Shown here: positions 1 through 64,000 of the stretch, one piece after another
Layout of the letters: every line of letters begins with the position of its first letter
How positions within the stretch are numbered: the stretch's first letter is position 1
Origin: Dehalococcoidales bacterium
Lineage (GTDB): Bacteria > Chloroflexota > Dehalococcoidia > Dehalococcoidales > RBG-16-60-22
Direction of reading: 5' to 3'
DNA: 64,000 nt
NCBI GenBank assembly: GCA_050014095.1
Contig: JBEKDZ010000004.1
Coordinates: 8,359-72,358, forward strand
Program-made: the position numbers and the translations under genes
The notes under the pieces: model-generated
Seen by the model: only the letters and a program-made list of their open reading frames with translations
Databases searched by the model: none
What the model was told of the DNA's origin: nothing

Positions 1-2171
1 CCGGCTACCTGGATAGCATCGGGCTGGGCTATAAGGACTTAAGCGCCGTCCAAGCCGGCATCGTGCTGACGTCCATTTCCGGATTCGGGCAGGAGGGTCC
101 TTATAAAAACTATAAAGACCCGGACATCGTCGTGCGGGCGCTAGGGGGGATGGTCTATACGGCAGGTTATGACGACCGGCCGCCGCTGACCGTCAGCTAC
201 GAGCATAGCCACAGCGCCGGGGCGATGAACGGCGCCGCCGGCACGATGATTGCCCTCATCCAGCGGGCGCACACCGGCAAAGGCCAGCATGTCGATGCCA
301 TTACCCAACAAGCCCTCGATATCATCTGCTCGGCGGAAATCGAAGGACCCTATGCCTTGTTCGGCCAGATTCCCACGCGGCACGGTCGTGCGCGGGCATC
401 CGTCACCCTCTTAGACGGCTCCACTTTCTTCAATACCCTGCTCTGGCCCTGTAAAGACGGCTATATCGCCCTCAACCTCCTCCTCAACCCCACCGCCGCT
501 AAGAACAACCATAGCATGATGGAGTACCTCAAGAAGGACGGTATCGATATCGGCTTCCTCGAGGGATGGGACTGGGAGAAGAAAAGCTGGGAGCACATGA
601 CGCGCGAGCAGGCGGAAAAGCTCATGGACTCGCTAGGCAAATTCTTTATGAACCACACCAAAGACGAGCTGCTCAAGCTAGCGATAGAAAATCGCTTCCA
701 GCTGGGGCCCTGCAACAACGCCGAAGACGTCCTCAAACACCCGCAGCTCGCCGCCCGCAAATTCTGGAAAGAAATCGAACACCCCGGGCTGGGCAAACTT
801 AAGTTCCCGGGCGGAGCAGTGGTAACGACGCAGGGCTACGTCGGCCCACGTACCAGAGCGCCGAAAATCGGGGAGCATAACGACGAGATACTGAAAGCTC
901 TCGATTCATTTAAAAAGTCGGCGGAAAAGCCGAAAACCTACGACAACAAAAAACCCTTTGAAGGCGTCAAGGTGGTACAGTTGTGCTGGGCGGGGGTAGG
1001 GGTTTACACGTGCAACTACCTCTCCCACTACGGCGCCACGACCATCCGCGTTGAGACCTCGACCCGCCCTGACCCCGTCAGGCTTTTCGCGCCTTTTGCG
1101 CCCACCAAACCAGGCGAACCTTTAGGACTTGAGCGCAGCGCCTTCTTTACCATTACGCATACGGCACCGGAGATGGGTATCAGCCTCAACTTTAAGCAGC
1201 CGGAGGCTTTGGAAATCTTTAAAAAGCTGGTTAAATGGGCGGACGTGGTGGCGGAGGGGTTTCCGGCGGGCGTCATGGATAAACAGGGACTGGACTACGA
1301 GGGGCTGAAGAAAATCAACCCGAATATCATCATGTTCCGCACCTGCGGCTATGGTCACACCGGCCCGATGGCGGACCAGCCCGGCTTCGGAAGTATTTTA
1401 ACAGCTGTCACGATGATGGACAATATCGTGGGCTGGCCGGATAGGCCACCCGTTCCCCCCTCCACCTACTATACCGACCAGCTTTCTCCGATGTACGCCT
1501 CGCTAGCAATTATGGCTGCCCTCGACTACCGCCGGCGTACCGGCAAGGGGCAGTACATCGACCATTCACAGATTGAAACGGGTCTTAATTATATGACACC
1601 CTTAATCCTCGATTATCAGGTGAATCATCGCGAGCTTAAGCCCAAGGGCAATAAGAGCAACTACGCCGCGCCGCATGGCATTTACCGCTGTAAAGGTGAA
1701 GATAGATGGGTTGCCATCGCCGTGATGAACGACGATGAATGGCAAAGCTTCGTGAAAGCGATGGGGAGTCCCAAATGGGCGTTGGACAATAAGTACGCCA
1801 AAACCGCCGACCGTGTGAAAAACAGCGACGCTTTAGATAAACTGGTAGAGGCGTGGACGATTAACTACCCGCCGGAAGCGGTAGAGGAAATGCTCCAGAA
1901 AGCGGGTGTGGGCGCGGGCGTCGTGGCTAACGCACAAGACATCGATGAGGACCCGCAGATGAATTACTACAATTTCTACCGGGAGATAGAGCATCCCTAC
2001 GTGGGCAAGCTGCGTTACTACCACCCCGCCCCGATAAAGCTATCGGCGGTAGAGACGGCGGTGGGTCGGCCAGTTTTATTAGGCGAGCATACGGACTATA
2101 TCTGCACCAAGATTCTCGGCATGTCCCAGAATGAAGTAGATAAACTGAGGCAAAAAGGCGCTTTTGAATAA
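1..2171 (+). CDS. Family III (CaiB/BaiF-type) CoA-transferase with two tandem transferase modules in one polypeptide; 5' end cut by window edge
   Basis: ORF 63..2171 stays open in the same frame back to base 3 (GYLDSIGLGYKDLSAVQAGIVLTSISGFGQEGPY, typical family III motif). A second module restarts around FEGVKVVQLCWAGVGVY and contains YTDQLSPMYASLAIMAAL...GKGQYID. Confidence 0.8.
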   Translation, partial: GYLDSIGLGYKDLSAVQAGIVLTSISGFGQEGPYKNYKDPDIVVRALGGMVYTAGYDDRPPLTVSYEHSHSAGAMNGAAGTMIALIQRAHTGKGQHVDAITQQALDIICSAEIEGPYALFGQIPTRHGRARASVTLLDGSTFFNTLLWPCKDGYIALNLLLNPTAAKNNHSMMEYLKKDGIDIGFLEGWDWEKKSWEHMTREQAEKLMDSLGKFFMNHTKDELLKLAIENRFQLGPCNNAEDVLKHPQLAARKFWKEIEHPGLGKLKFPGGAVVTTQGYVGPRTRAPKIGEHNDEILKALDSFKKSAEKPKTYDNKKPFEGVKVVQLCWAGVGVYTCNYLSHYGATTIRVETSTRPDPVRLFAPFAPTKPGEPLGLERSAFFTITHTAPEMGISLNFKQPEALEIFKKLVKWADVVAEGFPAGVMDKQGLDYEGLKKINPNIIMFRTCGYGHTGPMADQPGFGSILTAVTMMDNIVGWPDRPPVPPSTYYTDQLSPMYASLAIMAALDYRRRTGKGQYIDHSQIETGLNYMTPLILDYQVNHRELKPKGNKSNYAAPHGIYRCKGEDRWVAIAVMNDDEWQSFVKAMGSPKWALDNKYAKTADRVKNSDALDKLVEAWTINYPPEAVEEMLQKAGVGAGVVANAQDIDEDPQMNYYNFYREIEHPYVGKLRYYHPAPIKLSAVETAVGRPVLLGEHTDYICTKILGMSQNEVDKLRQKGAFE

Positions 2172-2179
2172 TCAAAAAC

Positions 2180-2243
2180 TGTCATTCTGAGGGAGTCCCG
2201 ATTTGCCTTTTCTTTTCCTCAAATCGGGACGACCGTGAGAATC
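2180..2243. repeat. Family A-related repeat arm (TGTCATTCTGAGGGAG...GACCGTGAGAATC) carrying an internal perfect 10-bp hairpin
   Basis: The ends match the left arm of the element at 62301 (TGTCATTGTGAGGGAG...GACCGTGACAATC). Internal stem GTCCCGATTT (2195-2204) pairs with AAATCGGGAC (2221-2230). Confidence 0.6.
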
Positions 2244-2255
2244 TGGTTGAAAGAA

Positions 2256-2281
2256 CTGGATCCCGATTTTCATCGGGATGG
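2256..2281. repeat. Family B-type short hairpin repeat (CTGGATCCCGAT-TTTC-ATCGGGATGG)
   Basis: 8-bp stem ATCCCGAT/ATCGGGAT with a 4-nt loop. It has the same CTGGAT...ATGG frame as the copy at 29044-29069. Confidence 0.55.
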
Positions 2282-2304
2282 TAGAGTCTCTAAAAAGACT
2301 CTAC
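2281..2304 (-). terminator. Hairpin overlapping the fdhA stop codon; possible terminator in the convergent gap
   Basis: GTAGAGTC-N8-GACTCTAC is a perfect 8-bp stem, followed on the minus strand by the 2256-2281 hairpin. No strong U-tract. Confidence 0.35.
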
Positions 2305-5255
2305 CACTTTTCTTGTTCGGAACGCGAAAGCAGCCAGACCCTAAGTCGGTCGTTAAGCTTGCCGGTCAGCGACTCTATTTTCGCTACGTCCCCGCTTAAG
2401 ATAGCCGCCTTTTCTGCGTCGTTAAGCTTATATCCCTTTAAAGCGTCCTCCGGGCCGCGGGCAACCTGGTCGACAAAAGCAGGTTCCCGGCTGGCGCGGT
2501 AGAGAGCCGATAGCATGGCTTCTTTGCCGCTGACCGCGTGCTTGCTGATTTTCACAGGGCAGGTCTTATATGCCGGCGTGCCGGTAATCGGGTCGAGCGT
2601 TTCTTTAGCGGAGCTGATAAGCTCATTAGTAGGCGTCTCCGCGAAGTGGAAAGCCATATGCACTACACCCGGCGGCACGGCATCGGTAACGCGCGCCCGG
2701 ACATTGACCTCCCCATGTCGGGAAGCTACCTGGATAATATCAGCCTGATTGATGCCCAGCGAGGCGGCGTCGGCAGGATTTATCTGGCACTCTTCCTCGT
2801 TCATGAGGATATTCAGCACATCCACCTTGCGCGTCATCGTGGCATGATAGTGATATAGCCGCCGTCCGGTCATCAGCATGAGGGGGTACTCGGCATCCGT
2901 CATCTGGACGGGCGGACGGTACTTAAGCGGCACGAAATTGCCTTTACCGGAAGGCCTGGCAAAGATTTCTTCGTGCATAATGCAGGTGCCGGGGTGGTCT
3001 TCGCTCGGGCAGGGCCATTGCAAACTGCCTTCATCGAGTCGCTTATAGGTAATGCCACCATAGCTGGGGGTAAGGCGGGCGATTTCTTCCATAATCTTGC
3101 TGGCATCCGCATAATCGAAGCCCTTGGCCCCCATGCACCGGGCTATCTCGCCGATAATCCAGCAATCGTCTTTGCTTTCGCCGATGGGTTCGATGGCTTT
3201 ACGGATACGCTGCACGCGGCGCTCGGTGTTAGTGAAAGTGCCATCTTTTTCCGCATAGCTGCAGGCAGGGAGAATTACATGGGCGTACTCTGCCGTCTCG
3301 TTAAGGAACATATCCTGGAAGACGAAGAAATCCAGCTTGCTTAGCGCCTCGCGGATATGGTGACTATCGGGGTCGGTCAGCACCGGATTCTCCCCCATGA
3401 TATACATAGCTTTTATATCACCGTCGAGTATAGCGGGGAACATCGTAGTCAGCTTCATGCCCGGCTCGCGGCTTAGCTTCACGCCCCAGGCCGCTTCGAA
3501 CTTCTTGACGGATTCATCGTTCGAGACCGACTGGTAGCCGGTAAAAACGTTAGGCAGCGCGCCCATATCGCAGGCGCCCTGGACGTTATTCTGTCCCCTT
3601 AGCGGGTTGACCCCGGCGCCGGGTTTGCCGATATTGCCGGTAAGCATGGCCAGGTTGCCGTTGGCGATGACATTATCCGTGCCGTGGCTATGCTCGCAGA
3701 TGCCCATGGCGTAGAGAATGGTGGCAGGGCTGGTGGTGGCATACATGCGGGCGGCTTTAACGAGCAGGTCGGCATCCACGCCGGTAGTTTTCGCCACCCA
3801 GTCCAGCGGGTAATTTTTAAGCGCGTCGCGGAAAGCCGCGAAATTCTCACAACGCTTTTCAACGAAGTCTTTATCGTACAATCCTTCGTCGTAAATAATG
3901 CGGCATAAACCCATGAGCAGGGCGACATCCGTGCCGACGCGGTGGCGAATCCAAAGGTCGGCATCACGCACAAAATCTACCTCCATGGGGTTGGCGACGA
4001 TGAGCTTGGCGCCATTGCGGACGACCTGCCGCACCTTCATCGCCAGAACGGGATGCGCCTCGGGGGCATTGGTGCCGATGGCAAGGACGCATTTAGCGTT
4101 AGCGAAGTCATCGATATTATTCGTCATCGCCCCGCTGCCGAAGGTAGTGGCCAGACCGGCCACGGTAGGGGCATGTCAAAGACGGGCACAGTGGTCGACG
4201 TTATTGGTATGCAGCACCGCCCGTCCGAACTTCTGCATGAGGTAGTTGGCTTCGTTGGTGCTCCGCGCCGAGGAAACCACACCGACCTCACTAGGTTTAT
4301 AGGTCTTTAGTTTACTGGCTACCAGGTTGAGAGCCTCTTCCCAGGTAGCTTTTTCAAACTTACCGTTCTTTTTAATGAGCGGGGTGGTCAGGCGGTCTTT
4401 AGAGTGGATGAAGTCCGCCACGCCGAAGCGCCCCTTGACGCAGAGATGCCCTTCATTGGAAGGACCTTCCTTATCGCCACGCACGCTGATGACCTCGCCG
4501 CCGCGGATGCCCAGGTAAACCTGGCAGCCCACCGCGCAGTAAGGGCAGGTGGTTTTTACCTCCCGCGTGACCAGGCGGCTCTCCCGGAAGGTAAGCGCGC
4601 CGGTGGGGCAGCGGGCAACACATTCCCCGCAGGTCTCACAGCGCGAAATCAAGATGGGTTTATCTCCCAGCGTACTTACCGTGGCTAAATCGCCCCGGAA
4701 AGCCATGTCGATAGCGTCGATGCCGGTTACCTCGTGGCAGGCGCGCCAGCAGCGACCGCAGAGAATACACTTATTCATGTCGCGCACATAAGCGGGGTTG
4801 CTATCATCAACGGGGACGACGCGGGTTCGTTTGCGGAGTCGGTTAAAATGTTTCTCCTCCACACCGAGATAGCGCGCCACTTTCTGGAGCTCGCAGTTCT
4901 GGTTCTTGAAGCAAGTGAGGCAATCACCCTGATGGTTAGCCATGATAAGCTCCATGGTGATGCGGCGGGAGCGACTCACCGCGGGCGTCTCGGTGTGAAC
5001 GACCATGTCGTTGGTAGCCTCGGTGGTGCAGGAAGGAGGCAGACCGCGCATTTTCTCAATCTCCACGATGCAAAGTCGGCAAGCGCCGTATGGCTTGAGG
5101 TCGGGCTCGTAGCAGAGAGTGGGGATATAGACGCTCGCCTTGAGGGCGGCTTCCAATACCGTCGTGCCCTGTGATACCTCAACTTTCACACCGTCGATAG
5201 TCAAAGAGATGGTCTTGAGCTTTTTATCATCTAACGCGGTCGAGCCATTCGTCAT
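2301..5255 (-). CDS. fdhA: Formate dehydrogenase catalytic subunit (Mo/W-bis-PGD, NuoG-like Fe-S N-terminus), selenocysteine-containing
   Basis: ORFs 4176..5255 and 2301..4163 share one frame and are joined by an in-frame TGA (minus strand, 4176-4178). The junction reads [27 protein letters not shown], the conserved Sec/Cys active-site motif. The N-terminus has 2Fe-2S (CYEPDLKPYGACRLC) and several 4Fe-4S Cys motifs, followed by molybdopterin domains. Confidence 0.9.
4147..4178 (-). promoter_or_regulatory. UGA(Sec) codon plus bacterial SECIS hairpin of fdhA
   Basis: The RNA reads UGA CAU GCC CCU ACC GUGGCC-GGUCU-GGCCAC. It forms a perfect 6-bp stem (plus-strand 4147-4163) with a GGUCU apical loop. 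This puts G and U at +23/+24 from the U of UGA, as I recall for the E. coli fdhF SECIS. Confidence 0.8.
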
Positions 5256-5286
5256 CGGTCGCCTCCAAACTTAATCATCATCGCAA

Positions 5287-7197
5287 CTATGTTTTGGCCC
5301 GCACGGGGATAGGTTCGGCGGGAGCTTTGATAGGCTCACCGGAGACCTTGGCCACGGCGCGAACCTTTTTAGGACAGATATCGTAGCAACTGCCACACTT
5401 AATACACTTCGCCTGGTCGATAACATGCACCATTTTTTTAGCGCCCGTTATCGCGTTGACCGGGCAGACGCGGGCGCAAGCGCCGCAGGCGATACATTTA
5501 TCAGCATCGATATAATACTGAACCAGCGCCCTACATGCCAGCGCCGGACAGCGCTTTTCGTTGATATGGGCTTCATACTCATCGCGGAAGTAGCGGATGG
5601 TAGTGAGGACAGGATTAGGAGCCGTTCCGCCGAGAGCGCAGAGCGAGCCGTTTTTCACCGCGTCGCCCACTTCCAGCAGCAGGTCAATATCGCCCGGTTT
5701 GCCTTTGCCAGTAACAATGTCGTTCAAAATATCCAGCATCTGCTTGGTGCCCCAGCGGCACTGGATGCACTTGCCGCAGGACTCAAGCTGGGTAAAAGTG
5801 AGGAAATAGCGGGCGACATCCACCATGCAATTGTCTTCATCCATGACGACCATGCCGCCGGAACCCACGATGGAGCCAGCCGCTGCCAGGGTCTCGTAAT
5901 CTACTGGCGTATCAAGGAAGCTGGTCGGCAGGCAGCCGCCGGAAGGCCCACCGGTCTGGACAGCCTTGAACTTTTTATCGCCGAAGATACCGCCGCCGAT
6001 GCCGTAGATAACCTCACGCAGGGTTATGCCCATCGGCACCTCGATAAGACCCGTCCTATTTACTTTACCTACCAGCGAAAAGGTCTTGGTACCCTTACTG
6101 CCCTGGGTGCCGTAGGTAGCCCACCAGTCCGCCCTCTTTTGCATAATGGCGGAGACGTGAGCCCAAGTCTCGACGTTATTGATATTGGTCGGTTTGCCCC
6201 ATAGTCCTGATTGGGCGGGGAAAGGGGGACGGGGGCGGGGCATACCCCGCGCGCCTTCGATAGAAGCCATCATGGCAGTCTCCTCGCCACAGACGAAAGC
6301 GCCGGCGCCCTCTTTTATCTTGATATGGAAATTGAGACCGGCACCCATGATGTTATCGCCCAATAAGCCGTACTTTTCCATCTGCTCGAGGGCAGTCTTC
6401 AAGCGCTGGATAGCCAGCGGGTACTCGGCACGGCAGTAGATATAGCCCTCGGAGGCGCCGATGGCATAAGCGCCGATGAGCATACCTTCCAGGATGGCGT
6501 GGGGGTCGCCCTCCAGCACGGCGCGGTTCATAAAAGCGCCGGGGTCGCCTTCATCGGCGTTGCAAATAATATACTTAGGGGAGCCGGCAGCGTCATGGCA
6601 AAACTGCCATTTATTCCCGGTGGGAAAGCCAGCGCCACCCCTGCCGCGCAGTCCCGATTTCTTGATTTCATCAATAACTTCCTGCTGCTTCATTTTTAGG
6701 GCGCGCTGGATTCCTGTATAACCGCCATTAGCGATATAATGGTCGATAGACGAGGGGTCGATATTGCCGCAGTTGCGCATTACCAGACGCACCTGGGGTT
6801 TAAAGACGGGGGACTCGGCGAGGGGAGGAATACCGTCGATGCTACCTTCGCCGCGGGAACCCAGAGCGAGGTCGGGACGGGGATTATCACCGGCAAGATA
6901 GTCGCGGACGATTTCCGCCATCAGCTCCGGCGTGAGATTGCCGTAGAAAATGCTTGGCTTATCGGGTTTGACTATCTCCACCAGGGGCTCGGCGTAGCAA
7001 AAACCGATACAGCCGACCTGGGTTATTTCCGCCTTCAGATTATACTTTTCCAGTTCCTGATGGAGGGCAGCGAGGACAGCCTCGGCGCCGGCGGCGATAC
7101 CACAAGTGCCCATGCCGATGAAGATGCGGGGCCGGGTGCTTTTTTGCGTCGCCTGCCACTGCGTTTGGGCTCTCTCTTTTATCTCTTCAAAATTCAT
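5287..7197 (-). CDS. NuoF/HydB-like NAD(P)H-binding flavoprotein subunit (FMN, Fe-S) with N-terminal thioredoxin-like and C-terminal 2x[4Fe-4S] ferredoxin domains
   Basis: Contains GLRGRGGAGFPTG (NuoF FMN/NAD site), ESCGKCIQCR (N3 cluster) and C-terminal CIACGACARVCP / CIKCGSCYDICP motifs. Operonic with fdhA. Confidence 0.85.
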   Translation of the reverse strand: MNFEEIKERAQTQWQATQKSTRPRIFIGMGTCGIAAGAEAVLAALHQELEKYNLKAEITQVGCIGFCYAEPLVEIVKPDKPSIFYGNLTPELMAEIVRDYLAGDNPRPDLALGSRGEGSIDGIPPLAESPVFKPQVRLVMRNCGNIDPSSIDHYIANGGYTGIQRALKMKQQEVIDEIKKSGLRGRGGAGFPTGNKWQFCHDAAGSPKYIICNADEGDPGAFMNRAVLEGDPHAILEGMLIGAYAIGASEGYIYCRAEYPLAIQRLKTALEQMEKYGLLGDNIMGAGLNFHIKIKEGAGAFVCGEETAMMASIEGARGMPRPRPPFPAQSGLWGKPTNINNVETWAHVSAIMQKRADWWATYGTQGSKGTKTFSLVGKVNRTGLIEVPMGITLREVIYGIGGGIFGDKKFKAVQTGGPSGGCLPTSFLDTPVDYETLAAAGSIVGSGGMVVMDEDNCMVDVARYFLTFTQLESCGKCIQCRWGTKQMLDILNDIVTGKGKPGDIDLLLEVGDAVKNGSLCALGGTAPNPVLTTIRYFRDEYEAHINEKRCPALACRALVQYYIDADKCIACGACARVCPVNAITGAKKMVHVIDQAKCIKCGSCYDICPKKVRAVAKVSGEPIKAPAEPIPVRAKT

Positions 7198-7259
7198 GCT
7201 ATCCCCCTTACCAGGCTAATCACGCACGGAATATCTCAAGAAACCGGCAAACGAGAACA

Positions 7260-7772
7260 TTACTTTTTACCCTTTATCAATTCCCTGGCTTTTTCCGGTG
7301 TCATGCGGCCGTACACCCTATCGTTGACGACGACGACGGGCGCTAGGGCGCAGGAGCCGAAGCAGGCGACCGTTTCCAGTGAATATTCCAGGTCTTTGGT
7401 GCTGCCGCCTTCTTTAATACCAAGTACCTTTTCCAGCTCTTCAAGGATGCGGGGCGACCCCTTGACGTAGCAGCCCGTGCCGCGGCAGACCTTGATAGTG
7501 TTGCGTCCCATGGGGACGAACTTGAACTGGGCGTAAAATGTAGCCACACCGAAGACCGTACTTTCCGGCACTTTTACAAAACCAGCAATATTTCTCATGG
7601 CTGCCTGCGGTAAATAGCCGAGCTTCTGTTGCACCTGCTGCAGGATAGGGATTAACTCGGCTTTATCTCCGGTAAAAGATGCCAGCACCTTGTCAATGGC
7701 ATCCGTGATATCTTTTTCATCCGGTCGACTGGTTTTTATCGCATTTTGGTTACTTTCATTAACGCTCATCAA
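7260..7772 (-). CDS. NuoE/HydC-like 2Fe-2S (24-kDa type) subunit
   Basis: LIPILQQVQQKLGYLP...VCRGTGCYVKG...ETVACFGSCALAPVVVV is the typical NuoE fold. It is the first gene of the nuoE-nuoF-fdhA unit. Confidence 0.85.
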   Translation of the reverse strand: MMSVNESNQNAIKTSRPDEKDITDAIDKVLASFTGDKAELIPILQQVQQKLGYLPQAAMRNIAGFVKVPESTVFGVATFYAQFKFVPMGRNTIKVCRGTGCYVKGSPRILEELEKVLGIKEGGSTKDLEYSLETVACFGSCALAPVVVVNDRVYGRMTPEKARELIKGKK

Positions 7773-8111
7773 ATACCTCGCTTAGTTGACCTCTTTTCAT
7801 GATAAAGCGCCGCAGTTTAAGGGATAAAAGCAAGTAAAACTGGCAGTTTATATTATAGAAGGAAAATTCTATACCTATTATTAGCATCTAGCGGCTTGAA
7901 TTTCAAGCTGGGCAATAAAGTAGGGAATTGATAATCAAAGGCAACTGTTTAAAAGAGATTTTCCGGCGATATTTGCTTAGAGGGTTTTATCCACCTTGCC
8001 ACTTGATGGCGCACTCCCGCCTTGTAGAGGAAAAATAAAACGGAAAAAGCGATGATACCAAAAGGAACAGCTAGAGAGTGCTACCTTGGCGCTTGCTTCC
8101 GTACGGCAGGG

Positions 8112-9251
8112 TTACTTGTCAGAATCATTGAGGCGCAGGCCTTCAATCAAGGCTTTTACCGCCATGGGACAAAACTGACTGCCGGAGCAATCGTTGAGTT
8201 CTTTAACGGCAATATCAATGGGCAAAGCCGAGCGATAAGCGCGGTCGGTGGTCATGGTGTCAAAGGCATCAGCCACGGCAATGAGGCGGGCGCCCAAGGG
8301 AATAGCGTCACCCTTTAATCCATTGGGATAGCCCGTGCCATCGTGTTTTTCATGATGGCTAAGCACAAACTCAGCCGCTTTTTCTAGAAAAGGAATTTCT
8401 CTTAAGAGCTCCGCCCCGGTCACCGGATGGGCACGTATTATCTCCCATTCTTCCGGCGTCAAGGGACCGGTCTTACTCAAGATACTAGAATCAATAGTCA
8501 TTTTACCGACGTCATGGAGAATACCCGCGTATTCCAGAGTCTGCACCTCGTCAGAAGAGAATGAGAGCGCTAGGCCAGCCTTGGATGAATATTCCATCAC
8601 CCTTTGAGAATGACCTCGTGTAGAGGGGTCTTTGGCATCGATGGCTGCTGCCAGCGCCATAATGGTGCTTTTATAGGCTTCCATTAGCGTCTGTTGCAGC
8701 CGGGTATTTTCAATCGCCATAGCGGTGGTGTTTGCTACGGCAACGACGGCTTCCATATCCTGCTCGTCGAAAACCTTTCCCTCGCATTTGTTGAGCACCT
8801 CTATCACACCGAGAGTCTTGCGGTCGATGCTAAGCGGGGCGCAAACCAGCGATTTAGTATAAAAACCGGTAGTATCGTCAATCACTTTATGAAAATTAGT
8901 GCTCCGGGTGACATCATTAACAATCAGTGGTTTGCCGGTACGCACTACCTGACCGGCAATACCGTATTGAGTGCTTAATTTCGCCTGTCGCAACGTCTTG
9001 CCAACAGGACCGGTGACAGCTTCGAAATACAGCTCCTGGTCATTATCTCTGAATAATAGCACCGAAGCCGCTTCAGCATTGAGCGTACGCTGGGTCATCA
9101 TGATTACCTGTTCCAGCAAATCCTGCATGCGTGTGCTATTCTCCGCTTTTTTATTCGTCTCACGAAGCATCTCTAAGCGCGCAATATTATCCCGCTCTAT
9201 ATGGCCGGAAGGTATCTTCCCGAATTTAGTTCGCTCTAGACTATTAACCAT
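8112..9251 (-). CDS. GAF domain + HD-GYP domain phosphodiesterase
   Basis: N-terminal GAF-like region (ASVLLFRDNDQELYFEAVTG...LVCAPL...GVIEVLNK). C-terminal HD-GYP signatures are ILHDVGK and HHEKHDGTGYPNGL. Confidence 0.85.
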   Translation of the reverse strand: MVNSLERTKFGKIPSGHIERDNIARLEMLRETNKKAENSTRMQDLLEQVIMMTQRTLNAEAASVLLFRDNDQELYFEAVTGPVGKTLRQAKLSTQYGIAGQVVRTGKPLIVNDVTRSTNFHKVIDDTTGFYTKSLVCAPLSIDRKTLGVIEVLNKCEGKVFDEQDMEAVVAVANTTAMAIENTRLQQTLMEAYKSTIMALAAAIDAKDPSTRGHSQRVMEYSSKAGLALSFSSDEVQTLEYAGILHDVGKMTIDSSILSKTGPLTPEEWEIIRAHPVTGAELLREIPFLEKAAEFVLSHHEKHDGTGYPNGLKGDAIPLGARLIAVADAFDTMTTDRAYRSALPIDIAVKELNDCSGSQFCPMAVKALIEGLRLNDSDK

Positions 9252-9300
9252 TGCCGTTTCCTTATCTGCCTGTTTATGCTAGCAATCGACCCCTTGCTAC

Positions 9301-10113
9301 TTATGAAGCTACGCTTTCTAGACTGCGAAATTGCATCTTGTTTCTTTCCGGTAAATTATCGAACTCTTCTTTAACAACCCATACCAGCTCATTATCGCCG
9401 ACGCCGCGGATGGCGACATATTTAGGCACAAAGAGCTCTGCGTATTCCGGAGGCATATATTCCTGCACCGCAAACCCACGGTGGGGGAAACAAAAAGTTA
9501 GAGGATTCAGGTGAGATAGCCTCGAGGCAGTATTGATACAGTGCCCGATATAGTCGTGACCATTGCCAATACTGAAAACCTTGCCTCTGGCTACGCCGCA
9601 GCGGAGCACGCTCGGCGGTTTATTAACGACCCTGTTTATCTGGGGATAAAAATCCTGCCGGTAGGCATAACAAATGTTATAAAGGGTGGCGGCTAATCGG
9701 CAAACCTGGTCTTCTTTCATTCTGCGGGCGTTCCAAACAACCACTATGCCATCCCCCGTGAATTTTACGAGTATCGGGAGGTCCGCCCAAAAATAGGTGC
9801 GGCCATCATCCTCATCGGTAAGACCGTAGATGATACTGCCAAAAAACCAATCGAAGAAGTTATTAAGAAACGAGGGGATAGCCAGATAAGCATCCACCTG
9901 GTTGCAGAAGGCGGTAAAACTAGAGAGGTCGAATACAGCCGCGACGGCCTCTATTTCCTCACAAGGCGTATTGACATCGCCCAAGCCGAGTATCGTTGGA
10001 TTGAATTTGTTTAAAATATCATTGGTAAGCAGTTTCAGTCCCCCGGGTTGACCTTGAGCAATACCGGCAGCCGAACCGGTAGACCTCACGCGTCTGATGA
10101 TTCTTCTCTTCAT
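9301..10113 (-). CDS. Stand-alone class III nucleotidyl (adenylyl/guanylyl-type) cyclase homology domain protein
   Basis: Cyclase catalytic motifs are in order: AAVFDLSSFTAF (metal Asp), KFTGDGIVVVW (GD), LRCGVARGKVFSIGNGHDYIGHCINTASRLSHL (R.G..G....Y.G..IN.ASRL). No sensor domain. Lies 49 nt upstream of the GAF-HD-GYP gene. Confidence 0.65.
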   Translation of the reverse strand: MKRRIIRRVRSTGSAAGIAQGQPGGLKLLTNDILNKFNPTILGLGDVNTPCEEIEAVAAVFDLSSFTAFCNQVDAYLAIPSFLNNFFDWFFGSIIYGLTDEDDGRTYFWADLPILVKFTGDGIVVVWNARRMKEDQVCRLAATLYNICYAYRQDFYPQINRVVNKPPSVLRCGVARGKVFSIGNGHDYIGHCINTASRLSHLNPLTFCFPHRGFAVQEYMPPEYAELFVPKYVAIRGVGDNELVWVVKEEFDNLPERNKMQFRSLESVAS

Positions 10114-10351
10114 GGGAGTCCTTTTTCAATAGATTATTCAACCATATATTATTATCGAAAAAGTAAACAAGCCATAAATATTTTTATCAGTTCTCTAAAC
10201 TTTTTGTGAATATCAGATTTTTCAATTAAAGTACACGCGTAAAAAACGTAAACCAAGGGGGCAAAAAGGGGAGGAATATTCCCGTTGCTTATGATAAGGT
10301 GTATAATGTTACCGCAAACATTGCCGACTCAAAAGCGGCAGGAAAGACGCA

Positions 10352-11020
10352 ATGATACAGTTGCTAATAATAACCGAAGAAGCAAAAACAGCCAAGCTAA
10401 TCCAGGCAAGCCTCGCCCGGCACACTTTTACATGCTCTACCACTAATTACAAAAGCGCGCTTGAGACAGCTGCCAAAGAGTCGCCCAACCTGGCGATTTT
10501 AGAAATACCCGATATTGCTAATGAAGCGGTATGGGGGCTTATCAGCAACCTGAAAAAGGGGAGGAATCTGCCAGTAATAGCCTTGATATCGGTAGAAAAG
10601 GCTGCTAGCCTGAACGATCGCCAGGAAATCGATGACTTCATCATCCGCCCGTATAACGAAGCCGAGCTATTACTAAGGATAAATCTCCTGCTGAATAAAA
10701 CACAGGGCGCCGATAGCAGTGAGCAAATTAAGTGCAACGGTTTGATCATCGACCTGATCACCTGCGAGGTTACTGTGGATGGCAGGAAAGCCGACCTTAC
10801 CTTCAAAGAGTACGAGCTGCTTAAACTGATGGCGCGCAACCGGGGTCGTGTTTTCACGCGCGAGGCGCTGCTGGATAAAATCTGGGGCTACGACTATTAC
10901 GGCGGCGACCGTACCGTGGACGTACACATGCGGCGCCTGCGCAGCAAAATCGAGGATGCCAGCCACACCTATATCGAGACTGTGCGTAATATTGGCTACC
11001 GATTCGTGAAAAACCCATAG
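10352..11020 (+). CDS. OmpR/PhoB-family winged-helix regulator with a degenerate (Asp-less) receiver domain
   Basis: The C-terminus (TFKEYELLKLMARNRGRVFTREALLDKIWGYDYYGGDRTVDVHMRRLRSKI...IETVRNIGYRF) is a canonical OmpR DNA-binding domain. In the receiver, the acidic pair is EE (IITEEAK), the phospho-acceptor position is Glu (LAILEIPD) and the conserved Lys is Arg (FIIRPY). Confidence 0.8.
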   Translation: MIQLLIITEEAKTAKLIQASLARHTFTCSTTNYKSALETAAKESPNLAILEIPDIANEAVWGLISNLKKGRNLPVIALISVEKAASLNDRQEIDDFIIRPYNEAELLLRINLLLNKTQGADSSEQIKCNGLIIDLITCEVTVDGRKADLTFKEYELLKLMARNRGRVFTREALLDKIWGYDYYGGDRTVDVHMRRLRSKIEDASHTYIETVRNIGYRFVKNP

Positions 11021-11054
11021 CTTAAACCAGTTTTTAATATAAATTTAACTCTCA

Positions 11055-11072
11055 TGTAATCCGTTCGTAACA
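11055..11072. promoter_or_regulatory. Inverted repeat TGTAA-N8-TAACA upstream of glnA (TnrA/GlnR-box-like, spacing off by one)
   Basis: TGTAATCCGTTCGTAACA lies 65-82 nt upstream of the glnA ATG. The Bacillus TnrA/GlnR consensus is TGTNA-N7-TNACA. Confidence 0.3.
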
Positions 11073-11136
11073 TTTTGAATTTAAAATGAAAATATATAAA
11101 GGGAAAAGTGCTTATATAAAATATTAGGAGGGAACA

Positions 11137-12480
11137 ATGACGAAAAGGAGTAAAGCGGAAGCCAAGGAATACATCCTCAAGATGGCTAAGGAGCACGACG
11201 TTAAGTTTATCTGGTGCTGGTTTACGGATATACTCGGTATTCTGAAGAGCTTCGCCATTACGGTTGAAGAGTTGGAGGGGGCGCTGGAAGAGGGTATGGG
11301 TTTTGATGGCTCTTCTATTGAAGGATTTGCCCGTATCGATGAGAGCGACATGGTCGCCATGCCCGACCCCGATACCTGGCAGTTGTTGCCATGGAATCCG
11401 CCGGAGCACCGCGCGACTGCCCGCATGTTTTGTGATATCCTGATGCCGGGAGGTCAGCCGTTTGAAGGCGACCCACGGTTTGTCCTGAAGAGGAACCTGA
11501 AAAAGGCAGCCGACCTGGGCTATACTTATTACGTGGGGCCGGAACTGGAATACTTCTATTTTAAAGACGGCAACGGCACCGAATTTCTCGACCAGGGCGG
11601 CTACTTCGACCTGACCACGCGCGACGCCGCCATCGAGCTGCGGCGGGATACCGTTATCCAGCTGGAAAAAATGGGTATCGGCGTGGAATATGCCCACCAT
11701 GAGGTCGCTCCAAGTCAGCATGAAATCGATATGCGCTATACGGATGCCCTGACTATGGCGGATAGTGTCATGACTTACCGCCTGGTGGTGAAAGAGGTAG
11801 CGCTGAAAAACGGCGTTTACGCCACCTTCATGCCCAAACCGGTCTTCGGCATCAACGGCAGCGGCATGCATGTGCACCAGTCGCTGTTCAAAGGCGACCA
11901 CAACGCATTTTTCGATACTAAAGACTCCTATCACCTCTCCAAGGAAGCCAAGAGCTATATCGCCGGCCTGCTCAAGTATGCCCCGGAGATTACCGCCGTG
12001 TGCAGCCAGTGGGTCAACTCCTACAAGCGGCTGGTGCCGGGCTACGAAGCTCCGGTCTACCTCTCCTGGGCAAGGCGGAACCGCTCGGACCTCATCCGCG
12101 TACCGGAATACCGCCCGGGCCGGGAAAAAGCCACCCGCATCGAATTCAGGTCGCCGGACCCCGCCTGCAATCCCTACCTCTGCTTCAGCGTCATGTTAGC
12201 CGCCGGACTCGATGGCATCAAGAATAACCTGACGCCACCCGCGCCCATCGAGGAAAACGTCTACGAGATGAGCGCGGAAGAAAGACAGAAACACGGTATC
12301 AGCACGTTACCGGGCAGCCTGGCAGAGGCCATTCAACTGGCGGAAGGCAGCAAGCTGGTAAAGGAAACCCTCGGCGAGCATGTTTTCAACTCCTTCATCG
12401 AAAACAAGAAAAAAGAGTGGGATGAGTACCGTACCCAGGTGTCAGAGTACGAATTGAAGAAATACCTGCCGATAATGTAA
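11137..12480 (+). CDS. glnA: Glutamine synthetase type I
   Basis: FDGSSIEGF, GPELEYF, the HHEVAPSQHEIDMRY region and NGSGMHVHQSLF are all GSI hallmarks. A GGAGG RBS precedes the ATG. Confidence 0.95.
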   Translation: MTKRSKAEAKEYILKMAKEHDVKFIWCWFTDILGILKSFAITVEELEGALEEGMGFDGSSIEGFARIDESDMVAMPDPDTWQLLPWNPPEHRATARMFCDILMPGGQPFEGDPRFVLKRNLKKAADLGYTYYVGPELEYFYFKDGNGTEFLDQGGYFDLTTRDAAIELRRDTVIQLEKMGIGVEYAHHEVAPSQHEIDMRYTDALTMADSVMTYRLVVKEVALKNGVYATFMPKPVFGINGSGMHVHQSLFKGDHNAFFDTKDSYHLSKEAKSYIAGLLKYAPEITAVCSQWVNSYKRLVPGYEAPVYLSWARRNRSDLIRVPEYRPGREKATRIEFRSPDPACNPYLCFSVMLAAGLDGIKNNLTPPAPIEENVYEMSAEERQKHGISTLPGSLAEAIQLAEGSKLVKETLGEHVFNSFIENKKKEWDEYRTQVSEYELKKYLPIM

Positions 12481-12500
12481 AGTACAGTTGAGCCAAATAA

Positions 12501-12536
12501 AAAGAGGGGGCCAGGTTAATAGCCCCCTCTTTTTTA
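12501..12536. terminator. Bidirectional rho-independent terminator between glnA and tusA-like gene
   Basis: AGAGGGGGC-N10-GCCCCCTCT stem, flanked by an A-run upstream and a T-run downstream. Confidence 0.8.
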
Positions 12537-12558
12537 TCCTGGTTGATGATATTAAGGG

Positions 12559-12801
12559 CTACTTCTTTTTAACGTAAACGCGGATTTCCCCGCCACTTTC
12601 TTCCACACCTAAAAACTCATTGCCGGTGGCCTGCGCCCAGGCCGGCATATCATGCTTGATGCCCTTATCGTCGGCGATGATTTCCAGAACCTCACCCGCC
12701 TTGAGCTCTTTGATTCTCTGCGCCGTTTTTACGATGGGCATCGGGCAATACAAACCCATGCAGTCTAGTGTCTGGTCCGCTTTCATCTCCAACTCCTCCA
12801 A
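12559..12801 (-). CDS. TusA/SirA-family sulfurtransferase
   Basis: CMGLYCPMPIVK (CPxP active-site motif), 80 aa. Confidence 0.85.
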   Translation of the reverse strand: MEELEMKADQTLDCMGLYCPMPIVKTAQRIKELKAGEVLEIIADDKGIKHDMPAWAQATGNEFLGVEESGGEIRVYVKKK

Positions 12802-12802
12802 T

Positions 12803-13303
12803 TTAAATAAACAGGGTTACCTTCGACTGGCGGGCTTCATTCAGGAAAAAGGCAGCCCCTGCCAGACTCCCGACCTCTTCCCGGAAAGCCCCTTCACCCA
12901 AGCCCATCACACCGCAGGATGTAGAGCAGGGAATAAGCTTTATCCCCATGTCCTTCGCCATCTGGATGAACTCATCAATAGAGGGCAGGTGGCTTTCCTT
13001 CATGAACTTTTTCATCATCGCCGTCCCCAGGCCGAACATATGGAACTTCGAGAGCCTTAGCCGCTGCGAGCCGCCGCGGTTCATAAAGTTGAGCATCTTT
13101 TTCATAATGCCTTTGCCGCCCGGTTTACCCTCGTTCTTCTTGAGAATGTTCAGTCCCCAGAAGGTGAAAAACATGCTGACATCCATCCCCATACTGGCGC
13201 CGGTCGTGGCTAAAATAAAAGCCGCCAGCGCTTTATCCAGGTCGCCGCTAAAGACGACGATGGTCATTTTTTCTTTTTCTGCAGATTTTTCCGTCTTAAC
13301 CAT
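12803..13303 (-). CDS. DsrE/DsrF-like family sulfur-relay protein (DsrE3-like)
   Basis: MTIVVFSGDLDKALAAFILATTGASMG...IPCSTSCGVMG. It is abutted to the TusA-like gene, a pairing known from sulfur-relay loci. Confidence 0.7.
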   Translation of the reverse strand: MVKTEKSAEKEKMTIVVFSGDLDKALAAFILATTGASMGMDVSMFFTFWGLNILKKNEGKPGGKGIMKKMLNFMNRGGSQRLRLSKFHMFGLGTAMMKKFMKESHLPSIDEFIQMAKDMGIKLIPCSTSCGVMGLGEGAFREEVGSLAGAAFFLNEARQSKVTLFI

Positions 13304-13304
13304 C

Positions 13305-13511
13305 TTACTGCCCTTCCTTACAAAGCTCCCGGATATTAGCGCCGCAATTGGGGCATGTCTCGGTATCCCGGCGCACGGGCGTCTCGCAGTTCGGACAGTG
13401 CAGTACCTTTACGCCGCAGGCTTCGCAATAGGGGAAAGCCGCCTCGGCGATTTCTTCATCGCAGTAGGGACAGGAATGGACTTTATCCATTGCCTTGTTT
13501 TTATCCACCAT
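13305..13511 (-). CDS. Double zinc-ribbon small protein
   Basis: Four CxxC pairs: CPYC, CEAC, CPNC, CPNC. 68 aa, tightly packed between the iscU and dsrE-like genes. Confidence 0.6.
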   Translation of the reverse strand: MVDKNKAMDKVHSCPYCDEEIAEAAFPYCEACGVKVLHCPNCETPVRRDTETCPNCGANIRELCKEGQ

Positions 13512-13513
13512 TT

Positions 13514-13900
13514 TTACTTACCTCCCGCTTTCTGTTTACTTTGGTAGTCCTTAATCGCTTCGTGCAGGGCCTGGGCGCCCAGGTTGGAGCAGTGCAATTT
13601 GTTTTTGGGCAGCCCTTCCAGCTTATCCGCCACCGATGCAGGGGTCAGCTTCATCGCCTCTTCCAGCGTCATGCCTTTGGCCAACTCGCTGACCATGCTG
13701 GATACGGCAATAGCCGCCCCGCAGCCGAAGGTCTTGAATTTAACGTCTTCCAGGCGGTTGTCCTTGACCTTGATATAGAAGGTCATCATATCCCCGCAGA
13801 CCGGGTTCCCCTCTTCCCCAACCCCATCCGGATTTTCAATTTCCCCCACGTTACGCGGGTTCATGAAATGGTCCATTACAACTTCGTTGTATACCGGCAT
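13514..13900 (-). CDS. iscU: IscU/NifU-type Fe-S cluster scaffold (copy 1)
   Basis: DHFMNPRNVGEIENPDGVGEEGNPVCGD...FKTFGCGAAIA...LHCSNLGAQAL. Confidence 0.9.
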   Translation of the reverse strand: MPVYNEVVMDHFMNPRNVGEIENPDGVGEEGNPVCGDMMTFYIKVKDNRLEDVKFKTFGCGAAIAVSSMVSELAKGMTLEEAMKLTPASVADKLEGLPKNKLHCSNLGAQALHEAIKDYQSKQKAGGK

Positions 13901-13901
13901 A

Positions 13902-15089
13902 TTACTTGCCTCCTTGGCTAGTTTTCACGTATTTTGCGTATAGCGGTGACATCTGCCGCAGCCGGTCAACCACGGGCGGCATCGTCTCCAGAACGTAGTC
14001 GATGTCTTCTTTAGAATTGTCCAGTCCGAGCGTGAACAGCACCGAGCCCTGGGCAATCTCGTGAGAAAGTCCGATAGCGAGCAGCACATGAGAAGCCTTA
14101 AGCGCCCGCGAAGTGCAGGCCGAGCCGCTGGAAACAGCGATGCCTTTGCTGTTTAAGAGCATCAGCATGGCTTCCCCCTCGATGAACTCCACACAGAAGC
14201 TGGCATGACCGGGCAACCGATTTGTAGGGTGACCGGTGACCACCACGTGCTCGATTTTAGAGGGCAGCTCCTTGAGTAAAAGGTCGCGCAGCGGTGTCAG
14301 GGTATATATCCGCTTTGGCATCTGCGCCGCGGCTATTTCCGCCGCCTTGCCCAGGCCAACGATGGCTGGCACATTCTCGGTGCCACCCCGCCGCCCGCCC
14401 TCCTGGATGCCGCCATCGAGCAACGGTATAATTCTGACGCCTTTACGTACCCATAAAGCGCCAGCGCCCTTGGGGCCATAGAACTGGCTGCCAGCCAGGC
14501 TTAAAGCATCTACCCCCAGGTCGGTGACGTTGACGGGTACCGTCCCCGCGGTAGCCACGGCGTCGGTATGGAAGGGTATTTTAAGCTCCTGGGTAATTTT
14601 CGCTATTTCTTTAATCGGCTCGATAGTGCCTATTTCACCGTTGGCGTGCATGATGGAGACCAGTACCGTGTCTTTTCTAATGCTTTTCTTCACATCTTCG
14701 GGATTGACGACGCCGTTTTTATCCACCGGCACTTCGGTTACCTCGAAACCCCATTTTTCCAGCGTGCTTGCCGCGTGCAGCACGGAGAAGTGCTCGATAG
14801 CGGAAACGACAATATGCTTGCCCTGGGTCTGCCGGGCTAAAGCCAGCCCTTTAACGGCGAGGTTATTGCTTTCGGTGCCTCCGCTGGTAAAGATAATCTC
14901 CTCCGCGTCCGCCCCGATAAGGCCCGCCACCTTTTCCCGCGCCTCGTCTAAAGCCTCCCGCGCTTTATCGCCCCAATCGTGTAAGGACTGCGGATTGCCG
15001 AACACTTCGCCGAGGTAAGGCAGCATCGCCTCTCTCACTTCCGGCATCAGGGGCGTGCTGGCAGTGTTATCCAGATATACTTTCTTCAT
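13902..15089 (-). CDS. nifS: Cysteine desulfurase NifS/IscS type (copy 1)
   Basis: PLP-dependent class V aminotransferase motifs ([15 protein letters not shown], the [15 protein letters not shown]-Lys region, SSGSACTS active-site Cys). I prefer ATG 15089 (MKKVYLDN) behind a GGGAGG RBS over the track start at 15098. Confidence 0.9.
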
Positions 15090-15173
15090 ACCTCCCACCT
15101 CCTATGCTCATTATCAGGATAGTCTTGGATGAGGCTAATTGAAATGACTTTTATCTCATTACGCCCGCACCTT

Positions 15174-15200
15174 GTCATTCCAGCGAAAGCTGGAATCCAG
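15174..15200. repeat. Family B hairpin repeat GTCATTCCAGC-GAAA-GCTGGAATCCAG
   Basis: 8-bp stem with a GNRA-type GAAA loop. A near-identical copy sits at 58561-58586. Confidence 0.75.
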
Positions 15201-15216
15201 GGGAGGAGCAGAGGGA

Positions 15217-15250
15217 GTCATTGCGAGGAGCACAGCGACGTGGCAATCTC
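15217..15250. repeat. Family A repeat, solo long arm (GTCATTGCGAGGAGCACAGCGACGTGGCAATCTC)
   Basis: Matches the long arms at 51074-51108 and 58494-58528 (reverse). No inverted partner is present here. Confidence 0.7.
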
Positions 15251-15327
15251 TATCAATGAATTTAGTCAATCGTCGAGCTTACCGGCATATCTTCTCGATT
15301 ACATCGGAACTCTTTGATAACTGTTCA

Positions 15328-15365
15328 TTGTCAACTGTTAACTGAATACTGTCAACTGTCAACTC
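15328..15365. repeat. Cluster of four TGTCAAC/TGTTAAC motifs directly after the PurM-like stop codon
   Basis: The minus strand reads GTTGACAGTTGACAGTATTCAGTTAACAGTTGACAATG. Each unit carries a TTGACA-like hexamer. A possible promoter is TTGACA-17-GACAAT facing nifS copy 1. Confidence 0.4.
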
Positions 15366-15366
15366 A

Positions 15367-16425
15367 TCACGCCTTATATTTCTCCAGTGCCCCATAGAAA
15401 GCCCGCCAGAAGGGGTCGACGATGGGGTGCTCCAGCTTCTTTTCTTTGCCGTTTTCTACCAGCACCATGCCTTTTTCCGGCTGCGTCAGCTCGCCGACGA
15501 TTGATGCCTTAATGCCCTTTTGCGTCAGCGTTTTAACCACGGCCGGCGCTTTGTTTTCCTTGCAGGCGATAATCAGCGTGCCTTCACTAATAGAGGCATA
15601 GGGGTCGATGCCGAACAGTTGGCAAACCTCCTCGACAGACTCCTCAACGACGATTTTTTCTTTTTCCACCCTCACGCCCAGTCCCGATGCTTGAGCCACC
15701 TCGAACAGCCCGCCCCAGACGCCGCACTCGGTAGCATCGTGCATGGCGGTAACGCCTTTCTCCCTGACGCCGACGCTGACCGCCGTTAAAGCGTCTTCAA
15801 CGACCGTCATCTTATAAAAAACCTGCTGGGCTTTATGGTTAAGCTCCGCGCCGTATTTTTCGGTAATAACCCCGGGGAGCATCGCGGCGAAAATTCCGGT
15901 CGCTTCGATAGCCGGCCCCTTGGTAACGATTACTTTATCGCCGGCCCGGCAGAATTTAGGAGTAACGTATTCATTAAGTTCGCCGATGCCGACGATGGTA
16001 GCACCGCCGACCATCGGATAGTGGCAGCCTTCATAGCGGGCGGTGTGGCCGGTAATTACCGCAATACCCATCTTTTCGCACTCGCGGTGAATGATATCCC
16101 AGGTGATTTCCAGTTGCTGCTTGGTCATCTCCATCGGCAGGTTAAGATCGATGCTCAAGAACCTGGGCGTAAGTCCGCTGGTAACGGAGTCCGACGCGAT
16201 GATATGGATCGCGAACCAAGCGGCCCGCTCCCATCCATATTCCGGCACGATAAAAACGGGGTCGCAGGTAAAGGACACCGCTTTGCCCCCGATTTCCACG
16301 ATGCCAACATCCACGCCGTGCTGCGGTCCCACCAGTATGCTCTTACTTTTCGCACCCAGCCGCGGGTAAATCAGCTCGCTAAAAATTTCCGGTGAAATTT
16401 TCCCTATTTCCGGCATATCAGCCAT
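15367..16425 (-). CDS. PurM/AIR-synthase superfamily ATP-dependent enzyme (HypE/ThiL-like), exact function unassigned
   Basis: N-terminal region GPQHGVDVGIVEIGGKAVSFTCDP...IASDSVTSGLTP and C-terminal region AMHDATECGVWGGL fit the PurM-superfamily two-domain layout. Start ATG 16425 (MADMPEIGK) follows a GGAGG RBS. A TPP riboswitch lies immediately upstream. Confidence 0.7.
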   Translation of the reverse strand: MADMPEIGKISPEIFSELIYPRLGAKSKSILVGPQHGVDVGIVEIGGKAVSFTCDPVFIVPEYGWERAAWFAIHIIASDSVTSGLTPRFLSIDLNLPMEMTKQQLEITWDIIHRECEKMGIAVITGHTARYEGCHYPMVGGATIVGIGELNEYVTPKFCRAGDKVIVTKGPAIEATGIFAAMLPGVITEKYGAELNHKAQQVFYKMTVVEDALTAVSVGVREKGVTAMHDATECGVWGGLFEVAQASGLGVRVEKEKIVVEESVEEVCQLFGIDPYASISEGTLIIACKENKAPAVVKTLTQKGIKASIVGELTQPEKGMVLVENGKEKKLEHPIVDPFWRAFYGALEKYKA

Positions 16426-16437
16426 ATTAATACCTCC

Positions 16438-16579
16438 AAAAAACAACTAAACCAGAAGCTTGAGGGGAACCGACTTCTGGTTTTGGTTTCACTTCCCTAC
16501 GCTCGCATTACCGAGTTCAGGTTCAAAGGGTCTGTCCTTCCGTTATCGGAAGGACTCTCAGCCTACAGCTCCCCTAGTG
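16438..16579 (-). promoter_or_regulatory. TPP (THI-box) riboswitch with terminator-type expression platform
   Basis: The minus-strand RNA (16579->16490) reads CACUAGGGGAGCUGUAGGCUGAGAGUCCUUCCGAUAACGGAAGGACAGACCCUUUGAACCUGAACUCGGUAAUGCGAGCGUAGGGAAGUG. The conserved CUGAGA and ACCCUUUGAACCUGA..GGUAAUGC..GCGUAGGGAA elements are present, closed by a P1 helix CACU/AGUG. It is followed by hairpin AACCAGAAG-N15-CUUCUGGUU (16450-16482), a U-rich tract, the RBS and ATG 16425. Confidence 0.9.
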
Positions 16580-16603
16580 GCAATATTCAGTTGTGTTCAC
16601 ATT

Positions 16604-17007
16604 CTATACTATTCCGACGTTTTGCTGCAAGCCTTGTTTCCTCTGGTAGTCCTCGATGGCGGACTTGAGAGCTTCCTCGGCCAGCACCGAGCAGTGCATT
16701 TTGATTGGCGGCAGCCCACCCAAAGCCTCGGCGACGGCGCGGTTGGATATTTTCAACGCTTCATCTATGGTCTTGCCTTTGACCAGCTCGGTGACCATGG
16801 AGCTCGTGGCGATAGCCGCCCCGCAGCCGAAGGTCTTAAACTTGGCGTCCGTAATGACGTTATCTTTTACCTTGATATAAAGCTCCATGATATCGCCGCA
16901 GATGGGGTTGCCCACGTGCCCGACGCCGTCGGGGTTTTCTATCTCACCGACATTCCGGGGATTTTTAAAAAATGTTCCATTACTTTTTCGCTATAAACCG
17001 GGGACAT
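16604..17007 (-). pseudogene. iscU: IscU/NifU-type scaffold (copy 2) interrupted by a 1-nt frameshift in a T6A5 run (true pseudogene, homopolymer miscall, or -1 recoding)
   Basis: ATG 17007 (RBS GGAGGAGG) gives MSPVYSEKVMEHFLKIPGMSVR*. Shifting -1 at CAU UUU UUA AAA A (16966-16972) gives ...HFLKNPRNVGEIENPDGVGHVGNPICGD..., which continues into ORF 16604..16915 and parallels copy 1. Confidence 0.75.
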
Positions 17008-17021
17008 GTAATGACCTCCTC

Positions 17022-18188
17022 CTATTGTTTGCTTTTTAACAGCGGCGACATTGCCCGTAAGTTGGCAACGATCGAAGTTAGAGCAGTGATTACCTGTTCT
17101 ATCTCGTCTTCCGTCGTCCACTTGCCCAAAGTAAAGCGTAGCGAACCGTGCGCTTGTTCATGTGAGCAACCGGTAGCCAGCAAGACATGGGACGGCTCCA
17201 GGCTACCCGAACTGCAGGCGGAGCCGGTGGAAGCCGCGATGCCCTGCATATCCAGGTTCAGTAGCATCGATTCACCTTCAATAAAACTGACGCTGATATT
17301 GACATTATTGGGTAGCCTCTTTATCGGGTGCCCGTTTAAAGTAATATGGTCGATATGTTGCTGCAGCCCGGCGATAAATTTATCTCTCAAGCCGGTCAGC
17401 CGCATAGCTTCTTCATCCATTTCGCGGCGGGCAATTGCCGCCGCCGCACCGAAGCCAACGATGCCGGGAGTATTTTCCGTGCCGGACCGCCGGCCTTTCT
17501 CCTGGCCGCCGCCATGTATAAAGGCGCTTATTTTTGTCCCTTTCCGGATATAAAGCGCCCCTACGCCCTTGGGACCGTAAAGCTTATGAGCAGAAATGGA
17601 AAGCAAATCCACCCCCAACTCGTTAACGTCTACCGGTATATGACCAACCGTCTGCACGGCGTCAGTATGAAAATAGACTCCTGCCTCATGGGCAATTTTA
17701 CCAATTTCAGCCACCGGCTGGATTGTGCCAATCTCATTGTTAGCGTGCATCACGGAGATAAGAATGGTTTTGGGCGTAATAGCTTTTTTTACATCGGCGG
17801 GGTCGACAATGCCGTACTTGTCCACCGGCAGATAAGTGACCTTAAAACCACTTTTTTCAAGGAACTTGCACGTTTCCAGCACGGCATGGTGTTCAATAGC
17901 GGTGGTGATGATATGGTTGCCCTTACTCTCGTTAGCATAACATACGCCCTGCAAGGCAAAGTTATCCGCCTCGGTGCCGCCGCTGGTGAAAACTATCTCT
18001 TCATCGCTAGCGCCGATAAGCCCGGCGACATTAGCTCTGGCTTTCTCGATAGCCTCTCTGGCTTCTTGCCCGAATGAATGAATGCTCGACGGGTTGCCGA
18101 AGGCATCGGTAAAGTACGGCAGCATCGCCTGTAAAACATCAGAGTGCACCGGCGTCGTTGCCGCATAGTCGAGATATATTCTATTCAT
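17022..18188 (-). CDS. nifS: Cysteine desulfurase NifS/IscS type (copy 2)
   Basis: Collinear with copy 1 (SGGTEADN, HANNEIG, SISAHKLYGPKG, STGSACSS). Confidence 0.9.
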   Translation of the reverse strand: MNRIYLDYAATTPVHSDVLQAMLPYFTDAFGNPSSIHSFGQEAREAIEKARANVAGLIGASDEEIVFTSGGTEADNFALQGVCYANESKGNHIITTAIEHHAVLETCKFLEKSGFKVTYLPVDKYGIVDPADVKKAITPKTILISVMHANNEIGTIQPVAEIGKIAHEAGVYFHTDAVQTVGHIPVDVNELGVDLLSISAHKLYGPKGVGALYIRKGTKISAFIHGGGQEKGRRSGTENTPGIVGFGAAAAIARREMDEEAMRLTGLRDKFIAGLQQHIDHITLNGHPIKRLPNNVNISVSFIEGESMLLNLDMQGIAASTGSACSSGSLEPSHVLLATGCSHEQAHGSLRFTLGKWTTEDEIEQVITALTSIVANLRAMSPLLKSKQ

Positions 18189-18262
18189 CGTTCCCCATCA
18201 ATATTTTTACCGGGGCGGGGCGGAGTTTTTAAGATGACCCTACCCCGGCATGTACCTTTCAC

Positions 18263-19486
18263 TTAGGCTAACGTCTCTATCTGGCGTTCTTCCAAACTCT
18301 TGATAGCTATACCCGCCTCCACCCCAGGTAAAAGCGTGACCGGCTCGGTCAGGGTAAACTCGCCCTTTTGTATCCAGGATTTTAGCATTTGGGCAATCTC
18401 CACCGCCTTAGGATAGCTGGAAAGCGACGATGTGGGCACTTTCTTGCCTTTCACCTCTATCGTGCCGGTCTTGAGTTGGGCGTAGCTGACCTCTCCCAGC
18501 GTATCCGGTTTACGCTGCGGGTATACCTCGGAATAGTCCACGATAGGCGCGAAGATATCGGCGTCCGTAACCGTTGTGAACTTAAGGATTTCCTCGGACA
18601 GTATCGGAATGGGCACACCGATGCCGACAACCATGCTGGCACCGTAGCCCTGCATGCTGATGCCTCTAAGCCAGGCAGACTTCATCTGCTTCAGGTCGCC
18701 GATGACCGCTAGCGTACCGGCGGGCTTACGCGGCACGCCGTTCTCCCCCCTCGGCACGCCTGGATTATGCTGGGTGCCCTGCCAGGCAACGTAGCCCACG
18801 CCCCCGCCTAGAAATATCTTCGTCCCGATGCCGATGGTCTTATAAAGCGGGTCGTTAAGCAGCGGCGAAAGCTGCCCGGCGCTGCAATAGTTGGCATTCC
18901 CTAAAATGGGCTTCAAAACGCCCATGTAGGTATAAATCGTTTTACTTGATAGATTCACCGCCACGTTGTAATTCTGGTAGGCGTTGCGGGGATTGAAAAG
19001 CACCGCTTCATTAATGTCTTTGAGATTAATCAGTGTTTCCAGTTTCTTTTTCGGATAGCAGTCCGTGCCGTAAGCGGAGGCGACCAAGCGCACATTCTTG
19101 CCGCTGACCAGCTCCTCGATAACATGTCCGCCGCCATACCGAAACTCGCCGGGATGTACCCGGTTCCTGGGGTCATCATCCGGCAAAGCCGTGCAGCCGA
19201 TAAGAATATCCACGGCAGCAAAGCCGGTGTAAACAGGTACATCATTAAGGTAAGCCCGCCCACCGCCGATTTTGATACGCGGTTTAGTGTGCCCCACGTT
19301 AAGGTAGGCGCCCGAGGAACACATCGGGCCGAAAGTGCCGGTGGTCACCACGTCCACGTCGCGGGCGGCTTTCGCGAGCCCTTTCTCTTTAGCGATATCG
19401 ATTATCTCTTCGGCAGTAGCGACTACCGCCTGACCTTTTTTTATTTTTTCATTGATTTCCGCAATTGTTTTCATCAAATACGTCAC
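18263..19486 (-). CDS. COG1900/DUF39 homocysteine-biosynthesis (sulfur-incorporation) protein, MA1821-like
   Basis: VVTTGTFGPMCSSGAYLNVGHTKPRIK...YLNDVPVYTGFAAVDILIG...RYGGGHVIEELV is the family signature as I recall it. No fused or adjacent NIL-ferredoxin partner is seen. Confidence 0.7.
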   Translation of the reverse strand: MTYLMKTIAEINEKIKKGQAVVATAEEIIDIAKEKGLAKAARDVDVVTTGTFGPMCSSGAYLNVGHTKPRIKIGGGRAYLNDVPVYTGFAAVDILIGCTALPDDDPRNRVHPGEFRYGGGHVIEELVSGKNVRLVASAYGTDCYPKKKLETLINLKDINEAVLFNPRNAYQNYNVAVNLSSKTIYTYMGVLKPILGNANYCSAGQLSPLLNDPLYKTIGIGTKIFLGGGVGYVAWQGTQHNPGVPRGENGVPRKPAGTLAVIGDLKQMKSAWLRGISMQGYGASMVVGIGVPIPILSEEILKFTTVTDADIFAPIVDYSEVYPQRKPDTLGEVSYAQLKTGTIEVKGKKVPTSSLSSYPKAVEIAQMLKSWIQKGEFTLTEPVTLLPGVEAGIAIKSLEERQIETLA

Positions 19487-19572
19487 CTTTCAGAGTTTAT
19501 TTTTCCATTAAATAAGCCCTTCCGGGCGACGCATGGTCCATAATAAATTCATCTTATCACCTCAAAAACATT

Positions 19573-20577
19573 CTATTTATTCGGTACAGGCTCCTGGAAA
19601 AGCCAGGTGGAAAGATAGCGCTCGCCGGTATCCGGCAGGATAACTACGACGAGTTTACCTTTGTTTTCCGGTCGCTGCGCCACTTTGACCGCCGCCCAAA
19701 CTGCCGCTCCGGAAGATATACCCGCTAAAATCCCTTCCTCACGCGCCAGCCGTTGGGCGGTAATGCCTGCGTCCTCGTTAGACACAGTTATGATTTCATC
19801 AATAAGGTCTCTGCGAAGGACATCGGGGACAAAGCCAGCGCCGATGCCCTGGATTTTGTGCGACCCCGCTTTACCTTGTGAAAGTACCGGGGAACCCTCC
19901 GGCTCAACCGCGATAGCCTTGAAGTCCGGTTTCCTGTCTTTTAAAACCTCGGCGATGCCGGTTAACGTGCCGCCCGTGCCGACGCCAGCGACTAAAATAT
20001 CCGCCCTGCCGTCCGTGTCCCTCCAGATTTCGTCGGCGGTGGTGAGGCGGTGGATTTCCGGATTGGCCGGATTCTTGAACTGCTGCGGTATAAAGTAGTT
20101 GCTGTTCTCCGCTGCCAGCTGCTCGGCTTTTTTAATCGCTCCAGTCATCCCCTCCGCCCCGGGGGTGAGAACCAGCTCGGCGCCGAAGATGGAAAGCAGC
20201 TGTCTCCTCTCCAGTGACATCGTTTCCGGCATGGTAAGGATAAGCCGGTAGCCCCTGACCGCGCAGACAAATGCCAGGGCGATGCCGGTATTGCCGCTGG
20301 TAGGCTCGACGATAACCGTGTCCTTTTTTATCCGTCCCTTAGCTTCAGCATCGGCAATCATCGCCACGCCGATACGGTCCTTAACGCTGCTGGCAGGATT
20401 GAAGAACTCCAGTTTGGCGACTACCTCCGCCTTAGCCCCATCGGTAACGCGATTTAGTCGTACCAGCGGTGTGTTGCCGATGAGTTCGGTGCAGTCCCCG
20501 GCGATGCCCCGTGTTAGCTTGGGTATTTTCACTGTTTTATAGGTTAAATATTCAATATCTTTGTTTCCCATCTTCAT
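19573..20577 (-). CDS. cysK: Cysteine synthase A (O-acetylserine sulfhydrylase), PLP-dependent
   Basis: [12 protein letters not shown]...[16 protein letters not shown]...[12 protein letters not shown]...[10 protein letters not shown]. Confidence 0.9.
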
Positions 20578-20583
20578 GCTCCC

Positions 20584-21027
20584 TTAGATGTAATACATCG
20601 ATGATTCCGGCAAGCCTTTCTTCTTTTGCCTTTCCACCAGGTCCTGCAGCGTGGTGGCTGCGAGGACTCCGTCCATCGCCTCTTTCATCTCGCCCCAGAC
20701 ATCGCGGGTAACACATTGTTTGGAGCGCTCGCAAACTTCAGGGTGGTCAACGCATTCCACCGGCGCTAACGACCCCTCCAGCAGTTGGGTAATTTCCAGC
20801 ATCGTAATATCCCGGGGTTTTTTGGCCAGGGTAATGCCCCCTTTAGGTCCCTTGATGCTGCGTACAATGCCGCCGGAAATCAAGGGGGCGATTAAATGCT
20901 CCAGGTATGCCAGGGAAATCTGCTGTCTGCCGGCGATGTCCTTAAGAAAGACTGGTCCCCACCCCTCACGGAGCGCCAGCTCTAAAAGGGCTCTAGTGCC
21001 ATAGCGCGTCTTGGTAGAAAGCTTCAT
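20584..21027 (-). CDS. Rrf2-family transcriptional regulator (IscR/CymR-like, three-Cys cluster motif)
   Basis: MKLSTKTRYGTRALLELA...ISLAYLEHLIAPL, with Cys ligand candidates in CVDHPEVCERSKQC. First gene of the sulfur cluster. Confidence 0.85.
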   Translation of the reverse strand: MKLSTKTRYGTRALLELALREGWGPVFLKDIAGRQQISLAYLEHLIAPLISGGIVRSIKGPKGGITLAKKPRDITMLEITQLLEGSLAPVECVDHPEVCERSKQCVTRDVWGEMKEAMDGVLAATTLQDLVERQKKKGLPESSMYYI

Positions 21028-21050
21028 CGCATCACCTCATTAGGCAATAT

Positions 21051-21105
21051 GTTGACTAATTTAATCAACAATGTAAACAATAACATATTTCATAAGAGGT
21101 GTCAA
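21051..21105 (-). promoter_or_regulatory. Candidate promoter of the Rrf2-cysK cluster with a palindromic operator over the start site
   Basis: On the minus strand: TTGACA (21100-21105), 17 nt, TATTGT (21077-21082). This is followed by the imperfect palindrome GTTGA-N9-TCAAC (21051-69), which contains a GACTAATTTAAT core reminiscent of Rrf2/IscR sites. Confidence 0.45.
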
Positions 21106-21123
21106 GCATCTATCGCTGGCTAC

Positions 21124-21151
21124 TTGACATCCGTCATTTCAAGAGTATAAT
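21124..21151 (+). promoter_or_regulatory. Sigma-70-type promoter for 21188..21709
   Basis: TTGACA (21124-29), 16-nt spacer, TATAAT (21146-51). A GGAGG RBS lies at 21175. Confidence 0.6.
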
Positions 21152-21187
21152 CCAAGTTGCAAGAGTTGGTTTAAGGAGGTATCAATT

Positions 21188-21709
21188 ATGTGGCTAGAAG
21201 ATAAATTCCTTGCCTGGTGGTTGCACGGTCCCCGCTACGGCTGGTCGAAGCTACGCCGCTGGCTGTTCGAGCGCGGCTTTTTACAAACGACCCTACCGCA
21301 CGTTAGCTCTCTGGCAGATATCCAGGCGCGCTTAAGAGAAATACGTTGGAAACAGGATAGTTGGCCCCAGCTGTTCGACTGTGTAAGCTACCCGCAGCGG
21401 GTCTGGGCAAGAAAGACAGACGACTGCGATGGTTTTGCCATCCTGGCGGCCACTCTCCTTAAAAACTGGGATCCACAAACCAAGCCCGTGGTCGTCACCG
21501 CCATGGTTACGCCACTGGCGAACGGTCATTCGGTTTGTGTTTTCCAAATGGGCGGGGGCTTAAGGTATTTCAGCAATGCTTTATTAAGTTCTAGAATCTT
21601 CCAGAGCTACGGTGAAATAGTAGCTGATTTTACACCGCCCAACCGGCTTGTCTGCTGGGATGTTATCCAACCGGAGACGCTGAAAGAACTGGAATACCAT
21701 GTCGTTTGA
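21188..21709 (+). CDS. Hypothetical protein, possible transglutaminase-like cysteine peptidase fold
   Basis: TDDCDGFAILAATLL (C..FA core motif) and a later NGHSVCVF histidine. Weak, motif-level only. Confidence 0.35.
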   Translation: MWLEDKFLAWWLHGPRYGWSKLRRWLFERGFLQTTLPHVSSLADIQARLREIRWKQDSWPQLFDCVSYPQRVWARKTDDCDGFAILAATLLKNWDPQTKPVVVTAMVTPLANGHSVCVFQMGGGLRYFSNALLSSRIFQSYGEIVADFTPPNRLVCWDVIQPETLKELEYHVV

Positions 21710-21762
21710 ACATTAAGTATTTTAGAAGTGGTAATACACCAAGAAGCGGGAGGTGACTAACT

Positions 21763-22104
21763 ATGGAGAACCAGATAAAATATTATGACGAGACTGCTAA
21801 ATACAGGGACAAGTTCGACATAGGACTGCCGGAGGCAATGAAAACATATTCTGCCTTCAGGAAAGAAGTATATCGAGACGGAGCGCTCAGTCTCAAGACC
21901 AAGCGGCTTATCGCCTTGGCAGCCGGATTCATGGCAGGGTGCACCAGGTGTATCATCGGGCAAACTAAAGACGCCGTAAAAGCCGGAGCTACCAAAGCTG
22001 AAATCATGGAAACTGTGGCCGTCGCGATTGTCATGGGAGGTACCGCCGTTAGCGCCGAGTCATGGCGCGTGGTCAAAGTGCTGGAAGAGCTTGGCAAGTG
22101 GTAG
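21763..22104 (+). CDS. Carboxymuconolactone decarboxylase / AhpD-like family protein
   Basis: ALSLKTKRLIALAAGFMAGCTRCIIGQTKDAVKAGAT has the CxxC motif and helical core typical of the CMD family. Confidence 0.75.
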   Translation: MENQIKYYDETAKYRDKFDIGLPEAMKTYSAFRKEVYRDGALSLKTKRLIALAAGFMAGCTRCIIGQTKDAVKAGATKAEIMETVAVAIVMGGTAVSAESWRVVKVLEELGKW

Positions 22105-22133
22105 CAACTCACCGAGACTGGCCAATCAGCTTA

Positions 22134-22571
22134 CTAGCCTCCAGCTACTTGAAGTCGGCACCAAGCATATAAGGAATCATATACTTCGAATTGACGTGCC
22201 AGGTTCTCTTCGTCGTCGGGATAGCGTAGGCTATAACCAACGGCGATCGCTTCCAGCCCACGGGCAATCGGGTCCTTATCGATATCGGGGGCAACATCAG
22301 CGGAGTGAACTACTTTAGCCATCCGCAGCAACGCCGGGTCTTTCAGTTCGTATTTTATAATAATGGACTCGAACGAGCAGCGGCCTTCATGATGATCCAG
22401 CTCTGCCTGACCCATTGCGTCAAAAAGAATAGCCCCAGTCTTTTCCGCGACTGCTTTAACCTGGCTGGCTGGAGCAAAGAGAAACTCCGCTTCGTTATCA
22501 ACAAAGCGGCTGATGAGCCAGGGACAGGCAACCCTATCAACGTGAACGTGTGAACGTGTAATCCATTTCAT
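22134..22571 (-). CDS. ChrB C-terminal-domain (chromate resistance) family protein
   Basis: MKWITRSHVHVDRVACPWLISRFVD. Start ATG 22571 behind an AAGGAGG RBS is preferred over 22607. Confidence 0.65.
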   Translation of the reverse strand: MKWITRSHVHVDRVACPWLISRFVDNEAEFLFAPASQVKAVAEKTGAILFDAMGQAELDHHEGRCSFESIIIKYELKDPALLRMAKVVHSADVAPDIDKDPIARGLEAIAVGYSLRYPDDEENLARQFEVYDSLYAWCRLQVAGG

Positions 22572-22675
22572 GATTTTGCCTCCTTTTCTGATGAGCTTGA
22601 TTAGCATTATATATCATTATTGCCCGCTGTCAAATTTTGATAATTACCACATAAATAAAGTAGAATTACTTTTTA

Positions 22676-23872
22676 ATGAGGATTAAATTTTCTCCTTTTA
22701 TCCTGCTTTGTATTATGGGCGGCCTGGCCATCTTCAGTTCGACCATGGCCAAGAATCCGGCTTTACCCCTGTTCATCCGCTCTATGGGGGTGGACGTGTC
22801 TACCCTGGGCTTTATCGCGGCGGCGTCGACGGTCGTAGGTATTGTTGTCAGCCTGCCCGCCGGCATTCTCTCCGACCTTATCGGGCGCCGCCGGGTGATA
22901 CTGATAGCCGCCGTTGTGTTTGCCACCGCCCCCTTTTTATACCTTATTATCAATGCTCCCTGGCAATTGGTCCTGGTACGCATCTATCACGGATTAGCCA
23001 CCGCCATCCTGGGCCCGGTTGCTATGGCGGTGGTTGCCGATACCTTTGAAAAAGGGCGCGGCGAACGCATGGCATGGTATTCATCAGCCACCATGGTAGG
23101 ACGATTTATCGCTCCATTTGTGGGCGGCCTTCTCATTTTCGGCGATAATTTCTATTGGGTATACCTAGCGGACGGACTTGCCGGGGTAATGACTCTCCTG
23201 GCGGCCATCCGGTTGCCATTGGCTACCAACACCTCTGGCTCCGCCTGGCAAACTTTAAAACAACGGCGGGGTACATACGGGCAGGAGATTGCCTTTGTTT
23301 TTCGCCACCCAGGCATTCTGGCTACGAGCGGTATCGAGGCCGTACAATATTTCGCCTATGGCTGCCTGGAAACGTTTATACCGGTCTATTTAAACGAGAC
23401 ACTCGGTTATTCAGCCTGGGAGATAGGCCTATTATTTACCGTTCAAATATTGGCAGCTACGTTTACTAAACCCATAATGGGGCGTCTGTCCGACCGCTAC
23501 GGGCGCGTGCCGCTAATTTCCGCCGGGCTAGTGCTGGGAGGAATGACCACCGCCACTTTAATCCTCTCCTCCAACTATCTGGTAATCGTCGTACTGATAG
23601 CTATCTTCGGACTGGGGTTAGCCACCGTCACAGCTTCCACCTCTGCCCTGGTGGCAGATTTATCCCGCGCCCAGGGGCGGGGAAGCGCCCTGGGAATACT
23701 TTCCAGCATCATGGATATTGGCCAATCAACCGGCCCTATGGTAGCCGGAGCGCTGATTACCGCTTCTTCATATCAGATGACTTTCGGAATCGTAGGTGCT
23801 GCACTGGTCGTCATCAGCCTAGTTTACTGGCTTGGCATGCGGTGGATTACTAGTCGTCTAAAGACGAACTAA
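22676..23872 (+). CDS. MFS transporter
   Basis: About 12 predicted hydrophobic helices and the MFS loop motif GILSDLIGRRRV / GRLSDRYGR. Confidence 0.85.
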   Translation: MRIKFSPFILLCIMGGLAIFSSTMAKNPALPLFIRSMGVDVSTLGFIAAASTVVGIVVSLPAGILSDLIGRRRVILIAAVVFATAPFLYLIINAPWQLVLVRIYHGLATAILGPVAMAVVADTFEKGRGERMAWYSSATMVGRFIAPFVGGLLIFGDNFYWVYLADGLAGVMTLLAAIRLPLATNTSGSAWQTLKQRRGTYGQEIAFVFRHPGILATSGIEAVQYFAYGCLETFIPVYLNETLGYSAWEIGLLFTVQILAATFTKPIMGRLSDRYGRVPLISAGLVLGGMTTATLILSSNYLVIVVLIAIFGLGLATVTASTSALVADLSRAQGRGSALGILSSIMDIGQSTGPMVAGALITASSYQMTFGIVGAALVVISLVYWLGMRWITSRLKTN

Positions 23873-23931
23873 TATAGTGGATACCAACACACGAATTATA
23901 TAAATAGCGAAAAATATGAAGGAGTTATATC

Positions 23932-24360
23932 ATGCCCAGGACCAAATACGATAAATACATTACATCAGAAGTATTGTACAAAGACCCTAAAAATCCTAAC
24001 GCGAGTGTAACCAGCACGCGTCACCTGGGGGATAAATGGGGCGGAGGCCACCTGTCTATTGATACCATTTACGTTACCCATCCCCACGTGATGATATCCC
24101 AGCCGCATAAGCATGAGTTCCCTCAATACTTAAGCTTTTTCTCTGCCAACCCAAAAGACTCTAAAGACTTTGACGCGGAGATAGAGATAACGCTGGGGGA
24201 GGAGCAGGAAAAACACATTATCAAGTCACCTTCATCCGTATATGTTCCCACCGGATTATTGCACGGCCCCATCAACTTCGCCAAGATAAACAAACCGCTG
24301 TTGTTTATAGATATTGCCGTGACGGGCAAGTATTCCAGGGTGGGCAATACGCCGGACTAA
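23932..24360 (+). CDS. Cupin-fold hypothetical protein
   Basis: Cupin motif 1-like PHKHEFPQYLSF and motif 2-like VYVPTGLLHGPINF. Confidence 0.5.
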   Translation: MPRTKYDKYITSEVLYKDPKNPNASVTSTRHLGDKWGGGHLSIDTIYVTHPHVMISQPHKHEFPQYLSFFSANPKDSKDFDAEIEITLGEEQEKHIIKSPSSVYVPTGLLHGPINFAKINKPLLFIDIAVTGKYSRVGNTPD

Positions 24361-24373
24361 AGGGGAAAAGGTA

Positions 24374-24402
24374 GGAGGGGGCATAACCCCCTCCCCTTTT
24401 TT
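24374..24402. terminator. Bidirectional rho-independent terminator (cupin gene / SPFH operon)
   Basis: GGAGGGGG-CATAA-CCCCCTCC stem followed by a T-run. On the other strand an A-rich/U-rich context is present. Confidence 0.75.
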
Positions 24403-24418
24403 CTACAGTAATACCTGT

Positions 24419-25285
24419 TTACTTTTCCGTCTTTTTGGCGGTCGTCACACCGGCTAAATCCCCAATAACGTTCACCAGGCTCTGGCCAGATGGCAAGACA
24501 ATTTTAGCATTAGACGACAGGGATTTCTCGACGGCTTCCAGTTTCCGTAGCAGTTGCGCATTACCAATGAAGTACTGGTTGGCTGCCTCGTTCACCAGCT
24601 TGATTGCCTGCGCCTCACCTTCGGCGCGCAGAATATTCGCCTGTCTGGCGCCCTCGGCGACTTTGATAGCCGCCCTTCTTTCACCGTCCGCCTTGGTCTC
24701 GGTGGCGGTGGCAAAGTCCTGCGCAGCCACCTTCTGGTTGCTAGCGACGACGACGCTGTTCATCACTTCCTGCACCGCGGTCGGGGGCTCGATTTCCTTT
24801 AGCTCCGTCCGAACGATTTCAATACCCCAGTTCGCCGTTTCTTTGGCCAGCTGTTCGTAAAGCTCTCTATTAATTTTATTACGGTCGCTATTGGCTTCCT
24901 TAAGGGTCATTGTGCCGATGATGTTACGCAGCGTGGTCTTAGCCAGGGCGACAATCTGCTCGCGGTAGTTAAAGACGCCGTAGACCGATTTTTTAACGTT
25001 CTCTTCCTCCGTCTTGACCTTGAAGTAGACGTTGGAGTCCACCGAGGCGTTAAGACTATCGGCGGTGATAATTTCACGTTTTTCAGAGCTGACCATCATT
25101 TCCGTAATATTGACCCTGACCAGTCGCTCAATACCAAAGGGAAGCAGAAAGAGAAGTCCCGGGCTGGCGAACCGGTTGTATTTACCGAACCGCTCCACCA
25201 GGCCGCGTTCGGTAGGCCGGACCGTCCTTAACGAGATTAGAAGAATGAATAGCACTACACCAATGACGATATAAATCCAGTACAT
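24419..25285 (-). CDS. SPFH/Band-7 (stomatin/prohibitin-like) membrane protein
   Basis: N-terminal TM helix, then VRPTERGLVERFGKYNR...GLLFLLPFGIE and an Ala/Glu-rich coiled C-terminus. Confidence 0.85.
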   Translation of the reverse strand: MYWIYIVIGVVLFILLISLRTVRPTERGLVERFGKYNRFASPGLLFLLPFGIERLVRVNITEMMVSSEKREIITADSLNASVDSNVYFKVKTEEENVKKSVYGVFNYREQIVALAKTTLRNIIGTMTLKEANSDRNKINRELYEQLAKETANWGIEIVRTELKEIEPPTAVQEVMNSVVVASNQKVAAQDFATATETKADGERRAAIKVAEGARQANILRAEGEAQAIKLVNEAANQYFIGNAQLLRKLEAVEKSLSSNAKIVLPSGQSLVNVIGDLAGVTTAKKTEK

Positions 25286-25316
25286 CTTTTTACCCCCTGT
25301 ATTATTATATGCTTTT

Positions 25317-27002
25317 CTAATACCTTAGGTAATTGGGCACGATGTTCTTGTATTTCTTAACCAGCTGCGCCCAATTCTTCGGCAGCTCAACTTTTATCGT
25401 CACCGGATTAGGCCCGCCCTGCATAAGGCCCATCCACGACCCGAACCCACCGAAAACGAATATTTGAACGGGGTCGGGGTCGCGCGGGCTCGGCACCAGA
25501 ATAGCATTTTTATTAGCCGCACCGGTAATAACGACATTGCCGCGGTCGAAGGGTTTACTGTCGTCTAAGCCCAACCTCTTATAGTATCCGTCAGGCACGA
25601 CGGCGTTCTTCACGATAAAGTCTTTGACGGCTTTTTTTCTCCAGCCATCCTTCGCCAGTGAACCGGCGTTGGTAGGCGTTAGCAGTACCGCGAACATGCC
25701 CATACGAGCGGGCACGATGCTGCCCACCACCGTCGCCAGTATGCCTTTAGCGTCGGTGCCGAAGGGCATCATCTGCTGGAAGGACTGCGGAAACATAAGG
25801 GAAATGGCACTATCTTCTTTTTTAAAGCCTCGCTCGACATGCAGCGGCTCCCAGGGACTGTTCTCTTCGTTTTCCGCCGCCACAAAGGAGTATTTGCCGG
25901 GGTTGCCCAGCACGCCCATATCCTCGATTTGCTTGCGGATGCCACGGATGTTTTTAGTTATCAATCCCATCGCCCGCCCGATTGATGCGTTAGCGATATC
26001 CCCCGGACTGGTGGCGCCATAGGTCGAGCGCACGTTTATATCCTTAGCGATAGGCCCATTAATGAGCCAGAAAGGAGCGAACGAGCCGGTGCTCGCCGCC
26101 ATCATGCCGCAGACCGGGTTAGACGCCAGGGCATGCACGCCGGCGATGAGTAGCGGCATATAGGTCGGCAGGCAGCCTGCCATAACGGCGTTAATGGCGA
26201 TTTTTTCAATGGTGGCTTTGCCCAGGCGCGGCTCCAGCTTCTCCACCAGATGGTCAGCGGGGAAGTCGGTGCCGGTCATCATCTCCGCCACTGCTTCTTC
26301 GGTGGGAGGGATAATGGGGAGTCCGTCCGTCCAGCCGCGCTGGTAGAAGAACTGGTTGACCTCCGCCAGCGTGCCCTTGAAAATAAGGCGCGTGGGGTTC
26401 TCTGCTTCCCGGCGCTTGGGCGCTTTCTCCTCGTCGGTCAACGGCTTTGTCAATACGGCGACGACGTTATTGAATACCGCTTTGACAGCGGCTACGATAT
26501 CCTCCACGACGGTCGACTCGGAGACGATGGTCTCCGGCACAATCCTTATCACCGGCATGCCTTTGCTGGATGCCGCGGACATGGCGTCGTTATGAAAATG
26601 CTCGAAGACGTAGGTGGCAGTCGGCTTGCCCTTGCCCTCGATATAAATTGCGTCGTACACAAGGTACTTGGTGCATGCCCCTCAGTCGCCGACGGCGGCG
26701 ATAACCGCATCCACCCCCTTTAGCCAGTCGTTAAACTCCCCTTCCCTGTCCTTTTCCAGGGAGGAAACGGAGAACGACCGGGCGAAAAACTTGGTGATAG
26801 ACACGGAAGGGAATTTTTCATTAATCAGCTTCTCCGTGACGTCGAGGATAAGCGTAGCGGCGCGTTTGTTGTTGCATAGCAGACCTATTTTCTTGCCGTC
26901 CAGCTTATCCAGTCGCGGCGAAAGACCCTTTAACTGAACGGGGTCGGCTTCCGCCCAGGGACTTAGTACTTCATAAGTAGGAGTTGCTTTTTCTGCACTC
27001 AT
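25317..27002 (-). CDS. Candidate selenoprotein: ORFs 26682..27002 and 25317..26660 fused through an in-frame UGA (U-G-A-C motif; UGSC-family-like)
   Basis: Same frame. The junction reads ...GVDAVIAAVGD-UGA-GACTKYLVYDAIYIEGK. There is only a 21-nt gap, with no RBS and no in-frame ATG for the downstream part (the track start is a GTG). A good RBS (AAGGAAG) precedes only ATG 27002. The genome demonstrably decodes Sec (fdhA). Confidence 0.6.
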
Positions 27003-27064
27003 ATTGATACTTCCTTTTCTCCAGTAATAAGTATAAAAAATATCCCATCTTTAAGGACAGAATG

Positions 27065-27379
27065 TCAGGACTTTGTTTGGCCGATAAACGACTGCATTAA
27101 AATTTTCCCATCTCGGATGTGAAATGTGTCACCACCGAATAGGACCGCCGGAACCGCCGACCAGAGGACGTAGGCATATTCTCCATAAATTTCTTGCCTG
27201 ATGGTCTTCATGTTAGCTATCACTTCGGGTGTATATATAGTTATTATTCTTGAAAAACTCGCTCGTATACTATTGAGTCCTTTCTGAGACAAGCGCTTGT
27301 ACATGGTTTTGTAATACCGCTTCAATTGCTCCTGTAGCCATATAGACTCCTTTATATACTTATATTGATTCGCCCACAA
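27065..27379 (-). CDS. Hypothetical protein, possibly NTF2/SnoaL-like fold
   Basis: C-terminal GGDTFHIRDGKILMQSF resembles the SnoaL-like family ending. AT-richer than its neighbours (by eye). Confidence 0.35.
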   Translation of the reverse strand: MWANQYKYIKESIWLQEQLKRYYKTMYKRLSQKGLNSIRASFSRIITIYTPEVIANMKTIRQEIYGEYAYVLWSAVPAVLFGGDTFHIRDGKILMQSFIGQTKS

Positions 27380-27394
27380 TAGTAACTAATTTTT

Positions 27395-27676
27395 TTATCC
27401 GCCGGTCATTGGCACGAGCAGCGCAATGCGGTCGCCCGGGTGCAGCTCGAAGTTCTGACCGTCGAAGTAGAACTTACCGTTGATATTGAACTTGTACTGC
27501 TCGACGAGGCGGTCTTCTCCGGGGCGGATAACCCGTCCTTCCAATGAAGGTATTTGCTTTCTCATCGCGGCTATCACTTCCGGCATTGTCGCGCCGTCGC
27601 GCAGCTCCACTTCAACCTCGCGCAACTCCGTTATCTCGCGTGGGAGACCGTACATGGGTATAACGACTTTAAACAT
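27395..27676 (-). CDS. MoaD/ThiS-family ubiquitin-like sulfur-carrier protein (C-terminal Gly-Gly)
   Basis: 93 aa ending ...RIALLVPMTGG-stop. A beta-grasp-like pattern precedes it (INGKFYFDGQNFELHPGDRIALL). Confidence 0.7.
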   Translation of the reverse strand: MFKVVIPMYGLPREITELREVEVELRDGATMPEVIAAMRKQIPSLEGRVIRPGEDRLVEQYKFNINGKFYFDGQNFELHPGDRIALLVPMTGG

Positions 27677-27702
27677 ATTTCTATTTCCTCGATGGTTAAA
27701 TT

Positions 27703-27731
27703 ATTGTACCATCGTCGTATTTTCAGGTCAA
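27703..27731 (-). promoter_or_regulatory. Sigma-70-type promoter of the moaD-like/selenoprotein/SPFH unit
   Basis: On the minus strand: TTGACC (27726-31), exact 17-nt spacer, TACAAT (27703-08). A 7-bp inverted repeat CGATGGT-N11-ACCATCG (27690-27714) overlaps the -10. Confidence 0.6.
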
Positions 27732-27850
27732 CGTTCTCTTAAAGGGTTCCCCTTGGTTAGATAAATACTCACCCCCTTTTGTTCCCCCTCTCAAACCCAG
27801 TTATTACCTATGTTGGGTATTTATTTGTGTTTGATAGGGGGAAGTGAGTT

Positions 27851-27876
27851 GAGAGAGGGGGCGCAACCCCCTCTCT
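27851..27876. repeat. GC-rich hairpin AGAGAGGGGG-CGCAA-CCCCCTCTCT
   Basis: Perfect 10-bp stem. Same stem family as the terminators at 12503 and 24374. Confidence 0.6.
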
Positions 27877-27884
27877 ATTACACT

Positions 27885-27940
27885 CCCCTCTCCAGCCAGA
27901 AAATTCTCTGTTTTAGCTAGTATTACGGGCTGGAGAGGGG
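27885..27940. repeat. Inverted repeat CCCCTCTCCAGCC-N30-GGCTGGAGAGGGG followed by TCAGGGGTGAGG
   Basis: 13-bp perfect arms in the divergent intergenic region between the moaD-like operon and the methyltransferase gene. Confidence 0.6.
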
Positions 27941-28011
27941 TCAGGGGTGAGGTATGAATAAAGCAAATCGTGAATAAAACCATCCTAATAAATATGGTAT
28001 AATGCTCCATT

Positions 28012-28857
28012 ATGTACGACCCCAAATACACCAAAACATTTTATAACGCCTATGGCGAATTCGAGTGGGCGCGGCTGGAAGCCACCCCCTTCGGGCGGCT
28101 GCAGGCCATTATCCACGAGGACTTTATCCTGCGCTATCTTAAGAGCGGCGACCGCGTCCTCGATGCGGGGTGCGGACCGGGGCGTTTCAGCATTAGCGTC
28201 GCCCGCGCCGGAGGCAGGGTCACCGCCCTCGATATCTCCGATAAACAACTGGAGATTGCCAAAGAGAAAATAGCCGCAGCCGGACTAATCGACCAGATAG
28301 AGCAGTTTATCGAGGGCGATATTTGCGACCTTTCCATGTTCGAGGATGGGCAGTTCGATATGGTTATCTGCTATGGCGGGGCTTTATCTTATGTTTGTGA
28401 AAAACACCAAAAAGCGGCGGCGGAATTAATGCGCGTCACTAAACGCGGCGGCGTTATCCTAGTCAGCGTTATGAGCCGTCTGGGAACAGTACAGGGGGTA
28501 GCAAGATTACCCTACATCCCCAGTTTGGAGACCCCGGACATATCGGGTCCGGGCGTGCCGGGTTTATGGGAGGTGGTGGAAAAGGGCGAGTTCCCCGGCT
28601 TTCCTTCCAGGGCAGGTTTAATGCACGCGCCGATGCACCTATATACTGCGGAAGAATTAAAATCCCTCTTTAAGAAGTGCCGGATATTAGAAGTTGCCGG
28701 TTCCAACGTAACGATACCGGAAGCCCCCCATTCCGGCGAACAGATAGCCACCAGTCCAACAGCCTGGGCGACATTAGTAGAATTAGAAAAGAAAATCAAT
28801 CACGACCCCGGCCTGGTGAACTGCGGCAGTCATATAATAATGGCCGTTAAGAAATAG
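28012..28857 (+). CDS. Class I SAM-dependent methyltransferase
   Basis: VLDAGCGPGRFS (motif I), ALDIS (motif II), FDMVICYGG. Confidence 0.8.
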   Translation: MYDPKYTKTFYNAYGEFEWARLEATPFGRLQAIIHEDFILRYLKSGDRVLDAGCGPGRFSISVARAGGRVTALDISDKQLEIAKEKIAAAGLIDQIEQFIEGDICDLSMFEDGQFDMVICYGGALSYVCEKHQKAAAELMRVTKRGGVILVSVMSRLGTVQGVARLPYIPSLETPDISGPGVPGLWEVVEKGEFPGFPSRAGLMHAPMHLYTAEELKSLFKKCRILEVAGSNVTIPEAPHSGEQIATSPTAWATLVELEKKINHDPGLVNCGSHIIMAVKK

Positions 28858-28872
28858 ACCTAAACAATCATC

Positions 28873-29069
28873 CATTCCGTTGTAAAACGGAATCCAGGTA
28901 CATGGGATTATAATAATTTATCGGTCTTTTTAACAGTATCACTGGATTCCCAATCAGGTTGGGAATGACGTGTTTCTCATGTGGTTAAAAACACCGTCAT
29001 TCCCGTGAAAACGGGAATCCAGAGGGGTGGGGTAAAAGAGTGGCTGGATACCGATTGTCATCGGTATGG
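28873..29069. repeat. Cluster of four family B hairpin repeats in mixed orientation
   Basis: The four copies are CATTCCGT-TGTAAA-ACGGAATCCAGG (28873-98), CTGGATTCCCAA-TCAGG-TTGGGAATGAC (28942-69, inverted), GTCATTCCCGT-GAAA-ACGGGAATCCAG (28995-29021) and CTGGATACCGAT-TGTC-ATCGGTATGG (29044-69). Confidence 0.75.
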
Positions 29070-29083
29070 TTGTAAATAATACT

Positions 29084-30898
29084 CTACGTCGCCAGCTCCG
29101 GTGCGTTGAGTTGCTGGTGCATCTTATAGTAAAGTCCCTGCCTGGCGAGCAGCTCCTTGTGAGAGCCTTCCTCAATGATTTTACCTTTATCCAGCACGAT
29201 AATGCGGTCGGCTTTGGTTACCGTGGAAAGCCGGTGCGCAATAGTCAGGCAGGTGCGCCCCTTGGTCAGTTTCCTTAAAGCCCGCTGCATAATACGCTCG
29301 GTATTAGTATCTACATTAGACGTCGCTTCATCGAGTATCAGTATCTGCGGGTCAGCCAGTATCGCGCGTGCCAAACAGATAAGTTGGCGTTGGCCGGCGC
29401 TTAAATTAGCGCCCCGCTGCCCCACCAGTGTATCGAAGCCCTTCTCCAGTCGGCTGATGAAGTGATGCGCCCCCACCGTTTTCGCCACATCAATAACCTG
29501 CTCGTGGGTGGCGTCTAACCTGCCGAACTTGATATTCTCCTCGATGGTGCCGGAAAAGAGAATGGGGTCCTGCGGCACGATGCCGATTTGCCTTCTTAAC
29601 GACTGTTGGGTCACGGAGCGTACGTCGTAGCCGTCTACGGTCACCGACCCCTTGGTCACCTCGTAAAAACGCGCCGTGAGGCTCACCAGGCTGCTTTTAC
29701 CCGACCCCGTCTGCCCTACGATGGCGACCGTTTCCCCCGGCTTGACGGCGAGGTTGATATTATGCAAGACGTCTTTATTCTGTTCGTAGGCAAAGCTCAT
29801 ATTTTTGAAAACTATTTCGCCTTTCATCAGCGGCAACTCGATGGCATCCGATTTATCCTGAATTTCCGGCGCCACATCCAGCAGCTCGAAAATACGCGCC
29901 CCGGAAGCCATCGCCCGCTGTAGGTCTGTATACTGCATGGAAAGCTCCAGAACGGGGTCGAAGAAACGCTGGACGTAGAGTAAAAAGCTCATTAACGCGC
30001 CGATGCTCATGGCGCTATCCAGCACTTGCATACCGCCGACGATGATGACGATAGCGAAAGACACGCCGGTGGAAATCATGACCATCGGCATCATCAGTGC
30101 TTCCAGCTTAACGGCCGTCACATTAGCATCGAGGTGCGCCCGGTTTACCTGGTCGAACTGCTCCATATTCTCTTCCTCGCGGGATAGACTCTGGATAACC
30201 CGCACGCCGGACATATCCTCTTGGAGCTGCGAATTAACCGTGGCGATAGCCCGCCGTACTTGGATAAACGCTTTCCGGGCGTATTTCTGCCAGACGATGG
30301 TCATAAGAATCATGAACGGTATCACCGCCAGCGTAATTAAAGCCAGGCGGGGACTCATCGAAATCATGATAATCGCGATGCCCACCAGCGTCAGCAGACT
30401 GGTCACCATGGTTAATATGCCCTGGGTTACGAGCTCCTGTATTTGTGAAACGTCATTTTGCACCCGGGACATCAGCTTGCCGACTTTATGGGTATCGAAG
30501 AAGCTCAAGGATAAACGCTGCAAATGGTCGAACATCTCCGTGCGCATGCGGTAGATGATGGCCTGGCCAGCATAAGCTAAGTAGACGTTCTCCAGATACT
30601 GCCCTCCCCAGGTCAACAGCGCCATGACCACGTATAAAATAACTACGATGCCGAGTCCGCTAAAATCGTGCCCGATGATACGGTCGGTAGCCAGACCCAC
30701 CAGGTAGGGAGCCGCCAGCGTCGCCAGCGTACGCACGAGCATACCGCCCGCCCCGATGCTTATCCACCCCTTGACCGGCGCTAGGTATTTAGGCAGCTTG
30801 CCGAAAACGCGGCTATCGTAGACCTTGCCCAGAACCTCGTCGGAGTCAAAGCCGCCACGTCCACCAAAGGGACCACCGCCCGGGCCGCCGTGCATCAT
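29084..30898 (-). CDS. ABC exporter, fused permease/ATPase (MsbA/MdlB-like), subunit 2
   Basis: Six-TM domain plus an NBD with Walker A GQTGSGKSS, signature LSAGQRQ and Walker B ILILDEATS. Confidence 0.9.
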   Translation of the reverse strand: MMHGGPGGGPFGGRGGFDSDEVLGKVYDSRVFGKLPKYLAPVKGWISIGAGGMLVRTLATLAAPYLVGLATDRIIGHDFSGLGIVVILYVVMALLTWGGQYLENVYLAYAGQAIIYRMRTEMFDHLQRLSLSFFDTHKVGKLMSRVQNDVSQIQELVTQGILTMVTSLLTLVGIAIIMISMSPRLALITLAVIPFMILMTIVWQKYARKAFIQVRRAIATVNSQLQEDMSGVRVIQSLSREEENMEQFDQVNRAHLDANVTAVKLEALMMPMVMISTGVSFAIVIIVGGMQVLDSAMSIGALMSFLLYVQRFFDPVLELSMQYTDLQRAMASGARIFELLDVAPEIQDKSDAIELPLMKGEIVFKNMSFAYEQNKDVLHNINLAVKPGETVAIVGQTGSGKSSLVSLTARFYEVTKGSVTVDGYDVRSVTQQSLRRQIGIVPQDPILFSGTIEENIKFGRLDATHEQVIDVAKTVGAHHFISRLEKGFDTLVGQRGANLSAGQRQLICLARAILADPQILILDEATSNVDTNTERIMQRALRKLTKGRTCLTIAHRLSTVTKADRIIVLDKGKIIEEGSHKELLARQGLYYKMHQQLNAPELAT

Positions 30899-30901
30899 AG
30901 C

Positions 30902-32677
30902 TTATTCTTCTTCCTCTTCAATATTTAACATGAGCTGTGATTCGTATATATCTTTATAAACACCACCCTTAGCCATCAGCTCATTATGCGTGCCTTTTTC
31001 CACCAGCATGCCATCCTGCAGCATTAAAATCTGGTCAGCGTTCTGGATGATGGGCAGGCGGTGGGTAATGATAAAGGTCGTCCGCCCCTTAATCAGTTTG
31101 TCCAGTGCCTGTCGGATGAGCCTTTCCGTGGCGGCGTCCACGCTGGCCGTGGAGTCGTCGAGTATTAAAATACTGGGATTGACAAGCAGCGTCCTGGCTA
31201 TGGAGAGCCGCTGTTTCTCCCCACCGGAGAGGGTATCGCCCCTCTCACCTACCCAGGTATCATAGCCTTCCGGCAACGACATGATAAAATCATGCAGGTT
31301 AGCTGCCTTGGCTACCTCGGTAATTTTATCCATGCTGGCATTCACCACGCCATAGGCGATATTCTCATGGATGGTAGCGGAAAACAGGAAGACATCCTGT
31401 TGCGCGGTAACGACGTTTTTACGCAGGGATGCTAGCGTGACATCGCGGATATCAATGCCGTCTATTAGGATTTTTCCAGATGAAACATCATAGAAACGAC
31501 CGAGCAGATTAGCTACGGTGCTCTTGCCGCTACCGGAACGCCCCAGCAGGGCGATGAGCTGTCCCGGCTCCACCTCGAAGCTGACATCCTTCAGCGCCGG
31601 ACCCATATTTGTATAGCTAAAGCTGACATTCTGAAAGGCTACCCGCCCTTTAACCCTCCCCAGCTCGATGGCATTGGGCTTTTCGGTAACTTCAGATTTT
31701 GTATCCAGGATTTCTAAAATACGCTGTCCGGCGGATATCGTCCGGGAATAAAGATTGACCAGCATCCCCAGCCGGCGGATAGGCATGACCAGCATGCCGA
31801 TATAAAGGATGAACTCGGTTACCTGCCCTATCGTAATAACGCCATCAGCTACCTGGTGACCACCGTACCAAAGGATAACCGCCGCCGGGACGGTGAAAAG
31901 CAGTGCCATCGTCGGCGCGTTAATCCCCATCAGTTTAGCGGCGTGGATTTGCTCGTCGGAAAGCACCGTCGCCTGCTCGGCGAATTGACGATTATCTTCT
32001 TTTTCGTGAGAAAACGCTTTAACCACGCTGATGCCGGCGAGGCTTTCCTCCAGGGTGGTACCCATGACACCCATAATCGCTTGCACTTTTAGCCAGATAG
32101 GCCTGATACGGCGACCGAAATTGATAGCCAGCCAGGCTACCGGAGGAACAAATGCAAGTGTTAGCAAAGCCAGCTGCCAATCCATGATAATTAATATAAC
32201 AGCCACGGCAGCAATCATGATGAATACCTGCGCCATGCCGAGCAAGCCCATGGCGAAGAACATACGTACCGCTTCGATATCTACCGTGGCGCGGGACATC
32301 AGTTGGCCCGTCTGGCTCCTATCATGGAAGGAAAAGCTCAAACGCTGGATGCGCTCATAAAGGGCGTTCCTCATGATATAGGTGGTTTTTTGCGCTACGA
32401 GCTCGTTAAGATAGCGCTGCCCGTAACCAGCCAGACCTCTTAAAGCGCTGACAATGACGATAATACCCGCCACCCACCAGATGAAGCTCTGTGAGCTGTC
32501 TACGGTGATAAAGAGAAAGGAGTGGGTTCCGGAGTTTAAAGCGGCATCAATACCGTCACCCAATAAGTTAGGTATAGATATACCCAGCAGGGTGCCGATA
32601 ACCAGGCTGATAAAGGCAAAGACCAGTAAATACCAGTAGCCCCGCACAAATGCCAGCAGTCTTAAAAATACTTTCAT
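30902..32677 (-). CDS. ABC exporter, fused permease/ATPase, subunit 1
   Basis: Walker A GRSGSGKST, signature LSGGEKQR, Walker B ILILDDSTA. Lies 3 nt upstream of its partner, implying a heterodimer. Confidence 0.9.
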   Translation of the reverse strand: MKVFLRLLAFVRGYWYLLVFAFISLVIGTLLGISIPNLLGDGIDAALNSGTHSFLFITVDSSQSFIWWVAGIIVIVSALRGLAGYGQRYLNELVAQKTTYIMRNALYERIQRLSFSFHDRSQTGQLMSRATVDIEAVRMFFAMGLLGMAQVFIMIAAVAVILIIMDWQLALLTLAFVPPVAWLAINFGRRIRPIWLKVQAIMGVMGTTLEESLAGISVVKAFSHEKEDNRQFAEQATVLSDEQIHAAKLMGINAPTMALLFTVPAAVILWYGGHQVADGVITIGQVTEFILYIGMLVMPIRRLGMLVNLYSRTISAGQRILEILDTKSEVTEKPNAIELGRVKGRVAFQNVSFSYTNMGPALKDVSFEVEPGQLIALLGRSGSGKSTVANLLGRFYDVSSGKILIDGIDIRDVTLASLRKNVVTAQQDVFLFSATIHENIAYGVVNASMDKITEVAKAANLHDFIMSLPEGYDTWVGERGDTLSGGEKQRLSIARTLLVNPSILILDDSTASVDAATERLIRQALDKLIKGRTTFIITHRLPIIQNADQILMLQDGMLVEKGTHNELMAKGGVYKDIYESQLMLNIEEEEE

Positions 32678-32967
32678 GAAAAAATACCTGGAAAAAATTA
32701 AGCCCCGTTGCGATATAACGTGATATATTATACTATTAAAATAGGGGTACGGTAAAGGATTATCTTGGTATTATCAGCTTCCGGCAAGCTAACGTTTACG
32801 CTGGTATGCCGCAGATATAATCCCGTCTACCGAATACAAAAAATCACTAAAAAATTAGGTATTTTCTACCTATTATTTTACTTGTTACACTAATATACTT
32901 ATAATTAATAATAGGGAAAATAATAAGGAAAATCCGTTTTTATCCTCTGTTCTTCAGAGAGAATTTT

Positions 32968-33534
32968 ATGCCCGAAGCAAAAACGACGACGTTTATCGAT
33001 GAAATTTGCGCTATCCCCGGCGGGGAGGACATCAAGGTATGCATCCAGTGCGGCACCTGTACAGCTTCGTGCCCCACCGCCGATAGGATGGATTGTTCCC
33101 CTTCCCACCTAATAGCCATGGCTCGGGCAGGCATGCGGGAGGAGGTACTATCCGCCAATAGCATGTGGCTTTGCCTATCCTGCTACTTATGCGTGGTACG
33201 GTGCCCCAGGGATATTAAAATAACCCGACTGATGCACGTCCTGGAGAGCCTATCCGCCCGCAGCCGTTTAAGCAACAAACGCACCACCACGCCGAGGATG
33301 TATAAGGGCTTCAATAAATTCATCATCAGAGGTGGGCGGATATCCGAGCTCTGGATGATGGTCGGCTACTATCTACGCACTAATCCGTTGAAAGCGCTGG
33401 GGATGCTTCCTATAGCGGTCAGTCTATTCCTGCACAAACGCATATCGCTCAAAATAGATAAAATGAAGCCGGAGGGTATCAAGCAGCTTAATGCCATCAT
33501 CGACAAAGCGGAGTCTTCAGGAGGTACCTGGTGA
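32968..33534 (+). CDS. hdrC: Heterodisulfide reductase subunit C
   Basis: Two CxxCxxCxxxCP motifs: CIQCGTCTASCP and CLSCYLCVVRCP. Confidence 0.85.
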   Translation: MPEAKTTTFIDEICAIPGGEDIKVCIQCGTCTASCPTADRMDCSPSHLIAMARAGMREEVLSANSMWLCLSCYLCVVRCPRDIKITRLMHVLESLSARSRLSNKRTTTPRMYKGFNKFIIRGGRISELWMMVGYYLRTNPLKALGMLPIAVSLFLHKRISLKIDKMKPEGIKQLNAIIDKAESSGGTW

Positions 33535-34406
33535 AACAATATTCTTACTTTCCGGGGTGCGGTCTCTCACCTGAAGGCTTCGGCAGGGCATTTGACTGGT
33601 CAATTAAAGGGGTTAATAAGGTTCTGGATTTAGAATTTAAAGAAATCCCCGATTGGAACTGCTGCGGCACCGTCCCTTACGATACTCTTCATGAGCATGC
33701 TTCTTTTGCCGTCTGCGCCCGCAACCTTGCCCTCGCAGAACAAATCGGGGGCGATTTAGTAGCGCCGTGCAGTTCCTGCTACGTGTTTTTAAGTCGTACC
33801 AACCAGTATATTCATGAATACGCCAAAGTAAAAAAGGAAGTTGAAGATGCTTTAGCCGCCGGCGGCCTCGCCTACCATGGCAAAGTCAAGGTGCGCAAGG
33901 TGCTCGATGTTTACGTTAATGATGTCGGCTACGACGTTATCGCGGCTAAAGTGAAAAAGAGTCTGGAGGGCCTTAAAGTAGCCTGCTACTACGGCTGCCA
34001 GGAGGTGCGCCCCATTTTTGGCCGCGACCACCCGGAAAATCCTAAATATATGGATAAGCTGGTCAAAGCATTAGGCGCCGAAGCCGTTAATTTCCCACTA
34101 AAGAGCGCCTGCTGCGGCGGTTCGCTCATCATCTCCGAGGAAGACGCATCGCTTGAGCTGATTAAAAAACTGCTGGATTCTGCCGTGAGCAACGGGGCGG
34201 AGGTTATGATTACCGGCTGCCCGCTATGCCAGTTGAACGTGGACGCTTACCAGGCGATGGTAAACCGGAAATATAAGACCGACTATCATTTGCCCATCCT
34301 GTTCTTTACCCAGTTGATGGGCGTGGCTTTCGGTCTCGATGAAAAAGACCTGGGACTTAAAACCAGTATCGTGCCGGTGAAAAAGGCTCTGGCGAAATTT
34401 ATTTAA
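33531..34406 (+). CDS. hdrB: Heterodisulfide reductase subunit B (two CCG domains)
   Basis: NCCGTVPY and ACCGGSLI CCG motifs, plus CPLCQLN. Confidence 0.85.
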   Translation: MKQYSYFPGCGLSPEGFGRAFDWSIKGVNKVLDLEFKEIPDWNCCGTVPYDTLHEHASFAVCARNLALAEQIGGDLVAPCSSCYVFLSRTNQYIHEYAKVKKEVEDALAAGGLAYHGKVKVRKVLDVYVNDVGYDVIAAKVKKSLEGLKVACYYGCQEVRPIFGRDHPENPKYMDKLVKALGAEAVNFPLKSACCGGSLIISEEDASLELIKKLLDSAVSNGAEVMITGCPLCQLNVDAYQAMVNRKYKTDYHLPILFFTQLMGVAFGLDEKDLGLKTSIVPVKKALAKFI

Positions 34407-34415
34407 GGAGTAGAA

Positions 34416-36416
34416 ATGGCGCCAAAAATCGGTGTTTATATTTGCCACTGCGGCAGCAATATCGCCGGCATCGTGGACTGCTCTAAAGTTACCGAGTTCG
34501 CCCGCGGTCTGCCCAATGTAGCTGTGGCGCGTGACTATAAATACATGTGTTCCGACCCCGGCCAGAACCTGATTAAAGAAGATATTAAAAAACTGGGCCT
34601 TAATCGCGTCGTCGTCGCTTCCTGCTCGCCGCGGATGCACGAGCCTACTTTCCGCCGCGCCTGCCAGGATGCCGGACTTAACCAGTACCTTTTTGAAATG
34701 GCAAATATTCGCGAGCAGTGCTCCTGGGTACACGTCGATAAAGAAATGGCGACGGAAAAAGCCAAAGCCCTGGTCAGTGCTGCCGTCCACCGCGTTGCCT
34801 TACAGGAGCCGCTGGAAACTAAAGAGGTAGCCATGAACCCGTGCACGTTGGTCATCGGCGGAGGGGTGGCGGGTATCCAGGCGGCTTTAGAAATTGCCGA
34901 TGCCGGCCACAAGGTCTACCTTTTGGAAAAAGAGCCCAGCATCGGCGGCCATATGGCGATGTTCGATAAAACCTTCCCCACCCTGGACTGCGCCGCCTGT
35001 ATTTTAACGCCCAAGATGACCAGCGTCGGGCAGAACCACAATATCGAGCTGCTGGCTTATAGCGAACTAGTCGAGCTTTCCGGCTATATCGGCAATTTCA
35101 AGGCTAAAATCAAGAAAAAGGCGAGGTATATCGATACGGTCAAATGCACCGGCTGCGGGCGCTGCTCGGAGCTCTGCCCCACCTCCCTACCCAATGAGTT
35201 CGACTGCGGCCTTGGCCAGCGTAAAGCTATCTATATCCCCTCCCCTTACGCCGTCCCTAATAAAGCCATCATCGACGCGAAAAACTGCCTTCATCTTAAG
35301 GGTAAAGCGAACGGCAAAGACGTCTGCCGTTTATGCCAGAAAGGCAACGAGAAGAAAGGTTTAGTCGGCTGCGAGGCGGAGGCGATAGACTTCGACCAGA
35401 AAGACGAAATGGTGGAGATTGAAATCGGTAATATCATCGTCGCCACCGGCTTCCAGCAGTTCGACCCCGCCAAGATATACCAACTCGGCTACGGCCGCTT
35501 GAATAATGTTTTCACCAGTTTAGAGTTCGAAAGGCTGACCAACGCTTCCGGTCCTACCAGCGGCAGGGTGTTGCTCAAAGATGGCTCCGAGCCGAAAACC
35601 ATCGCCATTTTGCACTGCATCGGCAGCCGTGATGCTAACTACCATAAATATTGCTCGCGGGTCTGCTGCATGTACTCGCTTAAATTCGCCCACCTGCTGC
35701 GGGAAAAGCTGCCGGAGGCGGCCGTGTACCAGCTCTATATTGATATGCGCTGCGCCGGCTCCGGCTACGAGGAGTTCTACGAGCGCCTGCAGGAGGAAGG
35801 GGTAAACTTTATCCGCGGCAAGGCTGGCGAGGTTACCGATTTAGCCGAAAGCCCAGAAGAAAAAGACAGGCTTGTCGTTATGGTGGAAGATACACTGGTA
35901 CGTCGCAAGCGGCGCCTACCCGTGGATATGGTTATCCTGAGCTGCGCCCTGGAGCCCCGCCCCGATACCGAACAGCTCGCCAGGATTTTGACTTTGAGTC
36001 GTAAGGCTGACGGCTTCTTCCTGGAAAAACACCCCAAGCTCGACCCCGTCGCCACCACCACGGACGGCGTCTATATCGTCGGCTGCTGCCAGAGTCCCAA
36101 AGATATACCGGATACCGTCGCCCAGGCATCGGCAGCGGCGGCACGGGTGCTGGCGCTCATCAGTAAGGGCAAGGTAGAGATAGAAGCCGCCATTGCCAAC
36201 ATCGACGAAGAAAAATGCTCCGGCTGTAAAATCTGTATCGACCTCTGCCCGTATAAAGCCATCAGTTTCGATGAAGAAAAGAAGGTCTCCCGTGTTAACG
36301 AGGCGCTTTGCAAGGGCTGTGGCACCTGCGTGGCGGCCTGCCCCAGCGGCGCCATTAAAGGCAGGCATTTTACCACCGAGGAAATTATGGCGGAAATCGA
36401 GGGGGTACTGGCATGA
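34416..36416 (+). CDS. hdrA: Heterodisulfide reductase subunit A (FAD, multiple Fe-S)
   Basis: IGVYICHCGSNIAG, dinucleotide fold VIGGGVAGIQAALE, and C-terminal CSGCKICIDLCP / CKGCGTCVAACP. Confidence 0.9.
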   Translation: MAPKIGVYICHCGSNIAGIVDCSKVTEFARGLPNVAVARDYKYMCSDPGQNLIKEDIKKLGLNRVVVASCSPRMHEPTFRRACQDAGLNQYLFEMANIREQCSWVHVDKEMATEKAKALVSAAVHRVALQEPLETKEVAMNPCTLVIGGGVAGIQAALEIADAGHKVYLLEKEPSIGGHMAMFDKTFPTLDCAACILTPKMTSVGQNHNIELLAYSELVELSGYIGNFKAKIKKKARYIDTVKCTGCGRCSELCPTSLPNEFDCGLGQRKAIYIPSPYAVPNKAIIDAKNCLHLKGKANGKDVCRLCQKGNEKKGLVGCEAEAIDFDQKDEMVEIEIGNIIVATGFQQFDPAKIYQLGYGRLNNVFTSLEFERLTNASGPTSGRVLLKDGSEPKTIAILHCIGSRDANYHKYCSRVCCMYSLKFAHLLREKLPEAAVYQLYIDMRCAGSGYEEFYERLQEEGVNFIRGKAGEVTDLAESPEEKDRLVVMVEDTLVRRKRRLPVDMVILSCALEPRPDTEQLARILTLSRKADGFFLEKHPKLDPVATTTDGVYIVGCCQSPKDIPDTVAQASAAAARVLALISKGKVEIEAAIANIDEEKCSGCKICIDLCPYKAISFDEEKKVSRVNEALCKGCGTCVAACPSGAIKGRHFTTEEIMAEIEGVLA

Positions 36417-36835
36417 GCTTCGAACCCAAGATTGTCGGCATCCTCTGCAACTGGTGCTCTTATACCGGTGCCGACCTCGCTGGAACTTCGAGGAAGAAAT
36501 ACCTGCCCAATGTCCGGATAGTGCGCGTCATGTGCTCCGGTCGCGTCGAGCCTACCTTTATTTTAAAAGCCTTTGAACAGGGCGCGGACGGCGTCCTCGT
36601 CTGCGGCTGCCACCCCGGCGACTGCCATTACCAGGACGGTAATAAAAAGACCGCCCGCCGCATGCCGCTGCTCAAGAAAATGTTAGCGCAGTTCGGTATT
36701 GAAGATGAAAGGGTACGCCTGGAATGGATATCAGCCTCGGAAGGTGACCGCTTCGCTGCCATCGTCAACGAGATGACGGAACAGGTAAGGAAGCTGGGAC
36801 CTTTTAGCGGGAACGGAGGTGGCGCCAATGGCTAA
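36413..36835 (+). CDS. mvhD: MvhD-type (methyl-viologen-reducing hydrogenase delta) subunit
   Basis: ILCNWCSYTGADLAG...VMCSGRV...GADGVLVCGCHPGDCHY. Confidence 0.85.
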   Translation: MSFEPKIVGILCNWCSYTGADLAGTSRKKYLPNVRIVRVMCSGRVEPTFILKAFEQGADGVLVCGCHPGDCHYQDGNKKTARRMPLLKKMLAQFGIEDERVRLEWISASEGDRFAAIVNEMTEQVRKLGPFSGNGGGANG

Positions 36836-37790
36836 ACCGAAACTGGCAATCTACTGGTCGGCGGCCTGCGGCGGCTGCGACGTCGCCATCCTCGATACGA
36901 ATGAAAAAATCCTGGATATCGCCAACCTTTGCGATATCGTCCTCTGGCCTATCGCTATGGACTTTAAATACCACCATATTAGGGAGATGAAGGATAAAAG
37001 CATCGATTTATGCCTCTTCAACGGCGCCGTTCGCAACACCGAGCAGGAAGAGCTCGCTAAACTTTTACGCGAAAAATCTAAAATCCTGGTAGCTTTTGGC
37101 GCCTGCGCCTGTCTCGGCGGCATACCGGCGCTGGCTAACTTCACCACCCGTGATGAGATATTACAGCGGGCTTACATCGAGATTCCTTCCAATAATAATG
37201 GGCAAAAGACCCTCCCGCAGCTGAAAACCAAAGTTGCCGAGGGTGAACTGGAGCTGCCCGAATTATTCGACACGGTAAAAACTTTAGCGCAGGTGGTACC
37301 AGTGGAATACTTTGTGCCCGGCTGCCCCCCGCCCGTCGACCTTATTTTAAAGCTGGTAGATTTATATGCAACTAACAAACTTCCTCCGTCCGGTGCTATC
37401 ATCGCCTCCGATAAAACCTGCTGCGATGAGTGCGACCGCATTAAAGAAGAAAAAAAGGTAAAAAAATTTTACCGTCCCCATGAAATTATCACCGACCCCA
37501 AGAAATGCCTGCTGGAGCAGGGCATCATCTGCTGCGGTCCCGCCACACGCGGGGGCTGCGGTATGCGCTGTATTAAAGCCAACATGCCCTGTCGCGGCTG
37601 TTTCGGGCCGCCGGAAGGCGTGGCTGACCAGGGCGCCAAAATGTTGAGCGCCATCGCTTCTATCTACCAGGGAGAAACCCCGGAAGAAATTAATAAAATG
37701 CTGGAAGAAGTGGTCGACCCGGCGGGTACTTTCTATCGGTTCGGCATGGCGGACTCCATGCTAAAGAGAAAAAGACTCCAGAAGAGTTGA
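36819..37790 (+). CDS. mvhG: [NiFe] hydrogenase small subunit, Mvh/group 3c type
   Basis: AACGGCDVAILD, FGACACLGGIP, and C-terminal Cys-rich ferredoxin-like region CCGPATRGGCGMRC...MPCRGCFGP. ATG 36828 is an alternative start. Confidence 0.8.
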   Translation: MAPMAKPKLAIYWSAACGGCDVAILDTNEKILDIANLCDIVLWPIAMDFKYHHIREMKDKSIDLCLFNGAVRNTEQEELAKLLREKSKILVAFGACACLGGIPALANFTTRDEILQRAYIEIPSNNNGQKTLPQLKTKVAEGELELPELFDTVKTLAQVVPVEYFVPGCPPPVDLILKLVDLYATNKLPPSGAIIASDKTCCDECDRIKEEKKVKKFYRPHEIITDPKKCLLEQGIICCGPATRGGCGMRCIKANMPCRGCFGPPEGVADQGAKMLSAIASIYQGETPEEINKMLEEVVDPAGTFYRFGMADSMLKRKRLQKS

Positions 37791-37803
37791 GGAAGTTTAT
37801 CAT

Positions 37804-39267
37804 ATGGCGAAAATTAGTATCGACCCCATTACCCGGCTCGAGGGACACGGCAAGATAGAGATATTCCTTGATGCCGATGGCGCGGTGGCAAACGCCTACC
37901 TCCAAATACCGGAGCTGCGCGGCTTCGAGAAATTCTGCGAGGGACGTCCGGTAGAAGAGATGCCCCGCATCGTGCCCCGCATCTGCGGCGTCTGCCCCGG
38001 TGCGCACCACATGGCTTCGGCCAAAACCACCGATTCTGTCTATCATGTCGACCCCCCGCCTGCCGCCAAAAAGCTGCGGGAGTTGTTCTACTGCGCCCAT
38101 ATGATTCACTCCCATATCGCTTGTTTTTACGCCCTCTCCGCCCCGGACTTCGTCCTCGGTCCCATGAGCGACCCTGCCCAAAGAAACATCCTCGGCGTGG
38201 TGGGCAAGGTCGGCCTCCAGGTAGGCGGCGAGGTCATCAAGCACCGCGCTTACGCCCAGCAAATCCAGGCGACCATCGGCGGCAAAGCCACCCACCCCGT
38301 CTGCGGCATCCCCGGCGGCATGAGCAAAGCGATTAACGAGGAGGAGCGTAAGGAATTCGAGGAGAAAGCCAAGTCCCTGGTAAACTTCGCCCAAGATAGC
38401 CTTAAGCTCTTTAACGACGTTGTTCTAAGCAATAAAGAGTATCTTAACCTCATCACCGGCGATGTCTATACCATGAAGAGTTACTATATGGGCATGGTAG
38501 ATGCTAAAAACAAAGTGAACTTTTACGACGGCGATTTACGACTCGTCGACTCCGACGGCAAAGAGGTAGTTAAGTTTAAAGCCGCCCAATATCTTGACTA
38601 TATCGCCGAGCATACCGAGCCCTGGTCTTATATGAAATTCCCCTTCCTGAAAAAGGTGGGCTGGAAGGGCTTCGTGGAAGGCAAAGACAGCGGCGTTTAC
38701 CGCGTCAGCCCGCTAGCACGTCTTAACGCTTCCGACGGCATGGCCACGCCGCAGGCGCAAGAAGCGTATGATAAAATGTATCAAACCCTCGGGGGAAAAC
38801 CGGTGCACGCCACCATGGCTTTCCACTGGGCTCGCCTGATTGAGCTCCTTTACGCCGCCGAGCGCCTGCTGGAGCTCTGCCGCGATAAAGAAATAACCAG
38901 TCCCGATGTAAGGACTATCCCCACCGCCACCCCCGATGAAGGCATAGGCGTCGTTGAGGCGCCGCGCGGCGTTCTCATCCATCACTATAAAACGGATAGC
39001 AATGGCATCATCCAGAAAGTGAACATGATTGTCGCTTCGGCACATAATTACCCCGCCATGAATATATCCATTAAAAAAGCCGCCCAGAGCCTCATCAAGA
39101 GGGGACAGCCGGCTTCCGAGGGACTGCTCAACATGGTGGAAATGGCTTTCCGCGCCTACGACCCCTGCATGGGCTGCGCCACCCACACTTTACCCGGCCA
39201 GATGCCTTTAGAGGTCCTTATCCGTAACGAACAGGGTGAAATTATCCAGAAACTAAGTCGGACATAA
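37804..39267 (+). CDS. mvhA: [NiFe] hydrogenase large subunit, Mvh/group 3c type
   Basis: N-terminal RLEGHGKI and PRICGVCP. C-terminal DPCMGCATH is followed by a cleavable tail. Confidence 0.9.
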
Positions 39268-39281
39268 GCTGGAAAGAAACT

Positions 39282-39758
39282 ATGAGTGTAAACAAACTTA
39301 AGACGCTGGTGCTCGGACTCGGTAATCCCATTTTGAGCGACGACTCTGCCGGCTGCCGCGTGGCGATGGTGCTGCAAGAAAAACTGCACCTTCCGGACGT
39401 AGACATCAGAGAGGCAAGCATCGCCGGGTTGGACTTCCTGGATACGCTCACCGGCTACGACCGCACCATTATCATCGACGCCATCCAGACCGGCCAAGGC
39501 ACGCCGGGTCAGATATACCGCTTCGGACCCGAGATACTGGCACACACCCGCCACGCTAGCACGCCTCACGATGTAAATCTAGCCACCGCCCTCGAACTCG
39601 GGAAAAAGCTTAAACTGGAGTTGCCGCGAGAAATCACTATCTTCGCTATCGAAGCCGAAGATGTTACATCCTTCAGTGAAGAGTGCGGTCCTGGGGTAAA
39701 ACGAGCCATCCCCCAATGCGTTGAAATGGTCATCCGAGAACTGCAAATAGCTTCTTAA
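39282..39758 (+). CDS. Hydrogenase maturation endopeptidase (HycI/FrhD/HoxW family)
   Basis: LVLGLGNPILSDDSAG...IIIDAI...PHDVNL. Confidence 0.8.
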   Translation: MSVNKLKTLVLGLGNPILSDDSAGCRVAMVLQEKLHLPDVDIREASIAGLDFLDTLTGYDRTIIIDAIQTGQGTPGQIYRFGPEILAHTRHASTPHDVNLATALELGKKLKLELPREITIFAIEAEDVTSFSEECGPGVKRAIPQCVEMVIRELQIAS

Positions 39759-41602
39759 AGTCCCAGCTCTGCTGCCACATCCCCCAACCCCAGTTCCACC
39801 ATCCTTTTTTTACCCGGTTTACCCGTTGCCGGGTCCCACTGCATTGCTATAAAATAGTCTCTAATCATCGTGGCTTCATCAACGGAAACGCCTGTGTTGG
39901 GGCCTGCCTTGTGCGGCGGTTTGCCAAGCAGTCGCCCCGATATTTTAAAAGATTGGAGTCCTATGTCCTCCCGCAGGTTGAAAGCCTGGCGCATATTTTC
40001 GATTCTCTCGCCGATAAGCACCAGGTCGTCGGTAGTGACATCCCAGCCAGTTACTGGCCGTATAAAATTAGCGATGCCATCGGTATCCGGGAAAGCCGAG
40101 TTCACGAAGAGGCACGTACCGGAGCACATCAACGCATGTTGGAAGTTGCTGCCCCGCGCATGCACCTCCCCCCGGCCGGTATATAGCTGCCGGTTGATAT
40201 CCGGCAGCAGCCCCTTGTTATGGTGCTCCTCCGAGCCCTGGGTGTGGCGTGCCGGGGTGGCATTAGTGAGATACGTCGTCGCCATAGCAGAGGTAGCGAT
40301 AGGATTATGCCCCGGCACCTCCTGCCCATGTACGTGCATGGCGTAATCCGCAGCATTTTTGCCTATCTTTTGTGCGGCTACTTTAACGCCATCCGCCAGG
40401 ATATCGCCAAAGCCTTCGCGTAATCCCATTTTTTCCGTCATCGCCACCAGCGCTTGATGATTGCCCCACTTCAGGTCGATGCCGTCCGTATCTTTTTTGG
40501 TAATCAGCCCTTTTTCGTAGCATTCCATAGCGAAAGCGATAACCGCACCGGCGGAAATAGTATCGATGCCTAGACGATTGCAGATGTCATTGGCTTTGAT
40601 AATCGAATCGATATTGTTGTTCAGGCAGTTGCTGCCGAGCATAGCGATAGTTTCATACTCGGGACGGTAGGAGCCGGCGGCGTATTTATATTCCCCCGTG
40701 CCCTCTTTCATCGTGGCTTCGCAGCCGACCGGACACTGATAGCAGGCGATGTGTCTTAAGCGTCTTTCGTCAACCGCTTCGGCGCCCAGCGTGCTGGCAT
40801 TGGGAAAATCGTTAATTGCTGCCCCGCCCCAGTTCTTCACCGGCGAGTCCCCGCCCTCGATGCTACTGGCCGTCGTAAAAGTTGTGCCGTATTTCCGCAG
40901 GATGCTGACATGGCCACCCAGCAACGCCAGGTATTTCGTCCTTAAGTCCTTCACTCCTTGTTCATCGTAGACAGGCACCTTCATCTTACCCTTAATCGCC
41001 ACTGCCTTGAGTCGTTTCGACCCCATTACCGCGCCCAGACCGGAGCGTGCGGCGACACTGCCCTTTAAATGCACCACGCCGGCGATGAGCGATAGCCTTT
41101 CCCCGCCCGGCCCGATGCAGGCGACCTCCGTTTCCTTACCCAGCTCCGTTTTAATTATGTCCTCTGTATCGTAGGTATCCTTGCCCCAGAGATGCCCGGC
41201 GTCTTTAAGTTCTACCTTGCCGTTATCGATAAAGAGATAAACCGGCTTGGGCGAAATGCCGGTGAAAAAAACGAAGTCGTAGCCGGCGAACTTCAAAAAA
41301 GCTCCGAAATGCCCGCCGGAGTTGGCATCGCCCCAGCCGCCCGTTAAGGGCGATTTACCGACGATGGTATAGCGCGTGCCGGAGATAGCCTGGGTGCCGG
41401 TGAAAGGTCCTGTGGTAAAGCCAAGTATATTATCCGGTCCGAGGGGGTCGATGCCCGCTTTCATCCTGCTGAATAGTATCCTGGCACCGATGCCGTACCC
41501 CCCGATGAACTGCCGCGCCATTTCCTCATCGAGCAGCTCATCATTGAACTTGCCCCGGGTCAAATCAACCCATAGTATTTTCCCCATGTAACCTCTCGCC
41601 AC
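39755..41602 (-). CDS. aor: Aldehyde:ferredoxin oxidoreductase (tungstopterin AOR family)
   Basis: GKILWVDLTRGK...IGGYGIGARIL N-domain, the CYQCPVGC cluster motif and a long AOR C-domain. Confidence 0.85.
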   Translation of the reverse strand: MARGYMGKILWVDLTRGKFNDELLDEEMARQFIGGYGIGARILFSRMKAGIDPLGPDNILGFTTGPFTGTQAISGTRYTIVGKSPLTGGWGDANSGGHFGAFLKFAGYDFVFFTGISPKPVYLFIDNGKVELKDAGHLWGKDTYDTEDIIKTELGKETEVACIGPGGERLSLIAGVVHLKGSVAARSGLGAVMGSKRLKAVAIKGKMKVPVYDEQGVKDLRTKYLALLGGHVSILRKYGTTFTTASSIEGGDSPVKNWGGAAINDFPNASTLGAEAVDERRLRHIACYQCPVGCEATMKEGTGEYKYAAGSYRPEYETIAMLGSNCLNNNIDSIIKANDICNRLGIDTISAGAVIAFAMECYEKGLITKKDTDGIDLKWGNHQALVAMTEKMGLREGFGDILADGVKVAAQKIGKNAADYAMHVHGQEVPGHNPIATSAMATTYLTNATPARHTQGSEEHHNKGLLPDINRQLYTGRGEVHARGSNFQHALMCSGTCLFVNSAFPDTDGIANFIRPVTGWDVTTDDLVLIGERIENMRQAFNLREDIGLQSFKISGRLLGKPPHKAGPNTGVSVDEATMIRDYFIAMQWDPATGKPGKKRMVELGLGDVAAELGL

Positions 41603-41716
41603 GATTGCCTCCGAAAAATTTACGAGAAAAGGTGACGCAGTAATTATACTATATTGCCGTGGTTAGAAAAAATTTACGAAATATCAGATTAGACGTAAAA
41701 CTTACTTAAACATGAT

Positions 41717-41745
41717 TTGACAACGACAAAGATATGATATATATT
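41717..41745 (+). promoter_or_regulatory. Sigma-70-type promoter for the pyruvate-kinase-like gene
   Basis: TTGACA (41717-22), exact 17-nt spacer, TATATT (41740-45). An AAGGAGG RBS lies before the start at 41828. Confidence 0.6.
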
Positions 41746-41827
41746 ATGCGAAACAAAAAAGAGACTTTTGGGGAATAATGTGATGTTTAGGAACTATTTC
41801 ATCTTTTTTATGAAAAGGAGGTAAAAC

Positions 41828-43695
41828 TTGTATATCCGGAGTGACAATCAACGCTTAAAGACAAAAATAATCGCTACAATTGGCTCCGAGAATCGTCTTA
41901 GGTTTTCACCTTCTGGTCGTAAATATCATAGGATTAAATATGGCAAGATGTTTAAATGGTTTGAACAGCCGGTTTATGGCGGCTTTATGGTTGATATATT
42001 AAGATTAAATATGGCCTTCTATGAACCTATAACAGGAGAACAGCAGTATAGAAATATTTTTGACTGGCTAGAAGATAATAAGGATGAATTGGCAAAAAAT
42101 GTAGGCGTATTGTGTGACCTAGCTGGCGCAAAAACCCGTCTTGGAAACATCAAGAGCAAAAGAAAAAAGAAAGAAGGAAAAAAGATGAAGAAGATAAAGA
42201 CGGCGTCAATGTTAAAGGAGAATTTCTACTGTATTTAGAAAAAAAATCCACCGGCAACAGTAAAAAAGCAAGCGTACTGGCTTATGGGAAGCCTCTGCGG
42301 GAACTTGGGGATTATTACGACAATATCTGTAATAACTTAGAACTTCATTTGGGTAGAGGTAAACCGGGCATAAAGATTACCGTCGGCGATGGAAAAACTA
42401 TTTTAAAAGCTTATAAGTTAAAAAATGGCATTTTATACTGCCATGTAGAAAAAGAGGGGATTATTAAGAGCAATTGGGGTATTACCTTTGAAAAACTTGA
42501 CCTCATGTTACCTTCTTTCCAGCCGCCCGACGAAGATGCTTTGAAATTCATGTTACGTCTTGATGATCAGCGTGGTTTTATCTCTGCTATTGGCGTTTCT
42601 TTCGTTAGAGAGCCGGAAGACATAGTAAAAGTAAGAAAATGCATTGAGAATTACTATCATCATGAATTTAAATACAGCAAAACAAATGCACGACTCCGTT
42701 GTCCGTACATCATTGCCAAGATAGAAACGGAAGCAGGCGCTGAAAATATCGAGAAAATACTCGATGTTGCGGACGGCGCCATGATTGCCCGGGGCGACCT
42801 GGCATTGCAGCTTAGCCGGGAGGAAGTCCCGCAAAAACAAAAGGATATAATCAGCCTGTGCAATAAACGTGGAAAAATCGCTATCACGGCTACAGAAATG
42901 CTTGCTTCCATGGAAGAAAACATAGAACCGACACGCGCCGAGGTAAATGATGTCTTCAATTCAATTGTTGATGGTACCGACGCAGTTATGCTTTCAGGCG
43001 AAACATCCAGCGGGAAATATCCAGCTCAAGCCGTTCACTACATGAATAGGATAACGGAAAGAGCTGAAACATATTTTGAAAAAATTTATTCTAGAAAGAC
43101 CTCACAAAACTTACAGCGAATCCAAGTATTAAGAGAAGGGTCAGAGAAATTAATAGAAGATACTACTGCCAGACTTAAAGAAAGATGGCAGTTTTACAGG
43201 AAAAAGGGCGAGAAATGGGCATCGGGTTTATATCATGATAAATATAAAAAAAGCAAGGAACAGGGGACTACCGACCGGATTTGTGCTGCAGCTTGTGAAC
43301 TGGTTGAGGAGCAAGAATTCAAAGCTATCGTTGCCTCAACGGCATCCGGAAGGACCATAAGAATGTTATCGCGCTTTCGGCCCAGTGTTAAGTTAATCGG
43401 TATAATCTACGATGAAAGATGCCGGCGTAAATTACTGCTTAGTAACGGAGTTTATCCGTTAAGCATTGGAACCAAAACGCCTCCTGCAGACAATACATGG
43501 AAAAACCCAGAAGCAGTTTTTCAAAGAGCTGCTGAACACTGTATTAAAGATAAATTGTTAAATAAAGGTGACCGAGCTGTTTTTGTATCCGGCACTCCTT
43601 TAGGGTATTATGGTCAGGGGAAGGTAAATATACTCCAGATAAAGACCTTTAGTATAAAGTCTCGTAAAGGTGTTAATAATTTTACTGCTAAATAG
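41828..43695 (+). pseudogene. Divergent pyruvate kinase paralog, split by a 1-nt frameshift inside an A-rich tract (pseudogene, homopolymer miscall, or -1 recoding)
   Basis: ORF1 has LKTKIIATIGS and VLCDLAGAKTRLG (PK N-terminal motifs). The frame of ORF2 is open from at least 42121 and, after the shift, gives the B-domain (VNVKGEFLL...ITVGDGKTILKAY...). It then reads IIAKIETEAG, DGAMIARGDL, ATEMLASM and EPTRAEVNDVFNSIVDGTDAVMLSGETSSGKYP. Confidence 0.7.
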
Positions 43696-43785
43696 GTTTT
43701 ACAGGTCGCAATATATTATTTATTGAAAAGTGTCACACCAGCAGTAAAGGAATGTACTTAATCACTTTTGCATAAATACTCTAAT

Positions 43786-44649
43786 ATGAAAACAAGACTT
43801 GGTCCTTACCTCTGGAGCGTATTAGTCATGGCGCTGGCGTTGGCGCTTTCTCTTTTCGTCGCCACCCACGAAAAAGTATTTGCCGAAGAACAGCAAATAG
43901 TCTCCCCGGATGTTTCACTCTGGCCGGTATTGCTCTACTTTTTCGGTGTGGTGGCAGTGGTAGCCATTATCCTTTTTATCATCCCCTTAAAAAAAATACG
44001 GCTGCTTTTCCGGTTGTTGTTCGCCTTCATGTTTGCCTGGGGACTATTTATCGTCAGTTTCTTCTTTATGCCGGACCCGGCGGCTTATACCCTGGCGGCC
44101 GTCGCCGGCATTGTCTGGCTGTTCTGGGCGAGAATCTGGCTGCATGATATTCTCCTGCTGATAGCCCTGGCTGCCGCTGGCGCTGTCTTTGGGTTTATCT
44201 TCTCCCCATGGACGTTCATGATTTTCATGTTGGTCATCGCCGTTTACGATGTCCTAGCCGTACGTTTCGGGCTGATGGTCTGGATGGCGGATAAGCTTTC
44301 CGGAACCACTTCCCTGCCCGCTTTTGTTTTCCCTAAAAAAACAAGCGACCTGAAACTGGGTCTCCAGACCGTGCAGGTGGGTGAACTTAAAAAAGAAGCA
44401 GCGGATAAACGCGAGCATACTATCCTGGGCGGCGGCGATATCGGCTTCCCTTTGATGCTCTCGAACTCGGTTTACTTCGCATCCAATATGTGGAGTGCCG
44501 TTCTCGTGGGCGCTTTTAGCATCGTTGGGCTGATAGTGGCTTTTATTATTCAAAAGGTATGGCTCAAGGGCAAACCCATGCCCGCTTTGCCCCCCATCGC
44601 CATCGGCTGCCTCATCGGCTTCGTCATAGCATCAAATTTCATTAAATAG
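43786..44649 (+). CDS. Presenilin/signal-peptide-peptidase-like intramembrane aspartyl protease (A22 family homolog)
   Basis: Polytopic membrane protein with the three family signatures in order: AVYDVLAV (YD), LGGGDIGFPLM (GxGD) and PMPALPPI (PAL). Confidence 0.75.
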   Translation: MKTRLGPYLWSVLVMALALALSLFVATHEKVFAEEQQIVSPDVSLWPVLLYFFGVVAVVAIILFIIPLKKIRLLFRLLFAFMFAWGLFIVSFFFMPDPAAYTLAAVAGIVWLFWARIWLHDILLLIALAAAGAVFGFIFSPWTFMIFMLVIAVYDVLAVRFGLMVWMADKLSGTTSLPAFVFPKKTSDLKLGLQTVQVGELKKEAADKREHTILGGGDIGFPLMLSNSVYFASNMWSAVLVGAFSIVGLIVAFIIQKVWLKGKPMPALPPIAIGCLIGFVIASNFIK

Positions 44650-44664
44650 CGCGGGTTAAATATC

Positions 44665-45891
44665 ATGCCAATAAATACCGATGTCTATTTTCATAAAACA
44701 GTTGCCTTTCGCTTCTGGAAACAAAGCCTCCAGTTCCGTTTATCCCAGCAGCTTTTCAGTAGCCACAATATAGACACCGGCACCAAGTTCCTGCTGCGTA
44801 CTATTGTGGAAGCCGGTCATCCTCCTTTTAAGCGTATCCTGGACGTCGGCTGCGGCTACGGACCGCTCGGATTAACATTGAAATGTCTCTACCGTGATAG
44901 CCTTTTACACCTGTTGGATAGAGACGCGCTGGCAGTAGAATACACTCGCCAGAACGCCGAGCTTAACGGACTGACCGACGTTGCAATCTACGGCAGCCTG
45001 GGCTATGACGACGTTAATCGTAATGACTTCAACCTTATCGTTGCCAACATCCCCGACCATGCCGGGGAAACGGTAATTACGTATCTTATACAGGAAGCGC
45101 GTTACTATCTGGCGCCCGGCGGCACTGTAGCTATATTAGTGGTCGCCCCGCTGGAAAACATGGTTGATAAAATCATGTTAGATATCTCCGACGCGGAAGT
45201 TATCTTAAAGCGTAACCAATCACGACACGTGGTCTTTCATTACAAGTTTTCCGACGTAATAACTCTGCCCCGACTCGCCCAGAATTCTCTGGAACGTGGT
45301 GTTTATCACCGAAATGACATCACCATGCACCTCGGTAAACTTGAATATAAAATGCAGACCGCTAACGGCTTGCCGGAGTTCGACTCTTTGAGCTATAGCA
45401 GTGAAATGCTGATAAATGCTTTGGGTGAAGCAGGGGACGGGGAAATTAATCATGCCGCGGTTCTCAACCCCGGCCAGGGGCATGTCGCGGTGGCGCTATG
45501 GAAAATACTAAAACCCAAATCCATTACTCTAGTTAACCGTGACCTGCTGGCACTCCGGTATTCGCAGCGCAATCTTATTTTGAATGGATGCCGACCCGAG
45601 AGCATTAGCATCCTGCATCAGGTTGGCTTAGACCCAAACTTCCAAGGAAAAATCGACCTCTTTATCGGTTCGCTGCGCGGAGAGGAAGGCAAAAAAGCCT
45701 CCTTGTTGACCCTCGACCAGATGACTGCCAATCTATCTGATAAAGGGATAATCATCTTATCTTCCGGCTCCACGGCTATTACCCGCCTTGCCGACTACAT
45801 AGAATCTCAAGGACTCCTCCACATTAAAAAGCGGGAACGGCGGCGGGGCTATAGTTTGCTGGTGATGGATAAGATTTCAGGATCAAATTAG
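44665..45891 (+). CDS. Two-domain rRNA (guanine-N2) methyltransferase-like protein (RsmC/RlmG architecture)
   Basis: N-module has ILDVGCGYGPLGL and VANIPDH (NPPxH-like motif IV). A second, degenerate MTase-like module follows. Confidence 0.6.
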   Translation: MPINTDVYFHKTVAFRFWKQSLQFRLSQQLFSSHNIDTGTKFLLRTIVEAGHPPFKRILDVGCGYGPLGLTLKCLYRDSLLHLLDRDALAVEYTRQNAELNGLTDVAIYGSLGYDDVNRNDFNLIVANIPDHAGETVITYLIQEARYYLAPGGTVAILVVAPLENMVDKIMLDISDAEVILKRNQSRHVVFHYKFSDVITLPRLAQNSLERGVYHRNDITMHLGKLEYKMQTANGLPEFDSLSYSSEMLINALGEAGDGEINHAAVLNPGQGHVAVALWKILKPKSITLVNRDLLALRYSQRNLILNGCRPESISILHQVGLDPNFQGKIDLFIGSLRGEEGKKASLLTLDQMTANLSDKGIIILSSGSTAITRLADYIESQGLLHIKKRERRRGYSLLVMDKISGSN

Positions 45892-45918
45892 TTAATTAGT
45901 ATATTATCCACCTATAAT

Positions 45919-45951
45919 AGGATTATTATTGATTACGTGCTATAATCCTAT
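45919..45951. promoter_or_regulatory. Inverted repeat TAGGATTAT-N15-ATAATCCTA upstream of 45993
   Basis: 9-bp perfect arms, each overlapping a TATAAT-like hexamer, in an AT-rich intergenic region. Confidence 0.3.
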
Positions 45952-45992
45952 AAATAAAAAGTGATTCTAGGTAAAGGACTAAAGGGATTAAT

Positions 45993-46367
45993 ATGGACTG
46001 GTTTCTTCAACATAGTTCAAATTTTGCTAACGCTGGTATTGCTGTAATATTAATAGGGCTTGCATTAAGGCTACTGCCACCTAATGAGGCAAGTAAAAGG
46101 CATAATAATGGAATCAAATTATTAGTCCTTGGCATTATAATTCTTCTATTAGGTTACTTTGGTTCTTCACTAAAACTATCAGGGACAGATGTATTGATTA
46201 CTAGTGGTGCTGCGGTGTTTGTGGCCGGTATTTTTGAACTTATTCAGTGGGCAGTTGATATTGGAAAATCAACATGGCATCATGTTTACATTGGAGTATG
46301 GGTCGCGTGTATCGTTGGGGCTCTACTAGTTGTACTCTCCGTAATAGCAAGTAGTTTGCCACGATAA
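45993..46367 (+). CDS. Small integral membrane protein, unknown function
   Basis: Four hydrophobic segments; AT-rich codon usage compared with neighbours (by eye). Confidence 0.5.
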   Translation: MDWFLQHSSNFANAGIAVILIGLALRLLPPNEASKRHNNGIKLLVLGIIILLLGYFGSSLKLSGTDVLITSGAAVFVAGIFELIQWAVDIGKSTWHHVYIGVWVACIVGALLVVLSVIASSLPR

Positions 46368-46443
46368 AAAAATTTAATCATCGGTTCCTAATAATCAATA
46401 AAGTGAAGTAATTTCCTAAAATACATTTTATCGGAGGTATTTA

Positions 46444-47055
46444 ATGAAAGTCCTTATTTTATCCGGCAGCCGCAACCGCGAAGGCCAGACCGCCCGTGCT
46501 ATCAAAGCTGTCCAGAAAGGCATCGCCGCTGGCAAGGGCAAGTCCGAGGTCATCTTCCTGACCGAACTTAAGCTGGAGCGCTGCCGCCAGTGCGATCCCG
46601 ATGGCTGGGGACTCTGCCGCCGGGAAAGTCGCTGCATTATCGACGACGATTTGGCGTCGGTCATCGCTAAAGTGAAAGATGCGGACGTTCTCGTTTTCGC
46701 CAACCCCGTCTACTTCGGCGACTTGAGCGAGAGCATGCGCTGCTTCCTCGACCGGTTCCGCCGCACGCTCTTCAAGCCCGGCGCCGCCCCTCGTCCCGGC
46801 TTCCCCATGGGTGGCGGCACGCCCACCATCGGTATATCTTATGCTGGCGGTTCTGGCAACGGCACGGTATCCTCCTCCGCCACCTTAGAACGCGTCCTCC
46901 AGACCTGCGGCTTTGACGTGGTAGACATGATACAGGTGCGCCGCCAGAATATCGACGTTAAAATACCCATGCTGGAAATGGTCGGCAAGTGGCTAACGAC
47001 TAAACCCACCTCCGGTCCGCCTTTCATGCCCCCGCCGCCCCTACCTAAGAAATAA
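46444..47055 (+). CDS. Flavodoxin-fold NAD(P)H-dependent FMN reductase / iron-sulfur flavoprotein-like
   Basis: MKVLILSGSRNREGQT, a Cys cluster CRQCDPDGWGLCRRESRC, and ADVLVFANPVYFGDLS. Confidence 0.7.
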   Translation: MKVLILSGSRNREGQTARAIKAVQKGIAAGKGKSEVIFLTELKLERCRQCDPDGWGLCRRESRCIIDDDLASVIAKVKDADVLVFANPVYFGDLSESMRCFLDRFRRTLFKPGAAPRPGFPMGGGTPTIGISYAGGSGNGTVSSSATLERVLQTCGFDVVDMIQVRRQNIDVKIPMLEMVGKWLTTKPTSGPPFMPPPPLPKK

Positions 47056-47076
47056 CATTTTACAAGTCTACCCTGA

Positions 47077-47105
47077 TTGACAGCAACCGCTTTCTACGCT
47101 AAAAT
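47077..47105 (+). promoter_or_regulatory. Sigma-70-type promoter of the P-type ATPase leader
   Basis: TTGACA (47077-82), exact 17-nt spacer, TAAAAT (47100-05). Confidence 0.65.
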
Positions 47106-47163
47106 ATTATAGTTCAGAACAGGCCCTCAAAGAGGAGAGCCGGGCTCAAGCAACGGAGAACAA

Positions 47164-47196
47164 ACCCGTGGGACTGACCGTCCTGCGGGTTTTTTT
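47164..47196 (+). terminator. Intrinsic terminator inside the 5' leader of the P-type ATPase (attenuator)
   Basis: ACCCGTGGGA-CTGACCG-TCCTGCGGGT is a 10-bp stem (two G-U pairs) followed by T7. It ends at the annotated ATG 47197 and 12 nt before the more likely ATG 47209. Confidence 0.7.
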
Positions 47197-47208
47197 ATGG
47201 GGAATATC

Positions 47209-49794
47209 ATGAAGGAAATCTACGATTTAAATAAACTGCGCCTGATTAGCGGCCTATCTGAAAAAGAGGCGGCGGAAAGACTCCGCCGTGAGGGTTTTAA
47301 CGAAATCCCGTCCGCTAAAAAACGCAGCTTTTTTGCGATAGCTTTTGACGTATTGCGGGAGCCGATGCTGCTGCTCCTTATCGCCGGCGGCATCATTTAC
47401 CTTATTCTCGGCGATATACAGGGAGCATTGCTGCTGCTTTTCTTCGTCGGCGTCATTATCAGCATCACCCTGTATCAGCAGCGTAAAACGGAACGTACGC
47501 TGGAGGCTTTACGCGACCTTTCGAGTCCGCGTGCCATGGTCATCCGCGACCATGCTACCAGGAGAATCGCTGGACGCGAGGTGGTGCGGGGCGATATCGT
47601 CGTCCTCTCCGAGGGCGACCGCGTGCCGGCGGACGGCGTCGTCCTGGACTGCAATAATCTGATGGTCGAAGAATCACTCCTCACCGGCGAGTCTGTCCCC
47701 GTGCATAAACTAGAATGCGCTGATGAAAACATGCCGATGCAGCGCCCCGGCGGCGACCAATCGCCCTTTGTCTACTCAGGCACGCTGGTCGTTAGCGGAC
47801 TGGGCATCGCGCGTATTGCCGCGACCGGCATCCATACCGAGTTCGGTCGTATCGGTAAGTCCCTGCAAACCATCGAGCCGGAGGAAACGCTCCTCCAGAA
47901 AGAAACGGGGCACCTCGTCCGCAACATCGCCCTGATTGCCGTGGCTCTTTGTGTGATACTGGCAATTGTCTATGGTCTCACCATCGGCAAATGGCTCGAT
48001 GGTTTTCTGGCGAGCATCACCCTGGCGATGGCTATCCTGCCGGAGGAGTTCCCGGTAGTGCTCACGGTTTTCCTGGCCATCGGCGCTTGGCGTATCTCGC
48101 AGAGTCATGTGTTAACCCGCCGCGTGGCGGCTATTGAAACGCTCGGCTCGAATACCGTCCTCTGTGTCGATAAAACCGGCACGCTGACCATCAACCGTAT
48201 GTCCGTGCGTAAGATTTTCACCGCCGGCGAGTTTTTCGATATCGAAGGCAGTCTCGAGGTGTCCCCGCCGGAAAAGTTCCATCGCTTGATTGAGTTCAGC
48301 ATTCTCGCCAGTCAGACTAACCCCTTCGACCCCATGGAAAAGGCTTTATGGGATTTAGGTGAACACTACCCCAGCCTCACGGAGCACCTGCATGACGATT
48401 GGGAGCTGATGAAGGAATACTCTCTATCACGAGAGCTAATGGCATTATCGCGGGTCTGGCAATCGCGTGAGCGGCAGGACTATGTTATCGCCGCCAAGGG
48501 CGCCCCCGAAGCCATTATCGACCTTTGCCACCTCGATGCTAAACGGGCGCGTGAGCTTCACGACAGGATAAGCGAGATGGCTGACGAAGGGCTAAGAGTG
48601 CTGGGCGTAGCTAAAGCCAGTTTTAGACAGACGGCGCTGCCGGGCAACCAGCACGTCTTTAACTTCGACTTTCTGGGGCTGATAGGCTTCGCCGACCCGA
48701 TTCGCCCGTCTGTGCCGGAGGCCATTGAAGAGTGCCATAACGCTGGTATCCGGGTAGTAATGATTACCGGTGACTACCCCATCACCGCACAGAATATCGC
48801 CCACCAGATTGGTCTCAAGGAGCCGGATAAAGTCATCACCGGCGCCGAGCTTAATGAATGGAGCGATAAAGAGCTCAAAAAGCGCATTATGACGGCTAAT
48901 GTTTTTGCCCGTGTGATACCGGAGCAGAAGCTGCGTCTGGTCAACGCCTTCAAGGCTAATGGCGAAATCGTCGCCATGACCGGCGACGGCGTTAACGATG
49001 CCCCGGCGCTAAAAGCCGCCAATATCGGCATCGCTATGGGGGGCAGGGGCACCGACGTCGCCCGTGAAGCCGGCGACCTGGTCCTGCTGGATGATGATAT
49101 GTTTTCTATCGTGAAAGCAATCAGGCTGGGCCGGCGTATCTTCGATAACCTGCGCAAAGCGATGGCTTATATCCTGGCGATACACGTGCCCATCGCCGGT
49201 TTATCCCTTATACCGGTTTTGTTTAAATGGCCGCTTGTTTTATATCCGGTGCACGTCGTGTTCTTGGAGCTGATTATCGACCCCGCCTGCTCGATTGCTT
49301 TTGAGGCTGAACCGGAAGAGTCCGATATCATGCAGCGTAAACCCCGCGACCGCAAGGAACCGCTTTTAAACGGCAGAACGGTGGCTTTGAGTCTTTTACA
49401 GGGCATCATCGTCCTCGGCATTACGCTGGCCGTTTATAAGTTGAGCCTAGCTTTAAACCTCGGCGAAGCTGAAGCGCGCATCCTCACCTTCACCACGCTC
49501 GTTATCGCCAACCTCGGCTTGATACTGACCAACCGCAACTGGTCAGCGACGATTTTTACCAGCTTCCGCGCCCGCAACATCGCCTTGAGGTGGATTCTTG
49601 TATCTGCTATCGTTTTCCTCGGGCTGGTTATTTACGTGCCCTTCCTGCGCGACTTGTTCCACTTCGAAATCTTGAACGGTGTTGACGTTCTCATCTGCGT
49701 CGGAGCCGGCCTGGTAAGCGTTCTCTGGTTCGAGGTCGTTAAATATCTTAGTCGGCAGAAAAAACAGCGGGTGGACGGCATTAACGGGGGTTGA
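47209..49794 (+). CDS. Cation-transporting P-type ATPase (type II-like, Ca2+/Mg2+ class not resolved)
   Basis: CVDKTGTLT phosphorylation site, TGES actuator motif (LTGESVPV), MITGDYPITA, TGDGVNDAPAL and the TM4 motif LPEEFP. Start 47209 (MKEIYDL) is preferred because 47197 abuts the terminator U-tract. Confidence 0.9.
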   Translation: MKEIYDLNKLRLISGLSEKEAAERLRREGFNEIPSAKKRSFFAIAFDVLREPMLLLLIAGGIIYLILGDIQGALLLLFFVGVIISITLYQQRKTERTLEALRDLSSPRAMVIRDHATRRIAGREVVRGDIVVLSEGDRVPADGVVLDCNNLMVEESLLTGESVPVHKLECADENMPMQRPGGDQSPFVYSGTLVVSGLGIARIAATGIHTEFGRIGKSLQTIEPEETLLQKETGHLVRNIALIAVALCVILAIVYGLTIGKWLDGFLASITLAMAILPEEFPVVLTVFLAIGAWRISQSHVLTRRVAAIETLGSNTVLCVDKTGTLTINRMSVRKIFTAGEFFDIEGSLEVSPPEKFHRLIEFSILASQTNPFDPMEKALWDLGEHYPSLTEHLHDDWELMKEYSLSRELMALSRVWQSRERQDYVIAAKGAPEAIIDLCHLDAKRARELHDRISEMADEGLRVLGVAKASFRQTALPGNQHVFNFDFLGLIGFADPIRPSVPEAIEECHNAGIRVVMITGDYPITAQNIAHQIGLKEPDKVITGAELNEWSDKELKKRIMTANVFARVIPEQKLRLVNAFKANGEIVAMTGDGVNDAPALKAANIGIAMGGRGTDVAREAGDLVLLDDDMFSIVKAIRLGRRIFDNLRKAMAYILAIHVPIAGLSLIPVLFKWPLVLYPVHVVFLELIIDPACSIAFEAEPEESDIMQRKPRDRKEPLLNGRTVALSLLQGIIVLGITLAVYKLSLALNLGEAEARILTFTTLVIANLGLILTNRNWSATIFTSFRARNIALRWILVSAIVFLGLVIYVPFLRDLFHFEILNGVDVLICVGAGLVSVLWFEVVKYLSRQKKQRVDGINGG

Positions 49795-49916
49795 TTTTTT
49801 AGTAAGCCGTGCTGTACGATAGACAGAACCTTTGAGTTGGCGTTCATTCCCGAAAGATGTTAGAATCTGGATGTTTTTATTAACTTATTAAGTCTGACCG
49901 CAGCGGAGGTACTAAC

Positions 49917-50885
49917 ATGGACAAGATTCTGAATGTTGGTCCACTAACCATGGACAAGACAAACCTGAAGAAAAATGCACTGGCCGGAGAAGTAGCGGTA
50001 ATTACAGGCGGGGCGGGCAACGTGGGGCTGGGCACGGCCAGAAGTCTGGCGTGGTTGGGTGCAAAAGTAGTGATTGCGGATGTAACGCCGGAGTCCGGAA
50101 AGGCGGCCGAGGAACTCATCAATAGCGAGAACGAGCCGAGGACCGCTCTCTTCGTAAATACCGATGTTTCCGACGAGGCTTCCATGAAGGCTATGGCCAA
50201 GCAGGCTTTCGATACGTTCGGGAAAGTGGATATCCTGGTCAACAATGCCATGATTATGTCCCTCGGGGCGCCGGTACTGAAGTCCACCATCTACCAGCTG
50301 GACCGGCAGTACGAGATAGCGGCGCGCGGTACACTTATCGGAATTCAGCTTTTCGTGCCCGGAATGCAGGAACGGCATCACGGCGTGGTCACGTACATGT
50401 CGACAGCTTTCCGCTATCCGGTAGGACCAAGCAACTACTGCGCGGCAAAAGCAGCGGCAACCTCTATAATAATGTCGCTGGCGGCGGAACTGGGGCCGGT
50501 GGAAAACACGGGTATTGCCGTCTTTGCCTTCATCCCGGCGGGCGTCGGCTTTCCCCGCAGCGTCCCTCCTCTTACTCCTGAACTATTAGAGAAATTTAAG
50601 AACTTCAAGATGCCCGCCATGCCCGGCTACGAGGGTAACATTCCCTCCGAGGATGGTGGGGCGGCTCTGGCCTATTGCATCACCCGGGCTGCCGAGCTGC
50701 ACGGCTCGGGGATAATGATTGGGCAGGCTTTCCGGCAGATGAACTGGCCGTATCCCAAGCCAGAGACGGTGCCGACTACCGATTTCCAGCGCATTGATGA
50801 CATGGCCCTAGCGCTGGTGTTTGCGATTATGGGGCCCGGCTTCCCCGACCCGAAGGTACCGCTGATGCCGATTAACCGGAAGTAG
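49917..50885 (+). CDS. Short-chain dehydrogenase/reductase (SDR) family oxidoreductase
   Basis: VAVITGGAGNVGLGTA (TGxxxGxG), NNAM, and the YCAAKAA catalytic YxxxK. Confidence 0.8.
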   Translation: MDKILNVGPLTMDKTNLKKNALAGEVAVITGGAGNVGLGTARSLAWLGAKVVIADVTPESGKAAEELINSENEPRTALFVNTDVSDEASMKAMAKQAFDTFGKVDILVNNAMIMSLGAPVLKSTIYQLDRQYEIAARGTLIGIQLFVPGMQERHHGVVTYMSTAFRYPVGPSNYCAAKAAATSIIMSLAAELGPVENTGIAVFAFIPAGVGFPRSVPPLTPELLEKFKNFKMPAMPGYEGNIPSEDGGAALAYCITRAAELHGSGIMIGQAFRQMNWPYPKPETVPTTDFQRIDDMALALVFAIMGPGFPDPKVPLMPINRK

Positions 50886-50926
50886 AGCAATTGCAGTAAA
50901 ACAAGAAACAATTCTTACAAAGAACT

Positions 50927-51002
50927 TTGGTAGGCCGTGCAGGATTCGAACCTGCGACCAATGGATTAAAAGTCCACTGCTCTACCAACTGAGCTAACGG
51001 CC
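50927..51002 (-). tRNA. tRNA-Lys (anticodon UUU), CCA encoded
   Basis: GGGCCGTTAGCTCAGTTGGTAGAGCAGTGGACTTTTAATCCATTGGTCGCAGGTTCGAATCCTGCACGGCCTACCA. The cloverleaf was checked by hand; the anticodon loop is CUUUUAA. Confidence 0.92.
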
Positions 51003-51073
51003 CTTGAAACGTAATTCCAGATATTAATTCTAACAAATCGGTCTCTCACTACGCAAATTTGACGTAGGACATC

Positions 51074-51161
51074 TGTCATTGCGAGGAGCGTAGCGACGTG
51101 GCAATCTCCATCATTGACTTTGTTCAGTTTTAGGGATTGCCACGCTTCGCTCGCAATGACA
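51074..51161. repeat. Family A inverted-repeat element (complete: long arm + spacer + short arm)
   Basis: Left arm TGTCATTGCGAGGAGCGTAGCGACGTGGCAATCTC, 24-nt spacer, right arm GGGATTGCCACGCTTCGCTCGCAATGACA. Confidence 0.8.
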
Positions 51162-51243
51162 GTGGAATTAATTTTTTGTCTATCCTCCCACCTTTGCGTT
51201 ATGGTTCGACAGGCTCACCATTTTACGTTATAATAGCCTCACT

Positions 51244-52344
51244 ATGGTGAATGATGAACTCTATATGCGGCTGGCTTTGAAAATGGCGCGCAAGGGACTG
51301 GGCAAAACCTCCCCCAACCCCATGGTGGGCGCCGTAATCGTTAAAGACGACCGTATTATCGGGCAGGGGTATCATCATGCTTTTGGCACCGACCATGCGG
51401 AGGTGGATGCGCTTAAGCACGCTCAAGAGGACGTTGCCGGGGCGACGCTTTACGTTACTCTGGAGCCCTGCCGCCACTACGGTAAAACCCCGCCCTGCAC
51501 CGATGTCATCATCAAGAGTAAAATCGGGCGGGTGGTAACCGGCATGCTGGACCCCGACCCCCGCATGAAGGGTGAAAGCGTGAAACTCCTGAACCAGAAT
51601 GGTATAAAGACCACCGTCGGTGTGCTGGAGGCGGACTGTCTTGCTCTGAACGAAAAGTACATCAAGCACCGCACCACCGGTCTCCCTTACGTTACGCTTA
51701 AGTGGGCGCAGACTTTGGACGGGCGCATCGCTACCGCTAAAGGCTCCTCACGCTGGATAAGCTCCCCGGAATCTTTAAAGTTGGCGCACCGGCTCCGCGC
51801 CACAAACGACGCAATTTTAGTGGGCGTCAGCACGGTGATAAAGGACGACCCGGAGCTGACCACCCGTTTGGTCAAGGGCAGGAATCCCATCCGCGTAATT
51901 CTGGACTCCACGTTAAGGATTCCCCTCGACGCTAAAGTGCTGTCCAATCAAAAAGCCGCCAAAACTTTAATCGCCGCCACCCCCCGCGCGGCTAAAGCAA
52001 AGCTCGCCGCCCTGCAAAAGATAGACATCGAGGTTTTAGTTGTTCCACAGGATAAAGACGGTAAAGTGGACTTAACTAAGCTGCTGCAAACCTTGGGTAA
52101 ACGTGATATCACGTCCCTGCTGGTGGAGGGGGGCGGCGAGGTGATTACCTCTTTCCTACGCCTGAACCTGGCGGATAAAGTGGTGGCAATCATCGCCCCC
52201 AAGATACTGGGCAAAGGCACCGACGCTATCGGCGACCTTAATATTACGGATTTAACTAAGGCTTACAAGCTCTCTTTTACGAAGGTCTATAGAAGCGGGG
52301 TGGATATAGTAGTGGAGGCTGGGAGACGTAAAGGACATTCTTGA
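51244..52344 (+). CDS. ribD: Bifunctional riboflavin biosynthesis deaminase/reductase
   Basis: HAEVDAL, TLEPCRHYGKTPPC (CMP/dCMP deaminase zinc site), and the C-terminal reductase domain (KWAQTLDGRIA...LLVEGGG). Confidence 0.9.
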   Translation: MVNDELYMRLALKMARKGLGKTSPNPMVGAVIVKDDRIIGQGYHHAFGTDHAEVDALKHAQEDVAGATLYVTLEPCRHYGKTPPCTDVIIKSKIGRVVTGMLDPDPRMKGESVKLLNQNGIKTTVGVLEADCLALNEKYIKHRTTGLPYVTLKWAQTLDGRIATAKGSSRWISSPESLKLAHRLRATNDAILVGVSTVIKDDPELTTRLVKGRNPIRVILDSTLRIPLDAKVLSNQKAAKTLIAATPRAAKAKLAALQKIDIEVLVVPQDKDGKVDLTKLLQTLGKRDITSLLVEGGGEVITSFLRLNLADKVVAIIAPKILGKGTDAIGDLNITDLTKAYKLSFTKVYRSGVDIVVEAGRRKGHS

Positions 52345-52447
52345 CTAGTTTTTATTACTTAATTCCCTTACAATTATATTACTTTTATTCTTACTCTTGA
52401 CAAAAACACAAATGGATAATACACTTAATAAAGGAGGGGGAAATATT

Positions 52448-52648
52448 ATGACAAGTAATTTGCAGAGTAAAAAATCCCGTCTGGAACTTGAATACAATAA
52501 ATTATTCCCTAATCCAGCCATATTCCCTACAATGACAGAAAATTCCTTAGAGCAACCTTCTCCGTTAAAAATAGTCCCAAGCGTAGCGACATCCGGAGCT
52601 TACGAAGAACCTATCCAATTCGATAGGATGATCATACCAGATGCCTAA
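52448..52648 (+). CDS. Small hypothetical protein (66 aa), translationally coupled to the downstream protease
   Basis: An AGGAGG RBS lies 7 nt before ATG 52448 (the track start 52397 has no RBS). Its stop overlaps ATG 52641 of the next gene by 8 nt. The region is AT-rich. Confidence 0.5.
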   Translation: MTSNLQSKKSRLELEYNKLFPNPAIFPTMTENSLEQPSPLKIVPSVATSGAYEEPIQFDRMIIPDA

Positions 52649-53567
52649 TTGGGCTGATATCCTTAACGAAATCCAGCAATTTCAAGCAAGCCATTTTACT
52701 CAGTCAAATGCAGCAGTAGATGTTGTTCGTCGAAAATACTTAAAATCCCTTTTCGATTACACGCAAAGGAATGTTATTGCATATTATTCAGGATTTTTAT
52801 CAAAGCCTGGTATATTACAGGCAGACATAAATGACGAAGACAAAAATGGCTTTATGATGGCAGTACATAAACTGGATAGGAGTAAAGGTCTAGATCTCAT
52901 CTTACATACTCCCGGTGGTGACATTGCGGCAACACAATCAATAGTTAATTATCTACAAAAAATGTTTAAACACAATATTCGGACAATTATTCCTCAAATA
53001 GCCATGTCAGCAGGCACAGTAATCGCATGTACTTGCAGAGAAATAATAATGTCGAATCACTCAAACATAGGCCCTATTGATCCTCATCTCAGTGGAGTAC
53101 CCGCCGTTGGCGTAATTGAAGAATTCCGCCGCGCCTGTAAAGAGATAAAAGATGACCCAAGCAAGATTCCTATTTGGCAATCAATAATTGGGCAATATAG
53201 ACCAACCTTTTTAAGTCGTTGTGAAAATGCTATAAAGTGGTCAAACGCTTTCGTTCAAGAGCAACTTGAAAATGTAATGTTTTCAGGTGAGCCAGATGCG
53301 AAAAACAAGTCCAAGAACATCGTAAAAAAATTGACTGATTATTCCAAAAATAAAACTCATAATAGACACATTCATTTCGAGGAATGTAAAAAAATCGGAC
53401 TAAAAGTAACTAAAATTGAAGATGATAATATTCTTCAGGATTTAGTTTTAACCGTTCACCATTGCTATATGTACGCATTGATGAATACTCCGTCATATAA
53501 AATGATTGAAAATCATCTTGGTGTAGCGCTTGTTAAAAGAGAGGTTGCTCCACAGCGACAACAATAG
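52641..53567 (+). CDS. SDH-family Clp-fold (ClpP/crotonase-like) serine proteinase
   Basis: LDLILHTPGGDIAATQSIVNYL and IPQIAMSAGTVIA (nucleophile Ser context) match the serine-dehydrogenase-proteinase type as I recall it. Confidence 0.65.
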   Translation: MPNWADILNEIQQFQASHFTQSNAAVDVVRRKYLKSLFDYTQRNVIAYYSGFLSKPGILQADINDEDKNGFMMAVHKLDRSKGLDLILHTPGGDIAATQSIVNYLQKMFKHNIRTIIPQIAMSAGTVIACTCREIIMSNHSNIGPIDPHLSGVPAVGVIEEFRRACKEIKDDPSKIPIWQSIIGQYRPTFLSRCENAIKWSNAFVQEQLENVMFSGEPDAKNKSKNIVKKLTDYSKNKTHNRHIHFEECKKIGLKVTKIEDDNILQDLVLTVHHCYMYALMNTPSYKMIENHLGVALVKREVAPQRQQ

Positions 53568-53583
53568 CTTTCTGTTAGATATT

Positions 53584-53773
53584 ATATTCCATCACCTCCG
53601 CTATCACAAAATCCTTCTCCCTCTCCCTTTTACAAAGGGAGACGATGTCATCTTCTCCTTTATACCGCATTTCCCACTTTGAAAAAGGGGGTTCACCCTG
53701 AAGGTTCTCCCTGAAGGGATTAAGGGGGATTTCATTCCCTCTTAAAATATGCCATCACCTCGGCTATCACAAA
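53584..53773. repeat. 27-nt direct repeat (25/27 identical) duplicating the folC 3' end and bracketing a 136-nt hairpin-rich insert
   Basis: ATATTCCATCACCTCCGCTATCACAAA (53584-53610) versus ATATGCCATCACCTCGGCTATCACAAA (53747-53773, inside folC). The insert contains TCCCTTT-TAC-AAAGGGA and a repeated CCCTGAAGG. Confidence 0.7.
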
Positions 53774-55096
53774 TATGCTCCCCGCCGCCACTATCAGGTC
53801 GTTAGGGCCTACCTCCCCCAACGCCAGCTGCATCGCGTCCTTTACGCTCTCCGCTAAACGAGGCGTCACGCCGTGTTTCTTAAACGCCGCCACCAGCGCC
53901 TCCGCCTTTACCGCCCGCGGGTGCTTGGATGCCACCAGGATAATGTCGCCCGTCATTTTGGCTGCCTCCGCCGCCATGCCCGGTATGTCTTTATCCGCCC
54001 CGAACCCCAAAATCAGCTTCATTTTATCGTACTTAAAATAATCGGCTAACGCTTCTCTTAACCTCTGCATCGAGTAGGCGTTATGCGCCCCGTCGACGAC
54101 GACCCACGGCTTTTTCCGCAGCACCTGTAAGCGCCCGGGCCAGTCCACCTTTGCTAATCCTGCGACGATGTTTTGGGACGATATTTTCGCGCCCTTTTCT
54201 TTGAGCAACTCTACTGCGGCGACGGCATCGGCGGCGTTCTCCAGCTGGTGCAAGCCGAGTAGTGCTATCCGCAGTTTGTACTCCCCCTTCAGCCCCTTCA
54301 CGCGGAAACTCTGTCCCTCCTGATTGAAGCCGAGCCTCTCCCACGTAACGTCCTCCCCCACTTTAACGAGGTGGACGCCCTTCTCCTGGCACACCCGCTC
54401 GATGACCTCCATTGCCTCCGGGAACTGCGGCGCGCTCACGACGCTTGCTCCCGGCTTGATGATGCCACACTTCTCGCCAGCTATCTTAGCTAACGTATCC
54501 CCCAGCACGTCCATGTGGTCGAAGCTGATGGACGTTAACACGCACACCTGCGGCTGTATTACGTTCGTGGCGTCGAGCCGTCCTCCTAAACCCACCTCCA
54601 GCACCTGGTAGTCCGCCTTCACCCGCTGGAAGTGGAGGAACGCCATCGCCGTAAAAATCTCGAAGGTCGTCAGTTCTCCAAGGTCGCCCAGCGCGTTCTC
54701 CGCTTCGACGTGGGGCTGGATAATTTCGACCAGCTTCGCCCAGTCCGCCTCGGCAACAGGCTGGGCATCCACCCGTATTCGCTCCGTGTAGGAAAGGAGG
54801 TGGGGGGAGGTATAAAGTCCCACCTTATAGCCGGCGTTGTGCAGAATCGACGCTATCATGGCGGAAGTGCTGCCCTTCCCCTTCGTCCCCGCCACATGCA
54901 CCGAACGCGCGTAATTTTGCGGATTGTCCAATCTTGCCAGCAGCCTCTCGATGCGTTTTATATCCCACACAATCCCCGACCGCGGCAGCCGCTCGTAATC
55001 CGCAAACTTCAGAACGTAGTCCAGAGCTTCCTGGTAGTTCAATATTTGCCTCTTAAAATTATCATATCTCAATCCGGTATTCAGGTAAAGCCACAT
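53732..55096 (-). CDS. folC: Folylpolyglutamate synthase / dihydrofolate synthase
   Basis: VHVAGTKGKGST (P-loop), Mur-ligase family layout, DGAHN. Confidence 0.9.
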   Translation of the reverse strand: MWLYLNTGLRYDNFKRQILNYQEALDYVLKFADYERLPRSGIVWDIKRIERLLARLDNPQNYARSVHVAGTKGKGSTSAMIASILHNAGYKVGLYTSPHLLSYTERIRVDAQPVAEADWAKLVEIIQPHVEAENALGDLGELTTFEIFTAMAFLHFQRVKADYQVLEVGLGGRLDATNVIQPQVCVLTSISFDHMDVLGDTLAKIAGEKCGIIKPGASVVSAPQFPEAMEVIERVCQEKGVHLVKVGEDVTWERLGFNQEGQSFRVKGLKGEYKLRIALLGLHQLENAADAVAAVELLKEKGAKISSQNIVAGLAKVDWPGRLQVLRKKPWVVVDGAHNAYSMQRLREALADYFKYDKMKLILGFGADKDIPGMAAEAAKMTGDIILVASKHPRAVKAEALVAAFKKHGVTPRLAESVKDAMQLALGEVGPNDLIVAAGSIFVIAEVMAYFKRE

Positions 55097-55100
55097 TAAA

Positions 55101-55140
55101 TGTCATCCTGACCCTGAACAAAGTGAAGGGGAAGGATCTC
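55101..55140. repeat. Imperfect hairpin repeat TGTCATCCTGACCCTGAAC-AAA-GTGAAGGGGAAGGATCTC
   Basis: Shares the TGTCAT..C..GA..ATC frame of families A and B; intergenic. Confidence 0.45.
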
Positions 55141-55221
55141 GTGGTGGGGATAGGTTTTTCCCGGTTTTACCAAAAATATTTTAATAATATGTTAACTTTC
55201 TATCTAGAACCCTATTGACAA

Positions 55222-55269
55222 ACACTACAGGTTGTGCCAAGATATAAGCCTTGATACAATAACTTGTGG
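55222..55269 (+). promoter_or_regulatory. Two NrdR-box-like 16-mers spaced 32 bp start-to-start, upstream of nrdR-nrdJ
   Basis: ACACTACAGGTTGTGC (55222-37) and ATACAATAACTTGTGG (55254-69) each match 12/16 of the acaCwAtATaTwGtgt consensus as I recall it. TTGACA at 55215-20 sits just upstream. Confidence 0.45.
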
Positions 55270-55279
55270 AGGTCGGCGG

Positions 55280-55813
55280 TTGAACTGCCCCTTCTGCGGA
55301 TATTACGACTCTAAGGTCATCGACTCGCGTGACGTGAACGACGGCATCCGCCGCCGACGCCAGTGCCTGCGGTGCGATTTGCGTTTCACCACCTACGAGC
55401 GTTTGCAGCGCGCCAGTCTTTTCGTCATTAAAAAGGACGGACGCCGTGAGGAGTTCGACCACGAGAAGCTCCTGGCGGGCATCCGTAAAGCCTGCGACAA
55501 GCGGCCTTTAGCCAGCGGCGCTGTCGAGAAAATGGTTGATGAAATTGAGGGCGAGCTTTACCAGTCCGGCCATGCCGAGGTGCCCAGCTCTCATGTCGGC
55601 GACCTCGTGATGGCTAAGCTCAAAAAGACCGACCATATTGCCTATATTCGCTTCGCCAGCGTCTACCGCGAGTTTGAAGATATCACCATACTTAAGGAAG
55701 AGGTGGATAACCTCGCCGTCCGCGCCCCTTTACCCCCCGCCGACCAGCTCCCCCTTATCCCGAGAGAAGAGTTGCCCGAGCCGATAAAGTCAACGCGGAG
55801 GCAGCGGCGATGA
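55280..55813 (+). CDS. nrdR: Transcriptional repressor NrdR (zinc ribbon + ATP-cone)
   Basis: TTG 55280 behind a GGAGG RBS gives MNCPFCGYYDSKVIDSRD...RRRRQCLRCDLRFTTYER...VIKKDGRREEFD. The track start at 55232 is probably too early. Confidence 0.85.
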   Translation: MNCPFCGYYDSKVIDSRDVNDGIRRRRQCLRCDLRFTTYERLQRASLFVIKKDGRREEFDHEKLLAGIRKACDKRPLASGAVEKMVDEIEGELYQSGHAEVPSSHVGDLVMAKLKKTDHIAYIRFASVYREFEDITILKEEVDNLAVRAPLPPADQLPLIPREELPEPIKSTRRQRR

Positions 55814-58434
55814 ACACGAGCAACCATGCCGGCAGGAGGAATGTTTCTCCTATCAATCGCAGCCAGATAGCCCGCATCGTCTTCGATAATGCGGCGGCGA
55901 TGGGCATACGCGACCGCAAGCTCGTGGAAAAGCTGACCGGCCAGGTCATCGAGCGGCTGGAAAAAGCACAGTCGCAAGCCCTGCCCACTCTGCCTGGCAT
56001 GGAGGAGATGGTAGACCGGCGTTCTCGCCAAGCTCCCCATGGCAGGATGCCCACCGAAGCCGAAATCGAAGCCATGGTTATGGAAGTGCTTAACACAGAA
56101 AAACCCGTACCAATACCGGTAGCCGAACCCGCACCAGTAGTCGAACCAGCGCCAGCGCCGAAAGAGGAGGTCAAAGCCGCCATGGAAACCGAAACCGAAG
56201 TTAAAACCGCTAAAGAAACATTATCAGAAAACGGTCTCACCGCTACGGCTTTGCAGGTGCTGGAAAAGCGCTATTTATTAAGAGATTACAAAGGCAAGGT
56301 TATTGAAACACCGGAGGAGATGTTCCGCCGGGTTGCCAAAGCCATCGCTGCCGCGGAGCTTTTCTATAATCCAAAGGCTAATATTAAGTCTGTTGAGGAC
56401 GACTTTTTCAAGTTGATGTACGAGCTGGAGTTCCTCCCCAACTCCCCCACCCTGATGAACGCCGGCAAAAAGCTCGGGCAGCTCTCCGCCTGCTTCGTCC
56501 TCCCCGTGGACGACTCCATGGAGTCGATTTTCGACGCCGTTAAATATACGGCGCTAATTCATAAAAGCGGCGGCGGCACCGGCTTTTCTTTTTCCCGGCT
56601 GCGACCGGAAAATGATGTGGTGGGGTCGACGGGCGGCGTCGCCAGCGGACCGGTTTCCTTCATGCGCGCCTTCGATACCGTCACCGACGTCACCAAACAG
56701 GGAGGCACCAGGCGGGGAGCCAATATGGGTATCCTGAATATCAATCACCCTGATATCATGAAGTTTATCTCCGCCAAGCAGGAGAAGACCGCCCTGACAA
56801 ACTTCAACCTTTCCGTGGCTTTAACCGCCGACTTTATGGAAGCGGTTAAGTCCGGCGCTGACTACGAGCTAATTAATCCCCATACTAAAGAGGTCGTCGG
56901 CAAGCTCAACGCTAAAGATGTCTTCGATAAAATAGTGGACATGGCGTGGCGCACGGGCGACCCCGGCATCGTCTTTATCGACCGCATTAATGAGGCAAAT
57001 CCCACCCCCCACCTCGGTAAAATCGAGAGCACCAATCCCTGCGGCGAACAGCCCCTCCTCCCCTACGAATCCTGCAACCTGGCTTCCATTAATCTTTCCC
57101 GCATGATGAAGAAGAAAGGCGGCGGCTACGAAATCGACCACCCCAAGCTGGCGCGGACGATTAAAACGGCCGTTCGCTTCCTAGATAACGTTATCGACGT
57201 TAATAAATTCCCCCTGCCCCAGATAGAGGAAATGACGAAAAAGACGCGGAAAATTGGGCTGGGCATTATGGGTTTTGCGGATATGCTGGTCATGCTCGGC
57301 GTGCCTTATAACTCCGAGGAAGCGCTGGATGTCGCCGAAAAACTGATGCGCTTTATCGGCGAGGAAGGCCTCAAAGCCTCGGTGGAGCTGGGTAAAGACC
57401 GTGGCGTTTTCCCGGCTTTCACGGGCAGTATCTATGACGTGCCGAATGGACCGCAGGTGCGTAACGCCACCCGCACCACCATCGCCCCCACAGGAACTTT
57501 AAGCATGATTGCCAGCTGCTCCAGCGGCATCGAACCCCTCTTCGCTTTAAGCTACACCAAGACCGTCCTCGATGGCACGCCCTTTGTCGAGGTGAACCCT
57601 TATTTTGAAGAGGCGGCGAAAAGGGGCGGCTTCTACTCCGACGAACTAATGAAGAAGCTGGCGGAAGGCACGCATTTAAGCGACATCAAGGACGTGCCCG
57701 ATAAAATTAAGCGGGTATTCGTCACCGCCCACGAAATCACCCCGGAATGGCATGTGAAGATGCAGGCGGCTTTTCAACGCTCCACCGATAACGCCGTCTC
57801 CAAGACCATTAATTTCCCGCAGTCCGCCACCCGCGAGGATATCTCCCACGCTTACACGCTCGCTTATGAGGAGGGACTTAAGGGCATCACCATCTACCGC
57901 GACCGCTCCCGGGATAGTCAGGTGCTGACCACCGGCAAAAAGACGGAAAAAGCGGTAGAAGAACCGGTCATCCGCGCCCCGCGCAAACGCCCCACCGAGA
58001 CCAAAGGCACAATTACCAAGATCAACACCGGCTGTGGCTCGCTATATGTCACCGTCGCTTACGATGATAAAGGCATTTTTGAGGTCTTTGCCACGTTAGG
58101 AAAGTCCGGGGCTTGCGCATCGGCACAGGTAGAGGCGATTTGTCGCCTTATTACATTGGCGTTGCGTTCAGGGGTGGACGTGGCACAGGTGGTAAAACAG
58201 CTACGCGGCATCCGCTGCTCCTCTATTTCCTGGGAGGGGGGTAAATCTATCCTCTCCTGCGCTGATGCCATTGCCAGCGTGCTGGAAAAACATATCAACG
58301 GCGACGATAAACCTAAGCTGGAGGACTACGGCCTCGCTAAAAACATGGCTGGCCAGTGCCCGGAATGCTCTAATATGCTGGTGTTTTCTGAAGGCTGCTA
58401 CCACTGCCCCGCCTGCGGCTACACCAAGTGCTAG
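55810..58434 (+). CDS. nrdJ: Class II (adenosylcobalamin-dependent) ribonucleotide reductase
   Basis: LQVLEKRYLLRD, NPCGEQPL (active-site Cys), TIAPTGT, and a C-terminal zinc ribbon CPECSN...CYHCPACG. About 140 aa of N-terminal extension if ATG 55810 (ATGA overlap with nrdR) is used. Confidence 0.85.
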   Translation: MNTSNHAGRRNVSPINRSQIARIVFDNAAAMGIRDRKLVEKLTGQVIERLEKAQSQALPTLPGMEEMVDRRSRQAPHGRMPTEAEIEAMVMEVLNTEKPVPIPVAEPAPVVEPAPAPKEEVKAAMETETEVKTAKETLSENGLTATALQVLEKRYLLRDYKGKVIETPEEMFRRVAKAIAAAELFYNPKANIKSVEDDFFKLMYELEFLPNSPTLMNAGKKLGQLSACFVLPVDDSMESIFDAVKYTALIHKSGGGTGFSFSRLRPENDVVGSTGGVASGPVSFMRAFDTVTDVTKQGGTRRGANMGILNINHPDIMKFISAKQEKTALTNFNLSVALTADFMEAVKSGADYELINPHTKEVVGKLNAKDVFDKIVDMAWRTGDPGIVFIDRINEANPTPHLGKIESTNPCGEQPLLPYESCNLASINLSRMMKKKGGGYEIDHPKLARTIKTAVRFLDNVIDVNKFPLPQIEEMTKKTRKIGLGIMGFADMLVMLGVPYNSEEALDVAEKLMRFIGEEGLKASVELGKDRGVFPAFTGSIYDVPNGPQVRNATRTTIAPTGTLSMIASCSSGIEPLFALSYTKTVLDGTPFVEVNPYFEEAAKRGGFYSDELMKKLAEGTHLSDIKDVPDKIKRVFVTAHEITPEWHVKMQAAFQRSTDNAVSKTINFPQSATREDISHAYTLAYEEGLKGITIYRDRSRDSQVLTTGKKTEKAVEEPVIRAPRKRPTETKGTITKINTGCGSLYVTVAYDDKGIFEVFATLGKSGACASAQVEAICRLITLALRSGVDVAQVVKQLRGIRCSSISWEGGKSILSCADAIASVLEKHINGDDKPKLEDYGLAKNMAGQCPECSNMLVFSEGCYHCPACGYTKC

Positions 58435-58440
58435 CCCCAT

Positions 58441-58528
58441 TGTCATTGCGAGCGAAGCGTGGCAATCACAAACTCGATATTAATTCAATGATAGAGATTG
58501 CCACGTCGCTCCGCTCCTCGCAATGACA
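58441..58528. repeat. Family A inverted-repeat element (complete: short arm + spacer + long arm)
   Basis: Left arm TGTCATTGCGAGCGAAGCGTGGCAATC, 26-nt spacer, right arm GAGATTGCCACGTCGCTCCGCTCCTCGCAATGACA. Confidence 0.8.
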
Positions 58529-58560
58529 CTACAAAAACCCTACTCTTCCTACCGCCCCCT

Positions 58561-58586
58561 GTCATTCCAGCGAAGGCTGGAATCCA
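58561..58586. repeat. Family B hairpin repeat GTCATTCCAGC-GAAG-GCTGGAATCCA
   Basis: One base different from the copy at 15174-15200, and again adjacent to a family A element. Confidence 0.75.
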
Positions 58587-58708
58587 TTTTAAGGATTTTA
58601 TCATAATTGTATATTTATGATGGATTCTGGCCTACGCCAGAATGACCCTAGGGTTTTGACACCCCCTTTATGGTACTGTTATCATTATCTCTCGGAGTAT
58701 CTATTATT

Positions 58709-59356
58709 ATGCAGCGTTTACGCATCAGGTTCAGCCGCGGCGAAGAGATTAGGTATATCTCCCACCTCGATATCATCAGGCTATGGCAGCGGGCGCTTAA
58801 CCGCGCCGGCATCGCCCTGGCTTACTCGGCAGGGTTTAACCCCCACCCCCGCATTTCGCTGGCGCTGGCTCTAGCTATGGGCGTCACCAGCGAGGTGGAG
58901 TTGATGGACATTGTGGTGGACAAATTCATTTCGCCCCACTCCTTCACCGCCGCCGTCGGCCGGCAGCTACCGCGCGGCATCGCCATCAGCGATGTCTTTA
59001 ACACTCCCCTCACCATGCCCTCTTTACAGTCCCAGGTCCGCCAGGCAGAATACACCGTCTCGATAGCCACTGATAAAGATAAGGACGAAATCGAATCGGC
59101 TTTGAACGCGTTGCTAGATAAAGAAACCCTCCCCTGGCAGCACCAGCGGGATACCGGACCGCGTAAATACGACCTCCGCGTCCTGATTGACGACCTCTGG
59201 CTCATCGATTGGCGTGAAGGCTGCTGCACTATCGGTATGCGGCTGCGCTGTGATGCCGCCGGTGCGGGCAGGCCGGAGCAGGTTGCCGCCGCCCTCGGCT
59301 TTGAAAAATACCCCGATACCATACACCGCAGCAAGCTCATCCTCCAGACAAACTAA
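58709..59356 (+). CDS. DUF2344 / TIGR03936-type radical-SAM-associated protein
   Basis: MQRLRIRFSRGEEIRYISHLDIIRLWQRALNRAGIALAYSAGFNPHPRISLA. ATG 58709 is preferred over the track start at 58670. Confidence 0.7.
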   Translation: MQRLRIRFSRGEEIRYISHLDIIRLWQRALNRAGIALAYSAGFNPHPRISLALALAMGVTSEVELMDIVVDKFISPHSFTAAVGRQLPRGIAISDVFNTPLTMPSLQSQVRQAEYTVSIATDKDKDEIESALNALLDKETLPWQHQRDTGPRKYDLRVLIDDLWLIDWREGCCTIGMRLRCDAAGAGRPEQVAAALGFEKYPDTIHRSKLILQTN

Positions 59357-59372
59357 AAAGGTGGAATAACAG

Positions 59373-60809
59373 GTGCCAATCCAGAAAAACCCTTCTTCAG
59401 AACAAAGAGTTCTGGCATTTATTAAAGAAAATAGCCTCGTTTCCCGTCGTGAACGGCTGGTTGTGGCGGTTTCCGGGGGTCCGGATTCTGTTTGCCTGCT
59501 GCATATTCTGGTAGCCCTGCGTAAAGAGTTGGCTATCGACCTGCATATCGCCCACCTTGACCATCAGCTGCGGGGTAAAGATTCCGCCGCCGATGCCCGC
59601 TATGTCGCCGGACTCGCTAAAAGACTCGGTATCCCCGCTACAATTGCCTCCCGTGATGTAAAATCTTACCAAAAGCAACATCGCCTCTCGCTGGAAGAAG
59701 CCGCGCGTGAGGTCCGCTATGGCTTCCTCGCCGAGGTCGCCGTAGAAGTAGGAGCGGCGAAAGTAGTCGTAGGCCATACCGCTGATGACCATATCGAGAC
59801 GATGCTGATGCACCTAATCCGCGGCAGCGGGATAAAGGGACTGCGCGGTCTTTCGCCGGTAAGCAAACTGAATGTATCCGGCGGCAGCCTCACTGTTATC
59901 CGACCCCTTTTAGAGTTAAGTCGGGAGGAAACTGTTGCTTATTGCGATAGCCATAAGCTCAAGCCCCGCCTTGATGCCTCCAACCTCTCGCCGGAGCCGC
60001 TGCGGAATAAAATCCGCCTCCATCTCCTGCCTTTACTCCGTAAATATAATCCGCAAATAAATCAGGCACTGCTCCGTTTAGCCCGCACCGCCGCCGATGA
60101 CCTCGACTTTATTGAAAAAGAGGCGCGCCGTCTTATGGATAATATCGCTCAGGTCAACCAAAACTCGGTCATCATTAAAAAGAAAGATTTTTCAGCCTTA
60201 CCACCCGCCCTGCAACGTCAAATCCTGCGGTTTTCTATCGCGTCGCTGCTGGGAAGTCTTAAAGATATTGAAGCTGACCATATAGAGGATATTATTGAGG
60301 CTCTGGAAAAGCCCGCCGGCAAAGTCATTGGGCTACCCTTCGGCATTAATTTCACTATCGAATACGATAGGTATATTCTGGCGCCAGCATCTCTATCGCT
60401 TTGTCCCTTCCCCACCCTGGCGGGTGAAACGGCGCTAAAAATCCCCGGCAAAACGCTATTCTCCGGCTGGACAATCGATGCCGCTATCGAAAAAAAGTCG
60501 GTGGGCAAAGATTGGGGAGGGGAGGCTAATGATTTTTCCGTTAGCTTTGATTTTACTAAGGTTGGGGAAAAGCTAACCGTTCGCCGCCGCCTCCCTGGCG
60601 ACCGCTTTCAGCCGCTAGGCATGACGCAGCCCAAGAAGCTGAATGTCTTTATGATAGACGCCCGCATTCCGCAAGCCTGGCGTCGTAATATTCCGCTTGT
60701 TTGCGCTGGCGATAACATTATCTGGGTGGTTGGCTACCGTATCGACGAACGGTATAAGGTAAAAACGGAAACACAAGAAATATTAAGACTTGAGTTCAAA
60801 CGAATTTAG
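59373..60809 (+). CDS. tilS: tRNA(Ile)-lysidine synthetase
   Basis: VVAVSGGPDSVCLLH (PP-loop SGGxDS), AHLDHQLRG, and the C-terminal TilS substrate-binding domain (RRRLPGDRFQPLGM). Confidence 0.9.
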   Translation: MPIQKNPSSEQRVLAFIKENSLVSRRERLVVAVSGGPDSVCLLHILVALRKELAIDLHIAHLDHQLRGKDSAADARYVAGLAKRLGIPATIASRDVKSYQKQHRLSLEEAAREVRYGFLAEVAVEVGAAKVVVGHTADDHIETMLMHLIRGSGIKGLRGLSPVSKLNVSGGSLTVIRPLLELSREETVAYCDSHKLKPRLDASNLSPEPLRNKIRLHLLPLLRKYNPQINQALLRLARTAADDLDFIEKEARRLMDNIAQVNQNSVIIKKKDFSALPPALQRQILRFSIASLLGSLKDIEADHIEDIIEALEKPAGKVIGLPFGINFTIEYDRYILAPASLSLCPFPTLAGETALKIPGKTLFSGWTIDAAIEKKSVGKDWGGEANDFSVSFDFTKVGEKLTVRRRLPGDRFQPLGMTQPKKLNVFMIDARIPQAWRRNIPLVCAGDNIIWVVGYRIDERYKVKTETQEILRLEFKRI

Positions 60810-60813
60810 CTTC

Positions 60814-61851
60814 TTACGCTACCTTATCCTGCCGGTAGCCTTTCCCGTCGATAATCACCCGATCCTCCCCTTTTTGCTTCACCACCTCTCCCACCACCTT
60901 TGACCCCGGCAGGGCCTTAGTCAGCTTTTTAACGCTCTCCGGCGCGCATATCACCGCCATCCCGATGCCCATATTGAAAACGCGGTACATTTCCTGAATA
61001 TCGATATCGCCCTTCTTCCGGAGGAGACTAAAAATAGGCGGTATTGTCCATTGCTTACTATCGAGTCGTGCAGTCAAACCTTTGGGCAAAGTCCGCGGCA
61101 GATTACCCGGTATCCCCCCGCCCGTAATATGCGCCAGCCCTTTGATGTTTTTCAGTAGCGGTTTGAGCTGGTTGTAATAGCAGATATGCGTCTTCATGAA
61201 CGCCTCGCCTATTGTACTACCCAGCTCCGCGTAGCGCTTGTTAAGCGCCGCCGCCGTCTCCCCTAAAACTTTACGCGCTAAAGAATAACCGTTGGTATGC
61301 AGTCCGTTGGAAGGTAAGGCGATTATCGCGTCCCCCGGTATGATACCCTCTCCCATCATTATCTTGTCTTTCTCCACCACCCCCACCACGAACCCCACCA
61401 GGTCGAAGTCGTCGCCGTGATAAACTCCCGGCATCTCCGCCGTCTCCCCGCCGATTAACGCACAGCCTACCTCTTTACAGGCAGTCGCCAGTCCCTTACC
61501 TAACGCTTCGATTCTTCGTGGCACCACCTTGCCCACCGCGATATAGTCGAGGAAAAAGATAGGCTCCGCCCCGCAGGTGAAAATATCGTTGACGCAGTGA
61601 TTGACGATGTCTTGGCCAACCATATCGTATTTATTCAAAGCGGCGGCAATCTTAAGCTTCGTCCCCACCCCATCCACACTGGAAACGATGACCGGCTTTT
61701 TATAGCCCTTCATCTCGAAAAGTCCCCCGAAAAACCCCACGCCGCTCAACACCTCCGGACGCAGCGTGGCGCGAGCATACTTGCCGATTTGGGAAATGAC
61801 TTTAGACTTCAGGTCGATATCCACGCCGGCGGCGGCATAAGTCTCTTTCAT
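60814..61851 (-). CDS. purM: Phosphoribosylformylglycinamidine cyclo-ligase (AIR synthase)
   Basis: YAAAGVDID, DGVGTKLKIA, DIVNHCVNDI, GGETAEMPG. Confidence 0.92.
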   Translation of the reverse strand: MKETYAAAGVDIDLKSKVISQIGKYARATLRPEVLSGVGFFGGLFEMKGYKKPVIVSSVDGVGTKLKIAAALNKYDMVGQDIVNHCVNDIFTCGAEPIFFLDYIAVGKVVPRRIEALGKGLATACKEVGCALIGGETAEMPGVYHGDDFDLVGFVVGVVEKDKIMMGEGIIPGDAIIALPSNGLHTNGYSLARKVLGETAAALNKRYAELGSTIGEAFMKTHICYYNQLKPLLKNIKGLAHITGGGIPGNLPRTLPKGLTARLDSKQWTIPPIFSLLRKKGDIDIQEMYRVFNMGIGMAVICAPESVKKLTKALPGSKVVGEVVKQKGEDRVIIDGKGYRQDKVA

Positions 61852-61952
61852 CGCGGCACCTCCTGCGCAGGAGAAACTTCAGGCCGAGCCTTCTGGTCGA
61901 GGCCTTACGTTCTTAGATTAGCAGATATTTAGTTGAGTCTGCAAATGAAATA

Positions 61953-61981
61953 TTGACATCCTGCCTCTTCGCCGCTAGCAT
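61953..61981 (+). promoter_or_regulatory. Promoter placing the transcription start at or within a few nt of ATG 61991 (leaderless candidate)
   Basis: TTGACA (61953-58), 17-nt spacer, TAGCAT (61976-81). Only 9 nt separate the -10 from the ATG, and there is no RBS. Confidence 0.45.
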
Positions 61982-61990
61982 ACTAATATT

Positions 61991-62287
61991 ATGCCAGAAC
62001 GCTATTTCGGGCGGCAGATAGAGGTCACGACTGGCGGCGACGTTAAAGTGCCTTTATCTTTCAAACTGGATGGACGCGAATATATCATTCAAGAAATTTT
62101 AGAATCCTGGCCCGACTACGGTTTCGGGAGGAGCGGGGCGGGACGCAAACGCTGGTGGCAGCGGCACCACCGCAACTACTACCGGGTTAAAACCACCGAT
62201 GGCGATGTCTACGAAATGTACTACGAGCGCGGCGTCAACCTCAAAAATCCCGAATTTAAAAAATGGTTCCTTACCCAAAAACTATAA
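61991..62287 (+). CDS. Hypothetical protein (98 aa, basic, Trp/Tyr-rich)
   Basis: ORF with a promoter directly upstream. RKRWWQRHHRNYYRVKTTDGDVYEMYYE; no family assigned with confidence. Confidence 0.5.
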   Translation: MPERYFGRQIEVTTGGDVKVPLSFKLDGREYIIQEILESWPDYGFGRSGAGRKRWWQRHHRNYYRVKTTDGDVYEMYYERGVNLKNPEFKKWFLTQKL

Positions 62288-62300
62288 AAACCTGCCTACC

Positions 62301-62401
62301 TGTCATTGTGAGGGAGCGTTAGCGACCGTGACAATCTCATTCATTGTCGTTGGATAACTAGGAGATTGCCACGTCCTTCTATGGAAGGACTCGCAATGAC
62401 A
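62301..62401. repeat. Family A inverted-repeat element (divergent complete copy)
   Basis: Left arm TGTCATTGTGAGGGAGCGTTAGCGACCGTGACAATCTC, spacer, right arm GAGATTGCCACGTCCTTCTATGGAAGGACTCGCAATGACA. Confidence 0.75.
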
Positions 62402-62415
62402 AAATAGGAGCAATA

Positions 62416-62445
62416 TTGCATTAATCGCCTATTTTATCATAGAAT
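62416..62445 (+). promoter_or_regulatory. Candidate promoter of tRNA-Cys
   Basis: TTGCAT (62416-21), 18-nt spacer, TAGAAT (62440-45). The tRNA starts 27 nt downstream. Confidence 0.5.
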
Positions 62446-62471
62446 AAAATACGTTGGGGTTCACACTGAAG

Positions 62472-62547
62472 GGCGACGTGGCCAAGTGGTTAAGGCGGGG
62501 GTCTGCAAAACCCCTATTCGGCGGTCCGAATCCGCCCGTCGCCTCCA
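62472..62547 (+). tRNA. tRNA-Cys (anticodon GCA), CCA encoded
   Basis: GGCGACG acceptor stem pairs with CGTCGCC. The anticodon arm is GGGGU-CUGCAAA-ACCCC; the T arm is GGCGG-TCCGAAT-CCGCC. Confidence 0.9.
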
Positions 62548-62561
62548 AATTATTATCCCTG

Positions 62562-62591
62562 TAAAAATAAAAAACTGCCGTTTTTCGGCAG
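62562..62591 (-). terminator. Rho-independent terminator of 62615..62878
   Basis: The minus-strand RNA has CUGCCG-AAAAA-CGGCAG followed by UUUUUUAUUUUU. Confidence 0.7.
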
Positions 62592-62614
62592 CTGGCTTTC
62601 TCCTATTCCCCGCC

Positions 62615-62878
62615 CTACTCTTCCCACAGCACTGGCTCTAGCTCGTCCTCGTAAACCACTATTTCCTTTTTATCTTTACCCACCCGTACGTGATAGATGA
62701 AGAATACCTGGCCAGTACGCACATTTATATAGTAGTAATTAGAAATTTCGCCAACTTCCCCCGCAAACTCATTAACGTCAAACTCGCGTTTGGTCACGCC
62801 CTTCTCATCGACGGGTTTGATGACAACCTTTTGCCCTTTAACGAACCTAGGACTGATTTCATTTTGTCGTATTGTCAT
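62615..62878 (-). CDS. Hypothetical small protein (87 aa)
   Basis: ORF with a terminator downstream; no recognisable motif. Confidence 0.45.
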   Translation of the reverse strand: MTIRQNEISPRFVKGQKVVIKPVDEKGVTKREFDVNEFAGEVGEISNYYYINVRTGQVFFIYHVRVGKDKKEIVVYEDELEPVLWEE

Positions 62879-63096
62879 TTGCGCATGAATAATAATACGA
62901 AATTACATATTTTGTCAATACCCAAAAAATAATCCCCTGAAATATTCGTTTCTATCATCAATTCCCTTGACATGCCTAACCCAAGCTTTTACAATAGTGC
63001 TATCATTATAGACCCAACATTCTCTAAGGAGGTGACTTATCGAAGAAATATTCCAATCGAGGTTTATAAAGAGTTTATCTTATAGGAGGTACGAAG

Positions 63097-63465
63097 TTGG
63101 AAATTAGCTTTAAATCAAAGGCTCACGTGCCTACATTGGTCATCAGTGGCATGCTACTGTTCGCCGCCGTCTTTTTACCTTGGGCTAGTATCGGTGGTAT
63201 GGCTGCCGGTACCGGCACCTCGGATTGGGGCGCGATGTCCACCATCGCCAGCATTCTCGGTCTCGGCCTCGCTTTTCTGACCAACGCTAAAGCCAGAGCG
63301 CTAGGGTTAATGGTCATTGGCGTTCTAGCATTAGTTGGTGCCATTATTTATGCCGTCCGCCTTGAAGGTGCAACTATAAGTTTTGGCATTATCTTTGAAA
63401 TGCTGTTTGCGCTGGCAGCTATATTCTTCGGTTTCCAGAATTACACGAAGCGCGGCTCTAAATAG
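63097..63465 (+). CDS. Small integral membrane protein (4 TM), unknown function
   Basis: TTG start behind a GGAGG RBS, hydrophobic helices, terminator downstream. Confidence 0.55.
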   Translation: MEISFKSKAHVPTLVISGMLLFAAVFLPWASIGGMAAGTGTSDWGAMSTIASILGLGLAFLTNAKARALGLMVIGVLALVGAIIYAVRLEGATISFGIIFEMLFALAAIFFGFQNYTKRGSK

Positions 63466-63498
63466 CATCACGGTTTATTTAAATTATCGTTCTAGCTT

Positions 63499-63546
63499 AA
63501 CACGGCAACCGGTATAAAAGCTGCGTTGCCGTGTTTAGTTTTTTAA
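63499..63546 (+). terminator. Rho-independent terminator
   Basis: ACACGGCAAC-N14-GTTGCCGTGT followed by TTAGTTTTTT. Confidence 0.8.
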
Positions 63547-63564
63547 ATAGTAATTTCCTCCACC

Positions 63565-63593
63565 TTGACACCCCACCCGCCACCCCCTAAAAT
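63565..63593 (+). promoter_or_regulatory. Sigma-70-type promoter of tRNA-Leu (and plsY)
   Basis: TTGACA (63565-70), exact 17-nt spacer, TAAAAT (63588-93). Confidence 0.65.
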
Positions 63594-63635
63594 TAGGCTG
63601 GATAGGCTGGCTTGCCGGCCGAAGCCTTGGCGCAG

Positions 63636-63720
<85 letters not shown>

Positions 63721-63731
63721 GGAGATAAAAT

Positions 63732-64000
63732 ATGCCTTGGTTTATTGTTATTTTAAGTTATCTTTTTGGCTCGCTGCCGACGTCTTACATTCTCGGCCGC
63801 GTCACCGCCGGGCGTGATATCCGCCGCATTGGCGATGAAAATGCCGGCGCCGCAAACGCCTACCGCGAGCTCAACGCCCGGGCAGGCATCATCGTCGGTA
63901 TTATCGATGCCGCCAAGGGTTCGGCGGTTATCCTCATCGCCCAGGCAGCTAGCATGTCCCAGCCGATTGTCCTACTGGCTGGCTTAGCTGCCGTCATCGG
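63732..64000 (+). CDS. plsY: Glycerol-3-phosphate acyltransferase PlsY family, 3' end cut by window edge
   Basis: Not in the ORF track (no stop in the window). ATG 63732 behind an AGGAG RBS gives MPWFIVILSYLFGSLPTSYILGRVTAGRDIRRIGDENAGAANAYRELNARAGIIVGIIDAAKG, the PlsY signature layout. Confidence 0.7.
   Translation, partial: MPWFIVILSYLFGSLPTSYILGRVTAGRDIRRIGDENAGAANAYRELNARAGIIVGIIDAAKGSAVILIAQAASMSQPIVLLAGLAAVI

Follow-up and report, generated by a model that had tools for sequence, protein, structure and literature searches.

What might a bacterium gain from a gene for a bare nucleotidyl cyclase placed directly in front of a gene for a GAF-HD-GYP protein? The question is raised by two genes, hereafter A and B, in the window analysed here, a stretch of 64,000 nucleotides from a Dehalococcoidales bacterium. 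An earlier note, made from the sequence alone, had described the two genes as co-oriented with a gap of 49 nt and had seen in them a generator and a receiver/effector that couple one nucleotide messenger to the degradation of another. The layout was borne out, both genes being located on the minus strand and separated by positions 9252-9300 (Table 1). An AAGGA motif is situated 7-8 nt before the ATG of A and of B alike, and no terminator-like site was found between them in a scan of this gap. The upstream intergenic region, 10114..10351, is presumed to be the promoter region of the operon; counts in the promoter and terminator consensus scan were not above those of shuffles and no better-than-chance promoter was found there, for which reason none is claimed. 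Both A and B are regarded as real genes, since homologues of A fall into more than 300 clusters and the pair is kept far beyond chance.

Table 1. Coordinates of the A-B locus and of its parts in the window
Feature	Position	Strand	Description
Gene B	8112..9251	(-)	379-aa ORF; PmGH-type GAF-HD-GYP phosphodiesterase by Pfam and 4mcw match
HD-GYP domain of B, residues 201-360	8172..8651	(-)	HD_5, E 1.4e-38; metal and GYP motifs intact
GAF domain of B, residues 41-181	8709..9131	(-)	Cyclic-nucleotide-binding subtype by similarity
A-B intergenic spacer	9252..9300	(-)	49 nt; Shine-Dalgarno-like AAGGAAA before B start; from sequence and scan
Gene A	9301..10113	(-)	270-aa ORF; divergent class III nucleotidyl cyclase standing alone; predicted to be an adenylyl cyclase
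Catalytic core of A (about residues 50-250)	9364..9966	(-)	D62, K117, D121, R171, D187, N194, R198, R236; A1 and A2 alignments
N-terminal extension of A	9967..10113	(-)	Conserved basic start MKRxIVRRVR, variable linker, conserved FNPxxLxLGD..PC segment; A1 alignment
Upstream divergent intergenic region	10114..10351	(.)	AT-rich; adjoins Asp-less OmpR-type regulator gene; from sequence

The identity of A could not be read from curated models. Searches against Pfam and NCBIfam returned no match at E ≤ 1, PF00211 included, and nothing significant was obtained with PADLOC, the best model being PycC (E 0.03, 11.7 bits). An AlphaFold (AF2) model of A (pLDDT 84.9) was compared with the PDB by Foldseek: of 147 matches with E ≤ 0.001, the best 50 were all class III adenylyl or guanylyl cyclases with probability 1.0, Spirulina CyaC (1wc1) being matched with E 1e-8, probability 1.0 and TM 0.66. 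Two family profiles were used, A1 for the close family of A and A2 for 64 distant members. In searches against PDB sequences neither the single A sequence nor A1 found a cyclase; A2 alone did, matching CyaC (E 8e-7) and CyaB (E 1e-3). Among the 64 distant relatives, PF00211 matched five, at E 0.0018 or weaker, and PycC matched six, at best with 2e-4; being similarly weak, both sets of matches reflect the shared fold only. The earlier note had made its cyclase assignment hinge on PF00211-type models, which A literally fails; this failure is overruled by the structural and family-profile evidence, and the assignment itself is upheld, with the motif blocks that the note had listed recovered in fold and residues, where curated HMMs see nothing. 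Fold and active-site residues thus support A as a class III-type cyclase of predicted activity, in a family of about 300 homologue clusters at 50% identity that spans Chloroflexota to Spirochaetota, Bacteroidota and the PVC phyla.

Eight core residues of A (D62, K117, D121, R171, D187, N194, R198 and R236) are invariant or at least 90% conserved in A1 and A2. They are carried by the motifs FDLxxFT (D62), KFxGDG (D121) and CINxASRL (N194, R198), and the core aligns to KFVGDA, RCGIHQG and SVNIAARLQ of CyaC, so that in the A2-CyaC alignment K117/D121 correspond to K1057/D1061 and N194/R198 to N1146/R1150. The metal-binding pair of aspartates (D62, D121) and the transition-state Asn and Arg (N194, R198) are therefore in place, D62 being assigned from its motif and from its place where strand beta-1 of the model ends. 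A role of A as a pseudo-enzyme was rejected, since every catalytic residue is conserved. With the class III adenylyl cyclases CyaC (1wc0/1wc1), Pseudomonas aeruginosa CyaB (3r5g) and Mycobacterium tuberculosis Rv1625c, A has in common the fold and six canonical catalytic residues, including a putative Lys/Asp-type base-specifying pair. It differs from them in lying below PF00211 detection, in having no sensor or regulatory domain and in possessing a conserved basic N-terminal extension of its own. This extension of about 50 residues starts with MKRRIIRRVR, is disordered over residues 1-22 (pLDDT <50, AF2) and holds neither a known domain nor, like the rest of A, a transmembrane segment, so that the description of A as sensor-less was a fair one.

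As to the substrate, adenylyl cyclases carry a Lys and an Asp or Thr at the adenine-specifying positions, and guanylyl cyclases a Glu and a Cys or Arg. In A the first of these is K117, invariant and aligned to K1057 of CyaC; the second would be D187, at least 90% conserved and placed seven residues before the catalytic Asn, which we take to be the register of the adenine-specifying Asp/Thr in class III (class IIIa) adenylyl cyclases. The equivalence of D187 rests on this spacing, since the base-recognition loop of A is two residues shorter than that of CyaC, which leaves a gap in the HMMER alignment exactly at the base-specifying position. Read in this way, the Lys/Asp pair points to conversion of ATP to cAMP, which is probably the reaction of A. 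It also speaks against an arrangement of the same architecture with another messenger, in which the product of A would be cGMP, cCMP or cUMP, to be sensed by the GAF domain of B and removed by a phosphodiesterase, C. The PycC similarity, faint in A and reaching six of the distant members, fits such an arrangement; PF00211 matches of those members are nevertheless about as weak, and no PycC was present among the best 50 of 147 structural matches. We consider another messenger rather unlikely.

B was described in the earlier note as a GAF plus HD-GYP protein, and Pfam places both domains accordingly. The HD-GYP motifs are intact (HDVGK at 246, HHEKHDGTGYP at 299 and DAFDT at 328), and B residues 23-368 align with PmGH of Persephonella marina (4mcw; E 2.4e-55) as full-length homologues. 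PmGH, whose metal centre is trinuclear, is a c-di-GMP phosphodiesterase that has the HD, HHExxDGxGYP and D motifs in common with B; we know of no report of a cyclase partner for it. In a search of PDB sequences, the best matches of the GAF domain were 5w10 (Lcd1, 1.8e-19), GAF-B of PDE2A (1e-18), GAF-B of PDE10A (5e-16) and CyaB2 (3.5e-14), with GAF domains of PDE5/6 also among the best, and the next GAF type was DevS (6e-3). By this similarity, with an E-value gap of more than 10^13-fold to other GAF types, the domain is of the cyclic-nucleotide-binding subtype. It should be added that it is about equally similar to the cGMP-binding GAFs of PDE2A/PDE5 and to cAMP-binding ones, a point in favour of a messenger other than cAMP.

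Related loci were located with the A1 alignment. The expectation that the pair should be conserved as neighbours in relatives holds: in 19/19 related genomes B comes immediately after A, and adjacency with the same order and strand was found in 44 of 46 informative loci. The pair is single-copy and present in 18/24 genomes of one Dehalococcoidales family and in none of 16 genomes from other families of the order; identities of A and of B co-vary (r = 0.76), and the pair is vertically inherited within one bacterial family. Its neighbours are stable housekeeping genes (glnA, Fe-S/sulfur genes and NuoEF-Fdh), with no mobile or defence genes near the pair. We considered glnA, the OmpR-type regulator and NuoEF-Fdh as further parts of the system and did not count them in, since they are found with the pair in no more than about 19/45 and 8/45 loci.

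The association is not without exceptions. Two genomes of 83-88% completeness have B without A and no detected cyclase, and in a third A is truncated, B is kept and a canonical PF00211 cyclase is found 13 kb away; B is thus not strictly dependent on A, although the canonical cyclase near the truncated A counts in favour of the reading of the pair as a signalling operon given below. Conversely, one locus (L048) has A but no B, as do all clades of less than about 50% identity, where homologues of A have other partners. These exceptions are consistent with A and B being merely co-expressed, in which case A would provide cAMP for a CRP-type regulator or for further targets, with the GAF domain of B responding to another ligand or to none. 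The genome does encode one CRP-type cyclic-nucleotide-binding protein, and the GAF ligand of PmGH has not been identified (10.1101/2021.11.05.467447). Near-universal adjacency in the same order and strand across the whole family, the clear placement of the GAF domain among cyclic-nucleotide-binding ones and the precedent of Tlr0485, as far as reviews describe it (see below), argue otherwise, and we regard this reading as rather unlikely.

A third gene, C, coding for a class-II-type (PDEase_II-like, MBL-fold) phosphodiesterase, directly follows B in 18/42 loci and flanks homologues of A in locus L069 and in five of five loci of the PVC phyla, which would fit a cyclic mononucleotide that is both made and broken by the products of such loci. 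A homologue of C is present in this genome, unlinked to A-B; a search of PDB sequences found no relative of protein C. MBL-fold phosphodiesterases can act on many cyclic mononucleotides, which again would suit another messenger. No PF00211 match was obtained anywhere in this genome, and A appears to be its sole cyclase. It carries a single canonical GGDEF gene (GHLAGD, RxxD and GGDEF motifs), the product of which is a membrane-bound GAF-GGDEF-HD-GYP protein, and no EAL or PilZ domains.

The presence of C bears on whether A and B may be a make-and-break pair, the HD-GYP domain of B degrading the cyclic mononucleotide made by A in the manner of the HD-superfamily domains of eukaryotic PDE2/5/10. 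The combination of a GAF with an HD-superfamily domain does parallel PDE2/5/6/10, whose GAFs are among the most similar to that of B, and distant homologues of A are paired with a phosphodiesterase. However, with a separate class-II-type phosphodiesterase after B in 18 of the 42 loci B would be redundant as breaker, B aligns over its full length with the c-di-GMP phosphodiesterase PmGH, and the HD-GYPs that have been characterised take c-di-GMP or 3'3'-cGAMP as substrate (10.1101/2021.11.05.467447; 10.1101/600031), some of them hydrolysing the latter rather than the former (10.1101/600031). Such a pair is very unlikely.

We therefore lean, with modest confidence, towards A-B as a housekeeping signalling operon that couples a cyclic mononucleotide, probably cAMP, to c-di-GMP turnover; with A a class III-type cyclase, B a GAF-HD-GYP protein and the operon conserved, a generator plus receiver/effector module, as the earlier note had it, is the best reading. 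A would function as a minimal homodimeric class III cyclase without a sensor, most probably converting ATP to 3',5'-cAMP, with its output presumably set by transcription or by the conserved basic N-terminal extension. The cyclic nucleotide would bind the PDE2/Lcd1-like GAF domain of B and, we infer, allosterically activate rather than inhibit its HD-GYP domain, which would hydrolyse c-di-GMP, here supplied by the single membrane-bound GAF-GGDEF-HD-GYP protein. The signal would be ended by C, the third operon gene in many relatives and encoded elsewhere in this genome.

Wiring of this kind has a characterised precedent. According to the reviews that cite the original work, Tlr0485 of Thermosynechococcus vulcanus is a GAF-HD-GYP protein whose c-di-GMP phosphodiesterase activity is switched on by cAMP (Enomoto et al. 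2020, J Gen Appl Microbiol 66:147, via 10.1101/2021.11.05.467447; PMC8846402). As there described, it has the architecture of B, with a cyclic-mononucleotide-type GAF over c-di-GMP hydrolysis and hence crosstalk from cAMP to c-di-GMP; an operon link to a dedicated cyclase is not described in these citing reviews (10.1101/2021.11.05.467447; PMC8846402), whereas B is hard-wired to the minimal and highly divergent cyclase A and often also to a class-II-type phosphodiesterase. Similar logic, a cyclic mononucleotide allosterically controlling a cyclic-dinucleotide enzyme, is found in the cAMP-sensing Lcd1 of Leptospira (GAF-GGDEF), whose GAF domain (5w10) is the closest to that of B. The likewise cAMP-sensing GacB of Myxococcus (GAF-Hypr GGDEF; 10.1101/600031) and Bd1971 of Bdellovibrio (cNMP-binding-EAL; PMC6717892) share the allosteric logic proposed for B. 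Unlike B, these three have synthases or an EAL domain as outputs, and none is described in an operon with its own cyclase.

The earlier note had further likened the pair to Pycsar/CBASS-type logic with an effector that it did not recognise. In an anti-phage system of this type infection would trigger the cyclase and its nucleotide would activate a toxic effector. The layout of a class III-fold generator beside a nucleotide-sensing protein is formally similar to Pycsar (PycC plus a cNMP-activated TM/TIR effector), the A family shows its faint PycC similarity, and one distant member carries an AbiTii domain as a fusion. Nevertheless, no PADLOC model was matched significantly, PycC included; B is a phosphodiesterase of the signalling kind and lacks any killing domain, be it TM, TIR, nuclease or another; and the pair is single-copy and vertical in its family, among housekeeping genes, with no defence-island context or patchy distribution. 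A also differs from the CD-NTases of CBASS (cGAS/DncV-like, Pol-beta fold) in having the class III cyclase fold, and PADLOC gave no CBASS matches. The defence analogy consequently finds no support, and a role in defence is extremely improbable; the effector, for its part, is of a type already characterised in Tlr0485, judging from the reviews cited above.

For a specialist, signalling from cAMP through a GAF to an HD-GYP domain would be neat and not surprising, since Tlr0485, as reviewed, sets the precedent. It would be otherwise if the A family were a housekeeping cyclase for a non-canonical nucleotide (e.g. cCMP or cUMP), with the GAF domain as its reader in the control of c-di-GMP and a dedicated MBL-fold phosphodiesterase as the enzyme that clears it; to this we give little credence, but if true, cyclic pyrimidine nucleotides would here be signals with a role other than phage defence, made by a family that curated cyclase models miss. 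In any event A defines a widespread minimal class III cyclase family missed by Pfam and NCBIfam, and, with its roughly 300 clusters, it is undercounted in cyclase censuses. For a PmGH-type GAF-HD-GYP enzyme such as B, A is a likely source of the ligand and hence points to the likely ligand itself. Signalling in Dehalococcoidales is, to our knowledge, almost unstudied, and this compact module of two or three genes, which would make, sense and convert, and break the messenger, offers a means of studying second-messenger crosstalk in the order.

The earlier note had described a cyclase gene (A) followed by a co-oriented GAF-HD-GYP gene (B), and both frames were recovered at the positions described; they lie on the minus strand. 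The 49-nt spacer between them had no terminator-like hairpin in a sequence scan, AAGGA is placed 7-8 nt ahead of ATG in both genes, and a 340-nt gap with a promoter-like site separates B from the next gene, nuoE; on these grounds A and B look like a two-gene operon. An Asp-less OmpR/GlnR-like regulator and/or glnA was located divergently upstream of the pair in approximately 19 of 45 loci, and nitrogen status may be linked to the operon promoter. The regulator start is preceded, at a distance of 32-45 nt, by the inverted repeat TGTTACCGCAAACA, which falls in the region that the regulator has in common with the A-B operon, and a TGTAA-N8-TAACA palindrome was found between regulator and glnA; the two differ in spacing, and no shared operator was established from them.

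Assignment of B as a GAF and HD-GYP protein was borne out by Pfam domains, complete catalytic motifs (HDVGK, HHEKHDGTGYP and DAFDT) and alignment of residues 23-368 (E 2.4e-55) with PmGH (4mcw) of Persephonella marina, a structurally characterised GAF-HD-GYP c-di-GMP phosphodiesterase. V-cGAP3 and PA4781 were matched by the HD-GYP half. Searched in isolation, the GAF domain matched only cyclic-nucleotide-binding GAFs, namely 5w10 (1.8e-19), PDE2A GAF-B (1e-18), PDE10A GAF-B (5e-16), CyaB2 (3.5e-14), PDE5 and PDE6, followed by a gap to the next GAF type, haem-binding DevS, weak at 6e-3. 5w10 is the cAMP-bound GAF of Lcd1, a Leptospira diguanylate cyclase.

The identity of A was less straightforward. 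The earlier note had made recognition by PF00211-type models decisive, and on a literal reading the cyclase assignment fell, since the curated models miss A: no match was obtained in Pfam or NCBIfam at E ≤ 1, and PADLOC returned PycC at E 0.03 and nothing else. Three independent lines (structure, profile and conservation), however, identify A as a predicted class III cyclase. The AlphaFold model (44 homologues as input, pLDDT 84.9, pTM 0.79) matched 147 PDB chains at E ≤ 0.001, and each of the best 50 was a class III adenylyl/guanylyl cyclase domain, with probability 1.0; among these 50 were CyaC, OaPAC, Cya2, Rv1625c, CyaB, mammalian AC and guanylyl cyclases of both the soluble and the receptor type. 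The profile of 64 distant family members detected CyaC at 8e-7 and CyaB at 1e-3, aligning KFxGDG, RCGxARG and CINxAxRLq of the family with KFVGDA, RCGIHQG and SVNIAARLQ of CyaC, and thereby with its K1057, D1061, N1146 and R1150 (chain numbering). Furthermore, D62, K117, D121, R171, D187, N194, R198 and R236 of A are invariant or at least 90% conserved in close and distant alignments alike, and in some sources family members already go by the name 'class 3 adenylate cyclase' or 'nucleotidyl cyclase domain-containing protein'.

Residues that should specify the substrate, whose inspection the earlier note had proposed, pointed to ATP. K117 is the counterpart of the adenine-binding Lys, and D187 lies 7 residues ahead of the catalytic Asn, the register of the base-specifying Asp in class IIIa cyclases and of CyaC Thr1139. 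Going by this Lys/Asp pair, A would use ATP and make cAMP, a prediction of moderate confidence because HMMER placed a 2-residue gap against CyaC at the D187 loop. Neither a TM segment nor a sensor domain was found in A. Residues 1-50 are an extension peculiar to the family, in which a variable linker joins a conserved basic start, MKRxIVRRVR, to a conserved segment, FNPxxLxLGD..PC; residues 1-22 are disordered in the model, and R7 and R8 are at least 90% conserved. No hydrophobic stretch follows the basic start, so it is not a signal peptide; it may act as a regulatory tail or touch a membrane or nucleic acid. It should also be added that an AbiTii abortive-infection domain was recognised in one of the 64 distant members (5.2e-15 in PADLOC, 3.9e-15 in Pfam), a hint that defence may have recruited certain branches of the family, unlike that of the window.

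When grouped at 90% identity, close relatives of A gave over 300 clusters, with Dehalococcoidales MAGs predominating; at 50% identity the family counted 299 representatives, predominantly stand-alone and of about 260 aa. Among 41 genomes related to that of the window, A was present in 19 (the window's own and 18 of 24 others of the same family) and in none of the 16 from other families of the order. The earlier note would have been refuted by a pair that is not conserved, but the pair recurs: all 19 carried a B orthologue (60-82% identity) directly downstream on the same strand, and of 64 named loci examined, 47 had A at ≥ 50% identity to the paired clade, 44 of them with a full B 35-228 nt downstream. 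In one further locus (L052) B is interrupted by the contig end, and two lack it (L060, at a contig end, and L048, which has A but no B). The more an A resembles its window counterpart, the more the accompanying B does too (identities correlated at r = 0.76, n = 44), the pattern that joint vertical inheritance should give.

The pairing does not extend to A homologues below about 50% identity, which come from other Dehalococcoidia, Spirochaetota, Bacteroidota, Verrucomicrobiota, Kiritimatiellia and Lentisphaerae. One sister clade within Dehalococcoidales has instead, ahead of its A homologue and on the same strand, a conserved tail-anchored coiled-coil protein, Ala/Glu/Lys-rich, with a conserved KILTKPLPEILDEME start, a C-terminal TM segment and no Pfam match. 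In two loci a type II/IV secretion ATPase with MshEN, a c-di-GMP-binding domain, lies directly downstream of the A homologue, and in one of these (L068) a KaiC-like ATPase lies upstream. Two related genomes, G004 and G017 (83-88% complete), lack A and had no detectable cyclase of any kind; their B orthologue is directly divergent from the OmpR-type regulator described above. In a third, G011, A is a truncated pseudogene whose internal deletion removed the R171-R198 half, B and C (see below) are intact, C has a second copy, and the same contig carries, 13 kb upstream, a canonical PF00211 cyclase in a frame of 616 aa, compatible with non-orthologous replacement. Given these exceptions and L048, A-B coupling is strong without being obligate, which is the usual case in signalling modules.

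A third component, C, recurs beside the A family; it has an MBL fold, measures about 250 aa and is similar to class-II cAMP phosphodiesterases (PF02112). Of the 42 pair loci with room for it, 18 have C directly after B (gaps 38-153 nt); it comes directly after A in L069, which is without B, and directly ahead of A in each of the five loci of the PVC group (L074-L078). It is absent from the window's operon; the genome has an unlinked homologue (47% identity, PDEase_II 30.7 bits, cut-off 23.7). Among the contextual evidence for a cyclic mononucleotide as the product of A, this link of cyclase and monocyclic phosphodiesterase, found again and again in different phyla, is the best; it also suggests that C, not B, breaks down its product, leaving B as receiver.

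The window's genome (94% complete) contained no PF00211 cyclase, one cNMP-binding CRP-type regulator, no detectable EAL or PilZ domains, and at least five HD-GYP proteins, one of them a GAF-HD-GYP paralogue 43% identical to B. Its sole GGDEF belongs to a protein of 1015 aa in which about 8-9 TM segments precede GAF, GGDEF and HD-GYP, uniting maker and breaker in one chain; the canonical signature (GHLAGD, RTAD I-site, GGDEF) marks it as an ordinary c-di-GMP synthase rather than the Hypr/cGAMP type. On this inventory B plausibly acts on c-di-GMP, and no candidate other than A emerges as the source of a cyclic mononucleotide.

Coordinates of the features discussed (window positions unless a genome, G, or named locus, L, is given; G000 is the window's genome)
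Feature	Location	Strand	Basis or remark
A	9301..10113	minus	ORF, 270 aa, N-terminus MKRRIIRRVR
N-terminal extension of A	9967-10113	minus	conservation, model
B	8112..9251	minus	ORF, 379 aa
GAF domain of B	residues 41-181		Pfam
HD_5/HD-GYP domain of B	residues 201-360		Pfam, E 1.4e-38
Promoter-like site before nuoE	7906-7877
Inverted repeat	10307-10320
Regulator and glnA region	10352-12480	plus	also L079, L080
TGTAA-N8-TAACA palindrome	11055-11072
Unlinked C homologue	G000:C5:119836-120588
GGDEF protein	G000:C3:199068-202115 (L082:168-3215)	minus	fusion with HD-GYP
Truncated A	G011 C5:20782-21312
Second copy of C	G011 26377-27141
PF00211 cyclase locus	G011 C5:34420-37029 (L081)
Coiled-coil protein	L062:5099-5869, L063:5052-5876, L064:5034-5729, L065:4962-5852, L069:2500-3342
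MshEN secretion ATPase	L067:6893-8422, L068:6804-8441

Lcd1 reportedly represents a kindred crosstalk between cNMP and cyclic dinucleotides. Kindred crosstalk was also described for GacB (10.1101/600031) and Bd1971 (PMC6717892), and Tlr0485 of Thermosynechococcus vulcanus, described in 2020, offers a direct precedent for the receiver step from cAMP via GAF to HD-GYP (as cited in 10.1101/2021.11.05.467447 and PMC8846402). In the literature searched, no description was found of an operon-level tie of such a receiver to a dedicated cyclase, or of the A subfamily itself. The earlier likening of the pair to Pycsar/CBASS had to be abandoned, as it showed none of the membership features that could be tested; the logic of generator and receiver was retained. 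In the best-supported model, A as a minimal homodimeric class III cyclase would make cAMP, which would bind the GAF domain of B and switch on c-di-GMP hydrolysis by its HD-GYP domain, and C would end the signal.

What the first reader, a model, noticed from the sequence alone, without database searches (positions are those of the whole stretch)
15367..16579. TPP riboswitch controlling a PurM-superfamily enzyme embedded between two NifS-IscU pairs
The THI-box is unmistakable in the sequence and has a terminator-type expression platform ending at the RBS of 15367-16425.
- The regulated gene is not a standard thiamine gene name I can assign. It is a PurM/HypE/ThiL-superfamily ATP-dependent enzyme.
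- It could be a divergent ThiL (thiamine-phosphate kinase), an AIR-supplying PurM paralog for HMP synthesis, or a new activity.
- Its position directly upstream of nifS-iscU-Zn-ribbon-dsrE-tusA raises the possibility that thiamine status gates a sulfur relay used for thiazole formation.
Basis: partly seen in the sequence, partly recalled or inferred. Interest (0 to 1): 0.7.

Follow-up and report, generated by a model that had tools for sequence, protein, structure and literature searches.

The report
Thiamine riboswitch controlling an unknown sulfur-cluster enzyme
A genuine vitamin-B1-sensing RNA switch turns off an uncharacterised, very highly conserved ATP-using enzyme that normally sits beside sulfur-mobilising genes in anaerobic bacteria, which makes that enzyme a strong candidate for a missing step in vitamin B1 synthesis.

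Summary
Rfam RF00059 (TPP riboswitch) matches window 16477-16585 (-) at 66.6 bits (gathering score 54.3). It is followed by an 11-bp hairpin with a U-tract that runs into the GGAGG/ATG of the gene at 15367-16425.

That gene ("X") has both AIR-synthase domains. It fails every curated model: HypE 98.7/251.6, ThiL 64.9/184, SelD 47/125-299 bits, and no PurM hit. A true purM lies at 60814-61851.

X defines a very conserved clade (55-94% identity across at least 8 phyla).
- Across the 140 related loci plus the window, its neighbours are NifS (71), CysK (48), IscU (46), Rrf2 (30), NadA, MOSC, FdhD, MnmA, LarE and SelD.
- 29 of 140 loci, from 4 phyla and at least 6 clades of the X tree, carry the same riboswitch-terminator directly upstream.
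- X also abuts thiE (4 loci), ThiN (1), thiD (1) and sulfide-dependent Thi4 (2).
- Thi4 shows the same two contexts: riboswitch-controlled, or embedded in NifS/CysK operons.

Best reading (about 0.4): an ATP-dependent, NifS-linked sulfur step for Thi4-type thiazole synthesis. Main rival (about 0.3): a non-orthologous thiamine-phosphate kinase.

The downstream nifS-nifU-dsrE-tusA set has its own conserved upstream element, so it is not demonstrably under TPP control.

The parts
16601..16630 (-). Sigma-70-like promoter for the riboswitch transcript. The -35 is TTGCAG at 16625-16630 and the -10 is TAGAAT at 16601-16606, overlapping the iscU stop codon.
   Evidence: TTGMAN-N17/18-TAnAAT is conserved about 15 nt upstream of the aptamer in the window clade (L002-L008, L010, L063, L065, L068). 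Clearer versions occur in L022, L053, L054 and L146. This is sequence conservation only; no transcription start data exist.
16477..16585 (-). TPP (THI-box) riboswitch aptamer
   Evidence: RF00059, 66.6 bits against gathering score 54.3, full-length match. Homologous aptamers occupy the same position in 29 of 140 related loci.
16438..16483 (-). Intrinsic-terminator expression platform: an 11-bp stem (AAACCAGAAGU / GCUUCUGGUUU), a 13-nt loop containing GGUUCCCCU, and the U-rich tail AGUUGUUUUUU.
   Evidence: Seen in the RNA fold of the platform. A hairpin plus U-run is present in all 25 riboswitch loci examined, across 4 phyla. The loop GUUCCCC is complementary to the aptamer 5' strand AGGGGAGC and pairs with it in the ligand-free MFE.
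16433..16437 (-). Shine-Dalgarno sequence GGAGG, 7 nt before the ATG at 16425
   Evidence: Read directly from the sequence.
15367..16425 (-). Gene X: a 352-aa PurM-superfamily (AIRS N and C domains) enzyme of an uncharacterised clade
   Evidence: Pfam PF00586 and PF02769 are above cut-off. HypE, ThiL and SelD NCBIfam models are all below cut-off. The protein is 100% identical to 'AIR synthase family protein [Dehalococcoidales bacterium]'. Residues K9, D39, D55, D79, D93, C116, H127, C134, H229, D230, E233, C234 and W340 are conserved in 134-137 of 137 orthologues.
17022..18188 (-). Upstream cysteine desulfurase NifS
   Evidence: TIGR03402, 598.8 bits against cut-off 530.75.
16604..17007 (-). 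Upstream IscU/NifU-type scaffold gene, interrupted by an apparent 1-nt frameshift in a T6A5 run (16961-16972)
   Evidence: Three-frame translation shows MSPVYSEKVMEHFLK in one frame and KNPRNVGEIENPDGVGHVGNPICGD... in another.
15142..15160 (-). Conserved element AATGAGATAAAAGTCATTT, about 55 nt upstream of the second nifS; a candidate promoter or operator of a separate unit
   Evidence: It is unique in the window, with 0 matches expected by chance. The exact 15-mer occurs upstream of the second NifS in 10 related loci, including loci without a riboswitch.
13902..15089 (-). Downstream cysteine desulfurase (NifS-like, second copy)
   Evidence: TIGR03402, 508.2 bits, just below the 530.75 cut-off; PF00266, 253.7 bits.
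12559..13900 (-). nifU (13514-13900), double zinc-ribbon (13305-13511), DsrE2-like (12803-13303) and TusA (12559-12801)
   Evidence: TIGR03419, 199.4 bits against cut-off 187.9; PF12773; PF13686, 167.7 bits; PF01206, 93.1 bits.
18263..21027 (-). Upstream genes of the same sulfur cluster: Rrf2 regulator (20584-21027), CysK (19573-20577) and the homocysteine-biosynthesis HcyBio/COG1900 gene (18263-19486)
   Evidence: TIGR00738, 130.9 bits; TIGR01139, 477.3 bits; PF01837, 514 bits.

Best explanation
**What the unit is.** A dedicated promoter, a TPP riboswitch and an intrinsic terminator form an OFF switch. When thiamine diphosphate is abundant, transcription stops before gene X. When it is scarce, X is made.

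**What X is.** X is not HypE, PurM, SelD or a canonical ThiL. It is a separate, extremely conserved clade of the PurM superfamily that keeps the ATP/metal-binding aspartates.

**Most likely role.** My best reading is that X performs an ATP-dependent sulfur-handling step. It would work with the NifS-type cysteine desulfurase whose operon it usually inhabits. In riboswitch-bearing lineages this step would serve mainly the thiazole branch of thiamine synthesis, which here uses the sulfide-dependent Thi4 enzyme with ThiN or ThiE.

**Proposed mechanism, by analogy only.**
- SelD phosphorylates selenide delivered by NifS-like enzymes.
- HypE and PurL phosphorylate a carbonyl oxygen so that it can be displaced.
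- By analogy, X would use ATP to activate either NifS-derived sulfur or an acceptor group, and pass the sulfur on through its invariant Cys134 and Cys234.

**Shown:** the riboswitch, the terminator, superfamily membership, non-membership of the four named families, and the genomic associations.

**Inferred:** OFF-switch logic, ATP use, the sulfur role and the Thi4 link.
For: **Riboswitch**
- RF00059 scores 66.6 bits against a gathering score of 54.3.
- A hairpin plus U-run terminator is conserved in all 25 riboswitch loci examined.
- A promoter is conserved upstream of the aptamer.

**Thiamine link of X**
- A TPP aptamer lies directly upstream of X in 29 of 140 loci (27 of the 126 with more than 200 nt upstream). 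These come from Chloroflexota, Zixibacteria, Spirochaetia and FCPU426.
- Riboswitch-bearing genes fall in at least 6 clades of the X tree.
- X appears to be the only same-strand gene under the switch in several loci, for example L005, L008 and L063.
- Operons found: TPP-Thi4-X (L033), TPP-Thi4-ThiN-X (L146), TPP-X-thiE (L021, L071, L074) and thiD-thiE-X (L056).

**Sulfur link of X**
- Neighbour counts over the 140 loci plus the window: NifS 71, CysK 48, IscU 46, Rrf2 30, NadA 24, MOSC about 23, FdhD 20, HcyBio 15, MnmA 14.
- Where there is no riboswitch, intergenic gaps are usually 30 nt or less.
- Other arrangements: Rrf2-X pairs in 3 phyla, SmsC-SmsB-FdhD-Rrf2-X, X-LarE and SelD-Rrf2-NifS-X, and X-bioB with overlapping codons.

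**Parallel behaviour of Thi4**
- Thi4 is riboswitch-controlled in L145, L146 and L153.
- It has no riboswitch where it sits inside NIL-NifS-Thi4-MnmA-MOSC-FdhD-NadA or CysK-Thi4-HcyBio operons.

**Literature**
- Prokaryotic Thi4 genes cluster with CysK, NifS, NifU, ThiI, MOSC, FdhD, MnmA, BioB and HcyBio. Their in-vivo sulfur donor is an open question (PMC13325395).
- Sulfide-dependent Thi4s are very slow in vitro (PMC10127261).

**Sequence**
- The N-terminal IGKISP resembles SelD's GCKISP / U-A-S-K-L-G-P loop, and the Lys is kept.
- G-H-T matches SelD's G-G-H-S.
- Cys134 and Cys234 are conserved in 136 of 137 orthologues and lie in the two loops that line the ATP site in homologues.
Against: - There is no biochemical precedent for a sulfur-transferring PurM-superfamily enzyme other than SelD (selenium) and HypE (which acts on its own Cys). 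The actual substrate cannot be named.
- X lacks the Cys/Sec of the SelD loop.
- X was found only in bacteria among the loci retrieved. Archaea with sulfide-dependent Thi4 evidently manage without it.
- Only 2 of 141 X loci have Thi4 adjacent.
- Adjacency to TMP synthases of two unrelated folds (ThiE and ThiN) is the classic signature of a consecutive step, which would be ThiL.
- X's N-domain scores better against ThiL than against HypE (38.8 vs 19.7 bits).
- All five acidic metal-ligand positions of ThiL have acidic counterparts in X. This rests on my motif alignment, not on a tool result.
- The sulfur clusters also hold non-sulfur cofactor genes (NadA, PdxS/T, PdxA, YjeF). X could therefore be just another cofactor gene in a mixed operon.
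- I could not test whether genomes with X lack a canonical ThiL.
Confidence: 0.4

Rival explanations
1. X is a non-orthologous, highly divergent thiamine-phosphate kinase, working like ThiL: TMP + ATP -> TPP + ADP. The riboswitch then simply regulates the last step of the pathway. The sulfur-cluster context would reflect mixed cofactor operons, not chemistry.
For: - ThiL is one of the three closest solved families by fold and sequence: Foldseek TM 0.6-0.7, comparable to HypE, and TIGR01379 at 64.9 bits.
- The N-domain is 27-31% identical to Aquifex ThiL over 136 aa. The profile hit to the ThiL N-domain is 38.8 bits.
- X abuts TMP synthase genes of two unrelated folds: thiE in L021, L071, L074 and L056, and ThiN in L146.
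- The thiD-thiE-X arrangement in L056 fits a run of consecutive steps.
- One metagenome annotation already calls a member 'Thiamine-monophosphate kinase' (P0224).
- No canonical ThiL was seen in about 1.3 Mb of sampled loci.
- Many anaerobes with thiC/E/G lack a recognisable thiL (PMC11346370).
- The C-terminal F-W-x-A-F is loosely like ThiL's G-[YF]-x-H-F.
Against: - X fails the ThiL model by 120 bits.
- Every ThiL signature seen in solved ThiLs is replaced: GGDTT -> TGHTARY, DxSDGL -> DATECG, GG(E/D)DYEL -> ISEGTL, GEFxLI -> GKISPEIF.
- Conservation of 55-94% identity across phyla, with invariant Cys134, Cys234, His127 and His229, is unlike ThiL.
- Tight operon membership with NifS/IscU/Rrf2/MOSC/FdhD/LarE/SelD in most loci, and Rrf2-X pairs in three phyla, would be unexplained.
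- From my own recollection of Rodionov et al. 2002, which I could not read here, thiL is normally not THI-box regulated.
Confidence: 0.3
2. X catalyses some other ATP-dependent step of thiamine metabolism that does not involve sulfur. Examples are a kinase for hydroxyethylthiazole, HMP or thiamine, or processing or repair of the ADP-thiazole product of Thi4.
For: - The riboswitch and the thi-gene adjacency are the same as for the other thiamine hypotheses.
- X-thiE mimics the common thiM-thiE pair.
- The enzyme that releases thiazole phosphate from ADP-thiazole in Thi4 pathways is, to my knowledge, not firmly assigned.
Against: - This has the same unexplained sulfur context as the ThiL rival.
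- ADP-thiazole cleavage needs no ATP.
- thiD is present beside X in L056, so X is not a ThiD substitute there.
Confidence: 0.1
3. X is a general accessory factor of the minimal NifS-NifU (MIS-type) or SMS Fe-S and sulfur-trafficking machinery, with no specific role in thiamine. On this view the riboswitch in some lineages reflects indirect coupling, for example demand from Fe-S plus TPP enzymes such as pyruvate:ferredoxin oxidoreductase.
For: - NifS/IscU/Rrf2/SmsCB neighbourhoods dominate.
- Most loci (about 79%) have no riboswitch.
- MIS systems are described as lacking known accessory factors (PMC13066941).
Against: - A TPP OFF switch dedicated to X alone, with its own promoter, recurs in 4 phyla and at least 6 clades. 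That is hard to reconcile with a housekeeping Fe-S factor.
- X sits inside bona fide thi operons with Thi4, ThiN, ThiE and ThiD.
Confidence: 0.1
4. X is simply a mis-scored member of a known family: HypE (as JGI annotates it), PurM or SelD.
For: - JGI names members 'hydrogenase maturation factor / HypE'.
- HypE is the best curated hit (98.7 bits) and the best PDB profile hit (77 bits).
Against: - HypE scores 98.7 against a cut-off of 251.6.
- X has no C-terminal Cys; the protein ends ...DPFWRAFYGALEKYKA.
- No hyp genes are nearby.
- There is no PurM model hit, and a true purM is in the window.
- True SelD genes co-occur with X-type clusters in L057 and L147.
Confidence: 0.02

Closest known systems
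TPP riboswitch (Rfam RF00059) with an intrinsic-terminator expression platform
   Same: - Full-length aptamer above the gathering score, with conserved CUGAGA and ACCUGA...GCGUAGGGAA cores.
- Located in the 5' leader of a thiamine-linked gene.
- Followed by a hairpin and U-tract, like the transcriptional OFF switches of Firmicutes thi operons.
   Different: - The RNA itself shows nothing unusual.
- What is unusual is the regulated gene, which is not in the classical THI regulon.
- The placement is also unusual. In the window and in L004, L005, L008, L021 and L065, the promoter, aptamer and terminator are wedged between nifS/iscU and X. This is a junction that is tight and operonic in most relatives.
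ThiL, thiamine-phosphate kinase (TIGR01379; PDB 3C9T, 5CC8, 8YKU)
   Same: - Same PurM-superfamily fold.
- Three N-domain aspartates and the L-x-L-N-L-P strand are shared.
- An acidic residue lies three positions after the C-domain Asp (D-x-T-E in X, D-x-S-D in ThiL).
- Both have thiamine-pathway gene context.
   Different: - X scores 64.9 bits against a cut-off of 184.
- All ThiL signature motifs are replaced.
- X has a SelD-like N-terminal Lys loop, near-invariant Cys134 and Cys234, and invariant His127.
- X is far more conserved than ThiL.
- X lives in NifS/IscU operons.
SelD, selenide-water dikinase (TIGR00476; PDB 3U0O, 2ZOD)
   Same: - Both are PurM-superfamily enzymes that are genomic partners of NifS-like desulfurases.
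- They share the N-terminal G-K-I-S-P type loop with the catalytic-position Lys.
- They share the G-H-[ST] motif.
- Real SelD genes occupy equivalent positions in related clusters (SelD-Rrf2-NifS-X in L057; SelD-NIL-NifS-Thi4 in L147).
   Different: - X has no Cys or Sec three residues before the Lys.
- X scores only 43-47 bits against cut-offs of 125-299.
- X's C-domain is closer to HypE.
- SelD is not linked to thiamine.
HypE, [NiFe]-hydrogenase cyanide-ligand maturase (TIGR02124; PDB 2Z1E, 2I6R)
   Same: - HypE is the best overall sequence and fold match, especially in the C-domain: D-A-T-x-x-G, (S/N)-E-G-(T/K)-L and D-P near the C-terminus.
- In HypE the C-terminal tail enters the active site.
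   Different: - X has no C-terminal PR(I/V)C cysteine.
- GDT is replaced by GHT, and TRGG by TECG.
- There is no hyp gene context.
- X is regulated by TPP.
ThiI / ThiF-ThiS and other IscS/NifS sulfur-acceptor systems (TusA, MnmA, FdhD, LarE)
   Same: - These are ATP-dependent enzymes that take cysteine-desulfurase sulfur to a specific cofactor, and they are often encoded beside the desulfurase.
- X shares operons with MnmA, a ThiI-like PP-loop protein, FdhD, MOSC, LarE and TusA/DsrE2.
   Different: - Those enzymes are PP-loop, E1-like or rhodanese proteins, whereas X has the PurM fold.
- No sulfur-carrier activity of X has been shown.

Membership tests
TPP riboswitch (RF00059) | Covariance-model score at or above the curated gathering score, over the full model | tested here: met
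   66.6 bits against 54.3, model positions 1-105 of 105, E=6.8e-11.
TPP riboswitch (RF00059) | Lies in the 5' leader of the regulated gene, on the same strand, with an expression platform | tested here: met
   The aptamer ends 51 nt before the ATG. A terminator hairpin plus U-tract lies between them. The same layout occurs in all 25 orthologous riboswitch loci examined.
TPP riboswitch (RF00059) | Binds TPP and changes transcription | not testable with these tools
   Needs in-line probing or in-vitro transcription.
PurM superfamily (AIRS N and C domains) | Both Pfam domains above their gathering scores | tested here: met
   PF00586, 40.5 against 24; PF02769, 80.5 against 23.1. Foldseek top hits are HypE, ThiL and SelD at TM 0.55-0.79, but the model is only moderate (pLDDT 65.7).
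ThiL (thiamine-phosphate kinase) | TIGR01379 equivalog score at or above cut-off | tested here: not met
   64.9 bits against 184.15. The other ThiL models score 23.8-37.5 bits against cut-offs of 301-441.
ThiL (thiamine-phosphate kinase) | Signature motifs of solved ThiLs: GEFxLI, GIGDD, GGDTT, DxSDGL, GG(E/D)DYEL, C-terminal G[YF]xHF | tested here: not met
   X has IGKISPEIF, HGVDVG, TGHTARY, HDATECG, ISEGTL and DPFWxAF. Only the aspartate positions and an aromatic C-terminal motif are loosely retained.
ThiL (thiamine-phosphate kinase) | TMP kinase activity; absence of another ThiL in the same genome | not testable with these tools
   Whole-genome co-occurrence could not be queried. No canonical ThiL was found in the about 1.3 Mb of loci held, which is weak evidence.
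HypE | TIGR02124 score at or above cut-off | tested here: not met
   98.7 bits against 251.6.
HypE | C-terminal catalytic cysteine (PR[IV]C) that is carbamoylated | tested here: not met
   X ends ...HPIVDPFWRAFYGALEKYKA. No Cys occurs in the last 60 residues in any of 22 aligned orthologues.
HypE | hypF/hypC/hypD gene context | tested here: not met
   None were seen among the neighbours across the 140 loci plus the window.
SelD | SelD model score at or above cut-off | tested here: not met
   43.4-47.4 bits against cut-offs of 125-299. Real SelD genes score 348 bits (L057).
SelD | Cys or Sec in the N-terminal glycine-rich loop, three residues before the essential Lys | tested here: not met
   The Lys is conserved (K9 in 134 of 137, the other three being gaps). 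The position three residues before it is E, D, T, A or K, never Cys. Compare SelD GCGCK and GSG-U-ASK.
PurM (AIR synthetase) | TIGR00878 match | tested here: not met
   X gives no TIGR00878 hit at E<=1e-3. A canonical purM scoring 376.7 bits lies at 60814-61851.

The most novel reading that the evidence does not exclude
X, together with its neighbouring NifS and perhaps the small CoA-binding protein that directly follows it in 12 or more loci, is the missing physiological sulfur-donor system for prokaryotic Thi4 thiazole synthases. It may also serve other sacrificial or sulfide-dependent sulfur insertases such as BioB and LarE. On this reading X is a SelD-like enzyme that uses ATP to convert desulfurase-derived sulfur into an activated carrier form. 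That form could be thiophosphate, an enzyme-bound persulfide or a CoA persulfide. This would explain why sulfide-dependent Thi4s are so slow with free sulfide in vitro.
Probability: 0.2. Interest if true: 0.85.

Novelty: new variant of a known kind. Interest (0 to 1): 0.65.

Why it matters
**Why the gene family matters**
- A TPP riboswitch is one of the most reliable markers of a role in thiamine metabolism.
- Here it marks a protein family that no curated model or searchable paper explains.
- The family is large: more than 5,000 database proteins score E<=1e-20.
- It is conserved at 55-94% identity across at least eight bacterial phyla.
- It is embedded in the cysteine-desulfurase hub of anaerobes.

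**If X handles sulfur**
- It would give a concrete, testable candidate for an open question raised in 2021-2026 work on Thi4: what feeds sulfur to prokaryotic Thi4 in vivo?
- It would add a new chemistry to the PurM superfamily.
- It would also supply an accessory component for the supposedly two-protein MIS (NifS-NifU) system.

**If X is a ThiL analogue**
- It would fill a "missing thiL" gap in genome-based vitamin B1 auxotrophy predictions for Dehalococcoidia and other uncultured anaerobes.

**Annotation**
- Either way, the current annotations are uninformative ('AIR synthase family protein') or wrong ('HypE', 'hydrogenase maturation factor').

Tried and rejected
1. **AIR-supplying PurM paralogue.** Rejected. 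X gives no PurM model hit, and a real purM is in the window.
2. **HypE, as JGI annotates it.** Rejected on score, the missing C-terminal Cys and gene context.
3. **A strict regex for the THI-box**. It missed divergent aptamers, so I replaced it with Rfam scans and my own covariance model R1.
4. **AlphaFold2 model and Foldseek.**
   - The model came from a shallow alignment, because only P-ids were allowed. Mean pLDDT was 65.7 and the N-domain was below 50.
   - Foldseek then ranked HypE, ThiL and SelD almost equally, so structure did not discriminate between functions.
5. **Literature searches.** I tried TPP riboswitch + AIR synthase/HypE, PurM-like + cysteine desulfurase, AIR synthase + NifU + Dehalococcoid, and MIS/SMS reviews. 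None described this family. Key subscription papers (Rodionov 2002; Rodionova 2015; Sun 2019, PMC6393793) are not held.
6. **Canonical ThiL in the loci held.** None found. The sample is too small to be decisive.
7. **TPP control of the downstream nifS-nifU-dsrE-tusA unit.** Not supported as a conserved feature.
8. **The GTTGACA heptamer array after X as a conserved operator.** It is not conserved in relatives.
9. **The 'second copy of X' in L057.** It turned out to be SelD.
Full report

Yes. A scan of the whole window against Rfam 15 gives one riboswitch: RF00059 (TPP) at 16477-16585 on the minus strand. It scores 66.6 bits against a gathering score of 54.3 (E=6.8e-11) and covers the full model.

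Immediately 3' of the aptamer, the RNA folds into an 11-bp hairpin:
- The arms are AAACCAGAAGU (16483-16473) and GCUUCUGGUUU (16459-16449).
- The hairpin is followed by AGUUGUUUUUU (16448-16438).
- This runs straight into GGAGG (16437-16433) and the ATG at 16425.

In the ligand-free minimum-energy fold of the whole leader, the terminator stem does not form. Instead, the aptamer 5' strand (AGGGGAGCU) pairs with GGUUCCCCU in the terminator loop. That GUUCCCC loop motif is conserved in the closest relatives, which fits an antiterminator. I treat this last step as inference.

A sigma-70-like promoter (TTGMAN, 17-18 nt spacer, TAnAAT) is conserved about 15 nt upstream of the aptamer in the window clade. 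Clearer versions occur in other lineages. In the window it lies at 16601-16630 and overlaps the stop codon of the upstream iscU. The unit is therefore promoter, TPP aptamer, terminator, SD, gene.

**2. What is the regulated gene?**

ORF 15367-16425 (352 aa, here called "X") has both AIR-synthase-related domains (PF00586 and PF02769). No curated equivalog model is reached:

| Model | X score (bits) | Cut-off (bits) |
|---|---|---|
| HypE | 98.7 | 251.6 |
| ThiL | 64.9 | 184 |
| SelD | 43-47 | 125-299 |
| PurM | no hit | - |

- A bona fide purM (TIGR00878, 376.7 bits) lies elsewhere in the window at 60814-61851.
- X is 100% identical to an 'AIR synthase family protein' of a Dehalococcoidales MAG. 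JGI calls relatives 'HypE' or 'hydrogenase maturation factor'.
- A profile of 22 orthologues against PDB sequences ranks HypE (77 bits) above SelD (44) and ThiL (43), with PurM at 24. The N-domain matches ThiL best and the C-domain matches HypE best.
- An AlphaFold2 model was only moderate (pLDDT 65.7). Foldseek put HypE, ThiL and SelD together at TM 0.55-0.79. The fold is confirmed, but the function is not resolved.

**3. Family signatures**

X orthologues are 55-94% identical across:
- Chloroflexota/Dehalococcoidia and Thermomicrobium-like MAGs
- Zixibacteria
- Stahlbacteria/WOR-3
- Omnitrophota
- Desulforudis and Thermoanaerobacterales (Bacillota)
- Spirochaetia
- Elusimicrobia
- FCPU426

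In 137 orthologues the following residues are conserved in 134-137 sequences: K9, D39, D55, D79, D93, C116, H127, C134, H229, D230, E233, C234 and W340.

Motif comparison with solved ThiLs:

| ThiL motif | X equivalent |
|---|---|
| GEFxLI | IGKISPEIF |
| GGDTT | TGHTARY |
| DxSDGL | HDATECG |
| GG(E/D)DYEL | ISEGTL |
| G[YF]xHF | DPFWxAF |

- **HypE:** its C-terminal cysteine is absent from X.
- **SelD:** X shares the N-terminal loop (E. coli GCGCKISP; GSG-U-ASKLGP in L147), including the Lys, and the G-H-[ST] motif. It lacks the loop Cys/Sec.
- **C116:** this residue is also a Cys in Aquifex ThiL (RACE) and E. coli SelD, so it is probably structural. Cys134 and Cys234 are specific to X.

X is therefore a distinct clade with a mosaic of ThiL-, SelD- and HypE-like features. 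It keeps the aspartates that bind ATP and metal in its relatives.

**4. Comparative genomics, thiamine side**

I collected 60 loci from GTDB genomes and 80 from metagenomes.

- A TPP aptamer lies directly upstream of X, on the same strand, in 29 of the 140 loci.
  - That is 27 of the 126 loci that have more than 200 nt upstream.
  - Sources: Rfam; own model; count.
- These loci come from Chloroflexota, Zixibacteria (L037, L038), Spirochaetia (L053) and FCPU426 (L054).
- They fall in at least six clades of the X tree, interleaved with riboswitch-free genes.
- All 25 riboswitch loci examined have a hairpin plus U-run.
- In several, X appears to be the only same-strand gene behind the switch (L005, L008, L063).

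Adjacency of X to thi genes:

| Arrangement | Loci |
|---|---|
| TPP-X-thiE | L021, L071, L074 |
| thiD-thiE-X | L056 |
| TPP-Thi4-X | L033 |
| TPP-Thi4-ThiN-X-(CoA-binding protein) | L146 |

X is therefore a thiamine-pathway gene with high probability.

**5. Comparative genomics, sulfur side**

Counts of neighbouring gene clusters over the 140 loci plus the window (annotation):

| Neighbour | Loci |
|---|---|
| NifS | 71 |
| CysK | 48 |
| IscU | 46 |
| Rrf2 | 30 |
| NadA | 24 |
| MOSC | about 23 |
| FdhD | 20 |
| HcyBio | 15 |
| Cys/Met PLP enzyme | 15 |
| MnmA | 14 |

- Where there is no riboswitch, X usually follows NifS, IscU, NIL or Rrf2 by 30 nt or less. It is followed equally tightly by MOSC, FdhD, a small CoA-binding protein, MnmA or a BcrAD/BadFG-family ATPase.
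- Other arrangements:
  - SmsC-SmsB-FdhD-Rrf2-X in Thermoanaerobacterales
  - X-LarE, and SelD-Rrf2-NifS-X
  - X overlapping bioB in L053
- In the window and in L004, L005, L008, L021 and L065, the promoter-riboswitch-terminator is inserted at the NifS/IscU-X junction, which is tight elsewhere.

**6. Thi4 behaves the same way**

Relatives of the L033 Thi4 are named 'sulfide-dependent adenosine diphosphate thiazole synthase' in Chloroflexota, Dehalococcoidales and Omnitrophota.
- Some are riboswitch-controlled, as Thi4-ThiN(-X) operons (L145, L146, L153).
- Others have no riboswitch and are embedded in sulfur operons:
  - SelD-NIL-NifS-Thi4-TRASH permease-MnmA-MOSC-FdhD-NadA (L147, L148)
  - CysK-Thi4-HcyBio-NIL/Fd (L154)

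A 2026 study reports the same neighbourhood for prokaryotic Thi4 genes: CysK, NifS, NifU, ThiI, MOSC, FdhD, MnmA, BioB, HcyBio and LarE. It argues that sulfur relays may feed Thi4. It does not mention a PurM-like protein (PMC13325395). Sulfide-dependent Thi4s are reported as labile, with kcat below 1 per hour (PMC10127261).

**7. Interpretation**

Two readings survive.

(a) **X is an ATP-dependent sulfur-handling enzyme** that works with NifS and chiefly serves Thi4-type thiazole synthesis. This explains:
- both genomic contexts, which Thi4 shares
- the Rrf2 pairing
- the SelD-like loop and the invariant cysteines
- the restriction to anaerobes

(b) **X is a non-orthologous thiamine-phosphate kinase.** This is favoured by:
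- adjacency to two unrelated TMP synthases (ThiE and ThiN)
- the ThiL-like N-domain
- the retained acidic ligands

It leaves the sulfur context, the cysteines and the extreme conservation unexplained.

I put (a) at about 0.4 and (b) at about 0.3. The decisive test is whether X-containing genomes lack ThiL and TPK.

**8. The downstream nifS-nifU-Zn-ribbon-dsrE2-tusA unit**

X ends at 15367 and the second nifS starts at 15089. The 277-nt spacer has these features:
- It is not conserved among relatives.
- It contains a REP-like palindrome and a GTTGACA heptamer array.
- It ends with AATGAGATAAAAGTCATTT (15142-15160) followed by a TGATAAT -10-like box.
- The exact 15-mer is found upstream of the second NifS in 10 relatives, including riboswitch-free ones (L009, L061, L062).

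Riboswitch-bearing relatives often lack a downstream nifS. No clear terminator follows X, so read-through cannot be excluded. Even so, TPP gating of this relay is not a conserved feature.

**9. Novelty**

The riboswitch is an ordinary member of a known class. The regulated enzyme family is uncharacterised as far as the accessible literature and curated model libraries show. It is probably either a new activity in the PurM superfamily or a new analogue of ThiL. It makes the question of the in-vivo sulfur donor of prokaryotic Thi4 directly testable.

Noticed in passing
window 16961-16972 (within iscU, about 16604-17007, minus strand): The upstream iscU reading frame switches at a T6A5 homopolymer: MSPVYSEKVMEHFLK in one frame, KNPRNVGEIENPDGVGHVGNPICGD... 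in another. This is either a homopolymer assembly error or a pseudogenised scaffold gene.
   Followed up: partly
window 15142-15160 (-); L001-L004, L006, L009, L034, L061, L062, L065: A conserved imperfect dyad, AATGAGATAAAAGTCATTT, plus a TGATAAT box lies upstream of the second nifS. The exact 15-mer occurs in 10 related loci whether or not a TPP riboswitch is present. It is a candidate operator or promoter, perhaps for the Rrf2 regulator.
   Followed up: partly
window 15329-15364 (-): A tandem array of about 5 GTTGACA heptamers begins two bases after the stop codon of X. The motif resembles a -35 box. The array is not conserved in relatives.
   Followed up: yes
window 15173-15200 (-); similar elements in L003, L061, L062, L065: A REP-like palindrome, CTGGATTCCAGCTTTCGCTGGAATGACA, lies in the X-nifS spacer. 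Related GTCATTCC...GGAATCC palindromes recur in the same spacer of relatives. They produce spurious '...VIPAKAGIQ...' ORFs (15129-15317 and 15172-15345, plus strand).
   Followed up: partly
window 60814-61851 (-): Canonical purM (TIGR00878, 376.7 bits against a cut-off of 236).
   Followed up: yes
L053:5827-11332 and L054:2977-6130: In a Spirochaetia MAG and an FCPU426 MAG, the TPP riboswitch precedes X and a biotin operon follows directly: bioB, a bioF-like gene and, in L053, a hydrolase, bioC and bioD. The bioB start overlaps the X stop in L053. A thiamine switch sitting in front of biotin genes is unexplained.
   Followed up: partly
L057:3084-3998; L147:137-1186: Selenocysteine-encoding SelD genes (in-frame TGA) sit in the same NifS/Rrf2 clusters as X or Thi4: SelD-Rrf2-NifS-X, and SelD-NIL-NifS-Thi4.
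   Followed up: partly
L011, L082, L092, L100, L106, L109, L113, L116, L126, L128, L146 and others: A small CoA-binding protein (PF13380, about 120-155 aa) directly follows X, often with overlapping or near-zero spacing, in 12 or more loci. This includes the TPP-Thi4-ThiN-X operon of L146. It may be relevant to CoA-persulfide chemistry.
   Followed up: no
window 32968-39758 (+): An HdrC/HdrB-like pair and a VhuG-like [NiFe]-hydrogenase small subunit lie in one plus-strand cluster, resembling an Mvh/Hdr-type module. There is also a NuoE/NuoG- or FdhA-like cluster at about 2301-7772 (-).
   Followed up: no
L051:2247-7050 and L055: In Thermomicrobium-like MAGs, X follows pdxR-pdxS-pdxT (PLP synthesis). 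In L016, pdxA lies upstream of X. X therefore also associates with non-sulfur cofactor genes.
   Followed up: no

What the first reader, a model, noticed from the sequence alone, without database searches (positions are those of the whole stretch)
24374..27731. Promoter-to-terminator four-gene unit: Gly-Gly sulfur carrier, NTF2-like protein, UxxC selenoprotein, SPFH scaffold
A clean TTGACC-17-TACAAT promoter (27703-27731) and a strong terminator (24374-24402) delimit four tightly spaced genes: moaD/thiS-like (ends in GG), a small NTF2-like protein, the 561-aa candidate selenoprotein and a stomatin/prohibitin-like membrane protein. No E1-like adenylating enzyme (MoeB/ThiF) is present. The large domain of the selenoprotein (GWTDGLPIIPPTEE...) matches no family I can name. 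A ubiquitin-like thiocarboxylate carrier combined with a redox-active Sec protein, possibly anchored at SPFH microdomains, is a plausible but undescribed sulfur/selenium transfer system.
Basis: inference. Interest (0 to 1): 0.65.

Follow-up and report, generated by a model that had tools for sequence, protein, structure and literature searches.

The report
UGSC selenoprotein fusion gene cluster
The large gene is a real selenocysteine protein of the known but uncharacterised UGSC family, fused to an unnamed 370-residue partner domain that goes with UGSC across many phyla. The neighbouring ThiS-like and SPFH genes accompany it only in one order of Chloroflexi.

Summary
The sequence features are real. 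A conserved promoter (27703-27731) and a GC-rich hairpin (24374-24394) bracket, on the minus strand, a ThiS/MoaD-like gene ending in GG, a SnoaL/NTF2-like gene, a 561-codon gene with one in-frame TGA (26682-26684, motif GD-U-GAC-T), and an SPFH gene.

Three corrections apply.
- The SnoaL gene is a pseudogene here, broken by a 68-nt deletion. It is absent from several close relatives.
- Residues 12-185 of the selenoprotein belong to the known UGSC family (Pfam PF24696). Only residues ~190-561 are unnamed.
- ThiS and SPFH are neighbours only in Dehalococcoidales-type relatives (ThiS 11 of 17 loci, SPFH 8 of 17). They occur in 0 of 74 loci from other phyla.

The conserved unit is UGSC plus the C-domain. 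They are fused or adjacent on the same strand at nearly every C-domain gene. All 77 stops at the UGSC site are TGA.

UGSC is predicted to be flavodoxin-like. It aligns weakly, but with Sec on Sec, to the Sec site of GrdB/PrdB. The C-domain has no PDB match by sequence or fold.

My best reading is a two-domain Sec-dependent reductase of unknown substrate. A ThiS-Sec-SPFH sulfur/selenium relay is not supported as a general system.

The parts
27703..27731 (-). Sigma-70-type promoter TTGACC-17-(TG)GTACAAT upstream of the ThiS-like gene
   Evidence: Found by the scan. The hexamers and spacer block are invariant in L083-L086, while the upstream sequence is not alignable.
27395..27676 (-). ThiS/MoaD-like small protein, 93 aa, C-terminal ..PMTGG
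   Evidence: Pfam ThiS E = 9.6e-10 (39.3 bits, cut-off 22.5). NCBIfam SAMP1 and MoaD_arch hits fall below their cut-offs. Present in 11 of 17 Dehalococcoidales-type loci and 0 of 74 others.
27065..27341 (-). SnoaL/NTF2-like pseudogene. The N-terminal 23 codons (ATG at 27339) and the C-terminal 72 codons lie in different frames, with the deletion junction at 27284/27285.
   Evidence: Three-frame translation. The intact 113-114-aa orthologues in L002 and L083 hit SnoaL_2 at 26.6 bits. blastn and tblastn show 68 nt missing relative to L083. The gene is absent in L084, L085, L086 and L091.
25317..27002 (-). 561-codon selenoprotein gene: UGSC domain fused to an unnamed C-domain
   Evidence: One in-frame TGA. 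6271 homologues; the top 120 are all 413-451 aa (nearly all 443-451) post-TGA fragments called 'hypothetical protein'.
26448..26969 (-). UGSC domain (residues 12-185), predicted flavodoxin-like
   Evidence: Pfam PF24696 E = 1.5e-26 (94 bits, cut-off 25). NCBIfam NF041046 scores 76 bits, below its equivalog cut-off of 125. In the AF2 model of the Cys homologue P0130, this domain matches SsuE, lumazine synthase and RpiB.
26682..26684 (-). TGA read as selenocysteine (U107); the resolving Cys110 is at 26673-26675
   Evidence: 77 of 77 stops at this HMM position are TGA and are followed by G[SAGT][CS] (Cys in 75, Ser in 2); 3 homologues read through. Cys forms are P0130 and P0217.
26653..26669 (-). 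Candidate SECIS hairpin 15-31 nt after the UGA (GUAC-CUUGU-GUAC core)
   Evidence: 64% of cells are paired, 11 cells show a change on both sides, and 0 of 500 shuffles reach this. The single-sequence fold is not significant (z = -0.62). Suggestive only.
25320..26435 (-). C-domain (residues ~190-561) with motifs GWTDGLPIIPPT, ATIEKIAINAVMAGC, NGP, AENEExSPWEP
   Evidence: No Pfam, NCBIfam or PDB sequence hit. AF2 pLDDT 91.3, pTM 0.90. Best Foldseek PDB hit has E = 1.4e-3 and TM 0.27-0.33. 4633 clusters (50% identity) match at E <= 1e-3.
24419..25285 (-). SPFH/Band 7 membrane protein, 288 aa, N-terminal hydrophobic helix
   Evidence: Pfam Band_7 E = 7.9e-35, HflK-like. Directly downstream of the selenoprotein only in relatives of 86-98% identity.
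24374..24394 (.). GC-rich bidirectional terminator hairpin between convergent genes
   Evidence: 8-bp stem with 7 GC pairs; the T-run is on the + strand side. Conserved with compensating changes.
23932..24360 (+). 142-aa protein with cupin-like motifs (my reading of the sequence), convergent with the unit and a recurrent neighbour
   Evidence: No Pfam or NCBIfam hit. Present in 8 of 17 close loci, and next to the module in Desulfatiglans (L008) and Acidobacteriota (L010).

Best explanation
**The functional unit.** The unit is the two-domain selenoprotein itself. An N-terminal UGSC domain (predicted flavodoxin-like alpha/beta) carries Sec107 and Cys110 (U-G-A-C) at the end of a beta-strand and the start of a helix. 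It works against a 370-residue C-domain of unknown fold.

**Proposed mechanism (inferred).**
- The C-domain supplies a pocket of conserved polar residues that binds a small-molecule substrate.
- Sec attacks the bound substrate.
- The selenenyl-sulfide formed with Cys110 is then re-reduced by a cellular thiol system.
- This resembles the way the Sec/Cys pair of the protein-B selenoproteins of glycine, betaine, sarcosine and D-proline reductase works.
- The substrate is unknown.

**The neighbouring genes.** In this organism, a Dehalococcoidales bacterium that also has a Sec-containing FdhA, the gene is transcribed from a conserved promoter together with a ThiS-like gene upstream and an SPFH gene downstream. 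Those two genes, and the decayed SnoaL gene, are lineage-specific companions. They are not defining parts of the system.

**Shown:** the Sec site, domain identities, UGSC/C-domain coupling, and the clade-limited ThiS/SPFH linkage.
**Inferred:** the composite active site and reductase chemistry.
For: **Sec site**
- TGA is at the same codon in 77 of 77 homologous UGSC genes that stop at that site, across many phyla, never TAA or TAG. Conservation continues downstream.
- CGSC and CGNC forms exist.
- FdhA in the window reads HCARL-U-HAP.

**Coupling of the two domains**
- A UGSC HMM hits 79 of 88 loci that were fetched through the C-domain.
- Nearly every C-domain gene has UGSC fused to it or within a few hundred nt on the same strand, either upstream or downstream.
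- Tandem arrays of three to five modules occur in L020, L023 and L036.

**Composite active site**
- Eight of eight full-length variants with Ala, Gly, Phe or Val at the Sec position carry [WY][TSC]CS in a C-domain loop. Seven of them keep the second Cys; P0155 (VPSS) has lost it too.
- Sec and Cys forms have [AVT]-S-T-G-S in that loop. The new Cys aligns with window Ala303.
- The full-length model has pTM 0.85.

**Resemblance to GrdB/PrdB**
- Weak NCBIfam hits recur to GrdH, GrdF, GrdB, PrdB and TIGR01918 (E = 0.005-0.1; 5e-5 for P0223).
- hhalign of the UGSC profile against GOS GrdB/PrdB sequences aligns VDxV-..-U-x-x-C-helix-E..G.PTV in register (P = 3.8e-4, probability 36%).
- UGSC has the highest Sec:Cys ratio of the major GOS families (255:21; PMC2398784).

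**Fold**
- UGSC is predicted flavodoxin-like, not thioredoxin-like.
- The C-domain model is confident but has no PDB neighbour.

**Clade-limited neighbours:**
Against: - The link to GrdB/PrdB is weak. Every family hit is below its cut-off, the hhalign probability is 36%, and part of the score comes from the U-to-C substitutions on both sides.
- No pyruvoyl-type partner (GrdE/PrdA) or GrdA-like carrier appears near any locus.
- No substrate can be named.
- No Cys is invariant in the C-domain. The AGC Cys is present in 141 of 169 sequences.
- I could not obtain model coordinates, so the distance from Sec to the C-domain loop was not measured.
- The 'Cys migration' probably reflects one clade, and so one evolutionary event.
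- Within Dehalococcoidales, ThiS stays within 7 kb in most well-flanked loci. It lies directly upstream in relatives down to 77% identity. A real functional link in that lineage cannot be excluded.
- Whether every UGSC gene has a C-domain partner (the reverse direction) was not tested.
Confidence: 0.5

Rival explanations
1. ThiS-like thiocarboxylate carrier, Sec protein and SPFH scaffold together form a sulfur/selenium transfer system. The selenoprotein would load, reduce or unload the ThiS C-terminus at membrane microdomains.
For: - The genes are on the same strand, tightly spaced, with no internal terminator, behind a conserved promoter.
- In L084, L085 and L091 ThiS and UGSC are only 50-100 nt apart.
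- ThiS is present in 11 of 17 Dehalococcoidales-type loci. It is directly upstream again at 77% identity (L089) and lies between two module copies in L006.
- Sulfur-metabolism genes (two NifS, CysK, HcyBio, DsrE2-like) lie 3-14 kb away.
Against: - ThiS is found in 0 of 74 loci and SPFH in 0 of 74 loci outside that clade. A search for any 60-120-aa ORF ending in GG near the module found no carrier-like ORF there.
- L002, L004 and L088 lack ThiS within 6-8 kb.
- In L087 and L090 ThiS directly follows an AFOR gene, as MoaD-like genes often do.
- SPFH is adjacent only at 86% identity or more.
- No E1, JAMM or rhodanese gene is in the unit, and no E1 motif is in the window.
Confidence: 0.1
2. This is a generic thiol-disulfide oxidoreductase or antioxidant protein, as reviews assume for UxxC 'Trx-like' selenoproteins. 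The C-domain would be an accessory or targeting domain.
For: The UxxC motif sits at a helix N-terminus. The literature groups UGSC with Trx-like redox proteins (PMC2398784 and PMC13188914).
Against: - The predicted fold is flavodoxin-like, not thioredoxin.
- The domain is near-obligately coupled to a large, highly conserved domain with invariant polar motifs.
- Cys forms are rare, unlike Trx and Prx families.
- Paralogue arrays sit next to transporters and catabolic enzymes.
Confidence: 0.2
3. The C-domain is the enzyme (for example a hydro-lyase, isomerase or amidohydrolase). UGSC would be a dedicated redox switch or activator that does not touch the substrate.
For: - The C-domain occurs as a separate protein in most phyla, with conserved Asp, Thr, Asn, Arg and Glu residues and no invariant Cys.
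- The faint fold hits are all enzymes acting on carboxylates or amides: class I fumarase, Toblerone-fold hydrolases and AroH.
Against: - The fold hits are not significant (TM <= 0.33).
- The near-absolute use of Sec, and the relocation of Cys into a C-domain loop when Sec is lost, point to direct participation in chemistry.
Confidence: 0.15
4. The TGA is a true stop, giving two separate genes (106 aa and 447 aa) and no selenoprotein.
For: All public gene calls split the gene in this way.
Against: - The two parts are in the same frame with conservation on both sides.
- All 77 stops are TGA.
- Full-length Cys and other read-through homologues exist.
- The Pfam UGSC model spans the TGA (residues 12-185).
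- The genome has another canonical Sec gene.
Confidence: 0.01

Closest known systems
UGSC family (seleno)protein (Pfam PF24696; NCBIfam NF041046; 'UGSC-containing protein' of Zhang and Gladyshev)
   Same: Residues 12-185 match the Pfam model well above its cut-off. The U-G-[SA]-C motif is at the same site. The family is predominantly Sec rather than Cys. Its function is unknown. A 'UGSC/Unknown_1' fusion was reported in 2008.
   Different: - The score is below the NCBIfam equivalog cut-off (76-80 bits against 125).
- The motif is UGAC rather than UGSC.
- The protein carries a 370-residue C-domain.
- I could not confirm that 'Unknown_1' is this domain, because the figure is held only as an image.
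Protein-B selenoproteins GrdB/GrdF/GrdH/PrdB of glycine, sarcosine, betaine and D-proline reductases (PF07355, TIGR01917/01918, TIGR04483)
   Same: The UxxC pair lies after a hydrophobic VDxV strand and before a helix followed by E..G.PTV. hhalign aligns it in register. Weak family hits recur. Cys homologues are rare.
   Different: - No family cut-off is reached.
- No GrdE/PrdA pyruvoyl proprotein and no GrdA, GrdC or GrdD is nearby.
- The partner is an unrelated C-domain.
- Many hosts are not Stickland fermenters.
ThiS/MoaD/SAMP ubiquitin-like sulfur carriers
   Same: The upstream 93-aa protein hits Pfam ThiS and ends in GG.
   Different: No E1, ThiG, MoaE or JAMM partner is in the unit or the window. 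NCBIfam SAMP1 and MoaD_arch hits are below their cut-offs. In two relatives the orthologue follows an AFOR gene.
SPFH/Band 7 (HflK/C, stomatin-like) membrane scaffolds
   Same: Clear Band_7 domain with an N-terminal hydrophobic helix.
   Different: No NfeD or FtsH partner was seen in the unit or in the annotated flanks of relatives. Linkage to the selenoprotein is confined to very close relatives.

Membership tests
UGSC family (PF24696 / NF041046) | Match to the Pfam family model above the gathering score | tested here: met
   94 bits against a cut-off of 25, residues 12-185 of the U-to-C sequence. 14 of 14 related domains also match.
UGSC family (PF24696 / NF041046) | Match to the NCBIfam equivalog model above its cut-off | tested here: not met
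   76-80 bits against a cut-off of 125. This is domain-level membership, not the standalone ~150-aa equivalog.
UGSC family (PF24696 / NF041046) | U/C-G-x-C motif at the conserved site, with TGA conserved among homologues | tested here: met
   The window has GD-U-GAC-T. 77 of 77 stops are TGA. CGSC and CGNC forms exist.
UGSC family (PF24696 / NF041046) | SECIS element downstream of the UGA | tested here: inconclusive
   A small hairpin with some compensatory changes. The single-sequence fold is not better than shuffles.
GrdB/PrdB protein-B selenoproteins | Match to the family models above their cut-offs | tested here: not met
   Only weak hits (E = 0.005-0.1; 5e-5 for P0223), far below the cut-offs. 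No Pfam GRDB hit.
GrdB/PrdB protein-B selenoproteins | UxxC Sec site in the same structural register | tested here: inconclusive
   hhalign aligns U to U and C to C over 53 columns, P = 3.8e-4 but probability 36%.
GrdB/PrdB protein-B selenoproteins | Adjacent pyruvoyl proprotein (GrdE/PrdA) and GrdA/GrdCD partners | tested here: not met
   None appears in the Pfam-annotated neighbours of 12 loci or in the neighbour clusters of 88 loci.
Thioredoxin-fold thiol oxidoreductases | Thioredoxin fold around the CxxC/UxxC motif | tested here: not met
   The AF2 model of P0130 shows a five-unit beta/alpha flavodoxin-like domain. Top PDB matches are SsuE, lumazine synthase and RpiB.
ThiS/MoaD sulfur carrier | ThiS family match and C-terminal Gly-Gly | tested here: met
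   Pfam ThiS 39.3 bits against 22.5; the protein ends ..PMTGG.
ThiS/MoaD sulfur carrier | Cognate E1-like adenylyltransferase (ThiF/MoeB/UbaA) in the locus | tested here: not met
   No ThiF motif in the six-frame translation of the window. None among the annotated neighbours of relatives. This was a motif test only; an E1 may lie elsewhere in the genome.
SPFH / Band 7 | Band_7 domain above the cut-off | tested here: met
   120.9 bits against 23.6.
SnoaL/NTF2-like | Intact reading frame with a SnoaL-like domain | tested here: not met
   The window copy is frameshifted by a 68-nt deletion. The intact orthologue scores 26.6 bits against a SnoaL_2 cut-off of 27.

The most novel reading that the evidence does not exclude
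UGSC plus the unnamed C-domain would be a widespread and so far unrecognised class of selenocysteine-dependent reductases. It is found in Chloroflexota, Desulfobacterota, Acidobacteriota, Methylomirabilota/Rokubacteria, Binatia, Burkholderiales, Actinomycetota and Poribacteria. It would be distantly derived from the GrdB/PrdB Sec module but paired with a substrate domain of new fold, and diversified into paralogues for different small molecules. In Dehalococcoidales it would additionally be wired to a ThiS-like carrier.
Probability: 0.3. Interest if true: 0.75.

Novelty: new member of a known kind. Interest (0 to 1): 0.5.

Why it matters
- UGSC has ranked among the most abundant selenoprotein families in aquatic metagenomes since the mid-2000s. 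It is still listed as uncharacterised in a 2026 review.
- This work shows that UGSC is almost always fused or adjacent to one specific partner domain. That domain is large, unnamed and highly conserved (4633 clusters at 50% identity).
- Loss of Sec in one clade is accompanied by a new Cys in the partner domain.
- The Sec site lines up with that of the GrdB/PrdB reductases.
- Together these points turn 'redox protein of unknown function' into a testable enzyme hypothesis with defined residues to mutate.
- The work also shows that the tidy-looking ThiS-Sec-SPFH operon is a feature of one lineage. It should not be taken as a new general sulfur/selenium relay.

Tried and rejected
**Searches on the C-domain that found nothing**
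- Pfam and NCBIfam scans of the C-domain and of nine diverse homologues, down to E = 1.
- PDB sequence search with the single sequence and with a 61-sequence profile.
- Foldseek of a confident C-domain model against the PDB: best E = 1.4e-3, TM 0.27-0.33 (class I fumarase alpha subunit, Toblerone-fold hydrolases, AroH). I rejected these as not significant.
- Source names for ten cluster representatives: all 'hypothetical protein' or unnamed.

**Searches on the UGSC domain**
- A PDB profile search gave only noise.
- Pfam gave no GRDB hit.

**Other dead ends**
- The single-sequence SECIS fold is not better than shuffles. Rfam reported no SECIS.
- A full-length model of the window protein could not be run. 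I modelled the Cys homologue P0130 instead.
- Figure S1A of PMC2398784 (UGSC/Unknown_1) is held only as an image.
- My greedy gene caller produced an artefact cluster of antisense ORFs in high-GC loci. I ignored it.
- I considered the AGC motif of the C-domain as a pyruvoyl-forming self-cleavage site. I rejected this because the Cys is Ala in 17% of members.

Full report
**1. What is in the sequence**

- The promoter scan reports TTGACC-17-TACAAT with a TG extension at 27731-27703.
  - The scan alone is not significant: it found 10 sites against 8.9 expected from shuffles.
  - The block AACGTTGACC...GATGGTACAAT is invariant in five related loci (L083-L086 and the window), while the DNA just upstream can no longer be aligned. 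I take this footprint as good evidence for a working promoter.
- The hairpin GGAGGGGG-CATAA-CCCCCTCC (24374-24394) lies between the convergent SPFH gene and a 142-aa gene on the plus strand. Its T-run is on the plus-strand side. Relatives keep it with compensating changes.
- No minus-strand terminator-like site lies inside the unit. The gaps between genes are 15, 62 and 31 nt.

**2. The four genes**

- **ThiS-like gene (27395-27676).** It encodes 93 aa ending in GG. Pfam ThiS gives E = 9.6e-10. The NCBIfam SAMP1 and MoaD_arch hits are below their cut-offs.
- **SnoaL/NTF2-like gene.** It is not intact here.
  - An ATG at 27339, preceded by AAGGAG, opens MATGAIEAVLQNHVQALVSERTQ*. The rest of the protein is in another frame.
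  - The intact 113-114-aa orthologues in L002 and L083 score 26.6 bits on SnoaL_2, against a cut-off of 27.
  - Against L083, which is about 96% identical in DNA, the window lacks 68 nt at 27284/27285.
  - The gene is absent altogether in L084, L085, L086 and L091. It is dispensable in this lineage.
- **Large gene (25317-27002).** It has one in-frame TGA at 26682-26684 in the context VIAAVGD-U-GACT.
- **SPFH gene (24419-25285).** It is a clear Band_7 protein with E = 7.9e-35.

**3. The TGA encodes selenocysteine**

- With U replaced by C, residues 12-185 match Pfam UGSC (PF24696) at 94 bits against a cut-off of 25, and the match spans the TGA. NCBIfam NF041046, 'UGSC family (seleno)protein', gives 76 bits, below its equivalog cut-off of 125.
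- In 88 related loci fetched from public genomes and metagenomes, a UGSC HMM breaks at the same position in 77 genes. All 77 stops are TGA, and all are followed by G-[SAGT]-[CS] (Cys in 75 of the 77). Three genes read through.
- Full-length homologues with CGSC or CGNC exist.
- A short hairpin 15-31 nt after the UGA keeps pairing through changes on both sides in the more distant sequences. In total 64% of cells are paired, and 0 of 500 shuffles reach this. The single-sequence fold is unremarkable, so I call the SECIS suggestive only.
- The same window carries a formate dehydrogenase gene with the canonical HCARL-U-HAP site (TGA at 4176-4178). The organism therefore decodes Sec.
- All public gene calls split the large gene into a fragment of about 106 aa and one of about 445 aa, labelled 'hypothetical protein'. 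The named hits are from Dehalococcoidales or Chloroflexi metagenome-assembled genomes.

**4. The C-terminal domain**

- Residues ~190-561 have no Pfam, NCBIfam or PDB sequence match, whether searched as a single sequence or as a 61-sequence profile.
- An exhaustive HMMER search finds 4633 clusters (50% identity) at E <= 1e-3. These fall into four forms:
  - standalone proteins of 340-375 aa;
  - post-TGA fragments of 430-460 aa;
  - full-length fusions of 550-620 aa;
  - multi-copy proteins.
- AlphaFold2 gives a confident model (pLDDT 91.3, pTM 0.90). Foldseek finds nothing in the PDB at E <= 1e-3. The best hit is a class I fumarase alpha subunit with TM 0.27-0.33, followed by Toblerone-fold amidohydrolases and AroH chorismate mutase. 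I treat the fold as unassigned.
- Conserved features are GWTDGLPxxPPT, ATxEKxAxNAVMAG[C/A]xP, NGP, a conserved Arg (Arg343 in ANASIGRA), and AENEExSPWEP.
- No Cys is invariant. The AGC Cys is present in 141 of 169 members.

**5. What is conserved around the gene**

Loci were fetched through the C-domain from one genome per GTDB species. More than 600 matches were found and 80 were kept. They come from Dehalococcoidia, Desulfatiglans, Acidobacteriota, Rokubacteria/Methylomirabilota, Binatia, Burkholderiales and other Betaproteobacteria, Poribacteria, Actinomycetota and others.

- A UGSC HMM hits 79 of 88 loci. Several of the nine misses are truncated right at the C-domain.
- For nearly every C-domain gene, the nearest UGSC is in one of three positions:
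  - in the same reading frame, as a fusion;
  - immediately upstream on the same strand;
  - immediately downstream on the same strand, often overlapping or within tens of bases.
- Arrays of three to five modules occur in L020, L023 and L036.
- Other neighbours vary. They include SDRs, TctC/Bug or SBP_bac_5/Opp transporters, luciferase-like oxidoreductases, family III CoA-transferases, enoyl-CoA hydratases, amidases and cupins.
- The conserved system is therefore UGSC plus the C-domain.

**6. ThiS, SPFH and SnoaL as partners**

Counts of loci that carry each neighbour:

| Neighbour | 17 Dehalococcoidales-type loci (>=69% identical C-domain) | 74 loci from other lineages |
|---|---|---|
| ThiS | 11 | 0 |
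| SPFH | 8 | 0 |
| SnoaL | 4 | 0 |
| 142-aa cupin-like protein | 8 | 2 |
| SDR | 8 | 14 |

- A search for any 60-120-aa ORF ending in GG within 3 kb of the module found nothing carrier-like in the 74 other loci.
- Inside the clade the arrangement drifts.
  - ThiS-UGSC/C-domain-SPFH is found at 86-98% identity (L083-L086, L091).
  - ThiS is directly upstream, with SPFH 2.8 kb away, at 77% identity (L089).
  - ThiS is 2-6 kb away, on the opposite strand in L001 and on the same strand in L087 and L090, in L001, L087 and L090. In L087 and L090 it directly follows an aldehyde:ferredoxin oxidoreductase gene.
  - ThiS is absent within 6-8 kb in L002, L004 and L088.
- In those more distant relatives the selenoprotein instead sits next to an Opp/Dpp-type ABC importer, an SDR and a MarR regulator.

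**7. How it probably works**

- The AF2 model of the Cys homologue P0130 (pLDDT 85, pTM 0.85) shows UGSC as a five-unit beta/alpha domain. The CGSC motif follows strand 3 and opens helix 3. The PDB neighbours are flavodoxin-like proteins: SsuE (target-normalised TM 0.53), lumazine synthase and RpiB. This is not a thioredoxin fold.
- UGSC domains give weak hits that all point to one family: GrdH, GrdF, GrdB, PrdB and TIGR01918 (E = 0.005-0.1, and 5e-5 for P0223).
- I took GrdB/PrdB-like sequences printed in Dataset S1 of PMC2398784 and aligned them. hhalign then aligned GVDAVIAAVGD-U-GACT...E.KGKPTA to DVDVVLLVPN-U-PVCH...E.NKIPTV, with U on U and C on C (P = 3.8e-4, probability 36%).
- The GOS counts are 255 Sec against 21 Cys for UGSC. 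That is the highest ratio among the major families. It fits chemistry that needs selenium rather than general thiol exchange.
- Eight of eight full-length variants that have Ala, Gly, Phe or Val in place of Sec carry [WY][TSC]-C-S in a C-domain loop. Seven keep the second Cys; one (P0155, VPSS) has lost it. Sec and Cys forms have [AVT]-S-T-G-S there, and the new Cys aligns with window Ala303.
  - This is probably one clade and so one event.
  - It is what one expects if that loop faces the Sec site.
- I infer a composite active site at the domain interface.
  - The C-domain binds a small substrate.
  - Sec107 attacks it.
  - Cys110 resolves the intermediate.
  - A cellular reductant recycles the pair.
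- The steps beyond 'Sec/Cys redox pair next to a conserved partner domain' are inference. No substrate can be named.

**8. Comparison with what is known**

- UGSC-containing proteins were described from Sargasso Sea and GOS data as a major selenoprotein family, suggested to have a Trx-like fold. A 'UGSC/Unknown_1' fusion was noted in 2008.
- Reviews from 2022 and 2026 still list the family without a function. A 2026 database paper does not mention it.
- The window gene is therefore a further member of a known but uncharacterised kind. It is not a new kind of system.
- As far as the papers I could search show, these points appear not to have been reported:
  - the near-obligate pairing with this specific domain across phyla;
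  - the predicted flavodoxin-like fold;
  - the in-register similarity to the GrdB/PrdB Sec site;
  - the Cys relocation.

**9. Verdict**

Two corrections apply: the SnoaL gene is a pseudogene, and the domain boundary is near residue 190.
- The interpretation as a ThiS-Sec-SPFH sulfur/selenium transfer system is not supported as a general system. It remains only a low-probability, lineage-specific possibility.
- Interest is moderate. It comes from the uncharacterised UGSC/C-domain module, not from the operon.

Noticed in passing
window 2301-5255 (-), TGA at 4176-4178: A formate dehydrogenase alpha-like gene (Fer2_4, Molybdop_Fe4S4, Molybdopterin, Molydop_binding) is split by one in-frame TGA in the canonical context VDHCARL-U-HAPTVAG. 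It is a second selenoprotein in the window.
   Followed up: partly
window 16477-16585 (-) and 15367-16446 (-); flanked by 13902-15098 (-) and 17022-18188 (-): A TPP riboswitch (66.6 bits) sits directly upstream of an AIRS-family gene. That gene matches HypE, ThiL and SelD models only below their cut-offs. It lies between two NifS-type cysteine desulfurase genes. This is an unusual riboswitch target.
   Followed up: partly
window 21715-23932: A 2.2-kb segment carrying CMD (carboxymuconolactone decarboxylase family), ChrB_C and MFS genes is present here and in L085. It is absent from the ~96%-identical relative L083, so it is an insertion or deletion polymorphism right next to the unit.
   Followed up: partly
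window 23932-24360 (+); also L008 9151-9837, L010 5598-6092, L087 9214-9639: The 142-aa protein convergent with the unit has cupin-like motifs (PHKHE...; P-T-G-L-L-H-G-P-I-N, my reading of the sequence) but no Pfam or NCBIfam hit. It recurs near the UGSC/C-domain module even in Desulfatiglans and Acidobacteriota, which makes it a more widely kept neighbour than ThiS or SPFH.
   Followed up: partly
proteins P0135, P0140, P0146, P0153, P0155, P0172, P0173, P0176 (position equivalent to window Ala303, nt 26094-26096): A clade of full-length fusions has lost Sec (Ala, Gly, Phe or Val instead) and gained a Cys in the C-domain loop before the NGP motif. Seven of the eight keep the second Cys of the UxxC pair. 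This looks like relocation of the catalytic nucleophile.
   Followed up: partly
window 18263-21027 (-) and 12803-13303 (-): A sulfur-metabolism block lies downstream of the unit: an Rrf2/CymR-like regulator, CysK, HcyBio (COG1900, homocysteine biosynthesis), and further on a DsrE2-like protein. It could be the real context of the ThiS-like carrier.
   Followed up: no
L020 5290-10795; L023 1-17016; L036 7407-16962: Groundwater Chloroflexi and a Betaproteobacterium carry three to five tandem UGSC/C-domain modules. All have TGA at the Sec site, which suggests paralogues diversified for different substrates.
   Followed up: no
window 32968-36416 (+): An HdrC/HdrB/HdrA-like trio (Fer4, CCG, FAD/Fer4) lies beyond the ABC exporter pair. 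This is inferred from the Pfam labels of the syntenic genes in L085 and L091. I did not check whether the HdrA-like gene contains Sec.
   Followed up: no
L006 (5.2-kb contig binned as Thermodesulfobacteriota): The locus carries two UGSC/C-domain copies with an SDR and a ThiS (E = 4e-43 to the window ThiS) between them. It looks Dehalococcoidales-like, so it may be horizontal transfer of the cluster or a binning error.
   Followed up: no
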